This document shows, piece by piece, positions 1 through 64,000 of a stretch of DNA of 64,000 bases; the stretch's first letter is position 1; each line of letters begins with the position of its first letter. The stretch spans positions 147,544 to 211,543 of the forward strand of contig JACRJI010000014.1 of assembly GCA_016235665.1 (NCBI GenBank). Reading direction: 5' to 3'. A program made the translations under genes and the position numbers. The notes beneath the pieces were generated by a model that was not told where the DNA came from, ran no database searches, and was given only the letters and a program-made list of their open reading frames with translations. This DNA comes from a candidate division TA06 bacterium (GTDB lineage Bacteria; Edwardsbacteria; AC1; EtOH8).

Positions 1-243
1 GCTTTCCAGAACATTGTCTTTCTCATGGGGATTATCCTGGCCATGAACATTCCCCTGAATTGTCTCAGATTCAGTGCCGGGTTTTATACGTTTCTGTTCC
101 TGATAGCAGTGATCTGTATTACTTATCTGCCCCAGCAGATTCCGGCGTTGCTCGTTCCACGATATGGGACACAAACCAAGCTGAAATATATCTTGTATGT
201 AGCAATATTGGTCCTCTTTATTATACAACTTATCGTTGGATAG
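1..243 (+). CDS. hypothetical small membrane protein, possibly 5-prime partial (reading frame open to window edge)
   Basis: ORF 25..243 with hydrophobic segments; no in-frame stop between position 1 and the ATG, so it may continue upstream of the window. Confidence 0.25.
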   Translation, partial: AFQNIVFLMGIILAMNIPLNCLRFSAGFYTFLFLIAVICITYLPQQIPALLVPRYGTQTKLKYILYVAILVLFIIQLIVG

Positions 244-634
244 GAGCAGTATAATGAAATACATCAATGATTATTTTAAACCTATCAGCAAAGAAACGAT
301 CTTCAAAAAGCCAAAATCCGTCAGTGATCAAGGCTTTGCAAGCAAAAAAACCGTCATGAAGGAAACGAAGGACGGCATCGAACGGCACGTTGAGGAAAGC
401 ATCCTCCTTTCCGCTTGCGGTGAGGTAATCAAGGAAAGCGAGATCAGCGGACGTTGTGATGTTTGTGGCGGATACACTTGCCCAAAGCACATCTACCATT
501 GCCAGGCATGTCAAAAGACGTTATGCCTTCGGGATGTCCGGTTCTTAAAGGACAATGAAAACGAAAGCGCGTACTGCCCCGAACATTATACTATTGCTGT
601 ATATAACTATGACACCTGGACACGTCGCAAATAA
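236..634 (+). CDS. Cys-rich zinc-ribbon protein (CxxC...CxxC...CP), first gene of island operon
   Basis: C-terminal CDVCGG...CPKH...CQACQ...CPEH cysteine pairs; directly upstream of and coupled to the ATPase gene. Confidence 0.4.
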   Translation: MDRSSIMKYINDYFKPISKETIFKKPKSVSDQGFASKKTVMKETKDGIERHVEESILLSACGEVIKESEISGRCDVCGGYTCPKHIYHCQACQKTLCLRDVRFLKDNENESAYCPEHYTIAVYNYDTWTRRK

Positions 635-660
635 CGAAGCAATATAACTGGTTATTTATA

Positions 661-2358
661 ATGCTACTTTCTGAAAGAAAATCAACGTTCGATTCGGATC
701 CTTGCCTGCAGGCTGCTCTCCACATCATGGAACTGGCAAGGCAGACAGGTACAGAACGTGAGCTTTTCATCCTGCAGGCCCTAAAAGTGATCCGGGCATT
801 TCCGCAAAACCTCGGACTGATCCAGGGGTATGTCAGGAGCGTGGAGCGGAGGCTTTTGCCAAAGTTGATCAATGAAAAGTATCAAAGCCAGGTGCCGGAT
901 TCAAGGGTTTTTGGCGGGAATATCCACCTGGGAAATGTAGTTGAGAACAATGTTCCCGCCAGGATCACGACGGGACAGCTTAACCAGAACATCCTGATTT
1001 ATGGGAGGACAGGATCAGGCAAGTCGAATTTCAATATGCATGTTATCCCCCAGATTGCAGGGCTTGGGATAAAATGTGAAATATTTGATTTCAAACGGGA
1101 GTACCGGGACCTTTGGACATTACAGGATTGCCAGCCCATGATAGTACTCAATACCAGCAATGACAAATACAACCCGCTGGAACCAGTCGGGAATCCCAAG
1201 GGGTATAACCAGTTTTTCTGGGACATCTGCCAGCAGGATTTCAACATTCGCCCGGAAACTAAGCAAATGTTGATAATTTGTACCGACGAGTTGTATGCCC
1301 GTTTCGGGGTATACAACAATGGGAAATACTTTCCCACCTTATATGACCTCTATGATTACCTTAAAGAGAAGGCTGAAACGGCCAATCCCAAGATATTCAG
1401 GGGAATGGAAGTGATTCTGTCGATAATAAACCGGCTGGGCGCTATGGTTGATTGCAGTTCGGGATATGACCTCTCCGGTTTTAAAACGGTGTGCTATGAG
1501 GTGGATAACCTGAGTGAGGATTTAAGGTCCTGGATTATGAAACTGAGATTAAAAAAAAGCTACGAACAGGGTCTGAAATACAATCAACGGAATATATTGA
1601 GAAAAATTCTGGTTTTCGACGAGGCGAAGATGGTTTTTGGACAGAGCCGGATCGGGGAAGCGACCAACTATTTTAAGGATGCCATTACCCAGCAACGGGC
1701 ATTGGGTACCGGACTGCTTATTTCCGACCAGAACCCGTCGGAGTTGGCCGACTTCATCAGGAATAATGTCTATGGACAGGTCTGTTTTCATCTGGTCCAT
1801 CCTAAGGAAAGGCGGAACGCCGCACAATCTTTGGGTGGCACCGAGGACTTTGAATTGAAGATTGCGCGTTTGGCAATTCCCAACGCATATATTTCTCTGG
1901 GGCATTACCCGTACCCATTCCTGATGAGAATACCCAAAAGCAGGGTAACCTGGCATATCGGGGATGGAGAATTTGATCGTCTTATGCAGCCGGTAATATC
2001 CAGATTACAGTATATCCCCAGATACAAACCCGTTAAACCCGCTATTGTAATAACCCCAAAAGTCAACATACCGGAGAAACCAGCCAGCATTCCCAAAACA
2101 GACTCTACCGGAGATCTGTTTGAGCAATGGATAAATCTTTTAAAACATATTAAGGCGAATCCTGAAGACAATGTTTCGAAAATATACGATAAGCTGGGGT
2201 TGTCCAGAAGGAAGGGCAATTTGATCAAGGAACAGCTTTTGGAAAATTGTTTGATTGAAGAGGAGGTTGTCCATACCAAGGAGAGGAAACGGCCCCAAAA
2301 GCGACTAAAGCTCACTCTAAAGGGGGAGGAATATGTCAAAAGGCAAAGGCGGGCCTGA
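661..2358 (+). CDS. FtsK/HerA/VirB4-superfamily P-loop NTPase (DUF87-like)
   Basis: Walker A ILIYGRTGSGKS; Walker B hydrophobic run ILVFDEAKM; downstream LLISDQNPSEL sensor-like segment; 565 aa. Confidence 0.6.
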   Translation: MLLSERKSTFDSDPCLQAALHIMELARQTGTERELFILQALKVIRAFPQNLGLIQGYVRSVERRLLPKLINEKYQSQVPDSRVFGGNIHLGNVVENNVPARITTGQLNQNILIYGRTGSGKSNFNMHVIPQIAGLGIKCEIFDFKREYRDLWTLQDCQPMIVLNTSNDKYNPLEPVGNPKGYNQFFWDICQQDFNIRPETKQMLIICTDELYARFGVYNNGKYFPTLYDLYDYLKEKAETANPKIFRGMEVILSIINRLGAMVDCSSGYDLSGFKTVCYEVDNLSEDLRSWIMKLRLKKSYEQGLKYNQRNILRKILVFDEAKMVFGQSRIGEATNYFKDAITQQRALGTGLLISDQNPSELADFIRNNVYGQVCFHLVHPKERRNAAQSLGGTEDFELKIARLAIPNAYISLGHYPYPFLMRIPKSRVTWHIGDGEFDRLMQPVISRLQYIPRYKPVKPAIVITPKVNIPEKPASIPKTDSTGDLFEQWINLLKHIKANPEDNVSKIYDKLGLSRRKGNLIKEQLLENCLIEEEVVHTKERKRPQKRLKLTLKGEEYVKRQRRA

Positions 2359-2683
2359 ACACCAAAAGGCACAATGCCTTATAAGGGATTACTACCAGGC
2401 CCGGGGCATGGTGGCCGTTATAGAGGCTTTTCTTGGAAACAAGAATATAGATGTGTTGGTGCAGGATCCAGAGACTGGGCAGATCATAGCCATAGAATAC
2501 CAGACGACGATTAAACATGCTTTGGAGAATGTTCTGCTTGACCATGTTTTTTGTGACGAGGTGATTCTCGTTTCGGCCGATATCCGGGTGCTTGGGCAAA
2601 TGAAGCGGAAGATTGACGGGAACGGGGCAATTAACGGACAAAAAGTAAAATATAGGCTACTCAAGGAGTTTATTCCACAATAA
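2333..2683 (+). CDS. hypothetical 116-aa protein (possible degenerate PD-(D/E)xK-like fold)
   Basis: ORF with GGGGAGG RBS 6 nt upstream, overlaps ATPase stop by 26 nt; IDVLVQDPETGQIIAIEYQ resembles YraN-like nuclease core but is not diagnostic. Confidence 0.35.
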   Translation: MSKGKGGPEHQKAQCLIRDYYQARGMVAVIEAFLGNKNIDVLVQDPETGQIIAIEYQTTIKHALENVLLDHVFCDEVILVSADIRVLGQMKRKIDGNGAINGQKVKYRLLKEFIPQ

Positions 2684-2771
2684 TGGTAATCTGGTCAGTA
2701 GTAATAACCCGGAATAAAATATGGAATTTAACCAACGGACTAAAATCCCAAAACGAAAGGAGGTGAACAGT

Positions 2772-3512
2772 ATGCAAAGAAAAACAATATCCCTGATTGT
2801 GGCAGGCAGTGGGGTGATCAAAGACCTGGCGATTTCTCCGGAAACGACGGTCCATGACATCATCAATCAGAACGGACTATCTGGCTATGCTCTGTCCAAG
2901 GGCAACGAACAGAGTCTCAGTCAGGAGGATAACATCTTCAATTCGGTCATGGATGGCGACGAGGTCTATGCATCGCCGGAGGATGTTTCTGTAGGCAGAC
3001 AACCCCCTGCCTCCCCCTTCGGGGGGAAACCGTCCTTCCAGTTTGAAAAGATAACTGGCATCCGGCAAACGGTAACCCACTCAGGAGTGACGGAGACCCG
3101 CAAGGTGGAGGTGGTCCGGACTAGAACGTATGATAAGACCCTATTTCTCAAAAAGCGGTCAGGGCTGCCCTATTGGATGAAGGCCGGTTGGTTTCAGACA
3201 AATGATGGATACAATGGGTGGTACCGGACTAAATACGGAAGTTGGAAGGGTTATATCCATCGGGATTATCAGGATTCCTACTCGTATTTCATCATCGATC
3301 CTCCGAGTGAAGTAAAAAATGGATCCCATGGAGCTTGTTTTTCCCACCGGGGAAACGGTAAATATCAAGTGCATTTTAGTGTCAAGCCGACGGATATCGG
3401 GGATGGTATTCTAACGGTTGAGAGACTTATTAGCGAATCATTCGGTCAAAAGAACCACAAGGCACATAGAGGAGGCTTTATATCATGTTTACGAAAACTG
3501 GGGCTTTTGTGA
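2772..3512 (+). CDS. ubiquitin-like (beta-grasp) domain protein fused through an FGG motif to a ~160-aa C-terminal domain
   Basis: N-terminal KTISLIVAGSGVIKDLAISPETTVHDII...DGDEVYA matches the ThiS/MoaD/ubiquitin beta-grasp pattern; linker RQPPASPFGG then C-terminal domain; strong AAAGGAGG RBS before ATG 2772. Confidence 0.55.
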   Translation: MQRKTISLIVAGSGVIKDLAISPETTVHDIINQNGLSGYALSKGNEQSLSQEDNIFNSVMDGDEVYASPEDVSVGRQPPASPFGGKPSFQFEKITGIRQTVTHSGVTETRKVEVVRTRTYDKTLFLKKRSGLPYWMKAGWFQTNDGYNGWYRTKYGSWKGYIHRDYQDSYSYFIIDPPSEVKNGSHGACFSHRGNGKYQVHFSVKPTDIGDGILTVERLISESFGQKNHKAHRGGFISCLRKLGLL

Positions 3513-3541
3513 TGAGGTTTCAATGACAGCGGAGAAGGAAG

Positions 3542-4168
3542 ATGATTGAGCAGCAGATTGAGGCCCATATCACATTGTTAAAGGTAAAAGTAATTGCTCA
3601 CAGCGTTGTGGAGGTAAAAAACCTATGTGCTTCCATTTTAGACCTGCTGGAGCTTCACCGGATAGCGGCCAAGTATGGTTCGGTTGAGGACGAAAAAAGG
3701 ATTGTTTTTATAATTCCATCGCTTTTCCTACGGGATTGTTTAGATTACTTGAGGCAACAGGAGGAGGAATCGCTTCATTTCGTAACCGGAGTCCATATAG
3801 ATAATATTGTGATCCTTGACCGGCTTGTCAAACTGGAATTTGAAAAGCAGACTGTTGTCTTTGCCAAGGCTGATTCTACTTCGGTTAAAAATGCCTTGCT
3901 GGAACTGACGAGAAACGGTTATCGGCTTTTTGCATACTTTCATATCCATCCGGGCACCGGAGAACCAGCCACGCATCCTTCAAGTATCGATAAAAAGCTT
4001 GATGAGCTGTTGCAACGCGGAAAATATCAGGCAGTCGGTGCGATATTTAGTAGGGATGGTTACGCGCGGTTCTTCACCGACGGCAATTATGAAGTCCAAA
4101 TATACGGAAGGGGGGTGCAACAGATTGATGATAGAACTTTTAAGGTCGTTGAACCGGCCAAAACATAA
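3542..4168 (+). CDS. JAB/MPN (JAMM) metallo-isopeptidase
   Basis: JAMM-type motif FHIHPGTGEPATHPSSID (HxH...S..D); 208 aa; between Ubl and E1 genes. Confidence 0.7.
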   Translation: MIEQQIEAHITLLKVKVIAHSVVEVKNLCASILDLLELHRIAAKYGSVEDEKRIVFIIPSLFLRDCLDYLRQQEEESLHFVTGVHIDNIVILDRLVKLEFEKQTVVFAKADSTSVKNALLELTRNGYRLFAYFHIHPGTGEPATHPSSIDKKLDELLQRGKYQAVGAIFSRDGYARFFTDGNYEVQIYGRGVQQIDDRTFKVVEPAKT

Positions 4169-4187
4169 GACTTTTCATACCCCAGGC

Positions 4188-4934
4188 ATGGCCATGAGGT
4201 GTGAAGAAGACCGCAGGAATCTGACGGCCAGACAGGAAGTCGTTTTAGGTTTTGACCAGAATGTTATGAAAAGATTGTCCATATTGCAGATTGGAGCAGG
4301 TGGGCTTGGTGGAGAGATATGCCAGGGGTTGGTCCGAAAAGGCGTAGGGACCGTGAAGGTATTTGACGGGGATGTCGTCGAGCCATCAAACCTAACGCGA
4401 CAGAGGTTTTATCCAAAAGACCTTTACAGGAATAAGGCGTTGTCATTGGCTGGCAATCTTATGAAAGAGGCGATCATTAAAACTGAAATTATTGCTTATC
4501 CTTTCATGTTCCAACGGGCATTGGAGGAGGGGATGAATATGGATTGTGATATCGTGATTTGCGCCCCGGACAATGACGAAGTCCGGCGTTTTACGGCGAA
4601 GTATTTTCTCAATAAAGTGCCGGTTATATTTACGGGATTGGACCGGAAGGCAAATACCGGCTATGTTTTCATTCAGGAACCGGGCAAAGCTTGTTTCGAG
4701 TGTGCGATACCGTCTGCAAAAAGGAATAAAAGAGAACCGTGCCCGAATACTCCGGCAGTCATTGACTTGGTCAAGATCATTTCAGGTTTGGTCCTTTTTG
4801 CGGTTGATTCGACGGTAATGCATAGAAAACGAAACTGGAACTACAGACAAATATTCCTCTGCGGGTATATCCCCGAAATTATATGGACGGTTAAAAGAAG
4901 TAATAAATGTCAGATTTGCGGTACCAAATGGTAA
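4188..4934 (+). CDS. E1-like ubiquitin-activating / ThiF-MoeB family adenylyltransferase (minimal, ~249 aa)
   Basis: Rossmann ILQIGAGGLGGEICQGLVRKGVG, then FDGDVVEPSNLTRQ (E1/ThiF signature), CFEC...CQIC zinc pairs; start chosen 20 nt after JAB stop rather than the overlapping ATG 3930. Confidence 0.8.
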   Translation: MAMRCEEDRRNLTARQEVVLGFDQNVMKRLSILQIGAGGLGGEICQGLVRKGVGTVKVFDGDVVEPSNLTRQRFYPKDLYRNKALSLAGNLMKEAIIKTEIIAYPFMFQRALEEGMNMDCDIVICAPDNDEVRRFTAKYFLNKVPVIFTGLDRKANTGYVFIQEPGKACFECAIPSAKRNKREPCPNTPAVIDLVKIISGLVLFAVDSTVMHRKRNWNYRQIFLCGYIPEIIWTVKRSNKCQICGTKW

Positions 4935-5015
4935 CAGACCCCTATCGAATAAGGCGAAGTAAATTAAGGCGAGATCTAAAAACGAAGGGTTTATCGAAGC
5001 CGCAGGCTATAATAT

Positions 5016-5516
5016 ATGAAACCGCCATTAAGACAGGGAAGTGCGAATGACTTTCAGACACCAGCCCAAGCATTGCACCCGTTATACCAATATTTGAAAA
5101 AAGATTGGACAATATGGGAGTGTGCCCAGGGTAAGGGGAATATTGTCAGAGAATTACGGGCACGAGGGTGGAAAGTAATAGGCACAGATATATTAGATGG
5201 TCATGATTATTTATCTTATCTGCCGTCGAGATTCAATTGTATGATTACTAATCCTCCATATAGCATCAAGCAGCTGTTTTTAGAACGTGCATATTCTCTG
5301 CAAAAACCTTTTGCGTTTCTCTTGCCCTTGACCACATTTGAAACGAGAAAGCGACAGTATCTTTTTGAAAAATACGGGTTGGAGGTGATATTTTTCGATA
5401 AACGAATAAATTTTGAAACACCGAGCGGGAGAGGAACGGGAGCCTGGTTTGCGACGGCGTGGTTTACATGGGGTCTGAACATTGGCAAACAAATGACGTT
5501 TTGTAAATATGAATAA
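5016..5516 (+). CDS. small DNA methyltransferase, probably N6-adenine (phage Dam-like), NPPY motif
   Basis: ITNPPYS catalytic motif IV; 166 aa, size typical of phage orphan MTases. Confidence 0.6.
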   Translation: MKPPLRQGSANDFQTPAQALHPLYQYLKKDWTIWECAQGKGNIVRELRARGWKVIGTDILDGHDYLSYLPSRFNCMITNPPYSIKQLFLERAYSLQKPFAFLLPLTTFETRKRQYLFEKYGLEVIFFDKRINFETPSGRGTGAWFATAWFTWGLNIGKQMTFCKYE

Positions 5517-5733
5517 AGTGCGTACAATGGATCAACTAATTGACATAATAACCTTATCAAAACTCTTGAGCGTCAAGCCGATGACCATATATGGTTGGAT
5601 ACACGAGGGTGTAATTCCATATATCAAGCTTGGCCGGCTGGTGCGTTTCAGTGAAAAGGAAGTTCAAGCCTGGCTTAACAAGAAGAAACGAGAGGGACAA
5701 CCAGTAAAAGCAACGGATATAGATTTAACTTAA
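5509..5733 (+). CDS. AlpA/Xis-family helix-turn-helix excisionase-like DNA-binding protein
   Basis: LLSVKPMTIYGWIHEGVIPYIKLGRLVRFSEKEVQAWL matches excisionase/AlpA HTH pattern; immediately upstream of the integrase. Confidence 0.7.
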   Translation: MNKVRTMDQLIDIITLSKLLSVKPMTIYGWIHEGVIPYIKLGRLVRFSEKEVQAWLNKKKREGQPVKATDIDLT

Positions 5734-5802
5734 CTTGACATGGCAATAGGGTATAGGTTAACCCCAAAAGGTAATAATTCATTCATAAAGGAGGGAAGTG
5801 AA

Positions 5803-6861
5803 ATGCGTATATATAAAAGAAATGAGATTTGGTATTTGGACTACAATTATAAAGGCAAGCGATATCGTAAACGCGTCGGTAAATCCCAGAAAATGGCAGA
5901 ACTGGCACTTAAGAACATTGAGGTGAAAATTGTTAAAAAAGAGCATCTCGGCGTACAGGACGACAAAAAGATACTATTCGAGGATTTTACGACAAAATAT
6001 CTCGACTACGCCAAAGTAAACAAGTCCCCTAAATCATATTACCTCAACATAGGTAATATGAAAGCCATGCTGCCGTTTTTCAAAGGGAAATATCTATCCG
6101 AGATCACCCCTCAGGACATCGAGAGATATAAAGCAGAACGATCTTCGACGGTAAAACCAGCTACCCTTAACAGGGATCTTGCCTGCCTGCGGCATATGCT
6201 CAATAAAGCCATCGAGTGGGGATACCAACAGGTGAATCCGATGAAAGGGGTAAAACTCCTGAAGGAGCCTCCGGGGAGGTTGCGTTTCTTGTCCGAGGAG
6301 GAAATCAAAATACTACTGCATGAGTTGCCAGCAGGCTCAAAACTCATCGTACTGGTCGCGATGTACACCGGGATGAGAAGGTCTGAAATCCTCAATCTCA
6401 ATTGGAGCAATGTGGATTTGAAGAACAGGATCCTTGTCGTCGAGAAAACCAAGACCAATGAGCGGAGAATCATCCCTATCAACGATGGTTTGTATTCTCA
6501 GCTACATGAACTGTCCACAAGGAAAAAGAGCGAATTGGTATTTGCCGAATGTAGGATCAATTTACGGAGGAACTTCACAGATGCTTTGAAGAGGGCAAAT
6601 ATCAGAAATTTCAGATTTCACGACCTTCGCCACACCTTCGCGAGCTATCTTGTAATGAGCGGAGCCAGTATCAAAGTGGTCCAGCAGCTTCTCGGCCATA
6701 AGGATTTGAAAATGACGATGAGATATTCGCACCTTTCAAACGAACACCTCCAGGAAGCTGTTGGAAAGTTAAATTACACAAAACAGGATAAGATAGAACC
6801 GCAAACAGTAAGAGAAACCAGGAGCCGATATAAGTACAATCATATTATGTCCCTAAGGTAA
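5803..6861 (+). CDS. int: tyrosine site-specific integrase (phage integrase family)
   Basis: C-terminal HDLRHTFASYLV...LLGHKDLKMTMRYSHL catalytic box; N-terminal arm-type WYLDY..GKRYRKR; RBS AAGGAGGG before ATG 5803. Confidence 0.9.
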   Translation: MRIYKRNEIWYLDYNYKGKRYRKRVGKSQKMAELALKNIEVKIVKKEHLGVQDDKKILFEDFTTKYLDYAKVNKSPKSYYLNIGNMKAMLPFFKGKYLSEITPQDIERYKAERSSTVKPATLNRDLACLRHMLNKAIEWGYQQVNPMKGVKLLKEPPGRLRFLSEEEIKILLHELPAGSKLIVLVAMYTGMRRSEILNLNWSNVDLKNRILVVEKTKTNERRIIPINDGLYSQLHELSTRKKSELVFAECRINLRRNFTDALKRANIRNFRFHDLRHTFASYLVMSGASIKVVQQLLGHKDLKMTMRYSHLSNEHLQEAVGKLNYTKQDKIEPQTVRETRSRYKYNHIMSLR

Positions 6862-6865
6862 CAAA

Positions 6866-6894
6866 AATAGCCCAGCTTTTTAAGCTGGGCTATT
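6866..6894 (+). terminator. perfect 11-bp inverted repeat hairpin AATAGCCCAGC/GCTGGGCTATT after int
   Basis: seen in sequence; not followed by a T-run; the shared stem motif recurs at 7694. Confidence 0.4.
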
Positions 6895-6928
6895 CTACTC
6901 ACAACGACAATAACCTAAGGAGGATAAA

Positions 6929-7150
6929 ATGTTAATTTATCATTTATTTGCACTGATATTCATTGCAGTGATGGCAAGAAAATATTCTGCCAAGGAGATC
7001 TTGCGGGCAGCAATTAAGGCGGGAATCATTGCATATATAATCATGGGTCTGGTATTTGCTCATGGAATTATCAGAAAAATAGCCTTCCGTTCAGTTATTC
7101 ACCTGCAACAAAATAATAACAATTCCTACAACAATAACCCCCTTATCTAA
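6929..7150 (+). CDS. small membrane protein, hypothetical
   Basis: strong RBS TAAGGAGG; two hydrophobic helices; Asn-rich tail. Confidence 0.4.
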   Translation: MLIYHLFALIFIAVMARKYSAKEILRAAIKAGIIAYIIMGLVFAHGIIRKIAFRSVIHLQQNNNNSYNNNPLI

Positions 7151-7170
7151 ATTAAAGGAGGTACACCATA

Positions 7171-7599
7171 ATGAGTAACATGGCTAAAATCTACATTCCC
7201 GAGGATGTCCTCTATTATCTGAAACTTGTTGGTTTCGATAAATTTGTATATTCGAACATTGACAAAGTGGTTTTCCGGACTGATCTTTCAACTGGTGGTT
7301 TAGCGTTTATTGGGAGCCGTCCCCGGCTGGTGCACATTAAATTACGTTCCCCACCCGTCAATAATACAGCATGGAAACAATTAACCGCCATATCCAATGC
7401 AACAACTTATGTACATGAAGCCGCACATCATTACAGATGGGAGAATTATCATGATCGTGGAGAGTATGCACCAAAATGTTATGAATGGCGGTTCTTACGG
7501 GCATTGCAACCTCTGATCGAACCTCAAGGAAAAATCCGAATTGTTATTCACAGAACGTGGTGGGGTGGCTTTAAGGGGTGCAGTTTATTAATCGTTTGA
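7171..7599 (+). CDS. hypothetical protein with HExxH zincin-like motif (VHEAAHH)
   Basis: RBS AAAGGAGG; HEAAH motif; 142 aa. Confidence 0.4.
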   Translation: MSNMAKIYIPEDVLYYLKLVGFDKFVYSNIDKVVFRTDLSTGGLAFIGSRPRLVHIKLRSPPVNNTAWKQLTAISNATTYVHEAAHHYRWENYHDRGEYAPKCYEWRFLRALQPLIEPQGKIRIVIHRTWWGGFKGCSLLIV

Positions 7600-7693
7600 A
7601 TGCTCGGGTCCCTGATGGAATAATAAATACATTTTAGTGCATTTGAATGGGCATTTACAAAAAGCCGTTAGGAAGTTAAGCTTTGCTAAAGAG

Positions 7694-7727
7694 AATAGCC
7701 CAGCATAGTAGCCGGGCTATTCTTTTC
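7694..7727 (+). terminator. hairpin AATAGCCC-loop-GGGCTATT followed by T-rich tract
   Basis: 8-bp stem sharing the AATAGCCC motif with hairpin at 6866; CTTTTCT follows. Confidence 0.4.
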
Positions 7728-7729
7728 TG

Positions 7730-7758
7730 TTGACAAGGAGTATATCGGATGTTACTAT
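7730..7758 (+). promoter_or_regulatory. sigma70-like promoter TTGACA-17 bp-TACTAT upstream of the caspase-like/cyclase gene pair
   Basis: TTGACA at 7730, 17-bp spacer, TACTAT at 7753. Confidence 0.35.
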
Positions 7759-7790
7759 TATGTGAGTAAAAAAATCTAGTATTAATTGCA

Positions 7791-8462
7791 GTGATTTATA
7801 TGAGAAAAAGCATAAAACATAAGTATTCATCTCTACTTATCATTGAATGCGATTCAAATAAACTTCAGAGACAAAACATTGATATAGCAAGTAAGATTAA
7901 CGACCTTTTTCAAAAATTACCATTTTGTAAGCACAAATACATTCGTACGTTTGAGAAATCAGATTTATGCTTAAAAATAAATGAAATCTCTAAAGAACAT
8001 TACGATATTATTGTTTTAACAGGCCATACTTTTACTGATGGAGGGGGTAGGCCTGTCCGTTTCGATTTTGCAAGTGACTATAAACCAGAATTATCAGTCT
8101 TACCTTCTTTTTTAAATACATTTAAACCTAAATGTTTGATTATGGCTTCGTGTAAGGGGTCTCATTTTATTACCACGGATGTGATGTTTAATGGGATGCC
8201 AACACTAAAAGAAATATATGGCTCTCCGGTTTTGACAAATTCAAAACAACTTCAAATATTATTACTATTGATACCATATATTATATTCAGCGATAAATAT
8301 GATGACGGCATTTTATTTTTAAGCAATATTGTTAATTTTGTACAATCTGGAGGATATATTGTTAGGCATACACGTGCGGAATTTATAAATAAAAGACCGA
8401 TTAAATATATTCAACAAGAAATGTATGATTCTCTAAAAAGTATTTTAAGTAATAGTCATTAA
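7791..8462 (+). CDS. caspase-like (peptidase C14/CHAT-type) protein
   Basis: IIVLTGHTFTDGGG (His-Gly) and KPKCLIMASCKGS (compare caspase KPKLFFIQACRG) about 42 aa apart, matching caspase His/Cys dyad spacing. Confidence 0.5.
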   Translation: MIYMRKSIKHKYSSLLIIECDSNKLQRQNIDIASKINDLFQKLPFCKHKYIRTFEKSDLCLKINEISKEHYDIIVLTGHTFTDGGGRPVRFDFASDYKPELSVLPSFLNTFKPKCLIMASCKGSHFITTDVMFNGMPTLKEIYGSPVLTNSKQLQILLLLIPYIIFSDKYDDGILFLSNIVNFVQSGGYIVRHTRAEFINKRPIKYIQQEMYDSLKSILSNSH

Positions 8463-8478
8463 TAAAGGCACAACACAT

Positions 8479-9267
8479 ATGGCACATTATAGATATAATT
8501 CTCTAGAAGATTATTTAATATCTCAGCCCCTAACGGTTGATGGTGTTTTGGATGATGGATGGGGTGCCTCGTTTCCAGTTAAAGGGCGTGAAGTAGAGGC
8601 AACAATATTATTTTCTGACATTTCGTCATTCACTCGACGCACTCTTGATTTAACCCCTACGGAAACATTAATATTTGTCAACAATTTTTTCTCATGGATT
8701 ACAGCTGAAGCTTTAAGGGATAAACCAGCGATTATTGACAAGTATGTCGGTGATGAGATGATGATTGTATTTTCAAATGAGTTTGGGTCTAAAGATCATT
8801 TTGTCGATGCTATTCAAACCGCAAGGTGGATGGGAGAATATGACATACTTGATTTCCGTCCTCACATAGGAATAGCAAGTGGCCCCGTTATTATTGGCTA
8901 TGTTGGTACACCTGTTAAATATAATTGTTCTGTATTTGGTCATACCGTCGCATTAGCGAAGAGGTGTGCAGGGGTGAAAATGAGCGATACTAGTCCATAT
9001 ATGGTTTTCCCGACACGATCATGGCAGGGTCGTTCGTTTGAAGAAATAATTCCACTTGTGAAAATGAAGAAATCGGAAAGTGAATTTGTTGAATTACCAC
9101 AAAGCTGGAAATTAGCCCCAAGTCGTAAAGTCAGCTTAAACAATATTGGTGATGTTGACGTAATGGGCATTATAAATATGTTATTAACAGAACCATCACA
9201 GTCCGCAGTGGAAAGAGCAAAAGAATCGTTAACTATTCTTAAAGCCAATGGCAGTTGCAGACAATAA
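8479..9267 (+). CDS. stand-alone class III nucleotidyl cyclase (adenylyl/guanylyl-cyclase catalytic domain)
   Basis: ATILFSDISSFT (metal Asp), KYVGDEMMIVF (second Asp), RPHIGIASGPVIIGYVG, YNCSVFGHTVALAKR (Asn/Arg transition-state residues); only ~45-aa N-terminal extension. Confidence 0.7.
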   Translation: MAHYRYNSLEDYLISQPLTVDGVLDDGWGASFPVKGREVEATILFSDISSFTRRTLDLTPTETLIFVNNFFSWITAEALRDKPAIIDKYVGDEMMIVFSNEFGSKDHFVDAIQTARWMGEYDILDFRPHIGIASGPVIIGYVGTPVKYNCSVFGHTVALAKRCAGVKMSDTSPYMVFPTRSWQGRSFEEIIPLVKMKKSESEFVELPQSWKLAPSRKVSLNNIGDVDVMGIINMLLTEPSQSAVERAKESLTILKANGSCRQ

Positions 9268-9336
9268 TGATTATCAATTAGACACTACTGCATCGTTAGG
9301 CACAAATCCGACACAACAGCATTTTATCAATAATAG

Positions 9337-9365
9337 TTGACTTATAACCTATTGTGATGTAAAAT
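9337..9365 (+). promoter_or_regulatory. sigma70-like promoter TTGACT-17 bp-TAAAAT
   Basis: TTGACT at 9337, 17-bp spacer, TAAAAT at 9360; drives the tRNA-like fragment transcript. Confidence 0.4.
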
Positions 9366-9413
9366 AGTCCAAGTGCGTTGAAATAATAGTGGCAATCTCT
9401 TAATCAGCGGGTC

Positions 9414-9441
9414 AAAGGTTCGAGTCCTTTATGGCGCACCA
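9414..9441 (+). other. tRNA 3-prime-end fragment (T-arm AAAGG-TTCGAGT-CCTTT, acceptor 3-prime strand, discriminator, CCA); candidate att-site remnant
   Basis: GGTTCGAGTCC T-loop and ...ATGGCGCACCA end; no complementary 5-prime acceptor strand within 90 nt upstream, so not a complete tRNA. Confidence 0.45.
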
Positions 9442-9450
9442 GTTTTTAGC

Positions 9451-9477
9451 AGCACAGTTAAAATACTGTGCTTTTTG
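9451..9477 (+). terminator. intrinsic terminator AGCACAGT-loop-ACTGTGCT plus TTTTTGTTT
   Basis: 8-bp perfect stem followed by T-run. Confidence 0.6.
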
Positions 9478-9494
9478 TTTGGGGTCCGCAGGCC

Positions 9495-9523
9495 TTGACA
9501 AAGGGTGTTAATATTGGTATCTT
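9495..9523 (+). promoter_or_regulatory. sigma70-like promoter TTGACA-17 bp-TATCTT upstream of ssrA leader
   Basis: TTGACA 9495, 17-bp spacer, TATCTT 9518. Confidence 0.35.
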
Positions 9524-9528
9524 TATAC

Positions 9529-9745
9529 AAGCGATCAAATAAAAGGGGGGCGTCCTTCGGAAACAAAGCAAGAGGGACTACCTCAGTATGACGAAGCAAA
9601 CAAATAAAAGGGGGGCGACCCCGCATCAGGCATAATACAAGCAAACAATTCCTGCGGGGCAGGGAAGGCATCAAATAAAAGGGGGCGACACTTCGACAAG
9701 TTGGGCAAGGGGCGTTTCTCAGTGCAAGGAAGCAATCAAATATTA
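9529..9745 (+). repeat. three degenerate tandem copies (~67-nt period) of the ssrA 5-prime end motif CAAATAAAAGGGGGGCGAC in the ssrA leader
   Basis: copies at ~9538, ~9602 and ~9687 share ATCAAATAAAAGGGGG(G)CG(AC) with the authentic tmRNA start at 9746; the third copy also shares ACTTCGACAAG with GTTTCGACGG. Confidence 0.6.
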
Positions 9746-10102
9746 GGGGGCGACAGGTTTCGACGGTAAAGAAAGGGTTTAAGTGGCATGCCGAGAAAGT
9801 CAGAGGGCTCGTTAAAATACTGGCAACGTCATAATTGACACTTACAACTACGCTCTGGCAGCTTAATTTTAGCTGCCATGCCGCTGCAGGTCCCCGCCTA
9901 TCGGATCTGCAAACGGCATCGCAAAGATGGGCTGGTCCGAGACGCCCGGCCCGGGCATTTCGGATGAGATCTTAGGGCTGCTCTCTTAAGGGATCGTGTT
10001 TGTGCGAGACTTTTAGGGAAAAGACCAAAACACAAAACAAGCATGTAGAGGCTTAGGTTCTTACCTTATCGGACGTGGGTTCAATTCCCACCGCCTCCAC
10101 CA
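9746..10102 (+). ncRNA. ssrA: tmRNA (SsrA), one-piece
   Basis: 5-prime GGGGGCGACAGGTTTCGACGG; 3-prime GGACGTGGGTTCAATTCCCACCGCCTCCACCA; acceptor GGGGGCG/CGCCUCC pairs; tag ORF ending ...AAC TAC GCT CTG GCA GCT TAA (NYALAA*). Confidence 0.9.
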
Positions 10103-10355
10103 TTATTCCTCCGTGCCGGGCAGTAGTCCGCCGAAGCTTTAGCGAAGGCGGGCACCACACCAAAATCCAGAGCTTGGCAATAGCCCCGCCAACGGCGGGG
10201 CACCATCTTGGATCAACAGCCGTTCCGCAACAGCGGGACGGCTGTTATTTGTTTGAGCCTCTTGACAAAATGCTCCGGCAGGATTATCCTATATCAGCGG
10301 GCGGTAGTTCTCAAAGGGTTCCATCAAGGACAAACCATAACTAGGAGGTTCTGCC

Positions 10356-12164
10356 ATGAATAAATACCTGATCATGGCCGGTCTTATTCTCTGCCTGGTC
10401 CAGCCGGGCCTGGCCCAGGTTATTGCCAACCGGGATTCCCTGGCCCTGGAGCAGCTGTTCGACAGTTTCTTCCGGGCATATGTGGCCCAGAACCCGGAGA
10501 CGGCCACCCAGCTGGGGCTGTCCCGCGGAATGGGCTATGAGTATGACCGGTCAAGTCTGGACGACATCTCCCCGGCCGGAGACCAGGCAAACATAGGGCT
10601 GTTGAAACAACACCTTAACCGGCTCAACAAGATCGACAGAAAGGCCCTGACCCCGGCCCAGCGCCTGGATGCCAGGATCTTTGAGTGGTGCCTGCGGTCC
10701 ACCCTGGACGGATATAAGTTCATTGATCAGGGATACCTGGTCAACCAGATGACCGGGCCGCATTTCCAGCCGGTGAACTTTTTGACCGGATATCACACCA
10801 TCGAAACCAGACAGGATGCCGAAGACTACCTGGCCCGGATGGAAAAGATACCCCTCAAACTGCAGCAGGCCGGGCAACGGGTGGAGTCTCAGGATAAAAA
10901 GGGCATCCGCTCTCCGGTTTTCATCGCCGACATGGTGATAGGGACCATCAACGAACTGGTGAGCCCCGGGGCGGAAAAGAACATCCTCTACCTTGACTTT
11001 GCCGGCAAGATAAAAAACATTCCGGGCATAGGTTCCTCTGAACAGGAGAGTTTAAGGCAACGGGCCGAAAGGATCATCTCGGAAAAGATCTATCCCGCCT
11101 ATCGGAAATATCTGGAGCAGGTCAAGGCCGTCCGGGCAAAATCCACCGATGCCGCCGGGGTCTGGAATCTGCCCCAGGGGGAACAGTATTACGCCCATTG
11201 CCTGAAGCAGAACACCACGCTTTCCCTGAGCCCCCTTGAGGTCCATAAAATGGGACTGGCCGAGGTCGAGGCCCTGCAGAAAAAGGGGCGGGCCCTGCTG
11301 GAATCCCTGGGAATAAAGGAAGGGGACAATTACGGGGACCTGGTGCGGCAGTACTGGGCATACTTGGACAGGTCCGAGATCAAGAACCAGATAGCCTACA
11401 ACGCCTCCGGCCCCTGGAAGAACCAGGTGATCAGGGATTACCAGTCATTCATAGACAGCGCCCTGGTAAAAATGCCGGAGGCCTTTGACTACCTTCCCAG
11501 GACCAAGGTCCAGGCCCAGCCTGTGCCGGAATTCAAGGAACAGGGAGGCGTCACCTATTACGAGCCGGCCTCGCTGGATGGCAAGCGGCCGGGGGTGTTC
11601 TTCGTCAACATGATGAACATGCCCAACAAGGCTATGATGAGGTCCCTGACCTACCACGAAACGGTGCCGGGCCACCATTACCAGCTGGCGGTGCAGCAGG
11701 AACTGGGAGGCAACAGGATGTACCGCAATCTTTTCTTCCTGACCGGTTTCGGCGAAGGCTGGGCCATGTATGTCCAGGAGCTGGCTTACGAGCTGGGCTG
11801 GCTGCCGGACATCTACTCCCGGATCGCCGAGGTCAATTCCCAGCTGTTCCGGGCAGTGCGGGTGGTACTGGACACCGGGATCCATCTCAAGCAGTGGAAC
11901 CGCGGGCAGGCCATGGCTTACATGGAGCAGAACCTGGGCTGGGCCTCGGGCACCGAAGTGGACCGCTACATCGTCTGGCCGGGCCAGGCCTGCTCCTACA
12001 CCCTGGGCCGGATGCACATCAAGCAGCTGCGGGAGAAGGCAAAAGAGAAGATGGGGCCGCGCTTCGATCTGAAGAAATTCCACCATCTGGTGCTGGAGAA
12101 CGGCAGCATGCCCCTGGACATACTGGGGAAAAAAGTGGACGATTACATCAAGGGCGGCATTTAA
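10356..12164 (+). CDS. secreted DUF885-like zincin metallopeptidase-family protein
   Basis: signal peptide MNKYLIMAGLILCLVQPGLAQ; HETVPGHHYQ HExxH-type motif; 602 aa. Confidence 0.6.
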   Translation: MNKYLIMAGLILCLVQPGLAQVIANRDSLALEQLFDSFFRAYVAQNPETATQLGLSRGMGYEYDRSSLDDISPAGDQANIGLLKQHLNRLNKIDRKALTPAQRLDARIFEWCLRSTLDGYKFIDQGYLVNQMTGPHFQPVNFLTGYHTIETRQDAEDYLARMEKIPLKLQQAGQRVESQDKKGIRSPVFIADMVIGTINELVSPGAEKNILYLDFAGKIKNIPGIGSSEQESLRQRAERIISEKIYPAYRKYLEQVKAVRAKSTDAAGVWNLPQGEQYYAHCLKQNTTLSLSPLEVHKMGLAEVEALQKKGRALLESLGIKEGDNYGDLVRQYWAYLDRSEIKNQIAYNASGPWKNQVIRDYQSFIDSALVKMPEAFDYLPRTKVQAQPVPEFKEQGGVTYYEPASLDGKRPGVFFVNMMNMPNKAMMRSLTYHETVPGHHYQLAVQQELGGNRMYRNLFFLTGFGEGWAMYVQELAYELGWLPDIYSRIAEVNSQLFRAVRVVLDTGIHLKQWNRGQAMAYMEQNLGWASGTEVDRYIVWPGQACSYTLGRMHIKQLREKAKEKMGPRFDLKKFHHLVLENGSMPLDILGKKVDDYIKGGI

Positions 12165-12287
12165 GAGAGGTTGCGCCCGGAAAAAATACCGTCCAAAGGA
12201 CCTGCCGAAACAGTTTCCCCCGGGTTGCTGTTTCGGCTTTTCTTTTTGCTTGTAATTAGAGCTTAAATTATATACAATTAAATGCTT

Positions 12288-12655
12288 ATCTAACTTGCTC
12301 AGGAAAAGTAGATAAAATAAACAGGTTTGGTAATAACGTAGATATTGCTCAATTATGTTCTTTTCTTTTTGCCCCGCCAAACAGAAAAGAACCAAAAGAA
12401 AAAGCTCGTCGCTTAAAACTTGTGGTGAGCGGGGTCGAACCACTCTCCGGGCCACGCTTACGCCCTGCCTACGTATAGCTTCGGCGGGCCCGCGCTGCGC
12501 TTCTCGTTGCCGGCGGGCTTGTCTGAACTCGGGTTTTGGCTAAGCCCTCAAACATGCAGACAAGCTTTTTCCGCCATCAACTGCGATGCTCACTGATCGT
12601 GATTCGATAAACTCATCACAAGTTTTTAACGCGACAACCGGGGTTGGCACCGGGT
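12288..12655 (+). repeat. dispersed structured repeat, copy A (MITE-like / ncRNA family)
   Basis: shares >85% identity blocks with five other copies (see findings); TIRs CTCAGGAAA...TTTCCTGAG. Confidence 0.8.
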
Positions 12656-12678
12656 ATACAACCAGTTTTCTTAGCTAA

Positions 12679-13287
12679 TTGGACAAACATATACAATTAA
12701 ATCATAAACAAAAATTACTGATACCAAACGTTATGTTAGCTCCACTTTTTACGGTAAAGAAGATCAAAAACAAAGGCCAGGGGCTTTTCGCCAGGGAATT
12801 CATCCCCCGGGGAACCATCGTGTTCTTTGAATGCCATAACTGCAAAGTTACGCCCAAGGCCAGTTTTCAAAAACTATTCCCCGCCCAAAAGGAAAAACTG
12901 CTGTTCCATGCATACACCGTCAAGAACGGCTCGGTGGTGATGCCCTGCGGCGACTCCAAATACATGAACCATTGCTGCGATTCCAACATCCTGGACACCG
13001 GGAAGGGATACGACATCGTGGTCCGGGACATCAAGAAAGGCGAAGAGGCCACCTACGACTACCGGGTCTTTTATGACCAGGACTGGGGATTCCAGTGCGC
13101 CTGCGGCTCCAAGAACTGCTGCGGCACTTTCCGCTGCCGGCACCCGCTGCCCCGGGGAGTGCGGGCCTTATGGGACAAGAAGATCAAGCCGGCCATAAAG
13201 CTGATCAACAAAGTACCTCAGCCGTTAAAGAACGAACTGATCTTGCATAATTCAAAACATAAAAGGCTGTTTAGCAACATGTCATGA
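12679..13287 (+). CDS. SET-domain protein (putative lysine methyltransferase)
   Basis: NHCCDSN (NHSCxPN-like), EEATYDY, post-SET CACGSKNCCG cysteines. Confidence 0.7.
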   Translation: MDKHIQLNHKQKLLIPNVMLAPLFTVKKIKNKGQGLFAREFIPRGTIVFFECHNCKVTPKASFQKLFPAQKEKLLFHAYTVKNGSVVMPCGDSKYMNHCCDSNILDTGKGYDIVVRDIKKGEEATYDYRVFYDQDWGFQCACGSKNCCGTFRCRHPLPRGVRALWDKKIKPAIKLINKVPQPLKNELILHNSKHKRLFSNMS

Positions 13288-13505
13288 TCATAAACCTTAA
13301 GATCGTCCCCAATGCCAAGGCCGAGAAGCTGGTAAAAGAAGCCGGCCGGTACAAGGTCTATGTCACTGCCCCGGCGGTGGACGGCAAGGCCAATCAAAAA
13401 CTGGTGGAGTTCCTGGCCGGGCATTTCAAGGTCAGAAAAACAGCCGTCACCATCCTCCGGGGCCAGACCTCGCGTCTGAAATTGGTGGAGATAAAAACCG
13501 AATGA
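13284..13505 (+). CDS. DUF167 (YggU-like) family protein
   Basis: KIVPNAKAEKLV...YKVYVTAPAVDGKANQKLVEFLAGHFKV...ILRGQTSRLKLVEI matches YggU/DUF167 pattern. Confidence 0.65.
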   Translation: MIINLKIVPNAKAEKLVKEAGRYKVYVTAPAVDGKANQKLVEFLAGHFKVRKTAVTILRGQTSRLKLVEIKTE

Positions 13506-14032
13506 AGACCATCAAATATTCCCGTCTTATCCTGATCTGCCTGACCCTGCTGGACGCAGGCTTCATCCTGCTCAGCGGGTTCATCATGCAAAGCCCGGTC
13601 CTGCTGATCAAACTTCTGGGTATCGTTGTCCTGTTTGCCGCCACCATGGGCGCGGCCCTGATCAGCCGGGAGTGGGTACGGCCGTCACAGGTCCGGGTCG
13701 AGGATGACCAGGTCATAGTTCAATGGAACAACTGGGAACTGCGGGGCCGGCTGGCGGAAAGGTCGTTCTCAGAACAAAAGCCCAAAATGCTCAGGCTCAA
13801 AGTCCTGGAATACAAGATCACCCTGTACCCGGTGGGGCCGATGTTCATCCTGGCCGGGCTTCTGGCGGAGCCCATCAGACAGCGGCTGCCCCGGCTGCTG
13901 GATAAGACGTTTTTTTATAACCGCGATAAACTGGTCTCTCAATTATCTCCAATCCCGGGAACCGCCGGGGTAATGCTGGAAATTCCGGTGATTTTACTGG
14001 GAAAAAGAAAGGTGAAAAAATGGCTTGGCTGA
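13502..14032 (+). CDS. hypothetical membrane protein
   Basis: two N-terminal TM helices; coupled to neighbours by 4-nt overlaps. Confidence 0.4.
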   Translation: MKTIKYSRLILICLTLLDAGFILLSGFIMQSPVLLIKLLGIVVLFAATMGAALISREWVRPSQVRVEDDQVIVQWNNWELRGRLAERSFSEQKPKMLRLKVLEYKITLYPVGPMFILAGLLAEPIRQRLPRLLDKTFFYNRDKLVSQLSPIPGTAGVMLEIPVILLGKRKVKKWLG

Positions 14033-15375
14033 AGAACATCTTCCAACGGGCCAAACCCCTGGCCTCAGGGCTGTATCATTACCGGGGACAAGAGGGCGAC
14101 CGGTTCTTCCGGCTGCACCTGCGGATAGAGCCCGACGCCCGGGGGGTGCTGGTGATCAACGCCTCCAAGATCCTGCACCTGAACCAGACCGCGGCCGAGC
14201 TGGCCAAGCACATCATAGAAGGCGACGACGCCAAAACAGCGGCGGAGCAGATGGTAAAGCGCTACCGGGGCGTGAAATCTTCGGTTCTGGAGAACGATTT
14301 CAACCAGCTCAAGCAGAAGATCTTCGCCCTGGCCTCCACCGACGACGTCTGCCCGGTGACCTATCTGGACATCAACCGGATCGAGCCCTTCGAGACCCCG
14401 GTCAGCGCGCCCTACCGGATGGACCTGGCCCTGACCTACAAATGCAACGACGCCTGCGGCCACTGCTACCTGCCCAAGGACCGGATGCCCCAGGAACTCA
14501 CCGCCCAGCAGTGGAAGCAGATCCTGTCGAAATTGTGGGATACCGGGATCCCCCACGTCTGCTTTACCGGGGGCGAGGCCACCCTAAGGCCGGACCTGGT
14601 GGACCTGATCGCCTATGCCGAGGAGACCGGCCTGGTGACCGGCCTTTTGACCAACGGCCGGAAACTGAAGGACAAAAAGCTGGTCAAGCAGATGACCGAA
14701 GCCGGCCTGGACCATTTCCAGATCACTTTGGAATCGCACCTGGCCTCGGTCCACGACAAGATGGTGGGCAGCAAGGGGGCCTTTGAGGACACGGTCAAGG
14801 GAATAAAGAACGCCGTGGCCTCGCCGGTCTACACCATCACCAACACCACCCTGACCAGGCTCAACGCCAAGGGCATGGAAAAGACCATGGAGTTCCTTAA
14901 AAAGCTGGGGATCACCACCATGGCCTGCAACGGGCTGATCTATTCCGGGCAGGGAGCCTCTTGCGGTCTGGGCTTCACCGAAGCGGAGCTGGTGCCGCTG
15001 ATGGAGAGGATCCGGGAAAAGGCCCGGCAGCTGGACCTCAAACTGATCTGGTACACGCCCACCCAGTACTGCCAGCTGGACCCGGTGAACCTGGAGCTGG
15101 GTGTCAAGACCTGCACCGCCGCCCGCTACAACATGTGCGTGGAGCCGGACGGCTCGGTCATCCCCTGCCAGAGCTATTTCGCCCCGCTGGGGAACATCCT
15201 GACCGACAGGTGGGAGAAGATCTGGAACGCCAAGCCGGCGGTGGATCTCCGCAACAAAACCTATTTGATGGACAAATGCAAGGGGTGCCAGAAACTGCCG
15301 CTGTGCGGGGGCGGGTGTCCGATATACAATACCCAGAATGAAGTGATATGCGTGGACAGCAAGTCTAACGCATAA
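14020..15375 (+). CDS. radical SAM protein with C-terminal SPASM-like Cys cluster
   Basis: CNDACGHC (CxxxCxxC) motif; C-terminal CQSYFAPLGNI...CKGCQKLPLCGGGCP cysteines. Confidence 0.75.
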   Translation: MAWLKNIFQRAKPLASGLYHYRGQEGDRFFRLHLRIEPDARGVLVINASKILHLNQTAAELAKHIIEGDDAKTAAEQMVKRYRGVKSSVLENDFNQLKQKIFALASTDDVCPVTYLDINRIEPFETPVSAPYRMDLALTYKCNDACGHCYLPKDRMPQELTAQQWKQILSKLWDTGIPHVCFTGGEATLRPDLVDLIAYAEETGLVTGLLTNGRKLKDKKLVKQMTEAGLDHFQITLESHLASVHDKMVGSKGAFEDTVKGIKNAVASPVYTITNTTLTRLNAKGMEKTMEFLKKLGITTMACNGLIYSGQGASCGLGFTEAELVPLMERIREKARQLDLKLIWYTPTQYCQLDPVNLELGVKTCTAARYNMCVEPDGSVIPCQSYFAPLGNILTDRWEKIWNAKPAVDLRNKTYLMDKCKGCQKLPLCGGGCPIYNTQNEVICVDSKSNA

Positions 15376-15433
15376 CTGGGGCGAAGAAAAAAAGGAGCGG
15401 TTGTTGACCGCTCCTTTTTACGTTTGTCTGTTA

Positions 15434-16300
15434 TCAGAAATTCCAATTCACTCCAGCGTAAGGCCCATGCAGGGAAGGCCCTCGATAGATCATGGCCGCA
15501 TGATACCCGAATTTCAGCTCGATCCTTTTCACAAAGTACGAGTAATAGGCGCCGCAGTCGTGGTAGGAGGTTCCGGTCTCGGGGAAATAATTATAATCGT
15601 AGCCCAGGGTAATGGCCCCGCGATTGTCGGTGAATATCTTCCATTCGGTCCCGATCAGGGCTGCCGATTGGCCGTAGGCGCCCTTGAGCCAGCGCCAGCC
15701 CAGGTGGTTCCGCCAGATCACGTATTCTCCCAGGGCCTTGCGCAGGCCGAGCTTGATACTGGTATTGTGAAATTGGTACAGTCCCCCTCCGGACAACCGC
15801 TCCCGGTATTGATCATACGAAGCCCCGAGAACGAAGCTTCCGGCGTACAAGTCAAACCCCGTCACCGCGGTCGGGATGTCACGGTAGGTGTGCTGGTATC
15901 CCGTATTGACGGTGAAATAAGCGGCCGGCTGGCAATCCATCATTGCGGTAAAAGAGGAAACGGAATAATACGGATAGGGGCCGTAATTGGGCCCGGGCAG
16001 GCTGCAGTATCCGGCCACGCATGCCTTGAGGATGATCTTGGGAATGAAGAAGACAAGCTCGCCCCAAAAACTTTCCCCTTCATTGCATTCATCGGTGTCC
16101 GGGGACCGCTCTTGGCCGGATGTACTATCCCTCTTGCTCAGACCTTTCTCAAAACCGCCCAGCTTGCTGCTGCTGGAGTCGGGGCTCTGGGCAAAGGCCG
16201 CCGAGGTGCAGATAAGGAAAAGCCAGGTCAGTATCAGTATATGTCTGTTTGTGTTTTTCATATCTTTCTTGGGCAGACAAAGTGAAAGGCGGGCAAACAC
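15434..16300 (-). CDS. putative outer-membrane beta-barrel protein
   Basis: signal peptide, alternating aromatic/Gly-rich beta-strand pattern, C-terminal ...VNWNF. Confidence 0.5.
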   Translation of the reverse strand: MFARLSLCLPKKDMKNTNRHILILTWLFLICTSAAFAQSPDSSSSKLGGFEKGLSKRDSTSGQERSPDTDECNEGESFWGELVFFIPKIILKACVAGYCSLPGPNYGPYPYYSVSSFTAMMDCQPAAYFTVNTGYQHTYRDIPTAVTGFDLYAGSFVLGASYDQYRERLSGGGLYQFHNTSIKLGLRKALGEYVIWRNHLGWRWLKGAYGQSAALIGTEWKIFTDNRGAITLGYDYNYFPETGTSYHDCGAYYSYFVKRIELKFGYHAAMIYRGPSLHGPYAGVNWNF

Positions 16301-16337
16301 CGCCTTTCATTGTCATTGTTCGCTATGTTATTCCAGC

Positions 16338-19300
16338 CTATGCCAAAGCCTCCAGCGCAGTAGACCTCTGCCCCAGTTCCTTCAGCACTGCCAGCCCCGA
16401 GGCCTGCTCCATCCGGCGCTTGACATCCCGGAAATCGGTCTGATCCAGGTAGATCATCCGGTAGGCCGCCACCGCGGCGGCGTAATTCCCCAGGTACTCG
16501 TAGCACTGCCCCAGCAGATAGCAGACATCCATCTGGAAGCGGCTGAAGGGGTGCTCGGCCAGGGGCACGGCCCTCAGCACTTCCAGGGCCGAGACCGCCT
16601 CGCCCCGGCCCAGGAAGGCCCGGGCCAATAGCAGCAGGCGGCGGCCGGCGGTCTCCTTGTCCTGGGGTTTAAAGGCCAGCAGGTTGATGGCGGTATCATG
16701 CTTGCCCACCCCCACCAGTTTTCCGGCCAGGTCCAGTTTCCGGAACTCATCGTCCGGGGCATCCTGCAGGGCCTGGTAGGATTTGTCCACCTCCACCTGC
16801 ATCCGGCGCAGGTTGAAGCGGCGCAGGGCCCGGAAGACCTCGTCGGCATCGGGGTTCAGCTTCCGCACCTGGTCCATGATCTCCTCGGCCTTTTCCTCCT
16901 GCCGCAGGGCCAGATAACTTTCGGCCAGATAGAACAGCACCCTGGTCCGGCGTTCCGGGTCCTCCACCATCTTCACCGCTCCCGAAAGCAGGTCCTTGGC
17001 CTGGGGGAACTTTCCCATCTCAAAATATATAATTCCCAGGGCCTCGTGTATCTCCGGCATGTCGCGGTGCTGGGCCATCATCCTCTCGATGGCGGCGGCG
17101 GCCACCACCCGGCGGGAGGGATCCAGCTCCGAGACCCGCACCAGCCCCTCTATAGATGATTTTATGTCGCCGGCCTCGGCCAAAAGCCGGGCCCGGAAGA
17201 AGATCACCTCGGCCTGGTTGGGGTTGTGCTCCAAAACCTGGGCCAATGATTCTAACACCTTGGGCCGGTCCTCAGGGAGCAGTTTGACAACTGCCTCATA
17301 TTCTGCCAGAGCCAGGTCATAATGACCGGCCCGGCACTGGAGATCGGCCAAAAGGTAGCGGGCCGGAGCCGCCTGGGGAAATTGGTCAATGATGGCCTGC
17401 AGTCTGGAGGCCACCTCCGCCGACTGATCCTCCGTTAGATCCAGTATCTGTTTCAGCATTTCCACGCTCTGTTCGGAGGCGTTCCGCTGGGCGTATATCC
17501 GGGACAAAAGGTAAAGGCCGGCGACATTTTCCTTGTCCCGCTGCAGCACCTGGCGCAGCAACCCCACGGCCGGCTCGGCCAGGGCGGCATCCTTGGACAA
17601 CGATTGTTCGATCAGCGCCACGGCCTCATCCAAAGAGTCCTTGACCACCAGCGACTTGGCCAGGGCCATTTTCACCTGGGGCTGGTCCGGGTTTTTGGCC
17701 AGCATCTGGCGGTAAAAGGCCACCACCTGGTCGGCTGTCTCCGGGGCCAGCTCCAGGGCCTGGCTTAAGGCGGATGCGGCCGGGCCGTAATTCTGTAATA
17801 CCATGTTTATCTGGGCATCGGCCATCAGCGCCCGGTGATTGACCGGGTCGGCGGTCTGGATATCCTTGATGTCTGCCAGTATCTTTTCGGCCCAGCGCGG
17901 CTCCCGCTGGGTCACGAACAGCAGTTCGTCCAACGATCTGTCGTATTGTTTAAGATGCAGCATGACCTTGGCCCGGGCATAATGGCCGGGCAGGCTGGTG
18001 TTGTCAACCTCCAGCAATTTATTGATGTTCAGCAAAGCTTCATCCGACAGGGTTCCGTCAAGTTCTGAAGCCTTCATCAACCCGCCGCCGGCCTTGGTCA
18101 GCTCGCCTTTCTCCAGATATATCTGTCCCAGCCGCAGGTAGGCCTTGGCCGAACCGGTACCGGGCCACTTAGCCACGATAATGTTGGCCTGGTCAAAAGC
18201 CTTTTCCAGAAGGCGCTGCTGGTACAGAAGCTCCATCTGCAATAACTGTAATTGCAGATCATCGGGCTGCTGCCGCAGGAGCTCCTGCAACTTTAGGCTG
18301 ACCTGGGGCAAAAGCGATTTGTCGCTGGAAGCGGCCGCCAGCAAGGCGGCGGCCATGGGCGCCGGCTCTGCATCGCGCTGGTGCATTTCCGCCAGGGTCA
18401 GCTGCAGCTGACCTGATTGGGGAAACTCCCGGGCCAGTTCCACCAGTGAAGCCTTGGCCGGGGCCAAAAGCCCCGGCTGTTGGTGAAGCTTAAGGAATAA
18501 AGCGACGGCGGCCGGATGATCGCCCGACCTGGCCCAGGCCGCGGCTTTGACTAGTTGAACGGCAGGCTGGTCCTGTCCCTGCTGTTCCAGGCTTTGGCAT
18601 AGCTTGGCCAGATTCTGATTGAACTGGAGATCGGCCTGGGGCGATACGGAATCCAGCAATGGCAGGAATTCCGGCCAGCCGGCGGGGTTTCTTTTTCCCA
18701 GCTCGGCGCCCAGCATCACCGCTTCCGTCAGCCGTTTGTTCTTTATCAGCAGTTCCATCAGCGGGGGGGCCAGGGCCGGGTCAAACTCTTTTGCCAGCAA
18801 GCCCTGCATTTTGGGCAGGGCTTTTTCCAGCCACTCACTCCCCAACCCCGCCAGATACTGGTAAACTCTGGCCGCCTTCAGCAATTCCGTTCTCAGCAGG
18901 TAGCATTCGGCCAGAAACTCCAGGGCCAAAGGCTGATCCAGATTCTTTTGCAGCAGTCCGTTCAGTTTTTCCAGGGCCAGGTCCACCAGGGTGGCATCCT
19001 TGGAAACCATCTCTTTCAGCGACTTTACCACCTGATCGGTCTGTCCGGCTGCGGAATAGGCGTCTATGATCCGGGTGGCAGCCTCAAAGTTCCCCGGGGA
19101 TTTTTCCAGTATCATATGATACCGGGAAAGAACCTGGGACAAGAGCTCCGGGGCTAGTTCGGCCACCCGGGCAAATGAGGTCATGGCCAGGTCGGTCTTG
19201 GAGGCCTCCAGGGCACAGTCGCCCATGAACATGTAACCATCGGTGTTCTGGGGATCAAGTTTCAAGATCTCCCGCAGCTGGGCCAGGATGGTCTCCCGGT

Positions 19301-20183
19301 GGCGCAGATCCAGCTTCCACAGCCTTTTGGCGGCTTCCAATCCGGGCAAGGCCTGCTGTTTCTTCAGGTAGAGCTGGATACTCAAGGCCAGGGCGCCGAT
19401 GTTGTCAGGTTCTTTTTCCATAAGGTTCTTTAACCGGTCTATTACCGGCTGGGGGTCCTGGGCCTTGGCCGCTTCGGAATAAAGTTCCAGGGCTTTTTCG
19501 TTCTGGCCGGTCTTCAGCAGAACGTCGCCGTAGCGCATGGCCACTTCGGTCACACCGGCTCCGGTGGCGGCTATCTGAAAGGCGGCCTCGTTGACATGGG
19601 GATGATCTTCCGGGGATTGTGCCGCCACGGCATCCAGCAGGTCAAAGGCCGGAATAGGCTGGCCCTTGCGGTAATAAAGCAGGGCCAGGCTTAAAAGCAC
19701 CCCCATGTCCTTGGCCCTGGTGCCGGCCGGTTTGGCCGGTCCCTGGTAGCGGTCCAGGGATTCCTTGATCTTGCCGTAGCGGGAAAGCATGGCGTCGACA
19801 TCCCGGTCGGGCAGGGTCTTGAGAATTTTAACGGCCGGCTCGATGTTGCGCCGGGAGACGTTCATCTCAAAGGCCAGGTCGCCCAGATCAGACGAGCGGG
19901 TCCCGTTGTAAAAAAGTTCCTCGGCCGATGCCAGTACTTCCTTGGAACGCGAAGGCACCAGGCTGACGGCGTTCTTTAAGGCGGCGGCGGCATCCCGGCC
20001 TTTTTCATCGGCTTGATGAGCCCCGGCCAGGGCGGTAAGCAGTTCAAAGTCCTCGATATTGTTCTTGAGGCCAGAGGCCAGCAGTTCGGCTGCCTTGCCG
20101 GGCTTGCCTTCGGTCCGCAGTTTGTCGGCCTTCTGCAGTATCTGCTCCTTGGAAAGCAGGAAAAAATCGGCTAAGGGAGACAT
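16338..20183 (-). CDS. large tetratricopeptide-repeat (TPR) protein, 1281 aa
   Basis: recurrent A..Y..LG..Y...G.Y..A TPR units throughout. Confidence 0.8.
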   Translation of the reverse strand: MSPLADFFLLSKEQILQKADKLRTEGKPGKAAELLASGLKNNIEDFELLTALAGAHQADEKGRDAAAALKNAVSLVPSRSKEVLASAEELFYNGTRSSDLGDLAFEMNVSRRNIEPAVKILKTLPDRDVDAMLSRYGKIKESLDRYQGPAKPAGTRAKDMGVLLSLALLYYRKGQPIPAFDLLDAVAAQSPEDHPHVNEAAFQIAATGAGVTEVAMRYGDVLLKTGQNEKALELYSEAAKAQDPQPVIDRLKNLMEKEPDNIGALALSIQLYLKKQQALPGLEAAKRLWKLDLRHRETILAQLREILKLDPQNTDGYMFMGDCALEASKTDLAMTSFARVAELAPELLSQVLSRYHMILEKSPGNFEAATRIIDAYSAAGQTDQVVKSLKEMVSKDATLVDLALEKLNGLLQKNLDQPLALEFLAECYLLRTELLKAARVYQYLAGLGSEWLEKALPKMQGLLAKEFDPALAPPLMELLIKNKRLTEAVMLGAELGKRNPAGWPEFLPLLDSVSPQADLQFNQNLAKLCQSLEQQGQDQPAVQLVKAAAWARSGDHPAAVALFLKLHQQPGLLAPAKASLVELAREFPQSGQLQLTLAEMHQRDAEPAPMAAALLAAASSDKSLLPQVSLKLQELLRQQPDDLQLQLLQMELLYQQRLLEKAFDQANIIVAKWPGTGSAKAYLRLGQIYLEKGELTKAGGGLMKASELDGTLSDEALLNINKLLEVDNTSLPGHYARAKVMLHLKQYDRSLDELLFVTQREPRWAEKILADIKDIQTADPVNHRALMADAQINMVLQNYGPAASALSQALELAPETADQVVAFYRQMLAKNPDQPQVKMALAKSLVVKDSLDEAVALIEQSLSKDAALAEPAVGLLRQVLQRDKENVAGLYLLSRIYAQRNASEQSVEMLKQILDLTEDQSAEVASRLQAIIDQFPQAAPARYLLADLQCRAGHYDLALAEYEAVVKLLPEDRPKVLESLAQVLEHNPNQAEVIFFRARLLAEAGDIKSSIEGLVRVSELDPSRRVVAAAAIERMMAQHRDMPEIHEALGIIYFEMGKFPQAKDLLSGAVKMVEDPERRTRVLFYLAESYLALRQEEKAEEIMDQVRKLNPDADEVFRALRRFNLRRMQVEVDKSYQALQDAPDDEFRKLDLAGKLVGVGKHDTAINLLAFKPQDKETAGRRLLLLARAFLGRGEAVSALEVLRAVPLAEHPFSRFQMDVCYLLGQCYEYLGNYAAAVAAYRMIYLDQTDFRDVKRRMEQASGLAVLKELGQRSTALEALA

Positions 20184-20449
20184 GTTATAACGGCTCCGTA
20201 AAGGGTGAAATTTGTCATTTTATGAATGGTCTTCAAACCAAAGATTAATATTTAAACTTAACACAAGCCAATTTTAAAGTCAAGGATAAATCGAGGATTT
20301 ATTGAAATAAAAAAGGGATGAACTCTACCCCTTTATCCCCTTCTCTTGCCAAGAGAAGGGGAGGGGGATGAGTTATAAAGTGTTCATTATTATAAAAAAA
20401 GGAAGCCCAGGTCCATCGGGCTTCCTTTTTGAAAGTAAACTTGTTTCGG

Positions 20450-21631
20450 TCAGATCAATCCCAGTTCCTTGCCGGCGGCCTTGAATTCTTCCAGCACCCG
20501 GTCCAGCTGGGCATCGGTGTGGGCGGCCGAAAAACTGGTGCGGATCATCTCCCGGCCCTCGGGCACGGCCGGGGACATCACCGGATTGGCGAAGATTCCG
20601 TGGTCCATCAAGTGCTTCCAGAAGGCGAAGGCTTTCTCCCGGGAGCCGATCATCAGCGGGATGATGGGGGTGCAGGCCGAGCCGGTGTCATAGCCCAGAT
20701 CCTGGAATCCTTTCAGCATCTTGTCGGTGTTGTGCCAGAGCTTTTTAAGCAGCTGCGGTTCGTCCTGCAGCACGTCCACCGCCGCCGAGACGGCCGCGGT
20801 CAAAGCAGGTGGCAGGGCGGCCGAGAATATCATGCTCCGGGCAAAATGCTTGACATAGTCGATCACCTCAAAATCCCCGGCCACCACCCCGCCGATGGCG
20901 GCGAAGCTTTTGGAGAAGGTGCCCATGATCAGGTCGGTCTCCTTTTCCAGGCCGAAATGCTCGGCGGTGCCCCGGCCATGGGCTCCCAGCACCCCCAGGG
21001 CGTGGGCGTCGTCCACCAGCAGCCGGGCCCCGTGCTTTTGGCAGATCTTGGTGATGCCAGGCAGATCGGCGATGTCGCCCTCCATGCTGTATACCCCGTC
21101 CACGATCACCATCTTTCCCTTGCCGTGGTCCAGGCCCTGCAGCACCCGGTCCAGGCTCTGGGCGTCGTTATGCTGGAATCGGCGCATCGGTGAATAGGAC
21201 AGCCGGCAGCCGTCCAGGATGGAGGCGTGGTCGTATTTGTCGGTGATCAGGATGTCGTCCTTGGTCCCCAGGCAGGAGATGACGCCCAGGTTGGTCTGCA
21301 TCCCGGTGGAGAAGACCAGGGCCGCCTGCTTGTTGAGGAACTTGGCCAGCTTAGCCTCCAGCTGGTTGTGCATGTCCAACGTGCCGGTGAGGAAGCGGGA
21401 GCCGGTGCAGCCGGTGCCGAACTTTTCGACGGCCTTGATGGCAGCTTCCTTGACCCGGGGGTGGGTGGTCAGGCCCAGGTAGTTGTTGGAACCGATCATG
21501 ATCATCTTCTGGCCGTCGATGATCACCTCCGGCTCCTGGGCCGAGGACAAGGGGTGGAAATAAGGGTAAAGACCGGCGTCCCGGGCATCCCGGGCATCGG
21601 TGAAGTCAACGCATTTTTTGAAAATATCCAT
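20450..21631 (-). CDS. PLP-dependent alpha-oxoamine synthase family (2-amino-3-ketobutyrate CoA ligase Kbl / BioF / serine palmitoyltransferase-like)
   Basis: class II aminotransferase fold; GTFSKSFAAIGG lysine-PLP motif; 393 aa. Confidence 0.75.
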   Translation of the reverse strand: MDIFKKCVDFTDARDARDAGLYPYFHPLSSAQEPEVIIDGQKMIMIGSNNYLGLTTHPRVKEAAIKAVEKFGTGCTGSRFLTGTLDMHNQLEAKLAKFLNKQAALVFSTGMQTNLGVISCLGTKDDILITDKYDHASILDGCRLSYSPMRRFQHNDAQSLDRVLQGLDHGKGKMVIVDGVYSMEGDIADLPGITKICQKHGARLLVDDAHALGVLGAHGRGTAEHFGLEKETDLIMGTFSKSFAAIGGVVAGDFEVIDYVKHFARSMIFSAALPPALTAAVSAAVDVLQDEPQLLKKLWHNTDKMLKGFQDLGYDTGSACTPIIPLMIGSREKAFAFWKHLMDHGIFANPVMSPAVPEGREMIRTSFSAAHTDAQLDRVLEEFKAAGKELGLI

Positions 21632-21674
21632 TAAGAACCTCTGAAGGGGTGAAATATTTGATCTTTAATGACTA

Positions 21675-21951
21675 TATAAATAGTGGATATGGTAAAACCC
21701 AGATTTAACCAGGTTATGTTCTTTTCTTTTTGTGCCGCTAACAAGAAAAGAACCAAAAGAAAAAGCTCGTCGCAAAGAACCATCCGGGCGCTGCGCTTCT
21801 CGTTGCCGGCGGGCTTGTCTGAACTCGGGATTTTGCCAATCCCTCAAACAGGCCAGACAAGCTTTTAACCGCCGTCAACTCCGATGCTCACTGATGGTTC
21901 TTAACGCGACATACCTTGGTTGGTTGACGGTTGATCATCCTGTTTCCTGAG
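21675..21951 (+). repeat. dispersed structured repeat, copy B
   Basis: shares core with copies A,C-F; stem GGGATT/AATCCC shows compensatory change relative to GGGCT/AGCCC. Confidence 0.8.
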
Positions 21952-22070
21952 CAAACCGGATAAGCAGTTAATCTTTTATTATACTAAAAAAATGCAGGCA
22001 TAGCAAGAAAAAATCCCCTCCGGAAGATGTCCGGAAGGGGCATAATGCTTTCGGCGTGGATCCCAGAATA

Positions 22071-22799
22071 TCAAACGGGACCCTTCCCCACCAGCAGCTG
22101 CACCAGCTCATCCCCCAGCTTTTGGGGCCTGTCCTCTATTATCTGGAATCCCGCCTGCTTCAAGGCCCTCCGCCACTGGGCCAGGCTGAAAAGCCCGGCG
22201 GTGTGGGTGTCATGCTCGACCCTCAGTTGCTTGCCCCGGCGGATCAGGTAGACGAAGGCCATCTGATAGGTGCTGTCCTTTGGATCGGGGTCGTGGTCGT
22301 TCTCGATGTAGGTGATGTCGTATCCCCCGGACCTTGAGCGCCAGACCGAGGTCTTGCTCTGTTCAAAGCGCTCCTTGCAGTCCTCCACGTACAGTGCCAT
22401 CACTCCGCCGGGCTTAAGGTGGCGGCGGGCGTTCTTCAGGGCCTTCAATAGGTCCTTTTCGGTCTGCATATAGATGATGCCGTCGTTGAAGAACACCGCG
22501 TCAAACTTTTTCTTCAGGTCAAATGACCGCATGTCACCAACGTGATAATCGGCCCCGGGGTTGAGCTTGTTGGCCTGGGCGATCATTTGGGGGCTAAGGT
22601 CCACCCCGGTCACCGCAAAGCGCTTTTTAAGCCAGTAGTCGTTCTTGCCGCCGCCGCAGGCGATGTCCAAAATAGTTTTGGCCTTTGGGCAGTGCTTTTT
22701 TATGAGACTGATGAACCGGGCGCTTTCGGGCGCATAGTCCTCCACCTTTTCCCATAGCGGCCACAGCCAGCTTAGGTCTTTGTACAAACGGTTTTTCAT
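22071..22799 (-). CDS. class I SAM-dependent methyltransferase
   Basis: ILDIACGGGKNDYWL motif I. Confidence 0.7.
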   Translation of the reverse strand: MKNRLYKDLSWLWPLWEKVEDYAPESARFISLIKKHCPKAKTILDIACGGGKNDYWLKKRFAVTGVDLSPQMIAQANKLNPGADYHVGDMRSFDLKKKFDAVFFNDGIIYMQTEKDLLKALKNARRHLKPGGVMALYVEDCKERFEQSKTSVWRSRSGGYDITYIENDHDPDPKDSTYQMAFVYLIRRGKQLRVEHDTHTAGLFSLAQWRRALKQAGFQIIEDRPQKLGDELVQLLVGKGPV

Positions 22800-23020
22800 T
22801 ATTCTCTATGTTATTAGTAAGCTTTGTTAAACACATCTTTTTACTTCAAGCGATACCATGAATGATATCGCTGGTAAAACATCAACCCCGATTAATCGGG
22901 GTCAACATAGGCCGCACTTGCGGCCTTGATGATAGCCAGCGATAGACTTCAGGCTATCGCTATTTGGAAGGATTCTTCAAAAGCCAAACAGGGTGCCGTT
23001 CTCAGAATGACGGGGGACGG

Positions 23021-24034
23021 TCATAGCCAGTTGTTGGCGCGGTACCACTCCGCCGTCTCCTTCATTCCCCGGGCCAGGTCGTATCGGCACTGGAAGCCGA
23101 AATCATCCTTTGCTGCCTGCGAGGAAATGGTCCAGAATTTTTGCGACATTTCCCGCACCTTCTGCCGGGTAATCATGGCCGGCCGGTTCAGGGCATGGGC
23201 TCCGGCTTCGTTGAACATGGCCGAAAGGTGGGCCAGCTGCAGGGGAACGTGCAGTTTAACTATTCTTTTTCCCAGACATCCGGCAATTATCTCCGATATT
23301 TGGTCCCAGGAATATGATCTATCTTCGGCCAAAAAGTATGTCTTTCCTGGAGAATTTTGGGAAGCGGCCGCCAGCAGCATTCCATCAACCAGGTCTTTTA
23401 CATAAATCAGATGGGCGTGGCGGGTACTGAAGCCCGGCAGAATAGCAAGACCCTTCCGGACCCACCTGAAATACGACAGTACTTCGGTGTCCCGGGGGCC
23501 GTAGACCGATGGGGGGCGCACAATGGTCACCGGCAGTTTGCCCGAAAGCTCCATCAGCTCCTGCTCGGCCTGCAGTTTGCTCCGGCCATAGTCGGACAAA
23601 GGCCGGCATTCATCCCGCTCGCAGACCGGTCTATCCAAACAACCCGCCGGGCCGGCCGTTGCCTGGCTGGAGGCAAAGAGGAAACGCTTTAAGCCCGGAG
23701 CGGCTGTCAGAGCTGCCCGGGCCAGGTTCATGGTGGCCCGGGTGTTGTGAAGATAAAAATCCTTGGGGTCCCTGGCCTTGACCGCTCCGGCCAGTTGAAA
23801 GATGTAACCTGCTCCGGAGACGGCCTGCTCCAAAAAACTATTGTCCTGCAGGCTGCCGGTCATAAGCTCCAGCTCCAGGTCCTTGATCCATCTTAGGTCG
23901 CTGGTGGGGCGGACCAGGGCCCTCACCCGGAACCCCCGGTTCAGTAAGGCTTCGGCCAGGTGGCTGCCGATGAATCCGGTGGCGCCGGTAAGCAGGGCCA
24001 GGGGCTTTTTGTTTTCAGAAATTTTGTCGGGCAT
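23021..24034 (-). CDS. NAD-dependent epimerase/dehydratase-family (extended SDR) enzyme; possibly SDR-type L-threonine dehydrogenase given Kbl-like neighbour
   Basis: LLTGATGFIGSHLAEALL Rossmann; YGRSK catalytic Tyr/Lys. Confidence 0.7.
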   Translation of the reverse strand: MPDKISENKKPLALLTGATGFIGSHLAEALLNRGFRVRALVRPTSDLRWIKDLELELMTGSLQDNSFLEQAVSGAGYIFQLAGAVKARDPKDFYLHNTRATMNLARAALTAAPGLKRFLFASSQATAGPAGCLDRPVCERDECRPLSDYGRSKLQAEQELMELSGKLPVTIVRPPSVYGPRDTEVLSYFRWVRKGLAILPGFSTRHAHLIYVKDLVDGMLLAAASQNSPGKTYFLAEDRSYSWDQISEIIAGCLGKRIVKLHVPLQLAHLSAMFNEAGAHALNRPAMITRQKVREMSQKFWTISSQAAKDDFGFQCRYDLARGMKETAEWYRANNWL

Positions 24035-24219
24035 GGCTCAAGTTTAATGTAAAACAGGCCGGTCTGTCAACAGAAATCACAGGACAGGGAATATCGCCGG
24101 GAAAGCTTTCGTGGCTTTAAATAATGCTTGACATTTATGCGTTTTGTGTTAAATTATAAGGTTTAGGGACAGAAAAAACATTCTTCACTTTAACATAAAA
24201 TACCAATTGACGGACCAGC

Positions 24220-24597
24220 ATGATTGTTGCCATCGGCACCGACATCGTCAAGGTGGAGCGCATAGAACAGGCCTACAAAACCTACGGCCGGCGTTTTCTG
24301 CAGAAAGTATTCACCGAAGAGGAGGCCCGGTTCTGCCTTTCCCGCAAGCACCCGGCCCCGGCCCTAGCCGCCCGATTCGCCGCCAAGGAGACAATCTCCA
24401 AGTGCCTGGGGACCGGCTTCCGGCGGGGTGTCTATCCCAACCTGATCGAGATCGTGGACAACGAGAAGAGCCGCCCCACCGTCAAACTGCACGGCAAGGC
24501 CGCGGAGTTTGGGAAGGATTACATCTTTCATCTTTCCATCTCGCACGAAAAAGAGTTCGTGATCGCGGTGGCGGTGATGGAGGCTTCCGTCCACTAA
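24220..24597 (+). CDS. acpS: holo-[acyl-carrier-protein] synthase
   Basis: MIVAIGTDIVKVERIE...FAAKEtISKCLG pattern, 125 aa. Confidence 0.8.
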   Translation: MIVAIGTDIVKVERIEQAYKTYGRRFLQKVFTEEEARFCLSRKHPAPALAARFAAKETISKCLGTGFRRGVYPNLIEIVDNEKSRPTVKLHGKAAEFGKDYIFHLSISHEKEFVIAVAVMEASVH

Positions 24598-24699
24598 GAA
24601 AAGAAACGACGATTTCCCACGAAATACACGAAACTACGCGAAATATTATTTATACTATTTTAGTGCTTTTTAGTGGGCAGGAAATAAGGAGGAACCGAT

Positions 24700-26253
24700 A
24701 TGCTAGTCGTCACACCCCGGCAGATGCAGGAGATAGACGCCCGGGCCATCAAGAAGTACAAGGTGCCGGGCCTGACCCTGATGGAGAGCGCCGCCCGGGC
24801 CCTGGCCGACAAGGCGCTGGAGATGCCGGCCCAAAATTCTCCGGGAACGGTCTGCATCGTCTGCGGGCCGGGCAACAACGGCGGCGACGGACTGGCCGCG
24901 GCCCGGCTGCTTAAGGAGCAGGGCTGCGAAGTTCAGGTCTTCCTGCTTGGTTCATTGCCCCGGCTTAAAGGCGACGCCAGAACAAATGCCCAAAAACTCA
25001 AGGCCGCCAAGATCAAGGTCAACGAGATCAAGGGCGGGGCGGGCCTGACGGCGCTGAAGGCCGGCCTTAAAAAAGCATCACTGGTGATAGACGCCGTCTT
25101 CGGCACCGGGTTTCATGGAGCTCCGGAAAAGCTCGCAGGCCAGGTCATCGAGGCCGTCAACAGCTCTGGTGTCCCGGTGCTGGCCGCCGACATTCCCTCC
25201 GGTGTGGACGGGCTTACGGGACAAACGTTTGGTCCGGCCGTCAAGGCCGCAGCCACCGTAACCATGGGGCTGCCCAAGACGGGACTGCTGTTTTATCCGG
25301 GGAAAACTTTGGCCGGGGAGATAGCGGTCGCGGACATCGGTTTCCCCCCAAAGGCCATCGATGGGCAAAAAGTAAACATAAACACCATCGATCCCGAAAG
25401 CGTAAGACAGCTTCTTCCCCGCCGGGCTCCCGATGCCCACAAGGGGAGCTGCGGCACCGTCCTGGCGTTGGCCGGTTCGGCGGGGATGACCGGGGCGGCC
25501 CGCCTGGTCTCGCTTTCCGCCCTGCGCTCCGGGGCCGGGCTGGTCTTTCTGGGGATCCCGGAGAGCCTGGGCGATGTGATGGAGTCCAAGCTGACCGAGG
25601 CCATCATCAAGCCGCTGCCGGAGACCCGCACCAGGACCCTGTCGCTGACGGCGCTGGACAGGATCAAGGCGCTGATGGCCAAGGCCGATTCGCTGGTGAT
25701 GGGCCCGGGGCTTTCCACTCATCCGGAAACATTGGAACTGGTGCAGTCGGTGGTCAAGCACCTGAACCTACCGGCCGTGCTGGATGCCGATGCCTTGACC
25801 GCCCTGTCCGGCAATGTCCAGGTGTTTAAGACCCAGGCCCCGCTGGTGCTGACCCCCCATTACGGGGAAATGGCCCGGCTGACCGGAAGAACCATCACCG
25901 AGATAAAAACCGACCCCATGCGGGCGGCCAGGGAATTCGCGGTTGAATTCAGCAAAACCGTGGTGCTCAAAGGCGCCCCCACCGTGATTGCTTTGCCTTC
26001 GGGAAACATCTGGATCAACACTACCGGCAACAGCGGGATGGCCACAGCCGGGTCGGGCGATGTGCTGGCCGGTCTGATAGCCGGGCTGCTGGCCCAGGGC
26101 CTGTCCCCGGAAAATGCGGCCAAGCTGGGGGTCTATCTGCACGGGCTGGCCGGGGATCTGGCCAGGGAAAACAAGACCGAGTACTGCCTGCTGGCGGGGG
26201 ATATTTTGGATGAACTTCCCGCCGCCTACAAAAAACTGATGGAGGTTTTATGA
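24700..26253 (+). CDS. nnr: bifunctional NAD(P)H-hydrate repair enzyme Nnr (epimerase + ADP-dependent dehydratase)
   Basis: YjeF-N CGPGNNGGDG; C-terminal carbohydrate-kinase-like GSGDVLAG. Confidence 0.85.
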   Translation: MLVVTPRQMQEIDARAIKKYKVPGLTLMESAARALADKALEMPAQNSPGTVCIVCGPGNNGGDGLAAARLLKEQGCEVQVFLLGSLPRLKGDARTNAQKLKAAKIKVNEIKGGAGLTALKAGLKKASLVIDAVFGTGFHGAPEKLAGQVIEAVNSSGVPVLAADIPSGVDGLTGQTFGPAVKAAATVTMGLPKTGLLFYPGKTLAGEIAVADIGFPPKAIDGQKVNINTIDPESVRQLLPRRAPDAHKGSCGTVLALAGSAGMTGAARLVSLSALRSGAGLVFLGIPESLGDVMESKLTEAIIKPLPETRTRTLSLTALDRIKALMAKADSLVMGPGLSTHPETLELVQSVVKHLNLPAVLDADALTALSGNVQVFKTQAPLVLTPHYGEMARLTGRTITEIKTDPMRAAREFAVEFSKTVVLKGAPTVIALPSGNIWINTTGNSGMATAGSGDVLAGLIAGLLAQGLSPENAAKLGVYLHGLAGDLARENKTEYCLLAGDILDELPAAYKKLMEVL

Positions 26254-26612
26254 TGATCTGGCTGGGATACGCTTTGTTGGGGGCGGTGGCCGGGGTTTTC
26301 AGCGGACTGCTGGGCATAGGCGGGGCCATTTTGATGATCCCAGCCCTGGTGTACATCTTCAAATTCTCCCAGCAGCAGGCGCAGGGAACTTCAATTGCCA
26401 CCCTGCTCCTGCCCATCGGGCTGCTGGCGGCCTGGAAATACTATTCGGCCGGGCATGTCAATGTCAAGGCGGCGGCGCTGATGGCCGGGGGGTTCTTCTT
26501 CGGCGGCCTGTTGGGGGCGGTGCTGGCCGGAAAGATCCCCGGGGTCTGGCTGCAGCGCTCGTTCGGTTTTTTTCTGCTGATCATCGCGGTCAAGATGATA
26601 CTGGTGAAATGA
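26250..26612 (+). CDS. short TSUP/TauE-like (DUF81) membrane protein
   Basis: GLLGIGGAILMIPAL and GGFFFGGLLGAVLAGKIP motifs; 120 aa. Confidence 0.5.
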   Translation: MMIWLGYALLGAVAGVFSGLLGIGGAILMIPALVYIFKFSQQQAQGTSIATLLLPIGLLAAWKYYSAGHVNVKAAALMAGGFFFGGLLGAVLAGKIPGVWLQRSFGFFLLIIAVKMILVK

Positions 26613-28093
26613 ACAACCTGGATGGATGGATAATCGGCAACGTCAGGGAGGCCCGGGCCGGAGGCCGCCTGGAGCAGGGCATTCCCTTTGCCATCTGGCA
26701 GAGGCAGTGGGATATCTGCGACCTGTCGGGAAACCGGGCCCGGAGCCGGGTGATAGCCGAAAATATGTCCGGGCTGGCCCGGCGCCATCCCCGCTACGCG
26801 GTCACGGACCGGCTTTACAATGCCAAGATCCACTTCTATTCCGGAGAATACGCCAAGGCGTTGGAACTTTCCCAGGAGGCCCTGCTGTTGAGCCGGCAGG
26901 ATGAAGATGATCCAAGACTTCCCGATATCTACGTCCAATTGTCGCAGTCCCACCAAAGTCTTTCCAACTTTGAGAAAGCCCTGGAATACCAGGCTCAGGC
27001 GGCCGGCCTCTACCGGTCAAAAGGCGACCAGATCAGCCTGGGTAATTCCCTGGCCAACAGCGGCCTGATATAGTGGAAAATGGGCCGGTCCCAGGAAGCC
27101 CTGTCCCATCTGGAGCAGGCCAGGAAGATATTTGAAAACAACCGCGACGAACGTTCCATGGCGGTGGTGCTGACCAACACCGCCAACGTGCTGCTGGCCA
27201 CCGATGAGATGGAACAAGCCCAGAAGAACTATCTGGCATCGCTGGCGATCTGCCAGCGGACCGGAGACCTGGCCAAGCAGAGCTCCCTGCACAATAATCT
27301 GGGAGCGATCACCTTCCGCCGGGCAGATTATTCCGGGGCCCTGAAACATTACAACCTGGGGCTCAGGATCGATGAAACTTTGGGCAACCTTACCGGACAG
27401 GCTGCCAAGCTGAACAACATGGCGGTGATGCTGGGCTCGATGGGGAAGCATGACGAGGCCATGTCCAGTTTTGAAAGGGCTTTGAAGATAGACATGAAGA
27501 CAGGCAACCAGGACGGCCAAATGCGCAAGCTGGGCAACATCGCCACCCTGCATTCTATAAAGGGAAACTATCCCCAAGCCATTGAGTGCATTGATCAGGC
27601 CATAGAGATATCCAGGAAGATCAACAGCCGGGGTTATTACGGGTATTTCCTTTCGCAAAAAATATCATACCTGGGCAATCTGGGAGACAATGACGGAGCC
27701 AAGAGCATAGGAAACGAGGCCATAGAATTGACCAGGGATTCCGGCAATCTCAGCCAGCTAGCCACGCTTTACTCCAATCTGGCCGACATTTACTATGACA
27801 CCGGAGAACTGGACAAAGCATATGAATATTCCAGCCTGGCCATAGATATCATCAAGAATCACGAATTGTTCGAGGTCTTAAAGGAGAACAGCTGGTACAC
27901 CCACAGCATGATACTGGAGAAAATTGGTAGAATCAAGGAGTCTTCGGAATACCTTAAAATGGCCTATGACGAAGTGCAAAGCAAGGCCCGGAACATCGGG
28001 GATGAACAGGAGCGGAAGGGGTTCTTGACCAAGAACCGGGCCATTGCCGAGATCGTGGAAAAATGGGAAAGTTTCCAAACAAAAGAAAAGTGA
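26609..28093 (+). pseudogene. TPR-repeat protein interrupted by a single in-frame TAG at 27071
   Basis: ORFs 26609..27073 and 27080..28093 are in the same frame; the TAG sits where a TPR unit expects an aromatic (LGNSLANSGLI[*]WKMGRSQEAL). Confidence 0.45.
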
Positions 28094-28096
28094 TAC

Positions 28097-28450
28097 ATGC
28101 CGATATACGAATACCAGTGCCTTGATTGCAAGAAGAACTTCAGCCTGCTGATCCTCAGCCCCTCCACTTACGGAACCCCCAAGTGTCCGGGCTGCGGAAG
28201 CGAAAGGCTGGAGCGGCTGATGTCCCGGTTCCGGACCATCCGGTCCGAGGAATCCAGGATGGAGCGGCTGGCCGACCCTTCCACCTTTTCCGGGGTGGAC
28301 GAGAACGACCCGGCTTCCGTGGCCAAATGGGCCAAGAAGATGGGGAATGAGCTGGGAGACGAGGCCGGCGAAGGGTTTGACGAGATGGTGGACCAGACGA
28401 TTGAGGAGGAGGCGCATAAAAGCGCGGGCACGGAAGAATCGTTTGAGTAG
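28097..28450 (+). CDS. FmdB-family zinc-ribbon protein
   Basis: MPIYEYQCLDC...CPGCGS. Confidence 0.7.
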   Translation: MPIYEYQCLDCKKNFSLLILSPSTYGTPKCPGCGSERLERLMSRFRTIRSEESRMERLADPSTFSGVDENDPASVAKWAKKMGNELGDEAGEGFDEMVDQTIEEEAHKSAGTEESFE

Positions 28451-28482
28451 TCCGGCAAAGAGGCAAGGCAACGCGGGAACCG

Positions 28483-28692
28483 ATGGAGCAGCCAAACAAG
28501 GAAGACCGGCAACGATGGAAACGCTGGAAGACCTCTCCCTCTAATCCCTCCCCTCGAGGGGAGGGAAGGGTTGGGTCGGTGGTGTGGGATGGCAGGGACG
28601 ACAATGGACAAAGGGTTTCCAACGGTGTATACGTCTACCGCCTGCAAAGCGGCGGCAAATGCCTAACCCGTAAGACGATTCTTCTAAAATGA
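28483..28692 (+). pseudogene. isolated C-terminal secretion-tail-like fragment (FlgD-Ig/T9SS CTD-like)
   Basis: WDGRDDNGQRVSNGVYVYRLQSGG is typical of C-terminal sorting domains, but only 69 aa with no upstream body. Confidence 0.3.
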
Positions 28693-28758
28693 TATTTTAT
28701 TCAATGGTTAATAACTCTGTGCCTCTGAGTCTCTGTGGCAAAAATTGAAAGCTGACAA

Positions 28759-29733
28759 ATGAAACCATGCATAGCCATAACCATCGGCGACCCGGCCGGG
28801 ATCGGCCCGGAGATCGCCCTTAAGGCCGCGGTCGACCGGGAGGTCTTGCGGCACTGCCGTCCGGTGCTGGTCGGTCCCCAGGATATCTGGGAGCAGGCGG
28901 CCAGGATCTACGGCATCAGGATCACCGGGCTGGAGATACATGACATCTATTGCCAGAAATTCTTCCTGACCCCCGGCAAGACCTCAGCCCAAAGCGGGGG
29001 CATCGCCGCCCGTTCCATTATCGCCGGAGCCCTGCTGGCGTTGGACAACCAGGTTAAAGCTCTGGTTACCGCGCCCATCTCCAAGCTGGCCCTGCGCCAG
29101 GCCGGGTACCAGCAGCCGGGACACACCGAACTGCTGGCCGAGATCTGCGGGGTGAAGGATTTCGGGATGATGTTTGCTTCGGAGAACATCAAGGTCACTT
29201 TGGCCACCATTCACCAGCCTTATGCCCAGGTCCCCAAAACCCTGACCACGGCGGTGATCAGGGAAAAGATAGAGCTGACCCAAAAGGCCCTGGTGAACTG
29301 GTGGGGCGTCAAAGATCCCAGGATCGGGGTGCTGGGCCTGAACCCCCACGCCGGCGAGGACGGGCTGTTCGGCACCGAGGAAAAAAAGATCATCCTGCCG
29401 GCGGTACGATATTTCCAAAAAACCGGCTGCGCGGTGACCGGCCCCCTGTCCTCGGAATCGGGCTTCGGCCTGATCCTCCGGGGAAAGCTGGACGCTCTGA
29501 TTGCCATGTACCACGACCAGGGCCTGCTGCCGCTGAAGGTTCTGGGCGGCACCATCAACATCACGCTGGGATTGCCCATCATCCGGACCTCGCCGGACCA
29601 CGGCACAGCCCTGGACATAGCCTGGCTGAATAAGGCCGATCACAACCCCATGAAAAATGCCATACTGCTGGCGTCCGCCCTGGGGGCAAAGAACATTTCC
29701 GGTCAACCATTCACCAGCCGAAACGGGAAATGA
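28759..29733 (+). CDS. pdxA: 4-hydroxythreonine-4-phosphate dehydrogenase
   Basis: IAITIGDPAGIGPEI, GLNPHAGE, metal-binding His motifs. Confidence 0.85.
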   Translation: MKPCIAITIGDPAGIGPEIALKAAVDREVLRHCRPVLVGPQDIWEQAARIYGIRITGLEIHDIYCQKFFLTPGKTSAQSGGIAARSIIAGALLALDNQVKALVTAPISKLALRQAGYQQPGHTELLAEICGVKDFGMMFASENIKVTLATIHQPYAQVPKTLTTAVIREKIELTQKALVNWWGVKDPRIGVLGLNPHAGEDGLFGTEEKKIILPAVRYFQKTGCAVTGPLSSESGFGLILRGKLDALIAMYHDQGLLPLKVLGGTINITLGLPIIRTSPDHGTALDIAWLNKADHNPMKNAILLASALGAKNISGQPFTSRNGK

Positions 29734-29737
29734 GAAA

Positions 29738-30442
29738 ATGATAGAACTAGTGCACGTTACCAAGACCTTTCAGAACAGCTGGACCGCTTTAAAGGACATC
29801 AGCTTTGAATTGGAGAAGGGGGAGTTCGTGTTTCTGATCGGACCTTCGGGCTCGGGCAAAAGCACCATCCTCAAGACCATCATGATGGAGATCCTTCCGG
29901 ACGAGGGCCTGGTGAAGGTGGCGGGTTTCGGCTCGGACTGCATCAAGGCCCGGGACATCCCCAAACTGCGGCGCAAACTGGGGGTGATCTTTCAGGACTT
30001 CAAGCTGCTGCCAGAAAAGACCGTCTACGAGAACGTGGCCTTTGCCCTGGAGGTGACCGGGGCGGCCGAGAGGCTGATCCACAAAAAATCCATGGCGGCC
30101 CTGAACGAGGTGGGGATGTCACACAAAAGGCATTCCTTTCCCTACCAGCTTTCGGGAGGCGAACAGCAGAAGACGGCCATAGCCAGGGCTCTGGTCAACG
30201 ATCCCTTCATTCTTTTAGCCGACGAGCCCACCGGCAACGTGGACCCGGCCGGAACCCTGGAGATAATCCAGATCCTGAAGAACATCAACGCCAAGGGCAC
30301 GGCGGTGCTGATGGCCACCCACGAGCACGAGCTGGTAAAGAAGATGCCCCACCGGGTGATAGAACTGGAGGCCGGGGCCATCATCAGGGACATGCCGGGC
30401 AAGAGCCATTACCGCCGGGGCAGCCATACTGAAAACGAATAG
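29738..30442 (+). CDS. ftsE: cell-division ABC ATPase FtsE
   Basis: GPSGSGKST Walker [16 protein letters not shown] signature, ADEPTGNVD Walker B; start ATG 29738 overlaps pdxA stop. Confidence 0.85.
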
Positions 30443-30487
30443 CCCGTATTTTTGCAAATTTTCGTAATAAATATAATCCAATAACCT

Positions 30488-30766
30488 CGGGAAAACTGGG
30501 GAACAAAAGGCACCAGCCCCGGTATGTCGCGTTAAAACGATCAGTGAGCATCGCAGTTGACGGCGGAAAAAGCTTGTCTGCATGTTTGAGGGCTTGGCCA
30601 AAGCCCGAGTTCAGACAAGCCCGCCAGCAACGAGAAGCGCAGCGCGGGCCCGCTGAAGCTTTAGCGTAAGCGTGGCCCGGAGAGTTTTAAGCGACGAGCT
30701 TTTTTCTTTTTGGTTCTTTTTCTTAGTTGGCGGAACAAAAAAGAAAAAGAACAATAATAAAATTAA
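30488..30766 (-). repeat. dispersed structured repeat, copy C (inverted orientation)
   Basis: reverse complement matches core of copies A,B,D-F. Confidence 0.75.
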
Positions 30767-30775
30767 GGAGAAAAT

Positions 30776-30931
30776 ATGTCCAAGACAATCACCGCCGCCT
30801 CCAACGGGATAGGAATGGGGTCGGCCCTGGCCATGATCCTGTCCTGGTCCATCAATCATTCGATCCTGTGGGCCATACTGCACGGGATCTTCGGATGGTT
30901 CTATGTCATCTACTTTGCTATAAAGCATTAA
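30776..30931 (+). CDS. 51-aa hydrophobic peptide, hypothetical
   Basis: RBS AAGGAG 7 nt upstream of ATG; MSKTITAASNGIGMGSALAMILSW...; below ORF-track size cutoff. Confidence 0.3.
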   Translation: MSKTITAASNGIGMGSALAMILSWSINHSILWAILHGIFGWFYVIYFAIKH

Positions 30932-31305
30932 GACACAGGCTTCCGGCGGCCGGGAGACCGGCCGGTAAAGGAAGTTTAAAAAATATTTTGCGTTCTGTGA
31001 AACAAATTTAACCCCTCCGGCGTATTCTCCTTTGAACAGGGAAACAACCAACCATCAAAAGGAGAACGTCAATGAAAACCAGCAACCCCCAGTTTGAGTG
31101 GGACGGCTTGATCCCGGTGGCCTTTCTGGTCAGCATGATAGTGATGACAATAGTCAGCATCTAAATGACTGAACAATATACAGGCCGCTAATAAAAAGCC
31201 CTCCAACCCGTAATTGGCAGGGCTTTTTACGTTATTTCAGGTCTTCCAGCCGCTCCGGTAAATCAGCAACATCAAGAAACACCAGGGAAAAGCCAAGCAT
31301 CGCCA

Positions 31306-31866
31306 ATGCCCACCGACAAACAGGACATAATACTGGTCCAGCGCTGCCTGGACGGAGATTCCAGGGCTTTTAACGACCTGATGAACAAATACAAGCGCCA
31401 GGTCTTCAGCCTTATTGTCCGTTTGGTCAAAAGCCCGTCCGATGCCGAGGACATCCTGCAGGATACCTTCATTAAAGCCTACCGCAATCTGTCCTCGTTT
31501 GACGCCCAGTACCCCCTGCTGACCTGGCTTTTCAAGATAGCCCACAACACCTCCATAGATTTCTTAAGGGCCAACAAGGGCGAGACATTGACCATCAACG
31601 ACGAAGAGAATCCGATAGACCTTGAAGACACCGGTTCCTCCCTGGAGGAAAAGATGGAGCAGCTTTCGGAAAAGGAGCTGATAACGAGAATGGTAAACAC
31701 GGTCCCGGCTCCTTACCGCGAGGTACTGATCATGCGCCACCAGCAGGAGCTTTCTTATGAAGAGATATCCGAAGCCATTCAGATCCCCATGGGCACGGTC
31801 AAGGTCCGCCTGTTCCGGGCCCGGGAGATCCTAAAAACCAAGCTGGAAGCGGCCGGTTATGGGTAG
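31306..31866 (+). CDS. ECF-subfamily RNA polymerase sigma factor
   Basis: region 2 DAEDILQDTFIKAY; region 4 YEEISEAIQIPMGTVKVRLFRAR. Confidence 0.85.
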   Translation: MPTDKQDIILVQRCLDGDSRAFNDLMNKYKRQVFSLIVRLVKSPSDAEDILQDTFIKAYRNLSSFDAQYPLLTWLFKIAHNTSIDFLRANKGETLTINDEENPIDLEDTGSSLEEKMEQLSEKELITRMVNTVPAPYREVLIMRHQQELSYEEISEAIQIPMGTVKVRLFRAREILKTKLEAAGYG

Positions 31867-32092
31867 CTTGAAGTTAAAATACGACGAAATAAACAAGACC
31901 CAACCTAGGCTAACCACAGAAACACCGAAATATACGAAACACGGAACTAAAATCCATAAAAGTAAATATTCAGTAATTCCGCCATTTTGTGTTTCTGTGG
32001 TAAAAGTAACAATGTCTAGTAGTTCTAATAACCTGCCAAACCAGCGAAACAAAATGCCCGCCCATTGCGTATTCACCACAGAGGATAAAAAA

Positions 32093-32680
32093 ATGAACTG
32101 CACAGAAATTAAACATAAGCTGCCGGACTATATCGACCAACTGCTTGATAAGCAAGAAGTTAAGTCGGTAAAAGACCATTTAAGGACCTGCCGGCCCTGC
32201 CAAAGGGAGTACCGGCTGTACGCTATGGCTGTTTCCTCGGTGGCCGGCTTACCGCTGCTTTCTCCCTCGCCGGAGTTCAATTCCAAGGTCTTTTCGGCCC
32301 TGGGGTTGGAATACAAACCATCGCTATTCCCGGCCTGGTCCAAGTGGGCCGCCGGACTGGCCAGCCTGGCTCTGATGTGGGCCGGAGGGGCAATGCTGGC
32401 AGGGATCTATGCCGTCAGCAGGCTGGGCCTGGCCCAGACCTATTTGTACCTGAAAAACCCACAGAAAATCCTCACCGCCCTGCAGTTTGGCCTGATTAAA
32501 ACCTGGTTCGTTCTCTCCGATATGGTTAACAATTTCCAGGCCCTGGCGGCCTGGCTGTTCAAAGGTTCAAACCTGCCGCTGCAGATATTATTAACATTCC
32601 TGGCTGCGGCCGGAGTGGTGATGCTGGCCATGATGAAGATGAGATACCAGCCCCAGGGCAGATCCTGGAACCATTCATAA
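32093..32680 (+). CDS. zinc-finger (zf-HC2) anti-sigma factor with TM segments
   Basis: HLRTCRPC (Hx3Cx2C) motif; ATG 32093 chosen over upstream ATG 31859 that would overlap the sigma gene. Confidence 0.6.
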   Translation: MNCTEIKHKLPDYIDQLLDKQEVKSVKDHLRTCRPCQREYRLYAMAVSSVAGLPLLSPSPEFNSKVFSALGLEYKPSLFPAWSKWAAGLASLALMWAGGAMLAGIYAVSRLGLAQTYLYLKNPQKILTALQFGLIKTWFVLSDMVNNFQALAAWLFKGSNLPLQILLTFLAAAGVVMLAMMKMRYQPQGRSWNHS

Positions 32681-32711
32681 AAAAACAAAAATAAACACAA
32701 GGAGAATTAAA

Positions 32712-33971
32712 ATGAACACAAACCGTAAGTTCATGATCGGCCTGGTCCTGGTCCTGGCGATCGGGACGCTGGTGCTGATGATGGCCGCAGCCACCCTGCT
32801 GGCCCAGAAGGATACAATGGTCATCAAGACCAAGCTGCTGGACAGGAACACGGCCGTCAAGGTGCAGGGCCTAAGCGAGCCGGCGCCCAAGGCCGGCCAG
32901 ACCTACAAGCTGAAGATGGCCGACAAGGACATCGAGATCAACGCCAAGGACTCCCGGGTCGGGGATGTGTACGTGGCGGCCGGCGACACCATTGATGACG
33001 ACCTGGCCACCACGGGCGGAAGCATCACGGTGGACGGGGTGGTGACCGGCGACTGCGCGGACATGGGCGGCTCCATCATAGTCAACGGCGAGGTGCAGGG
33101 CGACGTGGCCTGCTTCGGCGGTTCGGCCGATGTGGCCGGACTGGTGGGCGGCGGCCTGGCCTGCTTCGGCGGCTCGGCCAATATCACCGGCAGCGTGGGT
33201 GAAGATCTGGTCTGCTTTGGCGGCACGGTCACGCTGGGGCCCAAGTCCTCGGTGGGCGGCGACGTGGCGGTGATGGGCGGCACGGTGGAGAAATCCGACA
33301 GCGCCCAGATCGGCGGCGAGATCCAGAAGCTGGACCTGGGAATGCTCAACAACATGCTGCCGGGTATGATCGGCCATGCCAGGGTGGTGCACGAGCATCC
33401 AGTAAAGTCAAGGTTCCTGGTCTTCGGGGTCTGGTTCTTCGTGGCTTTGGGCTTAAGCCTGATAATCCTTTTGATCACGGCCCTCTTTCCCCATCATATT
33501 GAAGCTGTGAAGAACGCCACCGTGCAGGACACCTGGAAGTCCTTCGGCATAGGCCTGCTGGTGATAGTGGCCTTCATGCCGGTCTGGATAATGCTGATCA
33601 TAACCATAGTCGGCATCTTCGTGGTGCCGCTGGCCTACGCCGCGGCCCTGCTGGTCTCCCTGGCCGTCTTTGGGATGATCCTGGGCCAAAGGTTCTTCCA
33701 GGTCACAAACAAACCCCAGCCGGGCACCGTGCTGACCGCAATGACCGGTTTCCTGCTGCTGATGGCTGTGATGGTGGCCGGGATGCTGATCAACGTGGCC
33801 GGCAGCCCCTTCAACATCCTGGGCTGGATCCTGGTGATCATCAGCTGGATAGCCTGCTGGATAGGCATCTCCCTGGGACTGGGCGGGGTCTGGCTGTCCC
33901 GGTTCGGCACGGTCAAGACCTACCGTACCCCGGCTTTGCCGCCGGCAGTCCCCGAAACAAAGCCGCAGTAA
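32712..33971 (+). CDS. envelope protein with Gly-rich beta-helical repeats (DUF4097/bactofilin-like) and C-terminal polytopic membrane domain
   Basis: repeated GGS..V.G.V.GD units; several C-terminal TM helices. Confidence 0.45.
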   Translation: MNTNRKFMIGLVLVLAIGTLVLMMAAATLLAQKDTMVIKTKLLDRNTAVKVQGLSEPAPKAGQTYKLKMADKDIEINAKDSRVGDVYVAAGDTIDDDLATTGGSITVDGVVTGDCADMGGSIIVNGEVQGDVACFGGSADVAGLVGGGLACFGGSANITGSVGEDLVCFGGTVTLGPKSSVGGDVAVMGGTVEKSDSAQIGGEIQKLDLGMLNNMLPGMIGHARVVHEHPVKSRFLVFGVWFFVALGLSLIILLITALFPHHIEAVKNATVQDTWKSFGIGLLVIVAFMPVWIMLIITIVGIFVVPLAYAAALLVSLAVFGMILGQRFFQVTNKPQPGTVLTAMTGFLLLMAVMVAGMLINVAGSPFNILGWILVIISWIACWIGISLGLGGVWLSRFGTVKTYRTPALPPAVPETKPQ

Positions 33972-33981
33972 AGGGGAAGCC

Positions 33982-34173
33982 ATGATCAAGAAACTTTACC
34001 GTTCCCGGGACAATAGAATGGCCGGAGGGGTCTGCGCCGGACTGGCCAAGTACTTTGAACTGGACCCCACATTGGTCCGGCTGGGAATGGCGGTCCTGAT
34101 GGTGCTGGGCGGAGGGATACTGATCTACATCATCGCCTGGCTGATAGTGCCAGAGGAACCAACGGTACAATGA
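33982..34173 (+). CDS. PspC-domain protein
   Basis: LYRSRDNRMAGGVCAGLAKYFELDPTLVRL matches PspC domain. Confidence 0.7.
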   Translation: MIKKLYRSRDNRMAGGVCAGLAKYFELDPTLVRLGMAVLMVLGGGILIYIIAWLIVPEEPTVQ

Positions 34174-34929
34174 ACTATTAGCCCTACAACGCTCTGCCTA
34201 TGCCAAGGCTTCCTCCTACGCAACTGCTGCGGCGGACATGTTGGCAGACATGCATAGCTTCGCCGGACAAGCAATTGACAATTAGCAGGAACCCCGGAGC
34301 CTGAGATATCAGGTCCGGGGTTTTGTGTTTTTAAATCCAAATGATTATCCCATTCGCTCAGGAATAATTTATGGGATCAATTATTGGACACGGGCTTCGA
34401 TAAGGTTTCGATAAACTCAACCCGGCGCCTCAGCCGAACGATTTACACGGATTTATTGAATATATCTGCGAAAATCGGTAATAATCAGCGTGTATCTGCG
34501 TTCCGGTTGGTTTTTGGTTAGGCTTCCTGAAGGAATGGGATAGTCATTTAACCCGAATAACACATAGGTCCCCCAAAACATAATTCCTAAAATAACTTGA
34601 CATTTATCCTGGTTTGGTAGTATCATACTTTTCAATAAATGTAAAAACAGATTTGTTCACTCGTCATATACACTCTGTATATAAAAATGTTTAACCAAAC
34701 ATTAAACATACAATGTTCTGGCATGCATTTTGCCAGACCAGACCAAAGATCTGAGTCGTTACCGACAGAAAACAATGACCTAAAGTATAAGGTCCCGTCT
34801 TGCTTCGCATCAGGAAGCAGGGCGGGGCTTTTTGTTTAACATTTCATTTTTTACACCTTAGAAAACGAGAAAATATTGATTACTGACATCCTGCGGGGCG
34901 CACACTCCGTTCTGCGCCCCGCAGAGAAG

Positions 34930-35060
34930 ATCATCAATGCCACAGAGAACAACCCGCATGTTACAGAGGCTTTTGTCAATGCCGCATGGACCTTTCCGCA
35001 TACCACAGAAATGATCGTCAATGTCACAGAGAGGAAACCGCATAATGCAGAACAGGCACA
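34930..35060 (+). repeat. three tandem ~42-bp direct repeats (TCAATGYCACAGAGA..AAACCGCAT..) in the ~1-kb leader upstream of the RHS gene
   Basis: seen in sequence; antisense translation shows repeated LCxIDD..CG units. Confidence 0.5.
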
Positions 35061-35217
35061 TATGATGTATCGAAGACACAGTGCTTCTGAAACCGCTTGC
35101 TCTCATTAATCACACGGTCACCCATACCAAAAAGGCAGTTGTGCTGCAGATGGAATTGTTGAAAATATTAACATGGGGAACTAAATAACAAAATCATATA
35201 AAGGAGTAAATTACAAA

Positions 35218-38200
35218 ATGAACAATCATATCAATTTAAATAATAGACATATATATATTCTGATCTTAGTCGGTTTATTAAATTTGCTCTTGCCTTTAAC
35301 AGCTTTTGGCTGGGGGACATATAGTGTTACAGGTTGCGGGAATGTAATTCTATCACCTGGTGATGTTTACCAAGGTGGATCAACTGCTTATGCTAATTCA
35401 TATGAAAGCGATCTGCAAGATTGGTTGGGAGCTACATATGACGGCAGATATTCTTTTGTTGAGCAAACGCCCTATGTCCAGGATTATTTAGGTAATAAAT
35501 TACATTTCAGGAAAGGTGCTTCCGATTCAACAATGGTAGCCTCCAACAATGGCACAGCATACTGTGCTTTTACTGTTTCCCTTGATCCAGACTATTCTGG
35601 CGAAGACGTATCTGTATATCTGTATTTAATGCGGGCTACAACACAAATAGTTTCTGTTGCGAGGTTCTTTATAAAAGGGAAAAAACATCCAAAATGTGAC
35701 ATGGTAGGAAATCCAGTATCTGCCTATTATGGTAACAAACAAATAAATGAGATTGATATCAGCAAAAATGATTTAATGTTAAATCGGCAATATGGACGCA
35801 GAATAATATCTATAACCGATACCGGTAAACCTTGGAACAGACCTTTTGCTGCAACCAATTGGAACCATAATTGGAATAAATACATTTATAAGGCAACAAG
35901 TAATGACACAATAATTTTAATGAATGGTACAGAGGGTGCGAGCAAATTCATTCGGGTTGCCGGGAGCACGAATTATAAATCCGAACGGCAGGGTATGGGC
36001 TACTTAGACAGCATACCCGGTGGCGGGTGGAACTTGAATATATCTGATGGTAGTCGTTACCGGTTTAATATATATGGCAGTTTGGACAGCCTTTTATTAA
36101 AGAATGGTAATTATTATAGGCTTTGGCATACTGCAGATAGCACATATCTGGACAGTATAACAAACATGACGAATGATAGACTGAAATTCCGGTATAATAT
36201 TGCCAATAGATTGGCAAGAGTGTTTTATGATTCGACCCAGAATTTCATTGAGTATAGATATGACAGTACCATTACTGGTTGGTCAATTAGTCAAGTATTG
36301 ATGCATTATAGTCCAAGTGATTCTGTGAAAGTAATCAGCAGGTATTACTATGATGGGTATGTTCCAAATTATGTGGGAGCCGGTAACATATCTGTATATC
36401 AAAAAGGGTATAATTATTCAGATACTATTTATACTAACAATCGTAACAAAGGTGATCGTACAATCTGTTGGTATGATTCAACCTATAGGGGACGCGTTTC
36501 ATACCAGGAGGTAGTACATGGTGACAACGACACCGGCCATGTGGATGACGAAGTGACATACAGGGCATACTTCAAATATTATTTTGGTACTGGCACGACC
36601 GGTTACGACAGCACTAAGGTATACTATTGGGAAGACCAACCATTTACCGGAGCCCATGATCCGGCGGATACCTCTTTCAAACCCAAGGATAGCCTTTCAG
36701 CCTGGACCGATAACGAAAAGTATTTTATCCGAACGCTGATTTTCAACAAGGACGGCACCAAATACAAGGATATGACCTATAGTCCCATTACCGGGATTAC
36801 TGTTACTACAAAAGATACGCTTTATGACAAAGATTACAATCCCGGCTTGGTTATAGGCTCCAACAATGACAGCACTAAATATTATTATTCACACTACCAT
36901 AACCCCGGCGATACCACCACTCGCTACTGGCCCAGCCCCACCAAGATAAAATACCCCAACGGCGACTCCGTTCTCACCTACTTCTCGGCCAAGGGCGACA
37001 GCAACTACCGCCTGCCGGATTCCACCATTGACGAGGCGGGCAAAAGGACCTGCCACTATTACGATGCTTCCAACAATTACGTGGACACGGCCACGGTTTA
37101 CAAAAACAGGGTACTGGCCGACGGCGAGGGCAGCAGCCACGATGTCAGTCAAAGATACCACTATAATAGTAAGGGCAACCTGACCGAAACCCTGGATCTC
37201 CTGGGTCACAAGACCATAATGCATTACACCGATTCCGACACCGGGCAATACCTGATTGAACAAAGAATAGACATGGGGACTGCCGGGGAAGGGAACGAGG
37301 ACATCGTCACCCAATACGGCTACAATCTTACCCAGGGGACTATGGACACCATGACGTTCTACCGGGATTATCCCAACGACCCCAGCCGGACGTTCTATAC
37401 TTATGACGTCAACAAGCGGTTGGTTAAGACTGTATATCCTGATACTTCAGTTGATTCCATGACCTATGACCTGCGGGGCAATCTGCTGGAAAAGATAACC
37501 CAAAAGTCGTACACTCTGCTTTACAAGGCCATATACGAGTATGACCCGCACGATCATCTAACCAAGCTTAAGGAATACAAGGATCCTCAGAACTCGCCGA
37601 ACGATTACGATTCCACCGTGTATACTTACAACCTGCACGACAGGTTGATCTCCCAAACCAACGCCTTGGGGCAGACCACATATTATAACTACTGCATGGA
37701 CCGGTTAGTGAAAACCACCTACCCCGATGATACCTACGACAGCCTGGGTTATTGGGCCGGGGGCGATCTTAAGTTCAAATTAGACCGCAAAGGGCAGGTG
37801 ACGTATTACCAGTACGATGGCTATAACGGCGGTTGCGGGTGCATGTCTTCCAGCCGTTCCAGATTGGCTAAGAAGTATTATTATGATAGCTTGGACCAAT
37901 ACCAAAACGGTTTTGCCTATCCTTCGGATTCCGTGATCTACGATTACGACCAGGTTGGCAACCGCACAAAAATGGTTGACAAAAACGGGACTACGATGTA
38001 TTCTTATGACGATATGAACCGGCTGTGGAGCGACTCCTGCGGCTACCTGAACACCAAGAACCGGTACCAGTATGATATGGCTGGCAACCGGACGAAACTG
38101 AATGTTTACCAGGGCAATGATACCACCGTCTGCTACCTGGATCAAAACTACGACAATTACGATGCGGCCAATAGGGTGGGCCTGACAATTGCCTCGGGCG

Positions 38201-39603
38201 ACACTTTTGATCTTAGTTACTGGGACACCGGCACGCCCAAGGAGGTGCAATACCCCAACGGGGCCAAAGAGGTTTACGGGCTAAATGTTCGTGGACAGCT
38301 TGACTCCATAGCCACCACGTTAGGCGATACCTTGACCTGGTTCAAACACAGCTACGGGTACAACGGCCTGGGGGACAGGGAATGGCAATACATTTACCAA
38401 ACCCGGCCGGAGGTGTCCACATTATCCGATACCTTTAAATATGGCTACGACGGATTGCGGCGGCTGACTACTGCCATATACCCGCCCAGCACCAACAGCG
38501 GTGATACTGTAACCTACGTTTACGACGCTGTGGGAAATAGGCTGGAGAAACAGAGCATGGTCAATGGAACCACTACTTATACCATTGACAACTTGACCAA
38601 CCGTATGGCCCAGGCAAATAACATTTATTTTACTTATGACAGCAGCGGCAACTGGACCCGTAAGGCGCACGATACCGACGAAGGATTAGTGACGGACATC
38701 ATTTTCACGTATGATCATGAGAACCGGCTGGTAGACGCCCGTGGCCCCGGCTATAATCCATACTATATGACCACGTATTACAATGGCGATGGTGTTAGAT
38801 TAGCCAAGAGCACCAATGCTGACGCCGAAAAGCGGTATGCGTATGACGGCATGAACACGGTAGTGGAGCAGGATGCCAGCGGTTACTTAAGGTACAAGTA
38901 TGTTTATGTCAACGGAATGCTGTTGTCCCGCATTGACGGTAGTGATAATAAGTATTATTACCACAGAGACGGGTTGGGTTCAATAATTGGCGTAAGTAAT
39001 AGCACACCTGAAATTACCACTGCGCAATTGTTTGATGAGTTTGGCAATTGGCTGTACTTTGACAGTGATTGGGACTATTATGGCTATACGGGCCAGGAGT
39101 ACGACTGGACGCTGATGGATGCGGTGAACCTAAGGGCCAGGGAGTATTACCCGGAATATGGCAGGTTCATGCAGGAGGATCCGATAGGGGACCAAGGGGG
39201 ATTAAATTGGTATGGTTATACCGGGAACAATCCGGTAAATTACATTGATCCGAAGGGATTAGAAGGTTCATATGGTGGATGGATGTTAATTTGGCCACCT
39301 ACTTTAAGGTATGGCATTGGCGGTGGTATTATGTATTACTATTATCAGCAAATGATTAAAATGAATTGGAAAGGAGCTGATGCATATTTTCATTGTCTCG
39401 GATCTTGTGAAGCAGCTAAATGGGCAGGACCCTATACAAGCTTATACTGGGGTGTTTTCAGAGAACTAACCGATGAAATACGTGGAAAAGGTTGGTCTGG
39501 TGAAGATATTAAAAGTAATATACAAGGTATCAATTGTCCATTAAGCCAGACATGTAAGGAAAAATGTAAACCGCTGGTACCTAAAGGCATGCCACTAGAT
39601 TAA
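35218..39603 (+). CDS. RHS/YD-repeat polymorphic toxin, 1461 aa, with C-terminal toxin tip after DPxGL
   Basis: signal peptide; dozens of YD repeats (YDxxGN/R); RHS core end EDPIGDQGGLNWYGYTGNNPVNYIDPKGL followed by ~115-aa AT-rich Cys-containing tip. Confidence 0.9.
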   Translation: MNNHINLNNRHIYILILVGLLNLLLPLTAFGWGTYSVTGCGNVILSPGDVYQGGSTAYANSYESDLQDWLGATYDGRYSFVEQTPYVQDYLGNKLHFRKGASDSTMVASNNGTAYCAFTVSLDPDYSGEDVSVYLYLMRATTQIVSVARFFIKGKKHPKCDMVGNPVSAYYGNKQINEIDISKNDLMLNRQYGRRIISITDTGKPWNRPFAATNWNHNWNKYIYKATSNDTIILMNGTEGASKFIRVAGSTNYKSERQGMGYLDSIPGGGWNLNISDGSRYRFNIYGSLDSLLLKNGNYYRLWHTADSTYLDSITNMTNDRLKFRYNIANRLARVFYDSTQNFIEYRYDSTITGWSISQVLMHYSPSDSVKVISRYYYDGYVPNYVGAGNISVYQKGYNYSDTIYTNNRNKGDRTICWYDSTYRGRVSYQEVVHGDNDTGHVDDEVTYRAYFKYYFGTGTTGYDSTKVYYWEDQPFTGAHDPADTSFKPKDSLSAWTDNEKYFIRTLIFNKDGTKYKDMTYSPITGITVTTKDTLYDKDYNPGLVIGSNNDSTKYYYSHYHNPGDTTTRYWPSPTKIKYPNGDSVLTYFSAKGDSNYRLPDSTIDEAGKRTCHYYDASNNYVDTATVYKNRVLADGEGSSHDVSQRYHYNSKGNLTETLDLLGHKTIMHYTDSDTGQYLIEQRIDMGTAGEGNEDIVTQYGYNLTQGTMDTMTFYRDYPNDPSRTFYTYDVNKRLVKTVYPDTSVDSMTYDLRGNLLEKITQKSYTLLYKAIYEYDPHDHLTKLKEYKDPQNSPNDYDSTVYTYNLHDRLISQTNALGQTTYYNYCMDRLVKTTYPDDTYDSLGYWAGGDLKFKLDRKGQVTYYQYDGYNGGCGCMSSSRSRLAKKYYYDSLDQYQNGFAYPSDSVIYDYDQVGNRTKMVDKNGTTMYSYDDMNRLWSDSCGYLNTKNRYQYDMAGNRTKLNVYQGNDTTVCYLDQNYDNYDAANRVGLTIASGDTFDLSYWDTGTPKEVQYPNGAKEVYGLNVRGQLDSIATTLGDTLTWFKHSYGYNGLGDREWQYIYQTRPEVSTLSDTFKYGYDGLRRLTTAIYPPSTNSGDTVTYVYDAVGNRLEKQSMVNGTTTYTIDNLTNRMAQANNIYFTYDSSGNWTRKAHDTDEGLVTDIIFTYDHENRLVDARGPGYNPYYMTTYYNGDGVRLAKSTNADAEKRYAYDGMNTVVEQDASGYLRYKYVYVNGMLLSRIDGSDNKYYYHRDGLGSIIGVSNSTPEITTAQLFDEFGNWLYFDSDWDYYGYTGQEYDWTLMDAVNLRAREYYPEYGRFMQEDPIGDQGGLNWYGYTGNNPVNYIDPKGLEGSYGGWMLIWPPTLRYGIGGGIMYYYYQQMIKMNWKGADAYFHCLGSCEAAKWAGPYTSLYWGVFRELTDEIRGKGWSGEDIKSNIQGINCPLSQTCKEKCKPLVPKGMPLD

Positions 39604-39615
39604 GAAAGGTTTAAA

Positions 39616-40047
39616 ATGAAGATATTAAAAATTACATTTTTAACGGTTGTTTTAACGATCACCGCTTTCATCATCATTAGGCAACCTTGGCAAAAAAATG
39701 TAATGGTTTTATCTCAACCATTACTTCAAAACAATCAAACAATTGAATTATGGGAAAAACCATATCATAATATCTTTAGCATGGAGTATACAACATGGTT
39801 TGTATTTAATAATAACGGAAATAGGACTTGGCATTTGATTGATGACAAATATATTTCCTTTGGCACAGTTTCGTTATTCGTATCAAACAACAACGATACA
39901 ATTAGAGTTGAAACAACTGGAGCAGCTACACCTCTTCATTTAATTGCACAGTATAGTTTATCTGATAAAAATTTTGTTGCAAGAAGTGAAGAAACTGTTA
40001 GTAATAAAGCAGGATGGAAATTGCTTAGATCATTAAAAATAAGATAA
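39616..40047 (+). CDS. putative cognate immunity protein (TM/secreted, 143 aa)
   Basis: immediately downstream of toxin tip; AT-rich like the tip; followed by hairpin CTGCCCCGCC-TAAT-GGCGGGGCAG. Confidence 0.5.
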   Translation: MKILKITFLTVVLTITAFIIIRQPWQKNVMVLSQPLLQNNQTIELWEKPYHNIFSMEYTTWFVFNNNGNRTWHLIDDKYISFGTVSLFVSNNNDTIRVETTGAATPLHLIAQYSLSDKNFVARSEETVSNKAGWKLLRSLKIR

Positions 40048-40100
40048 ATAGATGTCTCAACTGCCCCGCCTAATGGCGGGGCAGTGATGGTACTGCTGAA

Positions 40101-41366
40101 AAACCCTACAACGACCTGGGCGACCGCACCAGTCAGTATGTGTACATGACCAGACCCGGCACCACCGCGCTCTCCGGCACGATAAATTACACCTACGATG
40201 GCTTGCGGCGGCTTACTACTGCCATATATCCGCCCAGCACCAACAGCGGGGATACTATAACCTACACCTACGATGCCATGAGCAACCGGACGGCTAAAAC
40301 AAGCGTAAACAACGGAACCACGCCGTATGCCGTTGACGACACTACCAACCGGATGTCCCAGGCTGGGAATTACTATTTTGACTATGACAGCTGCGGAAAC
40401 TGGACCCGCAAGTGGCATACAACAGACGAAGGTTCGGTAGTTGATATTTATTTTAGTTACGACTACGAGAACCGTCTGACGGACGCCCGGGGGCCTGGAG
40501 GCGATCCGTATTACATGACGAACACGTATAACGGAGACGGAGTTAGACTATCTAAGGCCACCAACGCCGACCTCGAGAAGCGTTATGTGTATGACGGCAT
40601 GAACACCGTGGTGGAGCAGGATGCCAGTGGTTACTTAAGGTACAAATATGTTTACGTGAACGGAATGCTGTTATCGCGTATAGATGCCAGCGATAATAAG
40701 AGCTACTACCACCATGATGGTTTGGGGTCAATTATTGGCGTAAGCAACAGCGCACCGGAAATACTCACAGCTCAATTGTTTGATGAGTTCGGCAACTGGC
40801 TGTATTTTGATAGTGATTGGGATTATTACGGCTACACGGGCCAGGAGTATGATTGGACGCTGATGGATGCGGTGAACCTTAGGGCAAGAGAATACTATCC
40901 TGAGTACGGCAGGTTTATGCAGGAGGACCCGATAGGCAATAGGGGCGGGAGCTTGAATTGGTATTTGTATGTGGCAAATAATCCGATTAATGCTGTTGAT
41001 TTACATGGCTTATATATTATTGACAACAGTTATGATAAGTATTTGAGACAGAAGTTATTGACGACGCAGGGTATAGCATTAATGAGGGCAACAATAACTG
41101 CTAATCCTTGTTGTGTCGGTGGACAAAATAATGTAGATAAAATATTGGCTGCATTACATAATAGTATTTTTATATACAATGATGTTGAATCAACATATCG
41201 GGCTTCATGTCAATATAATAATATCACTTTCACAAGAGAAACATTTGACTCTAGGTCTGGTATTGTTGCTTCATCGGTATTGCACGAACTTACCCATATG
41301 GCGTTTCGTGTTTCATCGGAATATTTACCCAAGAAATATGAAGCAGATTGTTTCGGGTATAAATAA
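40101..41366 (+). CDS. orphan RHS C-terminal cassette (no canonical start) ending in a different toxin tip with HELTH motif
   Basis: in-frame homology to parent gene begins right after the 40058-40082 hairpin (YNDLGDR..YTYDGLRRLTTAIYPPSTNSGDT); DPIGNRGGSLNWYLYVANNPINAVDLHGL then novel tip with HELTHM. Confidence 0.7.
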   Translation, partial: KPYNDLGDRTSQYVYMTRPGTTALSGTINYTYDGLRRLTTAIYPPSTNSGDTITYTYDAMSNRTAKTSVNNGTTPYAVDDTTNRMSQAGNYYFDYDSCGNWTRKWHTTDEGSVVDIYFSYDYENRLTDARGPGGDPYYMTNTYNGDGVRLSKATNADLEKRYVYDGMNTVVEQDASGYLRYKYVYVNGMLLSRIDASDNKSYYHHDGLGSIIGVSNSAPEILTAQLFDEFGNWLYFDSDWDYYGYTGQEYDWTLMDAVNLRAREYYPEYGRFMQEDPIGNRGGSLNWYLYVANNPINAVDLHGLYIIDNSYDKYLRQKLLTTQGIALMRATITANPCCVGGQNNVDKILAALHNSIFIYNDVESTYRASCQYNNITFTRETFDSRSGIVASSVLHELTHMAFRVSSEYLPKKYEADCFGYK

Positions 41367-41386
41367 TTAATTGAAAGGGAAAGAAA

Positions 41387-41890
41387 ATGCATAAAAATAT
41401 TCTAATAGCGATAGTGGCAATATTGTTATCTTGCACAAAATATGGTATATCAAGTAATGATAAAAATATTATTTACGGTTTAGTTATAAGTGATCAAAAA
41501 AGTATTCATGCACAAGAGATGCCTACGTTTAATATAAAAAAAATATATGTTAATATTCTCGGCTGTGACCCAAACAATGAATTGGTTGAATATTTAAAGC
41601 AAAATAATGCGATTGATATAGTGCCTGCATCGAAGAGCATTAATGTTTACCACGACCCAGTGAAGTTTGATTATTATAAAAACCCAATTTCAGTGAGGAG
41701 TAAAAGCAATAACGAAAATGGCATTATATTTGAGATAAAAAGTATTAAAAAGGAACCTAAAACAGGGATAATAACTGTTAACTTATTCTATTATGCGGGG
41801 CCTTTATTCGCGGGTAATTATGAGTATTTAATAGATAAAAACGATAAAGAATGGTATATTGTAAAAAGAAGCATTGGCGAAATATCATAA
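41387..41890 (+). CDS. putative immunity lipoprotein for orphan cassette 1
   Basis: signal/lipobox-like N-terminus; AT-rich; followed by perfect palindrome CCAGACCCGCCCTTAAGGGGCGGGTCTGG. Confidence 0.45.
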   Translation: MHKNILIAIVAILLSCTKYGISSNDKNIIYGLVISDQKSIHAQEMPTFNIKKIYVNILGCDPNNELVEYLKQNNAIDIVPASKSINVYHDPVKFDYYKNPISVRSKSNNENGIIFEIKSIKKEPKTGIITVNLFYYAGPLFAGNYEYLIDKNDKEWYIVKRSIGEIS

Positions 41891-41938
41891 TGATGTGAAC
41901 CAGACCCGCCCTTAAGGGGCGGGTCTGGTTCTTACAGC

Positions 41939-42739
41939 TGGGACGGGGTAAGATTATCCAAGGCCACAAATGCTGACGCCGAAAAGCGGTATGCGTATGA
42001 CGGCATGAACACGGTGGTGGAGCAGGATGCCAGCGGTTACTTGAGATACAAATATGTTTATGTGAACGGAATGCTCTTGTCCCGCATTGATGGTAGTGAT
42101 AATAAGTATTATTACCACAGAGACGGGTTGGGTTCAATAATTGGCGTAAGTAATGGCACACCTGAAATTACCACTGCTCAACTGTTTGATGAGTTTGGCA
42201 ACTGGCTGTATTTTGACAGTGATTGGGACTATTACGGCTACACCGGCCAGGAGTACGACTGGCCGTTGATGGATGCGGTGAACCTTAGGGCAAGAGAGTA
42301 TTACCCGGAGTATGGAAGGTTCATGCAGGAGGACCCGATAGGAAATGCAGGTGGTTCACTTAACTGGTATTTGTATGTGGCAAATAATCCGATTAACTGG
42401 ACGGACCCCACTGGGAAGATCGTGTACAAATGTGTCAGTGGTGCACATGTCTACATTAAAATATCTGGCAATAAATATAATAATGCATGGGGTTTCTATC
42501 CAGTTGGTGCACCTTTGTCGGGCATAGCTTCTGGTTTGTTAAACGAATGGGTGCCAAGCTATGTTAAGGTATTTGAAACAGGAGGCAACTGCAAAGCTGT
42601 GACCTCAGATGATTGTAACGATCAAGCAGTTTACAACGCAATTCACACTTTAGCAAGAGCTCAATTACCATATCATTTGATTTATTTTAACTGCATTCAT
42701 TGGACAGATACCGCCTTAAGTATAGGTGGCGTTAAATAA
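41939..42739 (+). CDS. orphan RHS C-terminal cassette 2 (no canonical start) with third distinct toxin tip
   Basis: DGVRLSKATNADAEKRYAYDGMNTVVEQ... in-frame homology to parent residues; EDPIGNAGGSLNWYLYVANNPINWTDPTGK then novel tip. Confidence 0.7.
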   Translation, partial: WDGVRLSKATNADAEKRYAYDGMNTVVEQDASGYLRYKYVYVNGMLLSRIDGSDNKYYYHRDGLGSIIGVSNGTPEITTAQLFDEFGNWLYFDSDWDYYGYTGQEYDWPLMDAVNLRAREYYPEYGRFMQEDPIGNAGGSLNWYLYVANNPINWTDPTGKIVYKCVSGAHVYIKISGNKYNNAWGFYPVGAPLSGIASGLLNEWVPSYVKVFETGGNCKAVTSDDCNDQAVYNAIHTLARAQLPYHLIYFNCIHWTDTALSIGGVK

Positions 42740-42747
42740 AAAGGAGA

Positions 42748-43173
42748 ATGAAAATGTTGATCAACCTTAAAGCACTATCTCTTGTCGAAAAAATAGTTGG
42801 TGCTATTGCTATTATTGTTAGCGGCTATTATATCCTTCATGGGTCCTCTGCTTGGATTCTTTTACATTTGACCTCTAACATACAAGGATTTTTCCCCAAA
42901 ATGACATTCGTGGTAGAGACTATCGTCAATTTTTATTTAATACCACTTTTAATTTTAGTTACTGGTCTTTTTTATGTGAATGGGAAAATTAATATATTAG
43001 CTATGTGGATTTCGATTATACTTTGTCTGTCAATCGTATTTATGATAGTTGTACAGCATGGCAATATCAAACCATATTTGCTTATGCTTGTAATTAATGG
43101 TTTGTTCTTAATTCTTTATATTGTTCATAAACAAGTAGAGTCAAAGAAAAAAGAATCTGCCTGTTGTGTATAA
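42748..43173 (+). CDS. putative immunity membrane protein for orphan cassette 2
   Basis: four hydrophobic helices; AT-rich; followed by hairpin AGCCCCGCC-GATT-GGCGGGGCT. Confidence 0.45.
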   Translation: MKMLINLKALSLVEKIVGAIAIIVSGYYILHGSSAWILLHLTSNIQGFFPKMTFVVETIVNFYLIPLLILVTGLFYVNGKINILAMWISIILCLSIVFMIVVQHGNIKPYLLMLVINGLFLILYIVHKQVESKKKESACCV

Positions 43174-43269
43174 TGCACAATAAGATTTTCCACGACGAAG
43201 CCCCGCCGATTGGCGGGGCTTTTACGTTTGGTGGTATTTAGGCCCGGCTGTTCTTGTCCGCCGTAGTTT

Positions 43270-43542
43270 TCACGTAGGTGGAAGCCGGGCTGTTCTTTTT
43301 ACGAGAGCGTCCAGGTAGTGCAGTAAAGCCTTTTTGTCGCCCTTGGGCAACTCTTCGGCCTTACGCAAGCGGCGCCAGAGCGCGGCCTGCTGGGGGTCTC
43401 TTTTATCTTTAACGGCCTTGATGCCCAGAAGCTCTTCAACAGAAACCTTGAGGGCCTTGGCCAGCGGCTCCAACAGGTGGGCCGGCGGATGTTTGGTTTC
43501 TATCTCGTAGTAGGCGATAACACCAAATATATTGCTTGACAC
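43270..43542 (-). CDS. HTH-domain fragment protein (GTG start)
   Basis: HLLEPLAKALKVSVEELLG resembles helix 3 onward of XRE-type HTH; N-terminal part of a typical HTH missing. Confidence 0.3.
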   Translation of the reverse strand: MSSNIFGVIAYYEIETKHPPAHLLEPLAKALKVSVEELLGIKAVKDKRDPQQAALWRRLRKAEELPKGDKKALLHYLDALVKRTARLPPT

Positions 43543-43690
43543 TGAAATATTGAAATGCTAAACTAATAAGCAGTTAAAAAACAATGCTGGAAATAGTAAT
43601 TCTGGATCAGAGTACACTGAACCAACAACAGAAGTAAAAATGATCGACAAAAAAGAGATCCGGCGGTAGTACAAAGAGACCATCCAGCCC

Positions 43691-43996
43691 ATGGGGGTCT
43701 ACCAGATAACCAACCTGGCCAACGGCAAGATATTCCTGGAAAGCAGCAAGAACCTCAACGCCATATTCAACCGCAGCCTGTTCCAGCTCCGGGGCGGACT
43801 CCATGTGAGCGAGGGCCTGCAGAAGGATTTCAAGCAATACGGCGAATCAAATTTTGCCTTTGAGGTCGTGGACCGGCTGGAGCCTAAGGAAGGCCTGGGT
43901 TATGATTACAGCCGCGACCTGAAGGCCCTGGAGGAGATCTGGCTGGAGAAGCTTCAACCCTATGGCGACAAGGGTTACAATGACAAAAAAGCGTAA
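43691..43996 (+). CDS. small GIY-YIG nuclease-domain protein (YhbQ-like)
   Basis: GVYQITNLANGKIFLESSKNLNAIFNR...H matches GIY-(10-11)-YIG with conserved Arg. Confidence 0.6.
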   Translation: MGVYQITNLANGKIFLESSKNLNAIFNRSLFQLRGGLHVSEGLQKDFKQYGESNFAFEVVDRLEPKEGLGYDYSRDLKALEEIWLEKLQPYGDKGYNDKKA

Positions 43997-44013
43997 ACTT
44001 GGCCAAATGCCTG

Positions 44014-44396
44014 TCTAACTTGTTTAGGAAAAGTAGAAAGAATTTAGCAGGTTTGGTGATAACGCAGATATTAACTCAAAAATGTTCTTTTCTTTTTGTA
44101 TCGCCAACAAGAAAAGAACCAAAAGAAAAAGCTCGTCGCTTAAAACTCTCCGGGCCACGCTTACGCCCTGCCTACGTATAGCTTCGGCGGGCAAGCAGGG
44201 CTTCAGCGGGCCCGCGCTGCGCTTCTCGTTGCTGACGGGCTTGTCTGAACTCGGGCTTTGGCCCAGCCCTCAAACATGCAGACAAGCTTTTTCCGCCATC
44301 AACTGCGATGCTCACTGATCGTGATTCGATAAACTCATCACAAGTTTTTAACGCGACAACCGTGGTTGGGGCCGGTTGTCCTCTATGTTTCCTGAG
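44014..44396 (+). repeat. dispersed structured repeat, copy D
   Basis: TIRs CTTGTTTAGGAAA.../...TTTCCTGAG; carries extra insertion GGGCAAGCAGGGCTTCAGC. Confidence 0.8.
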
Positions 44397-44441
44397 ATGA
44401 TGGGGTAAGCATTCTTTACCAAAACGCAAACGAAGTACAAT

Positions 44442-45401
44442 ATGAAAAAAAGCATTCTTTTATCTTTGGCCCTGCTGTCACTGTTGGCTGTACCGGTATC
44501 AGCCGCCGCCCCGCCGGAGGGGCCGGATTCGGTCTACGTGGGGATGTATGTCAACCGGGTGTACGACGTCTCCCTGCGGGACAACAGATTCACGGCCGAC
44601 TTCTACCTGTGGTTCCGCTGGAAGAACCAGGACCTGGATCCCGTCAAGAGCTTCGAGATCGTGGGCGGCGAGAAGACCTTCCAGTCCGAGCCCTACCGGT
44701 CCAAGAACGGCGATGTCAACTACGCCTTCAGCCGGGTGACGGCGGTGATGACCCAGCACTGGGATGTCTCCGCCTTTCCCTTTGACGATCACGTCCTGAC
44801 CGTACAGATAGAGGACGGGGAGAGCGAGACCGGATCCCTGGTCTATGTCCTGGACGCCGGAAACCTGGGCAAGAGCCCGGATATTAAAATACCCGGCTGG
44901 GCTTTGGACAAGTTCTATTTCGGGGTGGTGCCCTATACCTATGCCACCAATTACGGAGATCCCACCCTGCCCCCGGAAAATCAATCAATATTTTCCAGAT
45001 TTTACTGCTCGGTCCGGGTGGTCAGGGCGGGAGTGGGATATTTCATAAAACTATTCATAGCGGTATTCCTTTCGGCCCTGATTGCCTTCATGAGCTTTTT
45101 CATATCCCCGACAGACCTGCAATCCCGCACCGGACTGGGGGTGGGCGCCATCTTTGCCGCGGTCGGCAGCCAATATGTCATCGCCTCGTCGCTGCCCGAC
45201 AGCAACATCATGACCATGGCCGACCAGTTGCACATTGCGGCTTTCCTCTTCATATTCTTGTCCATACTAGTGGCTGTCATTTCCCTGAACCTGTATAACC
45301 GAGGAAAAAAAGAGTCCTCGGCCAAACTGGACCGTTTTTGCCAGAAGGCCTTTCCCATTGCCTACGGCACCATCACTCTGCTGATAATTCTTTTCCGCTA
45401 A
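44442..45401 (+). CDS. prokaryotic pentameric ligand-gated ion channel (Cys-loop receptor family) homolog
   Basis: signal peptide; extracellular beta-sandwich pattern VYVGMYVNRVYDVSLRDNRFTADFYLWFRWKNQDL; four C-terminal TM helices; 319 aa, the size of prokaryotic members such as GLIC. Confidence 0.6.
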   Translation: MKKSILLSLALLSLLAVPVSAAAPPEGPDSVYVGMYVNRVYDVSLRDNRFTADFYLWFRWKNQDLDPVKSFEIVGGEKTFQSEPYRSKNGDVNYAFSRVTAVMTQHWDVSAFPFDDHVLTVQIEDGESETGSLVYVLDAGNLGKSPDIKIPGWALDKFYFGVVPYTYATNYGDPTLPPENQSIFSRFYCSVRVVRAGVGYFIKLFIAVFLSALIAFMSFFISPTDLQSRTGLGVGAIFAAVGSQYVIASSLPDSNIMTMADQLHIAAFLFIFLSILVAVISLNLYNRGKKESSAKLDRFCQKAFPIAYGTITLLIILFR

Positions 45402-45471
45402 GATCTGCCGCCGCCAGCCGGCCATTGAAATATGCGGTTTCCTGGGGTATAATGGTTCAAAAGAAAATGCC

Positions 45472-45773
45472 TATCTAACTTGATCAGGAAAAGTAGAAAG
45501 AATACAGTGGATATGGTAAAAACGCAGGTTTTGCCCGGTTATGTTCTTTTCTTTTTGTACCGCCCAAAAGCAAAGAACCAAAAGAAAAAGCTCGTCGCTT
45601 AAAACTCTCCTGGCGTTGCGCTTCTCGTAGCCGGCGGGCTTGTCTGAACTCGGGCTTTGGCCCAGCCCTCAAACAGGCCAGACAAGCTTTTAACCGCCGT
45701 CAACTGCGATGCTCACTGATCGTTTTAACGCGACAACCGGGGTTGGCACCTATTGTCTACATGTTTCCTGAGC
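45472..45773 (+). repeat. dispersed structured repeat, copy E
   Basis: TIRs ATCAGGAAA.../...TTTCCTGAG. Confidence 0.8.
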
Positions 45774-45833
45774 TGATTAGATAATCATTCAAAAGAATAG
45801 TGCCTCACAAAAATCAACAGTCATGGAGAGACG

Positions 45834-47162
45834 ATGCTTAAAAAAACGATGATCATCCTTTTGCTGTTCAGCTGCTGGACAGCGCCCTCCTTTGCCCTGG
45901 ACACTTTGGCGGTCTACGAGGACAGCCTGGCCAACGGCCTGAAGATCCTGGTGCTGGAGAAGCACGACCTGCCCATCGCCAGTTTCCAGGTCTGGTACCG
46001 GGTGGGGTCGCGCAACGAGCGGCCGGGCATCACCGGGATCTCCCACCTGCTGGAGCACATGATGTTCAAGGCCTCGGGCGGCATAGGTTCGGGAGAGTTC
46101 GCCCGGACGGTGCAGAGATACGGGGGCCACAATAATGCCTTCACTTCCGAGGACTACACCGCCTATTACGAGAACATCGCGGTGGAGTTCCTGCCCCGGA
46201 TGATGGAGATGGAGGCCGGGCGGATGCACCGGCTTAAATTAGATTCGCTGGAGTTCGAGTCGGAGCGGCAAGTGATACTGGAGGAACGCCGGCTGCGGGA
46301 GAACTCCCCCTGGGGCCGGCTGGCCGAGGAATCAGACGCCGCGGCCTTCATGGCCCATCCCTACGGCTGGCCGATCCTGGGCTGGCCCTCGGACCTGCGG
46401 GCCATCACCATCAGGGATCTGCGGGGTTACTACTCTACCTATTATGCCCCCAATAACGCCACCTGTGTGATCGTCGGAGATGTCAAACCAAGGGAAACGG
46501 TGAAATTGGTGGAGAAATATTTTGGCGGCATTCCCCGGGCCCTGCAGAGCCCTCCCGTAGTGGCCACGGCAGAGCCGGTTCAGATGGGAGAGCGCCGGGT
46601 CAGCGTGGTGCGCCAGGCCCAGACACCATTGATGTTGATAGCCTTTCACGGCTGCCGGGCCGGGGAATACGACGAGGCGGTGCTGGACCTGCTTTCGGCC
46701 GTTCTCTCCGGCGGGGAAAGCGCCCGGCTCTACCAAAGCCTGATCTACCGGCAAAAATTGGCCCTATACGCCGAGGCTTACAACGAGGCCCGGACCGACC
46801 CCGGCTTGATAAGTTTTTACGCCGCGCCCATTGCTGGGCGGACCACGGCTGAACTGGAGCAGGCCCTTTATGCCGAACTGGAACTGGTAAAGACCCAGGG
46901 GGTCACCGCCGAAGAACTGGCCAAAGCCAAAAAACAGCTTAAGGCCCAGTACATATTCTCCCGGCAGAACAATTATGTGCTGGGGAACCAGCTGGGATCC
47001 TCGGCTTCGCGCCACGGCTGGCGGGACGTCAACAACTATCTCAAATTCCTGGATAAAGTAAGAACGGAAGACATCAAACAGGCCGCAGTGAAATACCTGG
47101 CCCCGGATAACCGTACTGTGACCACGCTGGTTCCCCAAGCCGCAAAGGGGCAGGAGAAATAA
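45834..47162 (+). CDS. M16-family zinc peptidase (pitrilysin/insulinase), catalytic subunit
   Basis: signal peptide; HxxEH motif GISHLLEHMMFK. Confidence 0.8.
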   Translation: MLKKTMIILLLFSCWTAPSFALDTLAVYEDSLANGLKILVLEKHDLPIASFQVWYRVGSRNERPGITGISHLLEHMMFKASGGIGSGEFARTVQRYGGHNNAFTSEDYTAYYENIAVEFLPRMMEMEAGRMHRLKLDSLEFESERQVILEERRLRENSPWGRLAEESDAAAFMAHPYGWPILGWPSDLRAITIRDLRGYYSTYYAPNNATCVIVGDVKPRETVKLVEKYFGGIPRALQSPPVVATAEPVQMGERRVSVVRQAQTPLMLIAFHGCRAGEYDEAVLDLLSAVLSGGESARLYQSLIYRQKLALYAEAYNEARTDPGLISFYAAPIAGRTTAELEQALYAELELVKTQGVTAEELAKAKKQLKAQYIFSRQNNYVLGNQLGSSASRHGWRDVNNYLKFLDKVRTEDIKQAAVKYLAPDNRTVTTLVPQAAKGQEK

Positions 47163-47163
47163 A

Positions 47164-48516
47164 ATGAAAAAAACATTCATACTTTCGGTACTGATGCTGG
47201 CAACTCTTGCCGCCGCCCAGTCCGGCTGGCAGCCGCCCCGGCCCCAAAGAGTGGCGCTGGGCAACGGACTGGTTCTGCTGGTGGTCCCCAAGACCGGCCT
47301 GCCGCTGGTCACCGTCAGCGCCATGGTCAGGGGCGGCAGCGCTTCCGACCCCAAAGCCTTGAACGGGCTGGCCAATTTTACCGCCGAGATGCTTTCCCGG
47401 GGGACCTCATCCCGCACCGCCCGGCAGATAGCCCAGAGCTTTGACCAGTTCGGGGCCCAGTTCTCGGTCAACTGCGATTACGATGCCGCGTATTTTTCAC
47501 TGACCTGCCTGAGCCAGGACCTGGAAAAACTGCTGCCGGTATTCATGGACCTGCTGCAAAACCCCAGGATGGATTCTTCCGAGGTGGAGAGGCTGAGGGA
47601 ACAGCTGGTCACTTCCATACAGGCCCAGCAGGACCAGCCAATGTCCCTTAGCCAGGAGGCCTTTGAAAAATGGCTGTACGGCCAGCATCAGTATGATCAC
47701 CAGGTGGAGGGGGAAGAAGCCACGGTCAGCGCCATAAGATCAGGGGACCTCATCTCCTGCCACAAAAAATATTTTGTTCCCAACAATGTGGTGATCGCCA
47801 TAGTGGGAGACGTGAAACCGGGCAATATCACGGGGCTTTTCAAGAAGCTAACCAAAACCTGGACCAAGGCCGAAACTCCGGGCATATTTTACGGCCAGAT
47901 CCCCAAAATTGAAAAACCGGGACTGCTAATGATCCACCGGCCCATCACCCAGTCATATGTTGTGCTGGGGTTCCTGGGACCAAAGCGGCTTGACCCCGAT
48001 TATCAGGCGGCCCGGCTTATGAACTACATCCTGGGCGGCGGCGGGTTTGTCTCCCGTCTTTTTACCAAGATCAGGGTGCAGCAGGGCCTGGCTTACGATG
48101 TTGACGCCTATTTCTCCCCCCGGTTGGACCATGGGCCCTACACCTTTACCGTTCAGACCAAATGCCAGTCTGCCGATACCGCCATCAAGACCATGATCGC
48201 GGAAATGGAAACGATCCGGAAGGAGCCGGTCACGGATCAGGAATTGTCAGAGGCCAAGGCTTACTTCCGGGGCAGTTATCCCTTCCGCTATGAGACCAAC
48301 GGACAGATCGCCAGTCAGATCCTAGGCGCCGAGCTTTACGGATTAAGCCCCGACCAAGTGACAAAGGACCTGGAGCTGATACAGAAGGTGAGCAAGGAGG
48401 ATATCCGGCTGGCCGCCCAGCGACTGCTGAAGCCGCAGAATTACATCGTTACCATGGCCACGGACACAGCCATCACCAAGATCAGCATTCCCGGCTTGAC
48501 GGTAGAGAAAAAATAG
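47164..48516 (+). CDS. M16-family peptidase, non-catalytic partner (lacks HxxEH)
   Basis: homologous layout to the upstream M16 gene, signal peptide, 2-nt intergenic gap. Confidence 0.7.
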   Translation: MKKTFILSVLMLATLAAAQSGWQPPRPQRVALGNGLVLLVVPKTGLPLVTVSAMVRGGSASDPKALNGLANFTAEMLSRGTSSRTARQIAQSFDQFGAQFSVNCDYDAAYFSLTCLSQDLEKLLPVFMDLLQNPRMDSSEVERLREQLVTSIQAQQDQPMSLSQEAFEKWLYGQHQYDHQVEGEEATVSAIRSGDLISCHKKYFVPNNVVIAIVGDVKPGNITGLFKKLTKTWTKAETPGIFYGQIPKIEKPGLLMIHRPITQSYVVLGFLGPKRLDPDYQAARLMNYILGGGGFVSRLFTKIRVQQGLAYDVDAYFSPRLDHGPYTFTVQTKCQSADTAIKTMIAEMETIRKEPVTDQELSEAKAYFRGSYPFRYETNGQIASQILGAELYGLSPDQVTKDLELIQKVSKEDIRLAAQRLLKPQNYIVTMATDTAITKISIPGLTVEKK

Positions 48517-48523
48517 TATGATT

Positions 48524-48857
48524 ATCTAACTTGCTCAGGAAAAGTAGAAAGAATGTAGTGGATACGTTATAAACGGAGATTTAACCAGGCTATGTTCTTT
48601 TCTTTTTGTGCCGCCAACTAGAAAAGAACCAAAAGAAAAAGCTCGTCGCAAAGAACCATCCGGGCCACGCTTACGCTAAAGCTTCAGCGGGCCCGCGCTG
48701 CGCTTCTCGTTGCCCGCGGGCTTGTCTGAACTCGGGCTTCTGCCAAGCCCTCAAACAGACCAGACAAGCTTTTAACCGCCGGCAACTGTGATGCTCACTG
48801 ATGGTTCTTAACGCGACAACCGGGGTTGGGCACCGGTTGATCATGCTGTTTCCTATG
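48524..48857 (+). repeat. dispersed structured repeat, copy F
   Basis: TIRs CTCAGGAAA.../...GTTTCCTATG; stem variant GGGCTT/AAGCCC. Confidence 0.8.
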
Positions 48858-49044
48858 CTAATCGGATAGGCAGTAAAAATAGCACTAGGGGGTCTGCCCA
48901 CGAACTTCTCAGTAACAAAAAGACAGTCTCAGCATTATTGCTGAGACTGTCTTTTTCATAGAAGAATTATTTTTAGAAATCCACGAAAAAAAGTTTCCTG
49001 TCCTTCATGGTTTCCTTATAGTTTAAGGTATGGTAAGCAACCGG

Positions 49045-49557
49045 TTATTTTCCTTCTTCCCCATTGGACACCAGATCATCCAGGGTCATCTCCCGGACAG
49101 TAGGTTTTAAAATCTGTCCCATCAGCGGGTCTTTTCCGGCCGGTGAGCCCCCGCCCAGTTCATCCAAAGTGAATTCCCGGGCTCCCACCCCGATCTTGGA
49201 AGCCGGGTCGATCTCCAGCGGGGATTCAAAGCGGCGGGGGGCATCCGGCTCAACCGCCGGGGACGCGGCCGGGGATGGCGCTCCCAATTCGTCCAGCGTG
49301 AACACCCGGGCCCCCACACCGATCTTGGAGGCCGGATCGATCTCCGCCGGCGGTTCGAAACGGCGGGGGGCATCAACCTGAACAGCAGGCTGGTTCTGGC
49401 TGACCGGCTCGGCCGGGGCCTTGGCATAGTGGGTTATGCCCATGGCCTGTTCCGGTGTTTTGACAGGCTCCTTGGCTCCCGGCAGAAATTCCTTAAGCCG
49501 GCTGGCCGGGCGTTCCGATTCCAGGGCCTGTTCTATTTTTTTTAAAGCCTCGTCCAT
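49045..49557 (-). CDS. hypothetical protein with two ~45-aa internal tandem repeats
   Basis: APRRFEPPAEIDPASKIGVGARVFTLDELGAP / APRRFESPLEIDPASKIGVGAREFTLDELGGG. Confidence 0.45.
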   Translation of the reverse strand: MDEALKKIEQALESERPASRLKEFLPGAKEPVKTPEQAMGITHYAKAPAEPVSQNQPAVQVDAPRRFEPPAEIDPASKIGVGARVFTLDELGAPSPAASPAVEPDAPRRFESPLEIDPASKIGVGAREFTLDELGGGSPAGKDPLMGQILKPTVREMTLDDLVSNGEEGK

Positions 49558-49559
49558 GG

Positions 49560-50993
49560 CTAGGTCCGCTTGGCCCGGTAAATGGCGATCTTGCGCCGGG
49601 CCTCATCGTTGGTGGGCTGGACAGCCAGCACCTTCTCCCATGACTTGATGGCCAGGTCGAATTTTTCCATTTCCTCGTAGGCCGTTCCCAGATTCAGGTA
49701 AGCCAGGGAATAATCCGACTGTTTGGCGATGGCCTGGTTGAAATATTCCACCGCCTGTTGGTAATCCTTCTTGCCCTTATAAAGGCAACCCAGGTTGTTG
49801 TAGGCCTCGGGGGCCTCGGGCGATAGCTCCACCGCTTTCTTGAACTGGGCTTCGGCGCCGGAGAGCTCCCGGCGGTAGTAGAGCATCACGCCCCGGTCGT
49901 TGTTTTCCTCGGCCTGGCGCAACCGCCGTTCGTTGCCGGACTGGCGCTGTTCGTTGCGCTGGGCTTCCAGCACGGCCAGCATGGCTTCCTGAGCCTGGGC
50001 CAGCCTCTGTTCCACCGCCTCCAGATTGCCGCCGCCGCCGCCGGGCTGGGCCTGGGACAGGTTCTTTAAACCGGACTCCATCTGCTCCAAGGCCAGGGCC
50101 AGTTTGCCGGTTTGGTCCGACTGCAGGGCCAAAGCTTTCTCGGCCAGAACGGCCTGCTGTTCCTTGAGCTCCTGCTGGCCCTTGGCCAGGCTGGTTACGG
50201 CCTGGGTCAGGCTCAAATTCTGTTCCGCCTGGCGCTGGGTGTCCTCCAGCATCAGCTCCAGGATGCCGGTGAATTTTTCCTGGCTCTGGACCAGGGCCTC
50301 CTTGATGGCCGTCAATTGCGCTTCCGAACCTCCGCTTTCCGCCCGGCCGGTCAGGGCCTCCTTGATGGCATCCAGCTTGGCGCCCAGTTTGTCTCCGTCC
50401 TGGGCCTGCTGTACCTCCTGGGACGATCTTTTCTGCTGTTCCTCCAGGGTCAGTTCCAGAATGTCGCTGAACTTGGCCTGGGACATCTTAATTTCCTCGG
50501 TCAGGCCGGCCAACAGCTGGTGGATCTGGGAGAGGTCGGCCTTGGGCAGTTCTGCCAGCTTGTCGCTGATCTGGGCCAGGGGTTGTTTCAGCTCCGAGAG
50601 GTCCAAAGCCTGGCCTTCGCCGCCCTGGGCGGCCGGGGCGCTTTTGACCGCCTCGGCCAACCGGTCGATGGCCTCGTTGGTGGCGTCGGTCTTCTTTAAT
50701 ATGTGAAGCAGGGTGGCGGCGGTGTTCTCCTTGATCTCCTTGAGCTCGGCCACAACCGGACCGGCCTTGCCGCCGTCTTCAAGCGGCTCATCGGCCTTCC
50801 GCATCTTCCGGTCTATCACCGGCAGAGAGCACCTCCGGGCCTCGGCATCGAATATCTCGCACTCGGCGCCCAGGCAGTCCCGCAGTTCGGCCAGGGGGAG
50901 TTCTTTTTCCTCCAGCAGCCTGCCGTCGGCGTCGTACTTAAGCTCTTTGACCACCTGCTTGGATGTCAGGAATGGACACTTGTTCATCGGCAA
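49560..50993 (-). CDS. coiled-coil protein with C-terminal TPR domain
   Basis: long heptad-like Q/L/A/E-rich central region with repeated QALDLSELKQ-type units; C-terminal TPRs (YNNLGCLYKGKKDYQQAVEYF, AYLNLGTAYEEMEKFDLAIKSW). Confidence 0.55.
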   Translation of the reverse strand: MPMNKCPFLTSKQVVKELKYDADGRLLEEKELPLAELRDCLGAECEIFDAEARRCSLPVIDRKMRKADEPLEDGGKAGPVVAELKEIKENTAATLLHILKKTDATNEAIDRLAEAVKSAPAAQGGEGQALDLSELKQPLAQISDKLAELPKADLSQIHQLLAGLTEEIKMSQAKFSDILELTLEEQQKRSSQEVQQAQDGDKLGAKLDAIKEALTGRAESGGSEAQLTAIKEALVQSQEKFTGILELMLEDTQRQAEQNLSLTQAVTSLAKGQQELKEQQAVLAEKALALQSDQTGKLALALEQMESGLKNLSQAQPGGGGGNLEAVEQRLAQAQEAMLAVLEAQRNEQRQSGNERRLRQAEENNDRGVMLYYRRELSGAEAQFKKAVELSPEAPEAYNNLGCLYKGKKDYQQAVEYFNQAIAKQSDYSLAYLNLGTAYEEMEKFDLAIKSWEKVLAVQPTNDEARRKIAIYRAKRT

Positions 50994-51173
50994 AATTTCT
51001 CCATTATTGAAAGTTTAAGATAACATAAACTTAAGGCTAAGTCAATATGTTTTTGCAAGAATCTCCACTCAAACCGGGATTAAAGCGGCTTGAGGAAACG
51101 GGGTTGATGTTTTTCCTTGACTTTGATTAAAAGCTGGTCTAAACTTAATTTCTAAACCTTTTATGGGGGAGAG

Positions 51174-51746
51174 ATGGGGACCATAAACGATCATACCGGA
51201 GCACAGGAAAACAATGGCGGCCGGATAGTAAAAGAGATCACCATATCGAAGCTGGCCATAAATGTTTTTGCGGTATTTGCCACCCTCATCATTTTTGTGC
51301 TCTTTCTCGCCGCATGGAAAATGCTTTGGAACATGCCATATAAAAGGGGCATCCTCAAGCAGACCTATTTGTTCATATTACTGTCCTTTCCGGTTCATGA
51401 GTTGATCCATGCCCTGGGTTTTTGGTTGTTCGGCAATATTCCTTGGTCAAAAATCAAGTTCGGATTTGTGCCCAAGCTTATTGCCTTTTATGCCAATCCC
51501 CTATATCCCTTAAGCAAAACCGCCTACCTTTGGTCCGGAGCTCTGCCCGGCTTGACCATAGGTATAGTGCCGTTGCTTCTGGGTTTCATCATTGGTTCTA
51601 TGCCCCTGAGCTTTATTGGATTGATCTCTGTGATGGCGTCCACGGGGGACCTTTTCGTTATCTGGACCCTACGGGGAGTGGCTTCAAATCAGTCCGTTTT
51701 GGAGCATGCCGACCAATGCCACTTCAGCATAATAGAAAAAGCGTAA
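51174..51746 (+). CDS. membrane-embedded putative zinc metalloprotease (DUF3267-like)
   Basis: HELIH motif within predicted TM helix; four or more TM segments. Confidence 0.5.
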   Translation: MGTINDHTGAQENNGGRIVKEITISKLAINVFAVFATLIIFVLFLAAWKMLWNMPYKRGILKQTYLFILLSFPVHELIHALGFWLFGNIPWSKIKFGFVPKLIAFYANPLYPLSKTAYLWSGALPGLTIGIVPLLLGFIIGSMPLSFIGLISVMASTGDLFVIWTLRGVASNQSVLEHADQCHFSIIEKA

Positions 51747-51784
51747 ATCCTTCCCATAATCCAAGCATCTAAATAAGTAACAAC

Positions 51785-52345
51785 TTGATCTACGACGAAA
51801 ACATCCTCATAAAACAGGCCCGGGCCGGAAGCCAGAGGGCCCTGTCCCAGATAGTGAAGCACCACCAGAACGGGATCTATTCCCTGGCCCTGCGGATGCT
51901 GGGCAACCGGGAGGACGCCGAGGACGTCCTGCAGGAGACATTTCTGGCCTTTCACAAAAGCCTGCCCCGGTTCAAGGGGCTTTCCACCCTTTCCACCTAT
52001 TTCTACCGGATGGCCACCAATTTCAGCCTAATGAAACTGCGGCAGAAAAAGACCCGGCGGCCCGAGCATCACACGGTGAACCTGGAGGAAGCCTTTGAAG
52101 AACCGGACAAGAAGCCGGACCCCATGCAGAGCACCCTGAACCTGGAACTCAAGAAAAAGCTGGACGAGGCCCTGCTGGAGTTGCCGGAAAAGGAGCGGGC
52201 GGTGTTCATCCTCCGGGACGTGGAGGACCTGCCGGGGGAAGAGGTGGCTAGGGTCTTAAAGATCAGCCTGCCGGCCATGAAATCGCGTCTGCACCGGGCC
52301 CGGAACGTCTTAAGGGAAAAATTATCACCATATATCAGGGATTGA
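51785..52345 (+). CDS. ECF-subfamily RNA polymerase sigma factor (TTG start in ORF track)
   Basis: DAEDVLQETFLAFH region 2; VARVLKISLPAMKSRLHRAR region 4. Confidence 0.8.
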   Translation: MIYDENILIKQARAGSQRALSQIVKHHQNGIYSLALRMLGNREDAEDVLQETFLAFHKSLPRFKGLSTLSTYFYRMATNFSLMKLRQKKTRRPEHHTVNLEEAFEEPDKKPDPMQSTLNLELKKKLDEALLELPEKERAVFILRDVEDLPGEEVARVLKISLPAMKSRLHRARNVLREKLSPYIRD

Positions 52346-52626
52346 CCAAAATGAGCGCCGTTAAAAAAACCGAACAGAAACATCATTGCCGGGGAATGGG
52401 AACGGTGTTCTCCCAATACCTGGATAAAGAGCTGGCCCAGCAGGTCTGCCGCAAGCTGGAGAAGCACCTTAAGGACTGTCCCGACTGCCAGACCTATTTT
52501 GACACCCTTAAGAAAACTGTCACCCTGTACCGGGGCCTGGGTCCACAAAAGGTCCCGGCGGACGCTCAGCGCAGGCTGTACAAGGTCATCCGGCTGGAAG
52601 CCGGGAAAAAAGGCGCAAAAAAATGA
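52342..52626 (+). CDS. zinc-binding (zf-HC2) anti-sigma factor, soluble
   Basis: HLKDCPDC (Hx3Cx2C); overlaps sigma gene stop by 4 nt. Confidence 0.65.
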   Translation: MTKMSAVKKTEQKHHCRGMGTVFSQYLDKELAQQVCRKLEKHLKDCPDCQTYFDTLKKTVTLYRGLGPQKVPADAQRRLYKVIRLEAGKKGAKK

Positions 52627-52680
52627 ATCCCCGGCGGAGGCCCCGGCATCTAAAATTCAGATAACAAAATCAATCAATAT

Positions 52681-53025
52681 ATGAACAGGAGAGATACAAT
52701 GGCGGCGATCCATTTAACAGACGGAACCTTCGATCAGGAGGTTTTAAAATCAAATACTCCGGTGCTGGTTGACTTTTGGGCGTCCTGGTGCGGTCCCTGC
52801 CGGATGGTGGGACCGGTGATTGAAGAATTATCAAACGACTACCAAGGCAAGGTCAAGATCACCAAGCTGGATGTGGACGCCAATCCGGAAAAATCCGGAC
52901 AGTTCGGCATCCGCAGCATTCCAACAATGCTGATCTTCAAGAACGGCCAGGCCATAGACACCCTGATCGGCGCCATGCCCAAGGCGGCCATTGCAGCCCG
53001 GCTGGATGCGGCCATCACCAAGTGA
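52681..53025 (+). CDS. trxA: thioredoxin
   Basis: WASWCGPCRM active site; ~108-aa thioredoxin fold. Confidence 0.85.
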   Translation: MNRRDTMAAIHLTDGTFDQEVLKSNTPVLVDFWASWCGPCRMVGPVIEELSNDYQGKVKITKLDVDANPEKSGQFGIRSIPTMLIFKNGQAIDTLIGAMPKAAIAARLDAAITK

Positions 53026-53078
53026 TAATGGAACCAATTTCCGGCCACACCAGGCAACCATTAAATTGGAGGTTCATC

Positions 53079-53291
53079 ATGAAAAGGAACGAGAGCACAG
53101 CCGACCGGATAATACGGGCTATAATCGGGATTGCCCTGTTGGTCTTTGGATTCATAGTAACCGGAATCCTGCACTGGGTATTGCTGGCAGCAGGGATATT
53201 GGCTTTATTTACCGCCATCACCGGGTTCTGCGGGCTATACAAACTCCTGGGGATCAGTACCTATAAAGAGCAGACCCCGCCCCAGAAATAA
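53079..53291 (+). CDS. DUF2892-family small membrane protein
   Basis: RIIRAIIGIALLVFG...GILALFTAITGFCGLYKLLGIST pattern. Confidence 0.55.
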   Translation: MKRNESTADRIIRAIIGIALLVFGFIVTGILHWVLLAAGILALFTAITGFCGLYKLLGISTYKEQTPPQK

Positions 53292-53324
53292 CCACCAAAA
53301 TCAAAACCCCGTTCCTGCGAAAGG

Positions 53325-53546
53325 ATGAACATGCCCATCTACGAATACCAGTGCACTAAGTGCGGCCACAAGTTCGAAAACCTTACCAACTCCTGCTGCG
53401 CCCCCAGCCCCAAGTGCCCCAAGTGCCAGGCGGACACCGAAAAACTGATGTCCACTTTTGCCGCCTCGGTGGACGGAGGATCAGGCGGCCACGGCCATGA
53501 CGGCGGGGGAAGCTGCTGTTCCGGCGGAGGCTGCAGCTGCGGCTGA
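53325..53546 (+). CDS. FmdB-family zinc-ribbon protein with Gly/Cys-rich tail
   Basis: MPIYEYQCTKCGH...CPKCQ. Confidence 0.7.
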   Translation: MNMPIYEYQCTKCGHKFENLTNSCCAPSPKCPKCQADTEKLMSTFAASVDGGSGGHGHDGGGSCCSGGGCSCG

Positions 53547-53741
53547 AGTCCTGAAATACTGCCATGAACAAACACCGGATCAGAAGATACCTTCTATTCA
53601 TCATCTCCCTGACAGCCCTGGCGGGCTTCGGGTCCCAGATCCTCCGGGGGATCATCCACGGCACCGCTTCCCAATGCAGCGTTTCCGGGCCATGCCGGTG
53701 AAAATACCCTGAAGGAAAAAACAAAACAGGTTTTAAAATAA

Positions 53742-53939
53742 ATGATAGTCATCAGATCGGAATACTGCCCCCAGAACCACCACTGTCCCTCCCTGCGGGT
53801 CTGCCCGGCCGGGGCCATCAAGCAGGACGGGGTCAAGGCCCCGTACATCGACCAGAAAAAATGCACCGATTGCGGCCTCTGCGTCCAAAGTTGCCGGGTA
53901 TTTCAGCAGGTTGCCGCACCATCGCCGGTCAATAAATGA
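53742..53939 (+). CDS. 4Fe-4S ferredoxin-domain protein
   Basis: CTDCGLCVQSC and second partial cluster CPQNHHCPSLRVCP. Confidence 0.65.
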   Translation: MIVIRSEYCPQNHHCPSLRVCPAGAIKQDGVKAPYIDQKKCTDCGLCVQSCRVFQQVAAPSPVNK

Positions 53940-54865
53940 GAGATACAAAAAATTACGACATAGCCATTCTGGGAGCCGGTCCGGCCGGGATGACCGCCGG
54001 GCTGTATGCGGGGCGGGGCGGACTTAAGGCGGTCATTGTCGAAAAGATGATGCCCGGAGGTTTGGTGGCCAACACCGAGCGGATCGACAATTATCCCGGC
54101 TTTCCCGAAGGCATATCAGGTTTTGAGCTGGCCCAGAAAATGGAACAGCAGGCCAAAAAGTTCGGGGCCGAGATCATCTCCGCCCAGGCGGAGGAAGTCG
54201 TGCCGGAAGACAGATATCAGCTGATAAAACTCTCCGACGGAACGATCATAAAATCAAAGGTCCTGATCATCGCCACCGGCGCCTTTCCCAAGACACTGGG
54301 GGTGCGGGGCGAAAAGGAACTGCTGGGCAAGGGGGTCTCCTATTGCGCCATCTGCGACGGAGCTTTCTTCAAAAACCAGGCGGTGGCGGTGCTGGGCGGG
54401 GGCGACTCCGCGGTCCAGGAGGCGGTTTACCTGGCCGGCCTGGCCTCCAAAGTGACGGTGATCCACCGGCGCAATGTGTTAAGGGCGGCCGATTTCATCC
54501 AAAAGGTGGCCTTTGCCAATAAGAAGATAGAATTTGCCTGGAACAAGGACATCCTGGCCATCGAGGGCAGCGCCGGGGTGACGGGCATCAAGGTGATGGA
54601 CAAGCAAACTCTGGCGGAAGAGGTGATCCCGGTGACCGGGGCCTTCATCTACGTGGGCTACAAACCCAGCAGCGACCTGGTAAAGGACATTGTCAAAACG
54701 GACGAACAGGGCTACATCATCACCGACGACCGGATGGCCTCCTCAGTTCCCGGGATCTATGCCTGCGGGGACGTCCGGCAGAAGCTGGTCCGGCAGGTCT
54801 CCAGCGCGGTGGGGGACGGCGCCACCGCAGCCATAGCCGCCCAGCAGTATCTGGAATTCAAGTAA
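53936..54865 (+). CDS. trxB: thioredoxin-disulfide reductase
   Basis: FAD GxGxx[12 protein letters not shown]; redox-active CAICDG; NAD(P)H GGGDSA. Confidence 0.9.
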
Positions 54866-54956
54866 GGGAATAGTACGCCATGTCCTAAACGCATACAACT
54901 TAATCATCAAAGTAAGGGCAATTCATGAATTGTCCCAACAGAAAAGGAGAAACATC

Positions 54957-55337
54957 ATGGCCGAAAGAAACCAGGTATACAAGTGCGAGGTCTGCGGCAA
55001 TATCGTGGAAGTGCTGCACGGAGGCAAGGGCGAGCTGGTCTGCTGCGGCAAGCCGATGAAGCTGTTCACCGAGAACACCGTGGACGCCGCCAAGGAGAAA
55101 CACCTGCCGGTGATCGAAAAAACCGCCGACGGCTGGAAGGTCAAGGTCGGCTCGGTGGCGCACCCCATGGAGGACAAGCACCACATCGAGTGGATCGCCA
55201 TCTACGGCGGGGACCGGGTCCACCGCAAGTACCTTAAGCCCGGCGACGCTCCGGAGGCCGAGTTCCTGTGCCCGGCCCAGGAGATCACCGCCAAGGAATT
55301 CTGCAACCTGCACGGCCTGTGGTCAGCCAAGGGATGA
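54957..55337 (+). CDS. dfx: desulfoferrodoxin (superoxide reductase, 2Fe type)
   Basis: N-terminal desulforedoxin CEVCGN...CCG; C-terminal neelaredoxin domain with HHIEW; RBS AAAGGAG. Confidence 0.85.
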
Positions 55338-55485
55338 CCATCAACGGGTTATTCTGAGGATAGCTTCCCGCCTTGCTTCCGAAGAATCTTCCTGAACATT
55401 GTTAGATCCTTCGAGGACCAAGAGAGTTGCCAAACACAGGATGACGAATTGCGAATAACAAAGTAAATATAGAGAAGGAAAACAA

Positions 55486-56061
55486 ATGAAAAGCATCAAA
55501 GGGTCCAAGACAGAACAGAACCTGCTGAAATCCTTCGCCGGGGAATCCCAGGCCCGCAACCGCTACACCTATTTCGCCAGCGCCGCCCGCAAGGAGGGCT
55601 ACGAGCAGATCGCCAACTTCTTCATGGAAACTGCGGAGAACGAGAAGGAGCATGCCAAGGTGTTCTTTAAGCTGCTGGAGGGCGGGGAGCTGGAGATAAC
55701 CGCTTCCTACCCGGCCGGGAAGATCGGTACCACCAGGGAGAATCTGGAGGCCGCGGCTGCCGGCGAGAACATGGAATGGACCACCATCTATTCCGATTTC
55801 GCCAAGACCGCCCGGGACGAGGGTTTTGAGGACGCGGCAACGGCCTTTGAACAGATAGCAAAGGTGGAGAAATTCCACGAGTCCCGCTACCGCAAACTGG
55901 CCGGCAATCTGGCCAACGGGGAGGCCTTTAAAAAGAAAACATCCGTCAAATGGCACTGCATCAACTGCGGATACGTGGCCGAAGGCGCCGAGGCCCCCAA
56001 ACAGTGCCCGGCCTGCAAGCATCCCCAGGCGTACTACGAGGTGCTGGCGGAAAATTACTAG
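55486..56061 (+). CDS. rbr: rubrerythrin
   Basis: ferritin-like diiron E..H motifs; C-terminal rubredoxin CINCG...CPAC. Confidence 0.85.
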
Positions 56062-56132
56062 GATCTATAAGGAAACCATGAACCCAGGAATTCTTCCATA
56101 CTTTCCAGGTTTCATTATAAAAAGGAAATCAG

Positions 56133-56537
56133 ATGCCGTTGACATTACAATGGGTAAAAGACCTGCAATTCGTGGCCGAAGATGACAAGGGCCACGGCAT
56201 AGTGGTGGAATCCAGGAAAGAAGGGATCTCCGCCGGATTCACCCCCATGCAACTGATCCTGATAGCGGCTGCCGGGTGCATGGCCATGGACGTGGTCTCC
56301 ATCCTGCAGAAGAAAAAACTGGACGTCAAGAGCTTCCGGGTGCTGATGGACGGGAAGCGGGCCGAGGATCATCCCAAAAGGTTTACCGAGATGAATTTTG
56401 TCTACGAGGTCAAAGGCGACATCCCCAAGGCGGCGGTGGATGAGGCCATCAAACTATCCAAGGAAAAGTACTGCTCGGTCTCGGCCACCATCCAGCAGGG
56501 GGTCCAGATGAATATCGAAAGCAAGGTGGTGTCATGA
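56133..56537 (+). CDS. OsmC/Ohr-family peroxiredoxin-like protein
   Basis: GFTPMQLILIAAAGCMAMDV matches OsmC core with reactive Cys. Confidence 0.7.
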   Translation: MPLTLQWVKDLQFVAEDDKGHGIVVESRKEGISAGFTPMQLILIAAAGCMAMDVVSILQKKKLDVKSFRVLMDGKRAEDHPKRFTEMNFVYEVKGDIPKAAVDEAIKLSKEKYCSVSATIQQGVQMNIESKVVS

Positions 56538-56725
56538 TCCTCTATATCCTAAAGATCGTGTTGGGAGCCGTCATCGGGGGCGTGGTGGGATTCCTATCCT
56601 ATAAATTCATCGGCTGCCGCGGCGGGAGCTGTCCCATAGTCGGCAATCCCTGGATATCCACCTTTTGGTGGGCCATGATCGGGGGTATTTTCATGTACGG
56701 TGGTAAATTCCCGCCCGCCCCATGA
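56534..56725 (+). CDS. small membrane protein with CRGGSCP motif
   Basis: two TM helices flanking Cys motif; translationally coupled to OsmC-like gene. Confidence 0.4.
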   Translation: MILYILKIVLGAVIGGVVGFLSYKFIGCRGGSCPIVGNPWISTFWWAMIGGIFMYGGKFPPAP

Positions 56726-56763
56726 CGGGTAAACCCTAAAATCAATCATTATCGGAGCTTTTA

Positions 56764-57279
56764 ATGAAAAGATACATCATGACGGTTCTGCTTTCACTGG
56801 CCGTGCTGAGCAGCATCTCCTGCGCCGGCAGCAAAAAAGAAACCCCCAAGGCCGCGGCCGGAGCTGTAGCCTGGATGGCCTGGGACCAGGCCGTGACCTC
56901 GGCCCAGGAAGAAGGCAAGTTCATAGTGGTCGACGTCTACACCGACTGGTGTCACTGGTGCAAGGTGATGGATGACAAGACATATTCCGATCCGGCGGTG
57001 GCCGGGCTGATGAAGGAGAGCTTTACGGCGGTCAAGCTGAACGCCGAGAGGGCCAATACTGTCAACTTCAAGGGTAAGGCCTATACCGAAATGGACCTGG
57101 CCCGCAGTTTCGGGGTCAACGGTTATCCCACCACCATGTTCCTGGCCAGCGACGGCTCGGTCATCGGCAAGATCCCGGGCTACATCGAAGCCCCGGTGTT
57201 CAAACAGATACTGGAATACCTCACTTCCGGATCGTATAAGAGCATGAGCCTGGACCAATATATGTCGGGGAAGAAATAA
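56764..57279 (+). CDS. periplasmic thioredoxin-fold protein (CHWC active site)
   Basis: signal peptide; VVDVYTDWCHWCKVMD. Confidence 0.7.
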   Translation: MKRYIMTVLLSLAVLSSISCAGSKKETPKAAAGAVAWMAWDQAVTSAQEEGKFIVVDVYTDWCHWCKVMDDKTYSDPAVAGLMKESFTAVKLNAERANTVNFKGKAYTEMDLARSFGVNGYPTTMFLASDGSVIGKIPGYIEAPVFKQILEYLTSGSYKSMSLDQYMSGKK

Positions 57280-57613
57280 ATGAGGCGAATAATTTCACTG
57301 ATAGTGGTGCTGCTGGCCCTGGCCGCCATAGGGTTTGGATATCTGCGCCGGGAGCACAAGAAGCTATACATCAATGCCGTGGCCATCTGCTATTCCTGCA
57401 TCGGGCTGGAGTAGGACCGCTTTTTGACAGGAGCGCCTCCGCTGAAGCATTCGCCTAAAGTTAGTGCCTCCGCTAAAGCTGTGGCATTTGTGGCGGACAA
57501 ATTTAAAAGCGTAAGCTGACGGCCCCCCAAGGGGAGGCAAGAATGCAGCGTAAGCGGATTTACATGATTCACTTATAGGATCAAACGGAACAGCAAAAGC
57601 AAAAGGAGGGAAT

Positions 57614-58066
57614 GTGATCAAGATCGGCCAGAAGGCGCCGGACTTTGTGCTGAGGGACCAGCACGGGACAGAGTTCAAGCTCAGCGAACTGAGGGGGCGC
57701 AAGGTTCTGCTTTCGTTCCACCCCCTGGCCTTTACCAAGATCTGCTCCCGGCAGATGCAGGCCCTGGAGAAGAACCTGAAAGCCTTCGATCTTTTGAACA
57801 CGGTCCCGGCGGGCTTAAGCGTGGACACCGTTCCCAGCAAGCATGCCTGGGCCAAGGCACTCAAGGTAAAAAACCTCAGGATGCTTTCAGATTTTTGGCC
57901 TCACGGCAAAGTGGCTAAAGATTACGGGATATTCCGCCGGGAGCAGGGATTCTCGGAACGGGCCAATATCCTTGTTGACGAGTTTGGGAAGGTGATCTGG
58001 ATAAAGGTTTATCCCATCAAAGAGCTGCCGGACCTAAATGAAGTATTAAAAGTTTTGAGTTTATAA
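57614..58066 (+). CDS. peroxiredoxin (AhpC/TSA-Bcp family), GTG start
   Basis: KAPDF...LSFHPLAFTKICSRQ peroxidatic Cys context; RBS AAAGGAGGG. Confidence 0.8.
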   Translation: MIKIGQKAPDFVLRDQHGTEFKLSELRGRKVLLSFHPLAFTKICSRQMQALEKNLKAFDLLNTVPAGLSVDTVPSKHAWAKALKVKNLRMLSDFWPHGKVAKDYGIFRREQGFSERANILVDEFGKVIWIKVYPIKELPDLNEVLKVLSL

Positions 58067-58290
58067 CTGGGGCATCTTTAGTTTTTAACCCCTGCTGTCA
58101 AAGGCAGGGGTATTTTTTGTGGGGAAAAAGAAAATTTTAATCAAATTCCTAACCAAAAGCAATACTTATTGTTATACATTTTTGTTTGTACATTTAACCG
58201 ATAAATATGAGAAATATTTTAAACAGGGGCTTGACAAATTAAACATTTAATGATATAATACAAACGTTTGTTTAAATAAAGGATGATAAA

Positions 58291-58998
58291 ATGTCTCCTA
58301 AAGACTATTCCCTGCCAGAACCAAAGAGCCGCATATTCAATGCCGCCGCCGCCCTGTTCGTCAACAAGGGTTTTGAAGCAGTGGGCGTACGCGAGATAGC
58401 CAAAGAGGCCAAGGTCAATATTGCCATGATCAATTATTACTTCGGCGGTAAAGTCGGTATTTTAAAAGCTATATTGGAGGAGACCTACCAGAAGTATTAT
58501 GAGGCCCAAAGTTCAGCCGGAGATGATACCACGCCGCCGGAAGAGCGGGCCAGGAATCTGGTGACAAATGTGGTCCGGTTCTTCAGGGAAAATACGGAAA
58601 TAGCGCTGGTCACATTCAATACCATGCTGTTTGATATTCCGGATGTGTTGTGTTTGCGGGAAAAATGGGGTAAGATGAATTATGCAGTGATGGGAGGGTT
58701 CTTTAAACAAATAGGCGTGGACCTTATGGATCCGGTTCACAATAGTATTTATAACGGGTTTTTGGGGAACATGATAAAAAGCCATTTTCAATTCAGATAC
58801 ACCATTGAACATTTGCCGGCCGGCATAATAGATGAAAAATGTTCAGAAAGCAAGGATGACAATTGGCAGAGGAAGCATGAATATAATGACGATTTTTATG
58901 AAAGGTACATCGATCTTTTAGTGCATCAATATTTCCATGGCGTGATCTACGCCACCCAGAAAGACAAAATGAAACTCCATAAAGGAGAGAATATATGA
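58291..58998 (+). CDS. TetR-family transcriptional regulator
   Basis: N-terminal HTH GFEAVGVREIAKEAKVNIAMINYYFGGK. Confidence 0.75.
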   Translation: MSPKDYSLPEPKSRIFNAAAALFVNKGFEAVGVREIAKEAKVNIAMINYYFGGKVGILKAILEETYQKYYEAQSSAGDDTTPPEERARNLVTNVVRFFRENTEIALVTFNTMLFDIPDVLCLREKWGKMNYAVMGGFFKQIGVDLMDPVHNSIYNGFLGNMIKSHFQFRYTIEHLPAGIIDEKCSESKDDNWQRKHEYNDDFYERYIDLLVHQYFHGVIYATQKDKMKLHKGENI

Positions 58999-59184
58999 AA
59001 CAAAGAGTATATTTTATTCGTAATTGACTAATAAACATAGGAAAACCGTAATCCCGAATCTTCAAGCAGCTTCACAAACATAAATATTGCCGAAAATTCG
59101 GCATATTTTTGATTCAACAATATAAACAAACGTTTGTGCTTTTGCAACTTTGTATAAAATCAACTCTAAAAAAGTGAGGTTATC

Positions 59185-59511
59185 ATGGAAAAGAAAATAA
59201 TGGTCCTAATCATTTTGGGTTTGGCTTCATTATCCAAAGCCCAGACAAATCCACAAAACATAATAAATTCAAAAATATCCGAAGGCTACTATGCGCTGTA
59301 TTTGACGGAAGGAGCCATCCCGGCCGGTGCACTGCGGCAGGATCAGACATTGAAAACCAACCGCAATGAAGCAATCAAACAGCAGAACACCAAAGAACGC
59401 AATATTGTCACAACGTTGGCAGGTTTCGGCCAGGCTCATAAAAGCAAAGCCGGACTGTCTAAAAAAGGCAATGAAACCAAGACCTGCAATACCCGGACAG
59501 TTTACAACTAA
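59185..59511 (+). CDS. small secreted hypothetical protein
   Basis: signal peptide MEKKIMVLIILGLASLSKAQ. Confidence 0.4.
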   Translation: MEKKIMVLIILGLASLSKAQTNPQNIINSKISEGYYALYLTEGAIPAGALRQDQTLKTNRNEAIKQQNTKERNIVTTLAGFGQAHKSKAGLSKKGNETKTCNTRTVYN

Positions 59512-59535
59512 AATAAACGAAGATCAATAAAGGAG

Positions 59536-60864
59536 TTGCATATGAAACTGACAGTATTCCTATCCGAGGTGATGTTGATGGCCTTGCTGGCCGGATCGGC
59601 GCAGGCCCAGACTCCGTCCAAAGTTGCTTTGGATAAGATTTTAAAAAAACAAACCATAGAAGCGATCACAGTATTGCTGGACAGCAACTACGTTTTTCCG
59701 GAAACGGCAAAGAAAATGAATCAGTTAGTGCTGAAAAACCTTCGTTCCGGCAAGTACAATAAGATAACCGACCCGGAAGAGCTGGCCGGACGGATGACCG
59801 AGGACCTGAGGTCGGTCAGCCATGACCTGCACCTAAATGTTAGGTACGAACCGGGGCAGATAGCGGCCATACGGGCAGATACCCTTAAAAATCAGGTTCC
59901 GCCGGAGCTGATCAAGAGCTGGCAGAGGATAAATTACGGCTTTGTCAAGGCGGAGTACCTGCCGGGCAATGTGGGATATCTGGAACTGAGGGCTTTTACC
60001 GACCCCAAGATGCCCGAGGCCGGACAGGCGGCAATCTCGGCCATGAACTATCTGGCCAACGCCCAAGCCATCATCTTTGACCTGAGGAAGAACGGGGGCG
60101 GACATCCCGAGATGATCCAGCTGTTATCCAGTTTTCTTTTTACCGAGCCCACCCATCTTAACGATATCTATGAACGCCCCGGTAACACCACCCAGCAATA
60201 TTGGACCCTGCCGTACATTCCCGGTTCCCGCAGACCAAATGTGCCGGTCTACATCCTGACCAGCAACTATACCTTTTCCGGGGCCGAGGAGTTCACCAAT
60301 AATCTTAAGGAGCTCAAGCGGGCCACCATCTTGGGCGAGAACACGGGCGGCGGAGCCCACCCGGTGGATTTCAAGATAGTTAACGACCTATTCATCATTT
60401 CCCTGCCATTTGGCCGGGCCATCAACCCCATCTCCAAGTCCAACTGGGAAGGGACCGGGGTGATACCGCATGTCAAGGTTCCGGCCGATAGCGCCTTCAA
60501 TGCGGCTTACCTGATGGCCCTGGACACCTTGATCAAATCAGCTGCTGACCAGCAAGACAAACAAGATCTGAAAAACGTCCGTTTGTTCAAGCAAGCAGAG
60601 TTCAGCAATTATAAAGTGCCGGAGGAAAAACTTCGCAGTTATGCCGGCAATTACGGGGCCAGGACCATAATTTATGAGCAGGGCCAATTGTTCCTGCTCC
60701 GTCCCCAGCGTCCCAGGAATAAGCTGCTTCCGGTATCGGACGTCAGTTTTATGATCGATGTCATTGGCGGGAAGATTGACTTCATTTTAAGCCCTGAGGG
60801 AAAGATCCTGGGAATGGATTATATAAGACCATCCGGGGATACGTCCCGATTTGAGAGGAAATAA
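59536..60864 (+). CDS. S41-family (tail-specific/IRBP-like) peptidase, secreted
   Basis: signal peptide; IFDLRKNGGGHPEM and ILTSNYTFSGAEEF S41 catalytic-domain pattern. Confidence 0.65.
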   Translation: MHMKLTVFLSEVMLMALLAGSAQAQTPSKVALDKILKKQTIEAITVLLDSNYVFPETAKKMNQLVLKNLRSGKYNKITDPEELAGRMTEDLRSVSHDLHLNVRYEPGQIAAIRADTLKNQVPPELIKSWQRINYGFVKAEYLPGNVGYLELRAFTDPKMPEAGQAAISAMNYLANAQAIIFDLRKNGGGHPEMIQLLSSFLFTEPTHLNDIYERPGNTTQQYWTLPYIPGSRRPNVPVYILTSNYTFSGAEEFTNNLKELKRATILGENTGGGAHPVDFKIVNDLFIISLPFGRAINPISKSNWEGTGVIPHVKVPADSAFNAAYLMALDTLIKSAADQQDKQDLKNVRLFKQAEFSNYKVPEEKLRSYAGNYGARTIIYEQGQLFLLRPQRPRNKLLPVSDVSFMIDVIGGKIDFILSPEGKILGMDYIRPSGDTSRFERK

Positions 60865-60920
60865 ACCGTTCCGACGGTCACTTTATAAATTACAACACAT
60901 TGATCAACTGGAGAGCTACC

Positions 60921-63182
60921 ATGAAATCAGATCGCAATTTCAAAACCTTGGCTTTGGCTTTAGCGCTGGGGATCACCCCCGGCCTGCTGTGGGCCCAGGA
61001 AACCGCCGGAGAGAAGATAGCAGATACTGCCGCCCCAAAGGTCTTCAGCGTGCGGCAGGTCCAGACCCCGCCGGAGATCGACGGCATCATCGAAGATGCC
61101 TGGCAGCAGGCGGACTCGGTCAGCGATTTCGTCCAGCACCAACCTTACGAGAAAGCCGAACCCAGCGAGAAAACAGTGGTCTACCTGCTGCAGGATGAGG
61201 AAAATCTTTACGTTGCATTCCGCTGCCACGCGGTTAAGAACCCTCCGGTGGCCTGTTTTACAAAGGACGAGGATTATGTGACAGTCAAGTTCGACCCCTT
61301 CGGAAGCCGGACCAACGGATATTTCTTTTTGGTCTTCGGCAGCGGTCTTTTTTGGGACGGCTTGATCATGGACGACGGCCGGAGCCAGGATCAATCCTGG
61401 GAAGGGGTGTGGTACAATGCTGTGAAGATGTACCCCGACAGGATGGAAGTGGAAATGAAGATCCCCTTCAAGACATTGCGCTACAAGAAAGGTCTGGGGG
61501 AATGGAATATTCAGTTTGCCAGGCACATCGCCACAACCTTTGAGGACGACTACTGGACCGAGGTCACCCAAAAGGACGGGGACCTGGTATCCCGCTGGGG
61601 AAAGGCTACCAATATCAATCCAAGATCATCGGGATACTATTTTGAACTGTATCCCGAGGGGTTTTTCCGTTTTGAGGATTTTCGGGGGGAGACCCCGGCC
61701 AGGAAGGTCAAGGGCAGCATAACCGCTAAGTGGGACCTGACCCCCCAGACCAGCCTTAATGCCACGGCCTATCCCGACTTTGCCCAGATCGAATCGGACC
61801 CGTCCTCGGTGAATCTTTCCCGGTATCCCACCTATCTTCAGGAACAGAGGCCTTTCTTCGTGGAGGGCCGGGAGATATTCCGTTTTTCGGAATTCCAGGG
61901 CAGCGGGTTCTTCCAGCCGCTTAACATCTTTTATTCCCGCCGGATCGGAAAATCCATAGACGGCGGAGCGGTGCCGATCATCGGAGGCTTGAAGGCCACG
62001 CACAAGACCCCGGATTGGAACCTGGGCGCGCTGGCGGCCTATACCGAGAGATATGATTATGACGACCAGTGGGGCCAACCCGCCACCGAATCGGAAAAGA
62101 AATTCGGGGTTTTCAGGGTTTCCAAAAGAATTCTGAACAATTCGGACGCCGGTCTGTTATTCAGCGGCATGTCGGTCAACAGCCGGGAGTACAATTATGC
62201 GGCCGGGCTGGATGCTTCATTTCGCAAAGGACCTAATCAGCTGATCCTGCAGGGGGCATACAGCCAGGTCCAAAGGCCGTCCGGCCCTGATACGGTTAAA
62301 AACAAGGGCTGGGCCATTTCCGCCGGGTACCACGGGTTCATTGACATGTTTCAGACCATGGCCTCATATGAGGCCATAGACGATTCCTTTGACGTGGGGG
62401 ACATAGGTTTTGTCCCCTGGGCCGGGCGGCAGCAGGCTCTTCTGATCAGCGGACCCTTTTGGACATTCAAACAAGGGGCTGTGCGCAACCTCTATATTGC
62501 ACCGGGGATAATCAGGTCAAGGGAGCCGGGCTGCCCGAGATGGTCGACCTCCGGATATTTTCAGGTTAATCCAAACTGGAGGAATAACTGGGGAATCAAT
62601 ATTGAGGGACATTACGGTAAGTCCTACGAAATGGTATTCGATCCCGTCACGTATTCCCCCCGGTGCATAGATTACACCAGCCGCGACATAAGTTTTAACT
62701 TCTGGGGCATGCTGATGGGAAACAATATCAACGGAGGATGCAATTATAACTACAGTTATAATTATGCCAGAAATTATCTGGCTTATCAGGGCTCGAATTG
62801 GCTGACCTTCAGTTATTCATTTTTCTCGCCCCTCAGCGCCACCCTGACCTCGATTCTTTGGGTCGAATGGGACCAGGACAAAACAATAACAGCCATGACT
62901 CCGATCTTAAGGCCCAGGATGGATTACCGGATCACCGCCAAAATGACGCTTTCGTTATTCAACGAAATGGTGGCGGCCACCCCCGCGACCGAGCTGGGGA
63001 AGACCAGGCTTCAGACCGACAGGTTTGGCTTATTATATTCATGGAATTTTTCTCCCAAGAGCTGGCTGTATGTGGCTTTGAACGATTACAATTCGCTTGA
63101 TTATTCGGTAAATCCCGACGGAAAGATGACCCAGAGATATGCCATAGGAGCCATAAAGGCCAAATACCTGCTTTATTTCTAA
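60921..63182 (+). CDS. large outer-membrane-type protein with N-terminal CBM9/DOMON-like domain (DUF5916-like)
   Basis: signal peptide; N-terminal IDGIIEDAWQQAD...ENLYVAFRCH; C-terminal ...YLLYF. Confidence 0.5.
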   Translation: MKSDRNFKTLALALALGITPGLLWAQETAGEKIADTAAPKVFSVRQVQTPPEIDGIIEDAWQQADSVSDFVQHQPYEKAEPSEKTVVYLLQDEENLYVAFRCHAVKNPPVACFTKDEDYVTVKFDPFGSRTNGYFFLVFGSGLFWDGLIMDDGRSQDQSWEGVWYNAVKMYPDRMEVEMKIPFKTLRYKKGLGEWNIQFARHIATTFEDDYWTEVTQKDGDLVSRWGKATNINPRSSGYYFELYPEGFFRFEDFRGETPARKVKGSITAKWDLTPQTSLNATAYPDFAQIESDPSSVNLSRYPTYLQEQRPFFVEGREIFRFSEFQGSGFFQPLNIFYSRRIGKSIDGGAVPIIGGLKATHKTPDWNLGALAAYTERYDYDDQWGQPATESEKKFGVFRVSKRILNNSDAGLLFSGMSVNSREYNYAAGLDASFRKGPNQLILQGAYSQVQRPSGPDTVKNKGWAISAGYHGFIDMFQTMASYEAIDDSFDVGDIGFVPWAGRQQALLISGPFWTFKQGAVRNLYIAPGIIRSREPGCPRWSTSGYFQVNPNWRNNWGINIEGHYGKSYEMVFDPVTYSPRCIDYTSRDISFNFWGMLMGNNINGGCNYNYSYNYARNYLAYQGSNWLTFSYSFFSPLSATLTSILWVEWDQDKTITAMTPILRPRMDYRITAKMTLSLFNEMVAATPATELGKTRLQTDRFGLLYSWNFSPKSWLYVALNDYNSLDYSVNPDGKMTQRYAIGAIKAKYLLYF

Positions 63183-63232
63183 TTTTAAAGAGCCCGGAAT
63201 ATTTTATCATCAATCTTTAAACGGGAGACACG

Positions 63233-64000
63233 ATGTTCGATAAATTGGAGAAGATGCTGGCCGGAGCCAAGGCCGATTACATTGACATCCGCTATGAAGA
63301 GGTGAAGGAGACCGCCATCGGCTTCAGCGGAAAGGAGCTGACCACGCTGTCGGCCAATGCCGGCGACGGATATGTGGTCCGGGCCCTGGACCAGGGAGGC
63401 ATGGCCTCGGTGGCCTTCACCCGGCCGGAGGAGGCCGAAGCCGCAATCAGAGCGGCGGCGGAGAACGCTTCCTTGTTCTCCCGGAACACGGCAAAACCGG
63501 TCCGGATGGCCAAAGCAGAAACAGTCCGGGACACTTATTCACCAAAGCTGGGGGAAGACCCCCGGCAGATCCCGATAACGGAAAAGCTGGAGCTGGTAAG
63601 GAAGTACAACAACATCCCGCTGGCTCAGCCAAAGGTCGTCAACACCAGCATCGCCTATAGCGAAGTTTACCGCCGCAAATATTACATGAACAGCGAGGGC
63701 AGCCGTATTCAGGAAGACCTGGTTACCACCAGCGTCCGGGGCCTGATCACCGCCCGTGAGGGCAGCCTGACCCAGAACATCAGGGTGGGAATCGGCGGCA
63801 GCGACGGCTTCGGCGCCGTCAGGGGGCAGGAAAGGCATTTTGAAGAAAAGACCAAGCTGGTGCTGGACCTGCTGTCGGCCGAACCGGTGAAAAGCGGCTC
63901 CTACAGCTGCATCCTCAATCCCAGCCTGGCCGGGGTCTTTGCCCACGAAGCCTTCGGCCATTTCTCGGAGGCCGACATCGTGGAAACACTGCCGGCCATG
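63233..64000 (+). CDS. TldD/PmbA-family metalloprotease, 3-prime partial at window edge
   Basis: N-terminal TldD pattern and HEAFGH motif near end of window; ORF open to window end. Confidence 0.7.
   Translation, partial: MFDKLEKMLAGAKADYIDIRYEEVKETAIGFSGKELTTLSANAGDGYVVRALDQGGMASVAFTRPEEAEAAIRAAAENASLFSRNTAKPVRMAKAETVRDTYSPKLGEDPRQIPITEKLELVRKYNNIPLAQPKVVNTSIAYSEVYRRKYYMNSEGSRIQEDLVTTSVRGLITAREGSLTQNIRVGIGGSDGFGAVRGQERHFEEKTKLVLDLLSAEPVKSGSYSCILNPSLAGVFAHEAFGHFSEADIVETLPAM

Follow-up and report, generated by a model that had tools for sequence, protein, structure and literature searches.

What does a ubiquitin-like (Ubl) protein, with its processing and activating enzymes, do beside a DNA motor on a mobile island? 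The question is raised by the first genes of the window, which is the whole 64,000-nucleotide stretch of DNA that was analysed. The original prediction described an operon of six genes here, and all six open reading frames are present, on the + strand and correctly placed. The count was one short, since a seventh conserved gene, for a protein with four transmembrane segments, lies upstream and is split by the window edge. The seven genes, on this island of an uncultured bacterium, form a cassette that unites a complete ubiquitin-like tagging pathway with a HerA-type motor ATPase. The cassette and the genes that follow it are:

1..243, + strand: membrane protein, C-terminal 81 codons (full gene in locus L001, 2910-3308; no Pfam match)
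254..634, + strand: zinc-binding protein, 126 aa (Cys/His cluster nt 455-589; a TTG start at 236 was first proposed)
661..2358, + strand: HerA/FtsK-superfamily P-loop ATPase, 565 aa (Walker A GRTGSGKS nt 1003-1026; Walker B LVFDEAK nt 1609-1629)
2333..2683, + strand: small protein, 116 aa (26-nt overlap with the ATPase gene)
2772..3512, + strand: Ubl-E2 fusion, 246 aa (Ubl nt 2772-2996; E2/UBC-fold ~nt 3159-3446)
3542..4168, + strand: JAB/JAMM metallopeptidase, 208 aa (catalytic Glu in EESLHF nt 3764-3781; HxH...S..D nt 3941-3991)
4128..4934, + strand: single-domain E1 (ThiF/MoeB/UBA5-type adenylating enzyme), 268 aa (41-nt overlap with the JAB gene)
5016..5516, + strand: probable N6-adenine DNA methyltransferase, 166 aa (NPPY motif, ITNPPYS; no Pfam match)
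5509-5733, + strand: HTH_17 excisionase-like protein (Pfam HTH_17 9.5e-12)
5740/5803-6861, + strand: tyrosine integrase (Pfam Phage_integrase 4e-37)

A search for homologous operons, which had been suggested as a check, recovered at least 13 distinct loci with the identical order: membrane protein, zinc protein, HerA-like ATPase with a winged-helix (wHTH) region, small restriction-endonuclease (REase)-like protein, Ubl, E2, JAB and E1. The hosts belong to several uncultured phyla and include TA06, Edwardsbacteria, Omnitrophota, Thermodesulfobacteriota, Planctomycetota, Ignavibacteria and others, and the family HMM E-values range from 1e-22 to 0. Because the gene order is repeated in at least 13 non-identical loci, the cassette is far beyond chance, and the proposed tie of the ATPase and zinc protein to the Ubl genes is conserved across loci. 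Several neighbouring cassette genes overlap in the window. Sequenced phages, plasmids and IMG/VR yielded no homologues by which it might be linked to known biology, a point that counts against the reading preferred below. The literature gave no description of an architecture that combines a Ubl pathway with a HerA-type ATPase, in agreement with the suspicion that it is undescribed.

The Ubl domain was predicted to be a beta-grasp, and that fold is well supported. It spans residues 1-75, closes in the invariant YASPEDVSVG, and has its best structural matches in ubiquitin, NEDD8, SUMO and a bacterial Ubl, not in sulfur carriers. After it comes a hypervariable linker (residues 76 to ~129, pLDDT <50). 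The original prediction saw no recognisable E2, but an E2-fold domain is present in the C-terminal half of this same protein, with a PP motif (nt 3297-3308), a putative active-site Cys189 in SHGACF (nt 3324-3341) and His201; Cys189 and His201 are invariant in 144 sequences. The two parts are encoded separately in 8 loci, where the Ubl frames stop 2-44 residues past the conserved Gly.

For the JAB protein, the claimed JAMM motif is there (HIHPGTGEPATHPSSID at nt 3941-3991) and the catalytic E, HxH, S and D are kept in 15/15 loci, while the profile match to Pfam Prok-JAB stays below threshold (15.9 bits vs 25, 0.013), and BRCC36 matches at 0.04. The enzyme is expected to cleave the Ubl-E2 precursor behind Gly75 and also to act in deconjugation. 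The cleavage is proposed by analogy with BubCD, a JAB that cuts the Ubl-E2 fusion BubAB after a conserved Gly (PMC11601596).

The E1 assignment is borne out by Pfam ThiF (90.3 bits, E=1.4e-25). Its ATP-binding motifs (GAGGLGGE at nt 4293-4316, and nt 4365-4403), the Asp of CAPDND that binds Mg (nt 4560-4577) and Cys205 of the crossover loop, within EPCPNTP (nt 4734-4754), are found in 14/14 loci and also in a soil subgroup of relatives. Two CxxC stretches, at nt 4689-4706 and 4908-4922, form a structural zinc site, and CxxC pairs occur in 9/14 loci. The protein is longer than the 249 aa first given: N-terminal homology puts its start at 4125/4128 (268-269 aa), and the shorter form begins at a later Met.

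These E1 features bear on whether the genes form a sulfur-carrier or cofactor pathway, in which a ThiF/MoeB adenylase would activate a ThiS/MoaD-type carrier and a JAB would mature it, on the model of CysO/Mec+ or of siderophore routes. E. coli MoeB is the best PDB sequence match of the E1, among matches that include UBA1/5/6 and the Cap2 E1 domain; ThiF and MoeB are its best NCBIfam names, and both are like it in having a single domain with a CxxC zinc site. However, the NCBIfam equivalog scores fall far below their curated cutoffs (69.5/159, 66.3/275 and 51.2/266 bits), CysM, MoaE, ThiG and rhodanese partners are absent from 13/13 loci, and the carrier itself resembles ubiquitin-family modifiers, forms one protein with an E2-fold domain whose Cys is invariant, and always sits on a mobile island. 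The sulfur-carrier pathway is effectively refuted and is given almost no probability. The preference for ubiquitin-like conjugation and the lack of biosynthetic partners were both anticipated correctly.

The other half of the cassette seems to be directed at DNA. Both Walker motifs and a Pfam DUF87 score of 27.8 bits (cutoff 23.2) uphold the FtsK/HerA assignment of the ATPase, which has a helical N-terminal region and a conserved C-terminal region (~residues 490-560) that may be a winged-helix DNA-binding domain. Its 22 full-length orthologues, none of them named, make up a tight family that is essentially confined to the cassette. In the PDB the ATPase is best matched by HerA of the antiphage Sir2-HerA system (8yho, 2e-9) and by Sulfolobus HerA (4d2i, 2.4e-8). 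PADLOC gave mad8 (4.6e-15), HerA (3.4e-8) and DndH (1.2e-7), and the nearest solved structure and these matches both speak for defence. Across the cassette, PADLOC matches came from generic ATPase and E1 models and from no other model, and those to Cap2 reach no further than the E1 half.

The small 116-aa protein probably has a restriction-endonuclease (PD-(D/E)xK-like) fold, judging from conserved residues and distant matches. H10, E31, K37, D40, Q44, E55, H62, N66 and D70 are invariant in 61 homologues; Pfam matches are faint (REase_MTES_1575 in 3/61 members, best 0.002; CoiA_nuc, 0.065), and no PDB match was found. Its assignment as a nuclease is weak, as the 'ExK' reads ExQ. A paralogous ATPase-wHTH protein carries the same domain at its C-terminus with the canonical 'PD...EIE..GK' (HMM match 1e-8), and the gene for this fusion adjoins the cassette in three loci.

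Upstream, the cysteine-rich zinc protein has the pattern C-x2-C-x9-11-C-x2-4-C-x4-C-x2-[HD]-x14-C-x2-[HC]. C68, C71, C83, C86, C91 and C108 are invariant in 8 orthologues, as the earlier call of a zinc protein would have it, and two further positions are Cys, His or Asp. Pfam matches are sub-threshold only (e.g. zf-AN1, E=0.015); none of the RING or AN1 models matches significantly, and the PDB holds no sequence match. It is possibly a binuclear (AN1/RING-like) module that acts as an E3-like adaptor or sensor. The first cassette gene, which begins 155 nt before the window does, encodes the 132-aa membrane protein, in which hydropathy shows about four hydrophobic segments. Wherever a locus extends far enough, its orthologue lies directly upstream of the zinc protein.

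Based on these parts, we tentatively suggest that the seven-gene module serves the small integrative islands, or their host, as a conflict (defence) system, a reading we hold at a little less than even likelihood. The first half would be a complete cysteine-based conjugation cascade. The Ubl would start out as a precursor joined to its own E2, or in some relatives bear a short tail instead, and the JAB would cleave it after the invariant Gly75 (VSVG|). The minimal homodimer-type E1 would then adenylate Gly75, take the Ubl onto Cys205 and hand it to Cys189 of the freed E2, from which it would move to a target lysine, maybe with the zinc protein as an E3-like adaptor; the JAB could also undo the mark. 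The second half would be a membrane-associated machine of the HerA/FtsK-class ATPase with its DNA-binding tail, the REase-fold partner and the four-segment anchor, and the ATPase-nuclease pair may act on incoming, often unmethylated, DNA. Conjugation would either tag invader proteins, as in Bil, or activate the effector, in the manner of Cap2 in CBASS.

The surroundings point in two directions. The island has a GC content of 0.35-0.46 vs 0.55-0.60 in flanking DNA, and the excisionase and tyrosine integrase follow the cassette, so the predicted integrase-bearing island is real. The same HTH_17 and tyrosine integrase pair follows E1 in L002, L011, L015, L016, L019/20 and L023, and a serine recombinase does so in L004, L014 and L021. 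Cassette neighbours elsewhere include defence-type genes (GmrSD+NYN, NACHT+Mrr, KAP+Schlafen/AlbA_2+SMC, PIN/MazE), which favours defence. So do the DNA methyltransferases linked to 4/13 loci, with an N6_N4_Mtase gene as the immediate upstream neighbour of the membrane gene in L005, L017 and L021; the window's own methyltransferase is an accessory gene outside the cassette core.

Against defence, a tyrosine or serine recombinase lies within two small genes after E1 in 10/13 loci (tRNA-Lys or tRNA-Glu adjoins in two), and relatives with T4CP-like ATPases and Replic_Relax fit an element's backbone as well as its cargo. The membrane, zinc, ATPase and REase-fold proteins might be the island's own DNA handling, in TraB- or T4CP-like double-stranded DNA transfer or in replication and maintenance, with the Ubl cascade as a regulator or counter-defence device encoded by the element, comparable to the PRTRC (ParB-related, ThiF-related) cassettes that ICEs carry, themselves unexplained. 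Such islands go down to ~10 kb without another transfer or replication candidate (L023), L015 has an ArdC-like gene, and the ATPase has weak NCBIfam matches to VirB4-like and CedD DNA translocases. In L026 the order is Ubl-E2-JAB-E1-membrane protein-TraG/VirD4-like ATPase-Replic_Relax. The soil relative is larger and keeps the theme: MTase-X-DUF87 ATPase-Replic_Relax-Zn ribbon/TM-integrase-DUF2958-Ubl-E2-JAB-E1-ParB_N/MT-A70 (240 matches), with an ATPase homologous to the window's (hhalign probability 83%, E=9e-6, 344 columns). Because recombinases adjoin 10/13 loci and relatives pair the Ubl set with T4CP-like ATPases, Replic_Relax, DUF2958 and ParB-MTase, backbone rather than cargo is a serious rival for part of the cassette. 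As a whole it is the main rival reading, though less likely than defence. The window's family has no relaxase, T4SS or replication initiator, and the soil Replic_Relax and zinc protein have no detectable homology to the window's small and zinc proteins. Three loci (L005, L008 and L017) have no nearby recombinase and lie amid classic defence genes. The second ATPase-REase gene in three loci makes better sense if defence systems are stacked there than if transfer machinery has been duplicated, and a nuclease-fold fusion would be unusual for a conjugative pump.

Defence, the reading we prefer, also couples the two halves. They could instead be independent neighbours, a stand-alone Bil/Bub-like set and a separate HerA-nuclease type system sharing an island hotspot. 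Genes overlap or abut within each half while an 88-nt gap precedes the Ubl-E2 gene, the ATPase-REase fusion paralogue occurs without any Ubl genes, and the soil subgroup has its integrase gene between the halves. But order and orientation are the same in 13/13 loci despite protein identities of only 35-66% and differing recombinases and flanks, and the ATPase family was not found outside the cassette. Distant relatives with another ATPase family still keep an ATPase and a membrane protein beside the Ubl genes. Coupling is favoured by the identical order, the gene overlaps, the cassette-bound ATPase and the ATPase-wHTH-REase fusion, and independence is quite improbable.

Compared with known systems, the cassette falls outside each by its defining test: Bil, Bub, CBASS, PRTRC and ThiS/MoaD (no cofactor-biosynthesis neighbours; E2-fold with invariant Cys). 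The claimed mismatch with canonical layouts stands for Bil membership, yet it does not extend to layout, as the order Ubl-E2-DUB-E1 is common to Bil and the cassette, and the Ubl-E2 fusion style to type I Bub. Antiphage immunity has been demonstrated for Bil and type II CBASS and is predicted for Bub; the role suggested for the cassette comes from its context and this analogy. With an E2 joined to its tag, this half of the cassette is less alien than first supposed.

The cassette is part of a co-oriented gene string that runs without interruption along the + strand of the window (1-6861). Its seven genes encode a membrane protein, a zinc protein, a HerA-like ATPase with a putative winged helix-turn-helix (wHTH) domain, a small restriction endonuclease (REase)-like protein, a ubiquitin-like (Ubl) domain joined to an E2, a JAB peptidase and an E1.

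Genes of the string in the window (nucleotide positions, strand, product)
1-243, +, membrane-protein gene, 3' end only; the first gene, cut by the window edge
254-634, +, Cys-rich (zinc) protein
661-2358, +, P-loop ATPase (Pfam DUF87, Walker A/B)
2333-2683, +, 116-aa small protein; overlaps the ATPase gene by 26 nt
2772-3512, +, Ubl-E2 fusion, read originally as a "Ubl fusion"
3542-4168, +, JAB peptidase
4128-4934, +, ThiF-type E1; overlaps the JAB gene by 41 nt
5016-5516, +, small NPPY methyltransferase-like gene
5509-5733, +, HTH_17 excisionase
5740-6861, +, tyrosine integrase

An independent assembly, from a candidate division TA06 MAG (L001), has the identical sequence and extends 3065 bp further left, and reveals that the cassette's first gene is truncated at the window edge. 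There the membrane protein is whole, at 132 aa with about four hydrophobic segments. Left of the window, at 101-2760 of L001, a 670-aa TPR-like protein and a divergent 216-aa ORF lie ahead of the cassette in DNA of island-like GC. The TPR-like protein has a sub-threshold C-terminal match to a Trans_reg_C-type DNA-binding domain (Pfam, 24.4 bits against a cutoff of 26.2). A promoter and terminator scan gave signals no higher than the shuffled expectation.

The original prediction held that an E2 was missing. This is corrected here: the predicted structures place a ubiquitin fold at the N-terminus and a UBC fold at the C-terminus of a single ORF, the former "Ubl fusion". In the first AlphaFold model the N-terminal beta-grasp domain was confident, and its Foldseek matches were ubiquitin, NEDD8, SUMO and one bacterial Ubl, with probability 1.0. 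The domain ends in an invariant YA(S/T)PEDVSVG, whose last residue is Gly75, and is followed by a linker of variable length with pLDDT below 50. When the full model was compared with the PDB in Foldseek, the Ubl half alone scored, because the low-confidence linker split the model. The C-terminal domain was therefore modelled again by itself from a 73-sequence alignment. Foldseek returned nothing significant for that model, sequence and profile searches of the PDB with the E2 domain or the Ubl-E2 gave noise only, and neither had a usable match in Pfam.

Neither Cys189 nor His201 varies across 144 sequences, and His186 and a PP motif are almost as constant. Going by the predicted secondary structure of the C-terminal domain, rather than by superposed residues, we infer that Cys189, between the PP motif and a long helix, occupies the place of E2 catalytic cysteines. 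Searched with a profile, 1.84 billion representatives yielded 955 relatives. The E2-fold family numbers about 955 clusters at 50% identity. Some of the relatives are C-terminal domains of about 130 aa on their own, and others are 76-aa Ubls on their own that end two residues past the Gly; in eight related loci the Ubl and the E2 are separate genes.

The E1 matches Pfam ThiF at 1.4e-25. It is 255-283 aa long across the loci, and its one ThiF domain spans residues 109-289 of the long ORF. Its GxGxxG, SNLxRQ and CAPDND motifs are kept across 14 loci, as is the crossover-loop cysteine, Cys205, in EPCPNTP (14 of 14); a CxxC...CxxC zinc site is present in nine and lost as a unit in the other five. 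The JAB protein has weak database matches, none of them usable in Pfam, NCBIfam or PADLOC, and keeps the catalytic Glu and the HxH...S..D motif in all 15 loci compared. The JAB and E1 ORFs use different frames and remain separate in all loci. If the cassette works like BubCD/BubAB, Bil and Cap2, the JAB would cut the Ubl-E2 precursor after Gly75, and the E1 would adenylate the Ubl and hold it as a thioester on Cys205. The Ubl would then pass to Cys189 of the E2 and from there onto a target lysine, with the zinc protein as a possible adaptor.

Context look-ups and HMM scans found the order membrane protein, zinc protein, ATPase, small protein, Ubl and E2 (fused or separate), JAB, E1 in at least 13 distinct loci, at 35-66% protein identity to the window. 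The hosts are Edwardsbacteria, Omnitrophota, Thermodesulfobacteriota, Planctomycetota, Ignavibacteria, "Deltaproteobacteria" and unclassified MAGs. A recombinase lies within two small genes after the E1 gene in 10 of the 13 loci. It is a tyrosine integrase preceded by HTH_17 in the window and in the related loci L002, L011, L015, L016, L019/20 and L023, and adjoins tRNA-Lys or tRNA-Glu in L002 and L011; in L004, L014 and L021 it is a large serine recombinase. The copy in L019 (6118-7895) is in decay, with its ATPase split into three ORFs, and on that contig the HTH_17 gene is followed by no called integrase gene. In two unrelated samples (L004, 3260-6162; L021, 13102-15920) the serine recombinase abuts a UPF0004/radical-SAM (MiaB-like) gene, which suggests a common insertion target. 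No relatives were found in sequenced plasmids and phages by tblastn, or in a scan of IMG/VR.

A DNA methyltransferase is linked to the cassette in four of the 13 loci. The other neighbours include GmrSD with NYN, NACHT with Mrr, KAP with Schlafen/AlbA_2 and an SMC-like gene, PIN/MazE, and an ArdC-like gene. A role in conflict or defence is judged the likeliest for the cassette, at a little under an even chance. The main rival starts from the recombinases: the ATPase half would be the element's own DNA-transfer or maintenance machinery, with the Ubl cascade in the element's service, which we consider possible if on the unlikely side.

The ATPase scores above threshold for Pfam DUF87, the HerA central domain (27.8 against 23.2), and has both Walker motifs. 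Its best PADLOC match is mad8 (4.6e-15), then HerA and DndH, and its nearest solved relatives are the HerA of the Sir2-HerA antiphage system (8yho, 2e-9) and Sulfolobus HerA. The small protein that follows has nine invariant residues (H10, E31, K37, D40, Q44, E55, H62, N66 and D70). The invariant E31, D40 and E55-x-Q57 can be set against the E...D...ExK core of PD-(D/E)xK nucleases, and its matches to Pfam REase families are weak. The zinc protein has six invariant cysteines, and the spacing of its first six ligands is consistent with the AN1 pattern. All its model matches are sub-threshold: zf-AN1 reaches 15.8 bits against 27.9, and RING, B-box, FYVE and PHD have E>0.1. Sequence and profile searches of the PDB with the zinc and small proteins gave noise only, and these two and the membrane protein had no usable match in Pfam, NCBIfam or PADLOC.

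A two-gene unit adjoins the cassette in several of the related loci: L008 (936-3477, - strand), L009, L018 (2035-4603) and L015 (527-2904). It encodes a 136-186-aa coiled-coil protein together with an ATPase-wHTH-REase fusion of 657-689 aa, a paralogue of the ATPase and small protein in the cassette. In three loci this paralogue beside the cassette joins the ATPase, the wHTH and the small-protein domain in one polypeptide, with a canonical PD...EIE..GK motif. This argues that the ATPase and small protein of the cassette work together. The ATPase half of the cassette resembles a HerA-type motor that binds DNA and is tethered to the membrane, with a partner of nuclease fold. The coiled-coil and fusion unit may itself be an independent system of the HerA-nuclease type. 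That the two halves of the cassette are independent neighbours seems improbable; the ATPase family is essentially restricted to the cassette.

More distant relatives were found in one further locus and in a soil subgroup. The single locus, L026 (922-6400), runs Ubl, tandem E2 with a transmembrane (TM) segment, JAB, E1, membrane protein, TraG/VirD4-like ATPase, Replic_Relax. The TM segment of its E2 protein is N-terminal, and of the two E2-like domains in tandem the first has no Cys. The soil and peat subgroup, with 240 tblastn matches, is a large family of integrative elements in JGI soil and peat metagenomes (L027-L106; for example L056, 2746-13251). Its first part runs D12 methyltransferase, a protein of about 391 aa, DUF87 ATPase, Replic_Relax, double zinc ribbon with TM segments and tyrosine integrase; after the integrase come DUF2958, Ubl, E2, JAB, E1 and a ParB_N/MT-A70 fusion. 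The soil ATPase is homologous to that of the window (hhalign probability 83%, E=9e-6), and the subgroup keeps the E1 Cys, the E2 Cys and the JAB motif. In hhalign the soil Replic_Relax and zinc-ribbon/TM proteins had no detectable homology to the window's small and zinc proteins. What recurs is therefore this E2 family with its Ubl, JAB and E1, accompanied by a mad8-like pumping ATPase, a zinc or membrane component, a DNA methyltransferase and a recombinase.

A broader proposal, which we put forward as doubtful, is that the cassette and its soil relatives form a previously unrecognised and widespread class of small integrative elements. Their core would be a cysteine-based Ubl cascade with an E2 family outside Pfam, coupled to a membrane-associated DNA pump of the HerA/FtsK class. 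Bacterial Ubl tagging would then directly control the passage of DNA across or at the membrane, either in the element's own transfer or in the exclusion or destruction of incoming DNA, rather than acting as a stand-alone, Bil-like tagger of phage proteins.

Further observations concern the rest of the island and the window. GC is 0.35-0.46 as far as about 9.7 kb and 0.55-0.60 past there; no att-type direct repeats were found in the first 12 kb of the window, and the left end of the island lies beyond both the window and L001. A tmRNA gene (9746-10102; Rfam 182.6 bits; tag peptide DTYNYALAA) marks the right edge of the low-GC region, with the island on its 5' side and not at the usual 3' insertion site. 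Just 5' of it, at 9529-9691, are three direct copies of a 27-nt unit, AAGCGATCAAATAAAAGGGGGGCGTCC, at 74-100% identity and 65-71 nt spacing. Between the integrase and the tmRNA is the most AT-rich stretch (GC 0.35), with a 223-aa protein without database matches (7791-8462) ahead of a class III nucleotidyl cyclase (8479-9267; Pfam Guanylate_cyc 1.1e-9; weak PADLOC PycC, 1.2e-5). These two may be a separate signalling or defence pair. More low-GC patches (0.33-0.46, against a background of 0.55-0.60) lie at about 34000-37000, 39000-43000 and 58000-60000, and may be other islands.

Bacterial ubiquitination-like pathways (type II CBASS, Bil and Bub) are a young and fast-moving field, in which every new family has brought new chemistry or immune logic. 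What the analysis shows of the cassette is its folds, catalytic residues, synteny and fusions, and the cassette is a real, conserved and apparently undescribed variant of these systems. It adds a new, Pfam-invisible E2-fold family and a conserved gene linkage that welds Ubl conjugation to a HerA/FtsK-class ATPase and its nuclease-fold partner, a concrete and testable tie of protein tagging to DNA-directed effectors. Its location on integrative elements is recurrent, in poorly known phyla and in soil bacteria. If the defence reading is true, this is a new multi-gene immune system; if the cassette is instead element backbone, it would be the first hint of Ubl conjugation governing horizontal gene transfer. 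The suggestion that the architecture might be undescribed agrees with the literature searched, which held no description of it and nothing linking ThiF, JAB or Ubl with DUF87/HerA, Replic_Relax or DUF2958; many subscription papers lie outside that search, and an earlier catalogue entry is possible.

Sulfur transfer, as in ThiS/MoaD-ThiF/MoeB carrier sets, is very improbable. The E1 does match NCBIfam ThiF (69.5 against 159 and 66.3 against 275.25 bits) and MoeB (51.2 against 266 and 47.5 against 376.55), far under the cutoffs. Near the cassette in the 13 loci there are no cofactor or cysteine biosynthesis partners; the neighbours are recombinases, methyltransferases and defence-type genes. Both results bear out the original view that this is no sulfur-carrier set. 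The cassette is also not type II CBASS, since it has no CD-NTase and no E2-E1 fusion, and PADLOC Cap2 models align to it by their E1 half only (about 300-590). The class III cyclase at 8479-9267 is outside the cassette, belongs to a family other than CD-NTase and is missing from the other loci.

PRTRC systems of integrative and conjugative elements and plasmids resemble the cassette in having a ThiF-type E1, JAB and Ubl-like proteins on such elements. The soil relatives are PRTRC-like in carrying a ParB_N-methyltransferase directly after the E1, whereas the window's family has no ParB. PRTRC is not known to have an E2. PRTRC membership was rejected: TIGR03736 (PRTRC_ThiF) scores 45.3 bits against 144.75, and the PRTRC A-F models had no match.

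Sir2-HerA and DUF4297-HerA are HerA-effector antiphage pairs. Like them, the cassette pairs its ATPase, whose nearest solved relative is the HerA of Sir2-HerA (PMC11514289), with a small putative nuclease-fold effector, and in the paralogue the two are fused. Unlike them, it has another small protein in place of Sir2 or DUF4297, an extra C-terminal DNA-binding-like domain on the ATPase, and added membrane, zinc and Ubl partners. Assignment to the antiphage-HerA or HerA equivalogs was rejected on NCBIfam scores far under the cutoffs (HerA_antiphage 29 bits and HerA_Thermprot 39, both against 800) and on the lack of a Sir2, DUF4297 or NurA partner. MADS (Maestri et al., bioRxiv 10.1101/2023.03.30.534895) shares with the cassette family an often-linked DNA methyltransferase. 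PADLOC mad8 is matched over almost its full length by the ATPases of the window, the paralogue and both distant relatives (E 1e-7 to 1e-19). No other mad genes were detected with the cassette, the main text of the MADS preprint has no description of mad8, and MADS has no Ubl, E1, E2 or JAB, unlike the cassette.

The FtsH ternary conflict systems (Kaur, Burroughs, Iyer, Aravind 2020, PMC7159879) are like the cassette in having separate genes for JAB, E1 and a zinc finger, there a RING-type E3, with a Ubl-E2 protein. They too couple the Ubl machinery to a P-loop/AAA-class ATPase apparatus in a predicted conflict system. The cassette differs in having no vWA, MoxR, FtsH, EAD1 or caspase, an ATPase of the HerA/FtsK class and not AAA+, and a zinc protein with no match to RING models.

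Bil (BilABCD; operon types 6d and 6c; Chambers et al. 2023, PMC10557695) has the order Ubl-E2-JAB/DUB-E1, as in the cassette. Bil uses cysteine-based chemistry and needs an exposed C-terminal Gly on the Ubl, as is predicted for the cassette. The cassette E2 also shares with type 6d a conserved His C-terminal to the Cys, noted for type 6d by Iyer et al. 2006, in the absence of the classical HPN histidine. The Bil E1, however, is a large multidomain IAD-AAD-CYS enzyme, whereas that of the cassette is a single domain of 268 aa, and so the cassette is not Bil. Its E2 family is unrelated to the Bil E2 at sequence level, most of its members have the Ubl and E2 in fusion, and it has an obligatory link to an ATPase module that Bil lacks. 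The E2, JAB and Ubl sequences fall outside the Bil families: against solved chains in the PDB, including the Bil structures 8tyx and 8tyz, they had no sequence match, and the Ubl had fold-level similarity only.

Type I Bub (6E.1; BubAB-BubCD-BubE; Ye et al. 2024, PMC11601596) has a Ubl-E2 fusion protein, BubAB, as the cassette does. In Bub, JAB and E1 form a single polypeptide (BubCD) and a DUF6527 serine protease (BubE) is present; in the cassette JAB and E1 are separate, and Pfam PF20137 (DUF6527/BubE) had no match among its proteins. The Bub E1 and E2 lack the cysteines and use Tyr and Ser oxyesters instead (PMC11601596), whereas both cassette enzymes keep conserved cysteines. These three differences show that the cassette is not Bub. 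No sequence-level similarity to Bub proteins was found, the cassette Ubl is a single beta-grasp domain, and four genes are added (membrane protein, zinc protein, ATPase and REase-like protein). The Ubl part of the cassette is Bil gene order with the precursor design of Type I Bub. It would supply a minimal thioester-type E1-E2 pair, which combines a Bub-style Ubl-E2 precursor with the classical cysteines and may therefore stand midway in design between Bil and Bub.

Follow-up and report, generated by a model that had tools for sequence, protein, structure and literature searches.

Bacterial ubiquitin-like (Ubl) protein systems (CBASS Cap2/Cap3, Bil and Bub) and HerA–effector systems are both active topics in phage defence, and have so far been separate. 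In Type I Bub (6E.1), a JAB peptidase cleaves the Ubl–partner fusion after a conserved Gly, as established experimentally (PMC11601596). A small metal-binding protein is noted in 6e operons (PMC11601596; PMC1779556). Bub is described as working via oxyesters, with no catalytic Cys. HerA–effector (Sir2-HerA, DUF4297-HerA) and archaeal NurA-HerA systems place a HerA-clade ATPase beside a small effector gene. DndFGH/DptFGH and MADS are restriction-type systems of several genes, linked to genes for DNA modification, and they too include an ATPase from this superfamily. Type VII secretion pairs the ubiquitin-fold protein YukD/EsaB with the FtsK-like ATPase EssC/EccC and membrane partners (PMC1779556).

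The window analysed here is a stretch of 64,000 nucleotides from a candidate division TA06 bacterium. A preliminary description of this DNA flagged a Zn-ribbon ORF, an ATPase and a small overlapping ORF ahead of Ubl genes. These genes are the front half of a seven-gene cassette, TM4–ZnR–ATPase–nuclease–Ubl-X–JAB–E1 (Table 1). The preliminary description is borne out in part; it missed the upstream TM4 gene, the nuclease identity of the small ORF and the mobile-element setting, and its gene starts, its view of the ATPase tail and the proposed coupling to the Ubl gene have to be corrected. The cassette order is kept in 18 independent loci (ATPase identity 33–66%), so the ORFs are real genes and not chance. 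The hosts are TA06, Edwardsbacteria, Ignavibacteria, Omnitrophota and others, covering several uncultivated bacterial phyla. Of the 20 distinct loci that reach far enough downstream, 18 link the Ubl/JAB/E1 set to the ATPase, and this linkage was recovered from each of three starting queries, namely ATPase, nuclease and Ubl protein (Ubl-X queries returned the same cassette). Pairwise divergence is correlated as strongly between the two blocks (ATPase–JAB 0.76, ATPase–E1 0.72) as within them (ATPase–nuclease 0.70, JAB–E1 0.73). Two loci, L018 and L019, keep TM4–ZnR–ATPase–nuclease without the Ubl block; the ATPase block is therefore not strictly dependent on it. Both blocks have stayed together in deeply diverged loci, which suggests some functional hand-off between protein tagging and an ATP-driven nuclease.

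The combination of Ubl, E1 and JAB with a HerA/FtsK-type ATPase was unfamiliar when first noted, and a literature search for a HerA-type ATPase/nuclease paired with these genes found no paper describing it. To our knowledge, Type VII secretion is the only established co-occurrence of a ubiquitin-fold protein with an FtsK/HerA-superfamily ATPase. There YukD is unconjugated and has neither E1 nor JAB, whereas the cassette has genes for both; the Type VII ATPases have three P-loop domains and fall in another clade, and the cassette has a nuclease and no WXG100 substrates. The HerA–nuclease block is absent from described Bub operons, and TM4, the Zn-finger protein and the Ubl/JAB/E1 block occur in no known HerA system. 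Against the PADLOC and NCBIfam profiles, all cassette components scored below the curated cut-offs of named defence families. We favour, with moderate confidence, the reading that the cassette is a mobile conflict system (a defence against phages or plasmids, or an addiction module of its element) made up of a HerA–nuclease DNA machine and a minimal module for Ubl conjugation that act together.

Table 1. Features of the cassette and of the genes that follow it (window positions)
Feature	Position	Strand	Description	Basis
TM4	1..243	+	3' part of gene for 132-aa protein with four predicted TM helices; 5' end outside window	
ZnR	254..634	+	126 aa; conserved central motif and C-terminal Cys-rich, probably two-zinc finger	
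ATPase	661..2358	+	HerA-clade P-loop ATPase, 565 aa	Pfam DUF87, PADLOC, PDB profile
Nuclease	2333..2683	+	Predicted minimal PD-(D/E)xK (restriction-endonuclease-fold) protein, 116 aa	Structure model, alignments
Ubl-X	2772..3512	+	Precursor, 246 aa	
Ubl domain	2772-2996	+	Ubiquitin-fold domain, residues 1-75, ending PEDVSVG75	
X domain	~3153-3455	+	Residues ~128-228; invariant PYW, PP, H186, C189, H201	
JAB	3542..4168	+	JAB/JAMM metalloprotease, 208 aa	Intact motif E76, H134-x-H136, S147, D150
E1	4125..4934	+	Minimal E1-like adenylating enzyme (ThiF/MoeB family), 269 aa, TTG start	Pfam ThiF, gene call
Accessory gene	5016..5516	+	166 aa; N6-adenine methyltransferase-like motifs FQTP, GKG, NPPY	Motifs from sequence
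Excisionase	5509-5733	+	Excisionase-like HTH_17 protein	Pfam HTH_17 9.5e-12
Integrase	5740 or 5803 to 6861	+	Tyrosine integrase	Pfam Phage_integrase 4e-37

In the ATPase, an N-terminal domain of ~85 aa is followed by the core and, after a linker, by a probable winged helix at the C-terminus (~490-560). The motifs GRTGSGKS and VFDEAKM, already recognised in the preliminary description, are Walker A (residues 115-122) and Walker B (residues 318-324), and both are conserved in 18 sequences. Its placement in the HerA/FtsK superfamily holds: Pfam DUF87 scores 27.8 bits (cut-off 23.2), and the ATPase profile matches HerA in the PDB (4d2i, 2.4e-14), with further matches to 8j4u/8su9, DptH (2e-5), YjgR and HerA 8xau. 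These chains include Sulfolobus HerA, and those of 8j4u/8su9 and 8xau are labelled HerA or NTP hydrolase. PADLOC matches are mad8 (4.6e-15), HerA models and DndH (1.2e-7); the MADS preprint gives no domain detail on mad8. The PDB HerA alignment begins at residue 89 and covers only ~89-175 and parts of the core. NCBIfam HerA_Thermprot and HerA_antiphage score 39.4 and 29 bits against cut-offs of 800 each, with ~70 residues round the P-loop matched, so the full-length score of these curated HerA families is not reached. The cassette ATPase differs from known HerA in its N-terminal region, in the extra C-terminal probable winged helix and in missing the curated cut-offs widely. The Pfam models of coupling proteins and FtsK stay below cut-off (P-loop_TraG 18.9 against 25.8, TrwB_AAD_bind 13 against 20.5, FtsK_SpoIIIE 16.7 against 24), the PDB profile search gave no TraG, TrwB or FtsK chain at E<0.01, and the sequence has no hydrophobic N-terminus and no TM segment. 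By these profile comparisons the nearest family is HerA and not the conjugative coupling proteins. Clustering with coupling proteins and an unconserved linkage to the Ubl genes had been named at the outset as the outcome that would refute the proposed pairing; the ATPase groups otherwise and the linkage is conserved. The distant ATPase relatives (L026-L039, 23-27% identity) are archaeal, membrane-anchored and surrounded by housekeeping genes, and are uninformative on the cassette.

The C-terminus of the ATPase (KERKRPQKRLKLTLKGEEYVKRQRRA) is basic as first reported, but it is the end of a conserved domain of ~70 residues and not a loose tail. This domain is a probable winged helix (HTH_45 matches 4 of 12 members, best E 9e-4). 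The nucleic-acid binding proposed for the tail is plausible, and would go through the probable winged helix, for which the profile matches are weak. By analogy with its family, the ATPase would form a HerA-like ring that binds DNA via the winged helix and translocates it.

The small ORF is confidently modelled with a restriction-endonuclease fold (alpha-beta-beta-beta-alpha-beta core). Sequence searches gave it no identity (only a weak CoiA_nuc match in Pfam, and nothing significant for its profile against the PDB), and the nuclease assignment therefore rests on the structure model. The candidate catalytic residues are E31, D40 and E55-x-Q57, with K37, H10 and H62 also conserved. D40 (strand 2), E55 (strand 3) and E31 are invariant, as is the nearby K37, and the protein is predicted to be a nuclease. 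The third motif position is Gln57 instead of Lys; an E-x-Q variant is known in BglII. The gene overlaps the 3' end of the ATPase gene by 26 nt, as stated before, and has its own RBS (GGGGGAGG, with AAGGGGGAGGAAT directly before the ATG). Since an overlap of 11-31 nt is kept across loci, translational coupling of the two genes is well supported by the sequences. The overlapping predicted nuclease gene is the cassette's counterpart of the effector gene in HerA systems; it encodes a bare 116-aa PD-(D/E)xK domain, whereas the effectors there are NurA, Sir2 or DUF4297. We infer that the overlap would fix the nuclease:ATPase ratio and that the nuclease would dock on the ring and cut DNA that the ring delivers, on the pattern of NurA-HerA and the defence-type HerA complexes.

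Upstream of the ATPase, a TM4 homologue lies directly before ZnR in 21 loci (cluster C2), and the complete gene is present in L040 (2910-3308). The helices were read off the sequence, and the profile search gave no family match. ZnR probably starts at ATG 254, which has GGAG upstream and agrees with the L040 gene call (126 aa); the TTG at 236 given earlier is unlikely. The spacer between ZnR (end 634) and the ATPase ATG (661) is indeed 26 nt, and has no Shine-Dalgarno sequence within it. Candidate zinc ligands are C68, C71, C83, C86, C91, D94, C108 and H111. Alignments show six invariant Cys, one His conserved at 90% and an invariant Trp; D94 of the window protein is His in relatives. The spacing C-x2-C-x11-C-x2-C-x4-C-x2-H corresponds to the first six ligands of AN1 and diverges beyond, and zf-AN1 is matched by 6 of 12 members at a best E of 0.008, which is sub-threshold (16.7 bits, cut-off 27.9). 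Sub-threshold matches to TRIM5 RING (E 0.06) and B-box were also found. A role of ZnR as an E3-like factor was considered and is down-weighted because L018 retains ZnR without the Ubl block. TM4 and the Zn-finger protein might, speculatively, tether or regulate the complex.

ATG 2772, which is preceded by AAGGAGGTG, is the probable start of the Ubl gene; the resulting N-terminus MQRKTISL is common to the homologues and the public annotation (246 aa, P0035). The preliminary description gave its distance from the small ORF as 38 nt. The first ATG in the Ubl ORF (2721) is 37 nt past the stop and has no RBS, and the probable start leaves a gap of 88 nt. Coupling was proposed for the whole series. 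It stands for the ATPase and the 116-aa ORF, but between nuclease and Ubl it is unlikely in the window, because of the 88-nt gap and the strong RBS of the Ubl gene. In L047 and L049, there is a 17-nt overlap between the nuclease gene and Ubl-X, and coupling holds in these relatives. As modelled (AF2 for Ubl-X, 7 sequences, mean pLDDT 65), the Ubl is a true ubiquitin fold. Its structure matches are ubiquitin, ISG15, NEDD8, SUMO and bacterial BilA, and not ThiS or MoaD; Foldseek also matches the Bil Ubl structures 8tyx and 8tyz and EccD Ubl domains, and one member weakly matches YukD. The C-terminal Gly75 is invariant (V-x-V-G75). The stand-alone Ubl of L010 stops exactly at the conserved Gly, and those of L011 and P0241 stop 1-2 residues later. 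A variable, low-confidence linker connects the Ubl to domain X, which belongs to a widespread family (about a thousand clusters at 50% identity) in which His/Cys/His is invariant. In sequence, domain X does not resemble E2 enzymes (hhalign probability 0.2%), and it has no Pfam match.

The JAMM motif of JAB is conserved in 13 homologues, with a weak Pfam Prok-JAB match (15.9 bits, cut-off 25). E1 matches Pfam ThiF at 1.4e-25 (90.3 bits, cut-off 28.1). It carries GAGGLGG at 57-63 (GAGGLGGEI is invariant) and a conserved Cys206 after the TGY-x-IQ strand; its CxxC pairs are not conserved in relatives. Its NCBIfam and PADLOC matches are all under the family cut-offs (best NCBIfam ThiF and MoeB; PADLOC Cap2 'E1-E2' models up to 1.7e-17). 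The block resembles Type I Bub in the N-terminal fusion of the Ubl to a partner, the Gly at the junction, and JAB and E1 alongside. In every locus JAB and E1 are encoded by two overlapping genes, whereas Type I Bub has them fused as BubCD; the partner X, compared with the Ubl-E2 fusion BubAB, is not detectably an E2 by Pfam or hhalign; and no cassette protein matches DUF6527 (BubE) in Pfam. The cassette E1 and domain X each keep a conserved Cys, whereas Bub is described as lacking the catalytic Cys. With Bil and CBASS Cap2/Cap3 the cassette shares Ubl or E1-type chemistry and a JAB peptidase in a mobile defence-associated operon. It differs from them in lacking a recognisable E2 domain and a CD-NTase, and its E1 is a single ~260-aa adenylation domain, neither in tandem nor fused to an E2.

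By analogy with Type I Bub and Bil, JAB would cut the Ubl-X precursor after Gly75, and E1 would adenylate the freed Gly and load it on Cys206. The Ubl would then pass to a target, perhaps via Cys189 of domain X; transfer through X as an E2-like step is analogy only, as X has no E2 similarity in sequence and its fold was compared only within Ubl-X, where the Ubl domain dominated both structure searches. Conjugation may, speculatively, switch the ATPase–nuclease machine on or off, or mark an invader protein. A bolder version, which we put forward tentatively and regard as doubtful, is that Ubl conjugation directly gates DNA degradation by the HerA ring and nuclease, making a ubiquitin-switched restriction complex on its own integrating element, and that X is a new class of Ubl-transfer enzyme without detectable UBC E2 similarity.

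Small integrating elements carry the cassette between distant bacterial phyla. A recombinase follows it in 13 of the 20 distinct loci extending past it, usually one to three genes on; in L006 the distance is 3.7 kb. This is an excisionase and tyrosine integrase pair in L001, L008, L019 and L045, and a large serine recombinase in L004, L005, L006, L012, L016, L018, L021 and L043. The elements are ~10 kb and hold little besides the cassette; that of L043 also carries a radical SAM gene. In the window, the low-GC island takes up the first ~9.7 kb and lies on the 5' side of a tmRNA gene (9746-10102), so that classic 3'-end insertion is not evident. No convincing direct repeats as att sites were found in L040, L003, L005, L006 and L012. 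Close relatives are absent from GenBank phages, PLSDB plasmids and IMG/VR.

A constant cassette with a changing recombinase type (tyrosine with Xis, or large serine) fits an element backbone as well as cargo. The cassette could then be the backbone of a new small integrating element, in which TM4, the ATPase and the nuclease move or process element DNA (transfer, segregation or uptake) and the Ubl module is accessory. TraB in actinomycete integrating elements and CedB in archaeal DNA import are models for this, and FtsK-gamma and TraB also have a C-terminal winged helix. The small element size, the ever-adjoining 4-TM protein, the spread over distant phyla, the weak ATPase matches to CedD, CedB and VirB4-like models, the probable C-terminal winged helix, and L019, where ATPase and nuclease are followed directly by Xis-Int, all speak for it. 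However, the ATPase itself has no TM segment, and its best matches are repair or defence HerA, not TraB, FtsK or TrwB. The elements have no relaxase, replication initiator or other secretion components; L003, L010 and L047 have no adjoining recombinase, and no att repeats could be defined. We know single-ATPase transfer of double-stranded DNA only from mycelial actinomycetes. On balance we consider the backbone role unlikely.

Less probable still is that Ubl, E1 and JAB form a sulfur-carrier system comparable to ThiS/ThiF, CysO/Mec or TtuB/TtuC, whose thiocarboxylate, perhaps used by X, modifies DNA, RNA or a small molecule, with the ATPase and nuclease restricting unmodified DNA in the manner of Dnd/Dpt. 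The minimal ThiF/MoeB-type E1 with its top NCBIfam matches, the DndH and DptH matches of the ATPase, the conserved Cys/His set of X and the radical SAM gene of L043 are consistent with this, and there are known JAB proteases that make the C-terminal Gly of sulfur carriers accessible. But the structure matches of the Ubl are those of conjugated and bacterial Bil proteins, not ThiS/MoaD, the fusion to a partner is that of conjugating Bub systems, and neither a cysteine desulfurase nor a rhodanese is encoded in the cassette. The DndH, DptH and mad8 matches span only the generic P-loop core, and no other component of Dnd, Dpt or MADS is in the cassette.

A small provirus or satellite with the ATPase as genome-packaging motor, as in the FtsK/HerA type of membrane-containing viruses, is highly improbable: the weak match to the STIV B204 packaging NTPase (E 0.005), the adjoining integrase and excisionase and the adjacent small membrane protein gene stand against the lack of any relative in 2.9 million IMG/VR contigs, a single 21%-identical match in GenBank phages, ~10-kb elements with no recognisable capsid or replication genes, and known packaging ATPases of this type less than half the size of the cassette ATPase.

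If protein tagging and the ATP-driven nuclease are indeed linked by such a hand-off, the cassette would be a simple bacterial model of ubiquitin-type control over a DNA-processing motor, would give the large uncharacterised family of domain X a role, and would bring a minimal E1/JAB/Ubl set from candidate phyla into the picture of the origin of ubiquitin signalling. The nuclease–ATPase pair is compact and lends itself to biochemistry. The 166-aa accessory protein has no family match in Pfam or NCBIfam, and its gene is absent from the closest relative, L001. In other loci, the region upstream of the cassette encodes true N6_N4 or C5 DNA methyltransferases. Only about half of the loci have a methyltransferase, which counts against the favoured reading; where present, it may, speculatively, shield the element's own DNA. 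Other defence-like neighbours are PIN/MazE and a KAP NTPase (PifA/QatA-like), and Type I R-M-like genes read from the ORF sequence, outside the family scan. A Pycsar-like cyclase lies inside the window.

The ATPase gene of the window and the ubiquitin-like (Ubl) genes that follow it belong to a cassette of seven genes. Its front half, the ATPase block, encodes a four-TM protein (TM4), a Zn-finger protein (ZnR), the ATPase and a predicted PD-(D/E)xK nuclease (the small ORF); the Ubl block encodes the precursor Ubl-X, a JAB protein and an E1 protein. Relatives were sought with the ATPase-family alignment in genome and metagenome collections, and contigs on which the small ORF or the Ubl protein has a homologue were looked up for further loci (L numbers denote loci with ATPase relatives). 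The pairing of the ATPase with the Ubl genes, pointed out at first from the window, is kept in 18 independent loci of genomes and metagenomes, in the order TM4-ZnR-ATPase-small ORF-Ubl-X-JAB-E1. Across loci the ATPase is 33 to 66% identical to that of the window. The hosts include Edwardsbacteria, Ignavibacteria and Omnitrophota, and small-ORF homologues are also found in Planctomycetota and Thermodesulfobacteriota. A search begun from the Ubl protein recovered the same cassette; the linkage is therefore no artefact of query choice. Pairwise divergence of the ATPase tracks that of JAB (correlation 0.76) and E1 (0.72) as well as that of the small ORF (0.70), which points to long joint descent, the correlations being indicative only because the pairs are not independent. 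In two loci the ATPase block stands without the Ubl block, which is replaced in L018 by two unrelated genes; in L019 excisionase and tyrosine integrase genes (Xis-Int) directly follow the ATPase block. It follows that the ATPase block is a unit separable from the Ubl block, its very frequent partner. In two independent samples (L041, 6136-7895; L042, 853-2612), the ATPase gene is broken up into three successive ORFs (of 146, 201 and 233 aa) with intact neighbours, which could reflect a pseudogene or an effect of recoding or an alternative code.

The cassette genes and the neighbours under study are all on the + strand of the window. In the preliminary description, ZnR, the ATPase and the small ORF looked translationally coupled to the Ubl genes. 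The 26-nt spacer between ZnR and the ATPase gene, the Walker motifs, the 26-nt overlap between the ATPase gene and the small ORF, and AAGGGGGAGGAAT ahead of the latter are found in the sequence as described. Two start sites were revised. The most likely start of ZnR is ATG 254, with GGAG upstream and in agreement with a 126-aa gene call. The Ubl gene most likely starts at ATG 2772, with AAGGAGGTG upstream; the N-terminus from this codon, MQRKTISL, is common to the homologues and to the 246-aa public annotation. The small ORF and the Ubl gene are thus 88 nt apart instead of 38, which makes translational coupling at this junction unlikely in the window. Only the C-terminal part of TM4 is seen because the window start cuts the gene; the complete gene (L040, the window's own contig) encodes 132 aa with four hydrophobic helices.

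Features of the window discussed in the text
Feature	Position	Strand	Remarks
TM4, C-terminal part	25-243	+	5' end beyond window start
ZnR	254-634	+	126 aa; likely start ATG 254
ATPase	661-2358	+	565 aa; GRTGSGKS 115-122, VFDEAKM 318-324
Small ORF	2333-2683	+	116 aa; AAGGGGGAGGAAT directly 5' of start
tmRNA gene	9746-10102		right edge of low-GC island; tag peptide DTYNYALAA

In Pfam, DUF87 is the sole match to the ATPase above cut-off; TraG, TrwB and FtsK each fall under their own cut-offs. A profile of 18 family members, compared with PDB sequences, matched Sulfolobus HerA best (2.4e-14), followed by an NTP hydrolase (8j4u/8su9), DptH, YjgR and a HerA-named chain (8xau); the match to the STIV B204 packaging NTPase is weak. 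PADLOC gave mad8 (4.6e-15), several HerA models and DndH, whilst the NCBIfam matches (HerA, CedD, VirB4-like) are all far under cut-off, and curated HerA family scores are not reached. The HerA-type character proposed earlier is supported, and we assign the ATPase to a distinct family within the HerA part of the superfamily. The DUF87 and HerA-type matches, together with the sub-cut-off scores for TraG, TrwB and FtsK, argue that it is not a conjugative coupling protein, and this identity was rejected. The last ~70 residues are conserved in the family alignment. Of 12 members, 4 match HTH_45 at the C-terminus (best E 9e-4), and there is also a match to a CARF-associated C-terminal model; on these weak matches the domain is likely a winged helix. 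The most distant relatives (L026-L039; 23-27% identity, ~430-460 aa, membrane-anchored) are on metagenome contigs from hot environments, beside ORFs that by sequence alone resemble XPD-type helicase and TFB-like genes; they appear to be an archaeal housekeeping family. L002 carries an unrelated DUF87/HerA_C ATPase (689 aa; 2035-4104, - strand) and a 186-aa partner ~3 kb upstream of the cassette, and these two may form a further HerA-type system of that island.

ZnR has a variable N-terminus and a conserved middle; in the alignment, six Cys and a Trp of its C-terminal domain are invariant; a C-terminal His is conserved in 90% and is Asp in the window protein. The Cys/His spacing agrees with that of an AN1 finger over its first six ligands, and every match to AN1, TRIM5 RING and B-box is sub-threshold. 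Ubl-X has a ubiquitin-fold domain ending at Gly75, a poorly conserved, low-confidence linker and domain X (~100 residues; PYW, PP, H186, C189 and H201 invariant). X is an uncharacterised family with no match in Pfam or PADLOC. Its profile retrieved 955 clusters (50% identity) from the full database, many members being stand-alone proteins of ~130 aa. Comparison with canonical E2s found no profile similarity, and from sequence X is not demonstrably an E2. Two matches to the X profile, P0134 and P0152, have a TM segment at the N-terminus and contain X twice; the His/Cys motif is missing from the first copy. The predicted nuclease family is absent from Pfam, NCBIfam and PADLOC. The JAMM motif of JAB is intact. 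E1 consists of one domain of the ThiF type, with the ATP loop present and Cys206 conserved. The CxxC zinc motifs of E1 are not kept among relatives.

The ATPase-nuclease half resembles HerA-effector systems, and the other half resembles the Ubl/E1/JAB operons of Bub, Bil and CBASS. To our knowledge, the only established pairing of a Ubl with an FtsK-type ATPase is that of YukD in type VII secretion, which shares this pair with the cassette but involves no conjugation. The pairing of a HerA-type ATPase with Ubl, E1 and JAB was unfamiliar to the preliminary description, and no account of the combined cassette was found in Iyer et al. 2006, in the papers on Bub and Bil, in recent surveys of comparative genomics or by full-text searches, an absence that is not proof because coverage is incomplete. 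Both halves thus appear to be of known kinds, in a combination undescribed in the literature searched. In Type I Bub, the JAB domain has been shown experimentally to cleave the fusion of a Ubl with its partner, at a site following a conserved Gly (PMC11601596). The cassette has unfused JAB and E1 and no DUF6527, and is therefore not Type I Bub.

G+C is 40-45% over the first ~9.7 kb of the window and 55-60% beyond. This low-GC island is on the 5' side of the tmRNA gene, an arrangement that differs from the usual insertion at a 3' end. Element ends were sought and none could be defined. The cassette is followed by Xis and a tyrosine integrase in the window, L001, L008, L019 and L045, and by a large serine recombinase in L004, L005, L006, L012, L016, L018, L021 and L043. 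Frequent upstream neighbours are a small sigma-70 region-4 HTH protein and N6/N4 or C5 DNA methyltransferases; in the window, a 166-aa protein with motifs of the NPPY type is encoded downstream of E1 instead. The neighbours further include PIN/MazE, a radical SAM protein, a PifA/QatA-like KAP NTPase and, identified from ORF sequence only, Type I R-M-like genes.

The best-supported reading, to which we give about an even chance, sees the cassette as a mobile conflict system. Fold classes, conserved catalytic-type residues, gene overlaps and the conserved linkage are shown by the analysis. From family knowledge, the ATPase would form a ring moving along DNA, and the nuclease would act on it as in NurA-HerA and HerA-effector defence complexes. 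By analogy with Type I Bub, JAB would free the Ubl at Gly75; E1 would activate the Ubl, which would then be transferred further, possibly by way of X and its Cys189. More speculatively, Ubl conjugation might switch the ATPase-nuclease machine or tag a protein of an invader; tethering or regulation of the complex might fall to TM4 and ZnR. The main alternative, in which the cassette forms the backbone of the element and serves to move the element's DNA, would fit a cassette that stays constant while the adjoining recombinase changes, the membrane partner and the putative winged helix on the ATPase; it is nevertheless unlikely, as other transfer or replication genes are absent and the ATPase matches the HerA type. 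A sulfur-carrier role is less probable still, and a provirus is very improbable. Searches of phage, plasmid and IMG/VR collections gave no close relatives, and viral or plasmid carriage is not favoured.

In L040, upstream of the window start, the gene at 101-2113 encodes a protein of 670 aa that has TPR-like repeats and, at its C-terminus, a Trans_reg_C winged helix. This gene precedes TM4, with a divergently oriented 216-aa gene between the two; the sigma-70 region-4 protein occupies this position in other loci. After the integrase, within the low-GC island (window 7791-9267), are genes for a 223-aa protein without family match and a class III nucleotidyl cyclase (262 aa; Pfam Guanylate_cyc 1e-9; weak Pycsar match, PADLOC PycC 1.2e-5), which may form a Pycsar-like cyclase/effector pair. 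Two further stretches (~34000-44000 and ~58000-60000) have 41-46% G+C in an otherwise 54-60% window and may be additional islands.

Follow-up and report, generated by a model that had tools for sequence, protein, structure and literature searches.

The first 9,396 nucleotides of the DNA stretch analysed here (64,000 nucleotides from a candidate division TA06 bacterium, hereafter the window) are very probably foreign DNA and form the right-hand end of a tyrosine-integrase island lodged in the tRNA-Lys(CTT) gene of a TA06-type host. The element is an anticodon-centred tDNA island, of an ordinary and well-understood kind, with its right boundary and its target fixed to the base. A first-pass annotation of the window had placed an island beside the ssrA (tmRNA) gene, ending at a tRNA-like fragment; both landmarks are present, but the target is tRNA-Lys(CTT) and ssrA merely lies 304 nt downstream of the fragment. 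The features on which this reading is based are collected in Table 1.

Table 1. Features of the right-hand part of the island and of the adjoining host DNA, in window coordinates
Feature	Position	Strand	Basis
Right-hand part of genomic island	1..9396	+	42% GC; absent from five empty-site relatives, homology ending at 9397
Cysteine-rich (zinc-ribbon-like) protein, 126 aa, variable middle slot	254..634	+	Gene call in L001; Cys motifs in translation
HerA/FtsK-type P-loop ATPase, 565 aa	661..2358	+	PF01935 DUF87 E=3.2e-6; PADLOC mad8 E=4.6e-15 and HerA models
116-aa protein	2333..2683	+	ORF and gene call
246-aa protein	2772..3512	+	Gene call; weak match to an uncharacterised PHROG family only
208-aa protein with JAB/MPN-like motif (HIH-x10-SSID)	3542..4168	+	Motif in translation; weak PDB matches to BRCC36 deubiquitinase, E=0.04-0.1
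ThiF-family E1-like adenylyltransferase, 269 aa	4125..4934	+	PF00899 E=1.4e-25; PADLOC E1-E2 (Cap2-type) models down to E=1.7e-17
DNA methyltransferase with NPPY motif, 166 aa	5016..5516	+	PHROG 799 'DNA methyltransferase' E=1.6e-36; ITNPPYS in translation
Candidate excisionase / recombination directionality factor (HTH_17)	5509..5733	+	PF12728 E=9.5e-12
Tyrosine integrase, 352 aa	5803..6861	+	PF00589 E=4e-37; phage-integrase N-terminal domains; R / HxxR / H / Y readable in translation
p73, small hydrophobic scaffold protein	6929..7150	+	90-92% aa identity in L071, L074
p142, scaffold protein with HExxH motif (HEAAHH)	7171..7599	+	83-86% aa identity in L003, L071, L074
Cyclase partner, 220 aa, right cargo slot, 30% GC	7800..8462	+	Gene call
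Class III nucleotidyl cyclase, 262 aa, Pycsar-like candidate, right cargo slot	8479..9267	+	PF00211 E=1.1e-9; PADLOC PycC only E=1.2e-5; PDB family-3 adenylate cyclases E=1.2e-7
Candidate integrase arm-type binding sites GGCACAAATCCGACACA	9299..9315	+	Conserved motif and spacing in sibling loci
Outward-facing sigma-70-like promoter, predicted, island arm (TTGACT-17-TAAAAT)	9337..9365	+	Consensus scan
attR, displaced 3' tRNA-Lys(CTT) fragment, anticodon loop to CCA	9397..9441	+	45 nt, 100% identity to positions 32-76 of intact tRNA-Lys(CTT) genes
Original tRNA-Lys terminator, host DNA	9451..9472	+	Terminator scan; same sequence after intact tRNA-Lys in L006, L007, L011, L063
ssrA (tmRNA), intact host neighbour	9746..10102	+	ARAGORN, tag DTYNYALAA; Rfam RF00023, 182.6 bits, full length (model positions 1-374)

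Target site and right junction

The fragment and the tRNA gene are identical from position 32 of the tRNA, where the anticodon loop begins, through to the 3' terminus; the 45-nt block occurs once in the window, with no occurrence expected by chance. The earlier annotation had marked the last 28 nt (9414-9441) as a tRNA 3' end without a 5' half. The fragment is real and a 5' half is absent, ARAGORN reporting no tRNA there and Rfam giving none at a cut-off as loose as E<=10, but its length is 45 nt (9397-9441). The 31 nt preceding the block bear a resemblance to a decayed tRNA 5' half.

The same locus is free of the island in five relatives (L006, L007, L010, L011 and L063), in which a sigma-70 gene is followed by tRNA-Lys(CTT) and then by ssrA, and the terminator and promoter after the tRNA are the same as in the window. 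The homology between these relatives and the window ends exactly at 9397. Thus, the presence of an intact tRNA-Lys(CTT) upstream of the same ssrA in five relatives, together with the point at which homology stops, identifies tRNA-Lys and not ssrA as the target. The first-pass annotation had counted a lack of such empty-site homologues among the grounds for giving up its island, and on this point its idea passed. The nearest relative, 93-96% identical, has the empty site, which suggests that the island was gained recently. A second occupied site was found in L002, where the arm, the fragment and the flank are 92% identical to those of the window and the cargo differs (HEPN, DUF5677).

Two alternative readings bear on this junction. 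An island integrated in ssrA itself, with the fragment as a displaced ssrA end, is suggested by the distance of only 304 nt and by the Islander survey (PMC4383910), in which no integration target is more enriched than tmRNA genes; it was rejected, its probability being negligible, as ssrA is unbroken, spanning Rfam model positions 1-374, the island lies on its 5' side, and all 45 nt of the fragment agree with tRNA-Lys(CTT), at the exact place where relatives carry the intact gene. It is equally hard to credit that no island exists, and that native AT-rich DNA adjoins a decayed local duplicate of tRNA-Lys: AT-rich patches do occur elsewhere in the window, but the segment is missing from five relatives with a perfect tRNA at the junction, it encodes an integrase and an excisionase, and the same scaffold stands beside tRNA-Arg and tRNA-Ala in different host contexts.

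Composition and extent

The AT-rich character noted at first pass (about 40% GC) was borne out, with 42.2% GC over positions 1-9480 against 53.0% in the rest of the window and a significant difference between the 1-kb windows of the two parts (Mann-Whitney p=1.5e-4). The accompanying claim of a shift to about 60% GC after the tmRNA gene is fair locally, the backbone immediately downstream of the island having 55-62% GC, but the rise starts at about 9.5 kb, before ssrA. Further AT-rich patches are located at 34-44 kb and 58-60 kb.

A Logan contig (L001), 100% identical to the window, reaches 3065 nt beyond its left edge at 34% GC, so that the island measures at least 12.46 kb (window part and L001 extension together), with its left end outside both. 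No tRNA and no arm motif were found in these 3065 nt, and searches with the flanking sigma-factor proteins led to contigs of other samples only, the attL of this genome not being among them. It is conceivable, though rather unlikely, that a real insertion has become a fixed remnant, or now belongs to a larger composite or a tandem array, with its left junction lost or rearranged and without excision as a unit. The missing attL and the tRNA-like 31 nt before the block are consistent with such a history, as are CALMGM010000005, where 79 kb separate a tRNA from its fragment, which has a serine recombinase at its side, and, for a larger composite, the position of the integrase at the fragment end, which differs from L003 and L071 (though the layout recurs in L074, L076 and L079). 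Against it stand the intact reading frames of the integrase and the excisionase with the catalytic residues present, the 45-nt block without decay, the arm 92% conserved with L002 and the empty site of the closest relative, with the recent gain that it suggests.

Integration genes and conserved scaffold

The tyrosine integrase, the excisionase and the NPPY methyltransferase of the first-pass annotation were each recovered at the positions it had assigned (Table 1), with the gene call agreeing for the integrase; the methyltransferase had no Pfam match. The integrase scores under the cut-offs of all the Xer and integron NCBIfam models. It has more than 3800 homologues at E<=1e-40, and those of 61-79% identity adjoin tRNA genes; two of them, L071 (79%) and L003 (67%), abut intact tRNA-Lys(CTT). 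IMG/VR gave no close match, the best having 30% identity. The integrase of the window lies close to the attR fragment; its counterparts in L003 and L071 stand beside the intact tRNA instead, the core being inverted there. Homologues of the excisionase, 47-71% identical, occur directly upstream of the integrase in six sibling islands.

Scaffold genes were distinguished from variable genes by tblastn across the sibling islands. The common scaffold consists, on the left, of a gene for a 670-aa TPR/winged-helix protein and a divergent 213-aa gene and, on the right, of xis, int, p73, p142 and an arm of about 100 nt. No Pfam or PHROG match was obtained for p73 or p142, and p142 has only six representative clusters at E<=1e-3 among 1.84 billion proteins. 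The layout of the window is repeated in L074 (integrase 73%), with int, p80, p142, CBASS-type cargo, a homologous arm and a 45-nt tRNA-Arg(TCT) fragment that likewise begins at the anticodon loop. The scaffold also occurs in other host contexts, beside tRNA-Arg and tRNA-Ala.

The arm carries a motif, GGCACAAATNNGRCACA, which is present once per locus beside the tRNA/att site in L001, L003, L005, L071-75, L079 and L080, and which had no match in IMG/VR when searched as a pattern. Its distance to the anticodon loop is 98-103 nt in all islands with the layout of the window, and it may represent integrase arm-type binding sites. The hexamers of the predicted promoter in the arm are kept in L002 and L074; this promoter-like site may simply be a tRNA promoter, as a full-length tRNA lies behind the equivalent position in the siblings L076, L079 and L081.

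A broader proposal is tentative and is put forward as a possibility of lesser likelihood: that these elements constitute a family of islands, hitherto undescribed and widespread in candidate phyla (TA06, Edwardsbacteria, WOR-3-type MAGs). Its attachment cassette would in effect be a portable tRNA gene module, exchangeable among Lys, Arg and Ala targets and even invertible relative to the integrase, with its own promoter if upstream of the tRNA part and a terminator if downstream; there would be two or three fixed anti-phage slots, and p73 and p142 would be kept more conserved than the integrase.

Cargo

At least two slots of the scaffold are variable. The middle slot holds the HerA-type ATPase, the JAB-like protein, the ThiF E1-like enzyme and the NPPY methyltransferase, a cluster that is not conserved among the sibling islands. 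NCBIfam HerA/VirB4-like matches to the ATPase all fall below the cut-offs, and it is a candidate for either a defence function or a DNA translocase. Family matches were absent for the 126-aa protein (Pfam, PHROGs), the 116-aa protein (Pfam, PADLOC, PHROGs) and the JAB-like protein (Pfam); neither an E2 nor a ubiquitin-like protein was detected with Pfam, PADLOC or NCBIfam.

In the slot next to attR, the cyclase is paired with a 220-aa protein that has no match in Pfam, PADLOC, PHROGs or PDB; an effector domain of the cyclic-nucleotide-binding, TIR or transmembrane kind was not detectable in it. The AlphaFold model of this protein was unusable (pLDDT 37).

Both candidate defence modules are in variable slots of the scaffold, where the siblings have CBASS, HEPN/DUF5677 or other genes. 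The earlier description of the two modules as mobile cargo thus holds, since both occupy positions that differ between sibling islands, their role in defence being a putative one. They are to be regarded as horizontally acquired cargo in exchangeable slots and not as core genes. The islands, in which one and the same scaffold is loaded with CBASS, HEPN/DUF5677 or a cyclase module, offer a comparative set for mining new defence genes of uncultured phyla, and the integrase family, whose tRNA-Lys, tRNA-Arg and tRNA-Ala targets are defined, is a possible source of site-specific integration tools. The general understanding of how such islands work is unchanged.

The element might instead be a phage satellite, a small prophage or a mobilisable element, with the cluster from the ATPase to the E1-like enzyme serving transfer or replication and not defence. 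The ATPase does weakly match VirB4-like and DNA-import ATPases too, and some islands with related integrases encode a D5-type primase-helicase (L081) or an MCM-type ATPase (L079). Of the parts of a conjugative element, one HerA/FtsK/VirB4-like ATPase, below all curated cut-offs, was found in the 12.5 kb seen. However, neither a capsid, terminase, portal or tail gene (Pfam, NCBIfam, PHROGs) nor a relaxase, primase or replication-initiator family was detected there. The variation of the middle cluster among siblings fits cargo better than core functions, and IMG/VR yielded neither a close integrase nor the arm pattern. This alternative is accordingly considered improbable.

Proposed mechanism of integration

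In the tDNA island favoured here, its own tyrosine integrase (5803-6861) very probably directed site-specific recombination into tRNA-Lys(CTT), with the crossover in the anticodon loop or just after it. The attP would have brought a 45-nt tRNA copy, from the anticodon loop to CCA, rebuilding the tRNA at the left junction (attL), and the host's original 45 nt with their terminator remain as a dead fragment at attR (9397-9441). Excision would involve the integrase, the HTH_17 excisionase (5509-5733) and the putative arm-type sites GGCACAAAT-NN-GRCACA, 98 nt from the core, and the island may still be mobile today.

Comparison with known systems

Islands and prophages integrated in ssrA, such as CP4-57 of E. 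coli, have reportedly been described. They resemble the present element in neighbourhood and in general mechanism, which relies on a tyrosine integrase and on a 3' end like that of a tRNA; in the window, however, ssrA is untouched, with the island on its 5' side, and the fragment comes from tRNA-Lys(CTT). ICEclc is said to possess an outward-facing end promoter, Pcirc, that is active in the circular form only. The predicted site of the window is likewise conserved, outward-facing and located at the island end by the att core, but the equivalent position precedes a full-length tRNA in three siblings.

P4-like satellites and P2 prophages reportedly carry hotspots of defence genes. The likeness lies in a conserved integrative scaffold with fixed places at which candidate anti-phage genes replace one another (among the siblings a cyclase module, CBASS and HEPN/DUF5677); the present element differs in having no sequence relationship to P4 and no detected primase, psu/delta-type genes or cos site. 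A resemblance to the Pycsar systems lies in the class III cyclase, whose match to PycC is weak, and in its pairing with a single small gene in a slot of the defence type, but the partner here has no detectable effector domain and precedes the cyclase. With ubiquitin-like conjugation defence (Bil / CBASS Cap2-Cap3 type) the middle slot shares a clear E1, and a JAB protein is suggested by its motif and the weak BRCC36 matches, whereas the E2 and the ubiquitin-like protein went undetected.

The closest counterparts are the Islander-type class A tDNA islands (Hudson, Lau & Williams 2015, PMC4383910; Williams 2002), from which the element differs in that its integrase is near the attR fragment and not beside the regenerated tRNA, its host belongs to an uncultured TA06/Edwardsbacteria-type lineage, and it is known here from its right end only. 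The shared features include a PF00589 tyrosine integrase that is neither Xer nor integron, a displaced 3' tDNA fragment in target orientation, identity that starts at the anticodon loop and reaches the 3' terminus as in class A, atypical composition and a clean, uninterrupted site in relatives. A 3' fragment accompanies 3760 of the 3919 islands mapped by Islander, and an anticodon-centred attP, found in 2083, defines the commonest class (PMC4383910).

An island inserted in a tRNA-Lys gene

The AT-rich DNA at the left of the window is an insertion into a tRNA-Lys(CTT) gene. The tRNA 3' fragment placed by the first-pass annotation at 9414-9441 (28 nt) is genuine, but its length is 45 nt (9397-9441). 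Read backwards from the CCA, it comprises the T arm, the variable loop, the 3' strand of the anticodon stem and the loop CTCTTAA, which contains the anticodon CTT. Among 185,579 species genomes, its last 25 nt were found at eight sites, six of them intact tRNA-Lys(CTT) genes, and BLAST showed 100% identity of 9397-9441 to positions 32-76 of intact tRNA-Lys(CTT) genes; the fragment is thus 45 nt long, its 5' end being the first base of the anticodon loop. The block is present in a single copy in the window, with zero matches over 100 shuffles, and, as had been claimed, no tRNA 5' half precedes it according to ARAGORN, BLAST and Rfam. Integration in ssrA was considered and is refuted, as the fragment belongs to tRNA-Lys and ssrA is intact. 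This tmRNA gene is the one structured RNA that ARAGORN and Rfam identified in the window. The sequence match identifies tRNA-Lys(CTT) as the integration target, ssrA being simply its neighbour, 304 nt downstream.

The search for island-free relatives that would define attB, proposed in the first-pass annotation, was carried out, and the contigs L006, L007, L010, L011 and L063 were all found to be empty with an intact tRNA-Lys(CTT). L006 and L007 (L007 is labelled UBP2 UBA5202) have this gene immediately before an ssrA that encodes the window's tag peptide, DTYNYALAA. L010, L011 and L063 came from searches of metagenomes and proteins with the sigma-70 gene of the flank, and have the gene order DegP-like protease, sigma-70, tRNA-Lys, ssrA. 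Around ssrA, L011 and the window are 93-96% identical. The DNA 3' of the empty-site tRNA is the same as that 3' of the window fragment (terminator, TTGACA promoter and leader) and the homology of the relatives to the window ends exactly at 9397; the window therefore holds an insertion with its right junction at 9396/9397. A deletion in the relatives was ruled out because the tRNA at the empty sites is clean and functional.

The AT-rich segment itself was borne out, with 42.2% GC for 1-9480 against 53.0% for the remaining window and 55-62% directly downstream (1-kb windows, segment versus remainder, Mann-Whitney p=1.5e-4). Composition is insufficient alone as proof of an island, since further AT-rich patches occur at 34-44 kb and 58-60 kb; nevertheless, the view that this is a native AT-rich region with no island is contradicted by the empty sites and is refuted. 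All genes of the AT-rich part lie on the + strand, and the integrase, excisionase and methyltransferase of the first-pass annotation were recovered by database models (see the table), the Pfam search of the methyltransferase being without match.

In the relative L066 (GCA_030655055.1, JAURWH010000185.1, 2395-2552), unrelated DNA follows the sigma-70 terminator in place of the tRNA-Lys promoter, and marks another insertion just upstream of the same tRNA-Lys gene.

Features of the window, with positions and supporting matches
Feature	Position	Location	Evidence
Zinc-ribbon-like protein		middle slot, 254-5516	
HerA/FtsK-type ATPase		middle slot	DUF87; PADLOC mad8 E=4.6e-15
Two proteins without functional annotation		middle slot	
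JAB-like protein		middle slot	HxH...SxxD motif
ThiF E1-like enzyme		middle slot	E=1.4e-25; Cap2-type PADLOC models
DNA methyltransferase	5016-5516	middle slot	PHROG 799 E=1.6e-36; ITNPPYS
Excisionase-type protein (xis)	5509-5733	scaffold	HTH_17-type, E=9.5e-12
Tyrosine integrase (int)	5803-6861	scaffold	PF00589 E=4e-37; catalytic residues present
p73 and p142	6929-7599	scaffold	
220-aa protein		p142-to-arm slot, 7730-9267 (30% GC)	no detectable family
Class III cyclase		p142-to-arm slot	PF00211 E=1.1e-9; PycC E=1.2e-5
tmRNA gene, complete	9746-10102 (+)		ARAGORN, Rfam
RHS-repeat protein, 1461 aa	35218-39603		
Second RHS fragment	40140-41366		
Interspersed repeat copies	~12226-12500, 21714-21911, 30513-30758, 44005-44322, 45465-45788, 48518-48837		

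Scaffold and layouts of the island family

More than 3800 homologues of the integrase were identified at E<=1e-40, and the contexts of the closest ones have a common scaffold, its left part made up of a 670-aa TPR/winged-helix protein and a divergent 213-aa gene and its right part of xis, int, p73 and p142. The small genes p73 and p142 are 83-92% identical between islands, as against 67-79% for the integrases of the same islands. p73 is hydrophobic, while p142 carries a HEAAHH motif and has relatives in only six representatives among 1.84 billion proteins. Single-sequence AlphaFold models of p142 and the 220-aa cyclase partner reached pLDDT 35-37 and were unusable.

Two layouts were observed. 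In the classical arrangement (sibling islands L003 and L071), the int end adjoins the 3' end of an intact, opposite-strand tRNA-Lys(CTT), and in the second (the window, L002, L074, L076 and L079) it faces same-strand tRNA sequence. The clearest parallel to the window is L074, with int, p80, p142, cargo and an arm homologous to window 9290-9396, followed by 45 nt of tRNA-Arg(TCT), likewise from the anticodon loop. Since this layout is found independently in L074, L076 and L079, its arm geometry conserved, it is a family variant and not a rearrangement; an internal inversion, considered as an explanation for int pointing at the fragment, was rejected as no inverted repeats support it.

All islands with the window's layout have the motif GGCACAAAT-NN-GRCACA at a distance of 98-103 nt from the anticodon loop; in the classical layout (L003, L071 type) the distance is ~123 nt, and both arms of the CALMGM010000005 element carry the motif. 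By analogy with lambda-type attP, these copies are putative integrase arm-type sites. Neither the integrase nor the arm pattern gave a useful match in IMG/VR. In CALMGM010000005.1 (202238-281547; L003 and L005), 79 kb separate the intact tRNA-Lys(CTT) from its 45-nt fragment, with the arm motifs at both ends and a large serine recombinase gene adjoining the fragment; this island may be very large or a composite.

The island arm (9337-9396) has an outward promoter-like site, TTGACT-17-TAAAAT, conserved in the comparison with L002, L074, L076 and L079, and the 31 nt between this site and the 45-nt block have the exact length of a tRNA 5' half. A functional 5' half was rejected, with no ARAGORN call and a fold z-score of 0.61, and Rfam gave no tRNA match for these 31 nt; a sub-threshold Rfam match to the tRNA-like sRNA model SpF41 (E=0.01) covers 9370-9479. 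L076, L079 and L081 have a full-length tRNA beside int, and on this ground the 31 nt may represent an island-borne tRNA 5' half that has decayed.

Extent of the island

Window 1-9443 is matched at 100% identity by the Logan contig L001 (SRR12113407), which continues 3065 nt further leftward at 34% GC and so extends the island to at least 12.46 kb. L001 contains no tRNA and no second copy of the 45-nt block, and was rejected as a whole island bounded by att repeats, its left end being without tRNA sequence or arm motif. Its break at 9443 is uninformative, since Logan contigs in general break inside tRNA-Lys. A left-junction search of metagenomes and proteins through the host flank (DegP-like protease and sigma-70) returned contigs of other strains only, with more empty sites among them. 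An NCBI contig of 213,772 nt from a TA06 bacterium, a name taken from source annotations, encodes an identical copy of the 670-aa left-end protein.

Variable cargo slots

Scaffold and variable genes were told apart by tblastn. None of the middle-slot genes is conserved in the siblings except for a distant E1 in L076; this slot is filled in L071 and L074 by radical-SAM-like genes together with a larger ATPase, and in L076 by E2-CBASS with ThiF. The p142-to-arm slot is occupied by LexA-like, patatin and CD-NTase (CBASS-type) genes in L074 and by HEPN plus DUF5677 in L002. Since sibling islands carry different sets in the same slots, there is good support for both modules being mobile cargo, as claimed. 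Judged by their genes, both are plausibly defence systems, though the cyclase module differs from Pycsar in its 220-aa partner, which lacks the family assignment of an effector.

Surroundings of ssrA and other regions

Between the promoter at 9495-9523 and ssrA, three diverged tandem units of ~65-71 nt each occupy 9529-9745, each beginning with ATCAAATAAAA-GGGGGGCGAC, which duplicates the sequence immediately preceding ssrA and the first 10-25 nt of the tmRNA. Judged from the spacers (tRNA-Lys to ssrA, 180-522 nt), the relatives have about one to six units. They probably belong to the pre-tmRNA leader, and we know of no described function for them. Tandem Repeats Finder called no repeats in the leader, the copies being too diverged. 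In the region after ssrA (window 10103-12500), the first gene encodes DUF885 in the window and L010 and a TPR protein in L007, with other DNA in L063; the classical 3' side of ssrA is thus also variable in this lineage.

A second AT-rich region (34000-44000, 41-46% GC), with small unknown ORFs and the RHS genes, looks like a polymorphic-toxin locus, and a further patch (58000-60000) has 41.5% GC. An interspersed repeat of ~130-320 nt is present six times or more in the window, with some copies flanking the RHS region, and is also found in L010.

Mode of integration and comparison with known islands

The island is best read as an integrative element of the lambda type whose attP is anticodon-centred. 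Recombination by the integrase would take place between the 45-nt block in attP and the tRNA gene; the tRNA at attL would be restored by the island copy of the block, and the host copy, with the original terminator, would be stranded at attR; excision would be directed by the HTH_17 protein. This structure of attL and present activity of the element are expected from the model. attL lies to the left of the sequence covered, and a remnant or composite that has lost the ability to excise is a possible, though less likely, alternative, as is a satellite or mobilisable element, against which stands the finding of no replication, packaging or transfer family in the 12.5 kb. The first-pass annotation was correct and useful and is sharpened here as to the tRNA-Lys(CTT) target, the fragment length and the placing of the cargo in defined variable slots. 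Islander lists anticodon-centred attP more often than any other class (2083 of 3919 islands), and 3760 of its 3919 islands have 3' fragments (PMC4383910). The island is a new member of this well-known kind of element, in a little-studied lineage.

Follow-up and report, generated by a model that had tools for sequence, protein, structure and literature searches.

A predicted ubiquitin-like protein fused to a Cys-bearing E2-like domain and encoded beside JAB peptidase and E1 genes in a candidate division TA06 bacterium

Results

The gene cassette

The window, i.e., the whole 64,000-nucleotide stretch of DNA from a candidate division TA06 bacterium that was analysed here, begins with six forward-strand genes in the order Zn-finger protein, ATPase, small protein with an H...E...D...ExQ signature, ubiquitin-like (Ubl)-E2 fusion protein, JAB peptidase and E1 (Table 1). 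This six-gene order is kept in all independent loci of the same clade, which are seven in number (L001, L005 and L008-L012). The original prediction, made from the DNA letters, had described the fourth gene as a fusion of a beta-grasp domain, a flexible linker and a C-terminal domain, with a JAB gene adjacent to it and no separate E2 gene nearby. The reading frame and the quoted sequence features are present as described, the JAB gene lies directly downstream and is followed by the E1 gene, and the cassette indeed contains no separate E2 gene.

Table 1. Coordinates of the cassette genes, of the parts of the Ubl-E2 precursor and of the neighbouring integration genes in the window.
Feature	Position	Strand	Basis or remark
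Cys-rich Zn-binding protein, 132 aa, first cassette gene	236-634	+	Syntenic in 6 loci; conserved Cys
FtsK/HerA-superfamily P-loop ATPase, 565 aa	661-2358	+	Pfam DUF87 (3.2e-6); synteny
Small conserved protein, 116 aa, H...E...D...ExQ	2333-2683	+	Synteny; alignment of 8 sequences
Ubl-E2 precursor gene	2772-3512	+	246 aa plus stop; ORF with RBS, orthologues, synteny
Ubiquitin-like beta-grasp domain, residues 1-75	2772-2996	+	Ends at conserved Val74-Gly75
Gly75 codon	2994-2996	+	Predicted C-terminus of mature Ubl; putative site of JAB cleavage and E1 adenylation
Variable linker and N-terminal extension of E2 module, residues 76-132	2997-3167	+	Includes FGG (3021-3029)
UBC/E2-like core, residues 133-228	3168-3455	+	Helix-meander-helix-hairpin-helix
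Candidate active site: His186 (3327-3329), Cys189 (3336-3338), His201 (3372-3374)	3327-3374	+	Conservation
JAB/JAMM metallopeptidase, 208 aa	3542-4168	+	JAMM residues; weak Pfam Prok-JAB match
Minimal ThiF-type E1, 248 aa	4188-4934	+	Pfam ThiF (6.3e-26); Cys185 codon at 4740-4742
Excisionase-like HTH protein	5509-5733	+	Pfam HTH_17 (9.5e-12)
Tyrosine integrase	5740-6861	+	Pfam Phage_integrase (4e-37)

The Ubl-E2 gene starts with an ATG that is preceded, eight bases upstream, by AAGGAGG. An orthologue of the same length (246 aa) with 61% identity is encoded in a different MAG (Candidatus Edwardsbacteria), and five further relatives are 35-43% identical. Because an orthologue exists in another MAG and the six-gene order recurs in seven independent loci, the Ubl-E2 gene is real and not a chance open reading frame. 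A profile search run exhaustively against 1.84 billion cluster representatives (E ≤ 1e-3, clustering at 50%) identified 955 relatives, fused as well as split, and at least 64 of 156 representatives have the same domain order as the window protein. Pfam, PADLOC and NCBIfam gave no match to the fusion protein, members of the family are named "hypothetical protein" except for two stray "predicted acyl esterase" labels, and no description of the family was found in the literature.

In the AF2 model of the whole protein, an N-terminal fold of residues 1-70 (pLDDT 67-89) is followed by a segment with pLDDT <50 (residues 71-132) and then by a folded C-terminal domain. The N-terminal domain has the beta-grasp fold, and its closest structural type is ubiquitin/ISG15.

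The C-terminal E2-like domain

Remodelling of residues 122-246 with 50 diverse stand-alone homologues as input yielded a mean pLDDT of 87 for the C-terminal part and values of 95-98 throughout the core. The core consists of a short helix, a four-strand meander, a short helix, a hairpin and a long helix, which is the layout of the UBC/E2 fold, i.e., a helix, a four-stranded antiparallel meander, an active-site loop and a crossover helix. About 160 residues do follow the FGG motif of the linker, as the original prediction held. They do not form one domain of that size, because a variable stretch of about 57 residues precedes the conserved part of roughly 95 residues.

The stretch IIDPPSEVKNGSHGACFSH, in which a candidate catalytic Cys had been pointed out, is found in this core, and the Cys is Cys189. 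Among the 152 domains recovered by the profile search, Cys189 and His201 are each conserved in 149 (98%) and His186 in 135 (89%), together with Trp140 (100%), two Gly (99-100%), Pro177-Pro178 (92-97%), Phe190 and a GI...E motif in the long helix (94%). In the model, Cys189 is located 14 residues past strand 4 and 20 residues ahead of the long helix; the matching spacings of the catalytic Cys in UBE2D2 are about 16 and 14 residues. Based on conservation and on spacing along the chain, Cys189 is probably equivalent to the catalytic Cys of E2 enzymes.

At the level of sequence, the domain stands apart from known E2s. The 51 family members compared with Pfam UQ_con and Prok-E2_A-E gave no match at E ≤ 1, the C-terminal domain has neither an HPN motif nor membership of an E2 profile, and hhalign detected no relationship between the C-terminal profile and human UBE2D2 (probability 0.3%). 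Several accepted bacterial E2s also do not have HPN (Iyer et al., 2006, PMC1779556). The suggestion of a divergent E2 is thus supported by the fold and by the conservation of Cys189, His201 and His186, and the resemblance once seen between PP...H.AC and the HPN-Cys region finds no support in the sequences. The other possibility raised for this domain, a cargo or target to be delivered by conjugation, is less attractive, given that a stand-alone gene for the domain is also found, which adjoins those for the Ubl, the JAB peptidase and the E1.

Two matches returned by hmmsearch of the C-terminal profile against the PDB, the papillomavirus E2 transcription factor (E 0.032) and PeiR, were judged to be spurious. 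The papillomavirus "E2" is unrelated to ubiquitin E2.

Three homologues (P0024, P0042 and P0125) have a hydrophobic segment at the N-terminus, followed by a tandem duplication of the E2-like domain; in P0024, this arrangement is reminiscent of UEV-E2 pairs. When aligned by eye, the first copy of P0024 has lost His186, Cys189 and His201, while the remaining signature is kept. Given that first copies without the triad still align, we read the triad as functional rather than structural.

A non-catalytic role of the C-terminal domain is unlikely for related reasons. The domain could be a UEV/RWD-type UBC module, or His186, Cys189 and His201 could form a zinc site; in either case its part would be that of an adaptor, or it would be the first to accept the Ubl, with the E1 carrying out conjugation by itself, as happens in the archaeal E2-independent SAMP/UbaA systems. 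The conservation of a Cys and a His at 98% is, however, typical of an active site, and the triad-less first copies in the three tandem proteins make a need for these residues in folding unlikely. Moreover, the "6e inactive E2" was later found to be catalytically active (PMC11601596), and PMC1779556 describes the 6d (Bil) E2s as having no classical HPN His and an absolutely conserved His C-terminal to the Cys (Iyer et al., 2006). We therefore consider it probable that the gene product is a Ubl fused to a previously unannotated, Cys-bearing conjugating enzyme of the E2 type.

The JAB peptidase and the E1

Glu76, His134, His136, Ser147 and Asp150 of the JAB protein are invariant in 29 of 29 sequences, and the predicted zinc site that they make up (E...HxH...Sx2D) is an intact JAMM motif. 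The match to Pfam Prok-JAB is below threshold (E 0.013).

The E1 comprises one ThiF domain (residues 23-203), whose Pfam score is above the cutoff. An upstream TTG is used as the start in the list of open reading frames, while the ATG at 4188 fits the homologues. The Rossmann motif GxGxxG is present as GAGGLGG, a CxxC at positions 169/172 is found in 47 of 50 sequences, and the PADLOC E1-E2 models align with the protein solely through their E1 half. Cys185, which is part of a PCPxTPA sequence in the crossover loop, is present in all 50 distinct sequences compared, and Tyr is not conserved in this loop. The reactive Cys of ThiF and MoeB lies in the same crossover loop. That of UBA5, Cys250, is placed there as well (PMC11601596). 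The invariance of Cys185 suggests thioester chemistry, and an invariant Cys in the E1 combined with that in the E2 points to a thioester relay.

The minimal, ThiF/MoeB-like build of this E1, whose best NCBIfam matches are ThiF and MoeB, would also suit a fusion protein that is never cleaved. Uncleaved Ubl domains are common in eukaryotic proteins, and the Ubl domain could act in cis, with the JAB peptidase and the E1 acting elsewhere, for example in sulfur-carrier chemistry of the ThiS/MoaD type. We regard an uncleaved fusion as highly improbable, and the sulfur-carrier role considered with it was rejected.

A sister family with split genes

At 80 soil-metagenome loci (L013-L092), the Ubl and the E2 are encoded by separate, overlapping genes, which are followed by those for JAB and E1; the stop of the Ubl gene overlaps the start of the E2 gene. 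The stand-alone Ubl ends in ...FASTKAEVG, followed by three to six variable residues and the stop, with no GG there, and the Gly of AEVG aligns with Gly75 of the window protein. The tails after AEVG (e.g., IAVCA, VLPLCA and TWA) very often end in Cys-Ala, a semi-conserved dipeptide. The separation of the two genes indicates that the C-terminal domain is an independent component of the cascade and that the Ubl is made with a removable tail.

The gene order of the sister family is TrwB/FtsK-like ATPase, Replic_Relax, double-Zn-ribbon (DZR) protein, tyrosine integrase, small protein, DUF2958 (in most loci), Ubl, E2, JAB and E1. This module is kept in 25-26 of the 26 long loci, and nothing is conserved past E1. 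Pairwise comparison of the ATPase, Zn-finger protein and small protein of the window with the ATPase, DZR and Replic_Relax proteins of the soil loci revealed similarity at the level of the P-loop only. As judged from these sequences, the gene contexts of the window and of the soil loci are analogous, not demonstrably orthologous.

In a chromosomal variant (L093), JAB is fused to E1 as in BubCD; the fused form is seen at this locus only. Directly downstream of the JAB-E1 gene, the region 11735-19649 of L093, which is part of a 4.37-Mb chromosome, contains genes for ParB_N, MT-A70, a PLD-SNF2 helicase and an Eco57I/MmeI-type RM protein, i.e., defence-type cargo on the same element.

The end of the Ubl and the linker

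The Ubl ends with the DGDEVYASPEDVSVG stretch (...YASPEDVSVG), whose last residue is Gly75. The corresponding alignment column holds Gly in 121 of 129 Ubl sequences, no column beyond it is conserved, and Gly75 is invariant in alignment A1. The sequence RQPPASPFGG-K is present after the beta-grasp domain, as stated in the original prediction. It follows VSVG directly rather than ten residues later, and the position once assigned to it (3001-3033) is a few bases off. Its FGG constitutes residues 84-86, within a linker that is variable in length and sequence among homologues.

The original prediction had the JAB peptidase cut after this FGG, which would give an active modifier that extends from residue 1 to residue 86 and terminates in Gly-Gly. 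In favour of this, GG forms the end of ubiquitin in eukaryotes and is found at this position in three of the four closest relatives (FGG, SGG and LGG). However, the fourth has SGA; in the next clade GG comes directly after VSVG (VSVGxGG), and more distant fused homologues lack GG altogether. FGG is thus specific to a clade, and cleavage there is unsupported because homologues have no conserved GG at this position; conservation across the family is found at Gly75 instead. The stand-alone Ubls, moreover, stop three to six residues past the Gly75 equivalent without GG, and residues 76-86 are outside the folded beta-grasp, with pLDDT <50. In Citrobacter BubAB, the JAB domain of BubCD cuts right after a single conserved Gly (Gly229), as determined by Edman sequencing (PMC11601596). 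Cleavage after Gly86 is therefore quite unlikely, and the conservation of Gly75, the tails of the split Ubls and the BubAB precedent argue for Gly75 as the likely site of both cleavage and activation.

About 34 residues ahead of the E2 core, a loose [IVL]x[IVL]xGxR motif occurs in 23 of 139 homologues versus 2.5 expected; the window protein has only ITGIR there. In distant fusions such as P0055, P0076, P0099 and P0110, the linker is hydrophobic and resembles a TM helix, so that the E2 of these lineages might be membrane-anchored once it is cleaved from the Ubl.

Association with integrative elements

Weak family matches were obtained for two of the other cassette proteins. The Zn-binding protein matches zf-AN1 (E 0.017) and could, speculatively, be an adaptor or an E3-like factor. 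CoiA_nuc (E 0.065) is the sole family match of the 116-aa protein, which is possibly a PD-(D/E)xK-like nuclease. The ATPase, syntenic in all loci of the window clade, matches PADLOC mad8 (4.6e-15) as well as HerA, CedD and the VirB4-like CD1110 family of NCBIfam with similar E-values. Its affiliation is ambiguous between HerA of defence and repair and conjugative translocases of the VirB4/TraG/CedD kind, the best PADLOC match being mad8 of MADS.

An excisionase-like HTH protein and a tyrosine integrase are encoded behind the cassette in four loci including the window. In the three others (L005, L009 and L010), this xis-int pair follows E1 and the integrase gene abuts a tRNA gene. A comparison of the integrase-side tRNA with the far side of the cassette (L005, L009 and L011) revealed no convincing att-type direct repeats. 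Between E1 and the excisionase gene of the window, at 5016-5516 (+), is a 166-aa open reading frame that is absent from the orthologous loci. Its NPPY motif (ITNPPY) is like that of N6-adenine DNA methyltransferases; neither Pfam nor NCBIfam gave a match, and that to PADLOC mad2 is faint (E 0.025).

The cassette of the window is part of a low-GC island (32-46% versus 55-60%), which ends at the tmRNA gene. This gene (ssrA, 9746-10102, +), with the tag DTYNYALAA, marks the boundary between the island (1 to about 9700) and host-like DNA. The island lies 5' of ssrA, whereas insertion usually takes place at the 3' end. The lowest GC content (32-35%) is found at 7791-9267 (+), where a 223-aa protein without family match and, after it, a 262-aa class III nucleotide cyclase (Pfam Guanylate_cyc, 1.1e-9) are encoded between the integrase and the tmRNA. 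These two genes may constitute a separate signalling or defence unit.

At L001, the cassette is found among genes for KAP NTPase, Schlafen/AlbA_2 and SMC-like proteins, a region that looks like a defence island. Across the family, an ATPase of the FtsK/HerA type always accompanies the module, and a Zn-ribbon protein and a tyrosine integrase usually do so too. Searches of IMG/VR viral contigs and PLSDB plasmids yielded no relatives. The conserved context with integrases, together with the absence from these two collections, indicates that the module is carried by chromosomal integrative elements. Most likely, the module acts on behalf of the mobile element, whether as defence cargo or within the life cycle of the element itself.

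Discussion

Comparison with known systems

The Type I Bub (6E.1) operons, which encode BubAB, BubCD and BubE (Ye, Gong, Chambers & Corbett, 2024, PMC11601596), represent the known system closest to the cassette, and they share with it a Ubl-E2 fusion, which in Bub is cut by a JAB domain after a conserved Gly. The principle of such a precursor is therefore not new. The Bub E2 uses Ser333/His335, whereas a Cys and a His are conserved here, and the Bub E1 has an invariant Tyr in a Cys-free crossover loop, whereas the loop here has the invariant Cys185. The presence of Cys in both enzymes, instead of Tyr and Ser, is the main mechanistic difference from Bub. In addition, BubCD is a JAB-E1 fusion, whereas the JAB and E1 genes of the window are separate; the Ubl here is a single beta-grasp domain with a long linker; the partners are an FtsK/HerA ATPase, a Zn-ribbon protein and an integrase; and the E2 of the window has no detectable similarity to the Pfam Prok-E2 models. 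Pfam scans of the cassette proteins and of the sister module revealed no DUF6527 (PF20137, BubE). With no BubE, Cys rather than Ser in the E2 and Cys rather than Tyr in the E1 loop, the cassette cannot be assigned to Bub.

The Bil (6d) systems consist of the Ubl BilA, the E2 BilB, the JAB protein BilC and the E1 BilD (PMC11601596; PMC11601603; PMC1779556). They have in common with the cassette a Ubl, a Cys-type E2, a JAB protein and an E1, with presumed thioester chemistry, and the Cys189...His201 pattern is of the same kind as that of the 6d E2s described above. However, BilD is a large protein of IAD-AAD-CYS architecture. The E1 of the window, in contrast, is a single adenylation domain of 248 aa, and on the basis of this difference the cassette is not a Bil system. 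The available texts of the three reports describe the Bil Ubl and E2 as separate proteins and no fusion of them, whereas in our family the two are fused in the window and split in the sister family. The gene neighbourhood of Bil also differs, and no sequence-level match was found.

In Type II CBASS (Cap2/Cap3), 6A-MBL and Pycsar systems, the E2 is fused to the E1, whereas the E2 of the window is fused to the Ubl. These systems do without a Ubl, as the CD-NTase itself is the modifier. No cyclase/CD-NTase or effector linked to the cassette was found, and without a CD-NTase and an E2-E1 fusion the cassette does not belong to CBASS.

Eukaryotic ubiquitin precursors, i.e., ribosomal-protein fusions and polyubiquitin, are also N-terminal fusions from which a peptidase exposes the C-terminal Gly. 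Unlike theirs, the fusion partner in the window is the cognate E2, the peptidase is a neighbouring JAMM metalloprotease and the conserved end is a single Gly, not Gly-Gly.

Proposed mechanism

We propose, with a probability of roughly 0.6, that the protein is a precursor that consists of a Ubl (residues 1-75), a disordered linker and its own E2 (core 133-228) and that is served by the adjacent JAB and E1. The JAMM peptidase would cut the precursor after Gly75 to give a Ubl with a C-terminal Gly and a free E2. The minimal ThiF-type E1 would then adenylate Gly75 and load the Ubl onto its Cys185 as a thioester, from which the Ubl would be handed to Cys189 of the E2 with the assistance of His186 and His201. 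Finally, the E2 would attach the Ubl to target lysines, possibly with help from the Zn-finger protein in selecting the targets, and the JAB peptidase might also reverse the conjugation. Being made as one protein, the Ubl and the E2 would be present in a 1:1 stoichiometry, and the modifier would be kept inert until processed. The position of cleavage, the thioester relay, the catalytic role of Cys189 and the targets are proposed on the basis of conservation and of the Bub and Bil precedents.

Significance

Few architectures have been characterised in the young field of bacterial ubiquitination (CBASS Cap2/3, Bil and Bub), and current annotation resources miss this family of 955 clusters at 50% identity. 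The Ubl-E2 protein, the peptidase and the E1 are predicted to constitute a full kit for ubiquitination-like conjugation on integrative mobile elements, which would join a Bub-like precursor scheme to the Cys chemistry that is expected of Bil and eukaryotic cascades. Its parts, a Ubl of 75 aa, an E2 core of roughly 95 aa and an E1 of 248 aa, are the smallest so far, which would make it an attractive minimal model for E1-to-E2 thioester transfer as well as an intermediate form for relating the oxyester system Bub to thioester systems.

The elements that carry the kit encode a tyrosine integrase, an FtsK/TrwB-like ATPase and a Zn-ribbon protein, together with either Replic_Relax or a small nuclease-like protein and, in some cases, DUF2958. 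A tentative reading, which we hold to be possible and not the more probable one, is that Ubl, E2, JAB and E1 are not antiphage cargo but an intrinsic core function of compact integrative elements of the chromosome, which would form a widespread and so far undescribed family. Equally tentatively, the cascade could modify DNA-processing proteins of the element or host factors and thereby control excision, transfer or establishment. A question raised by the strict linkage to integrases and FtsK/HerA ATPases is whether ubiquitin-like conjugation is put to use by mobile elements in their own life cycle.
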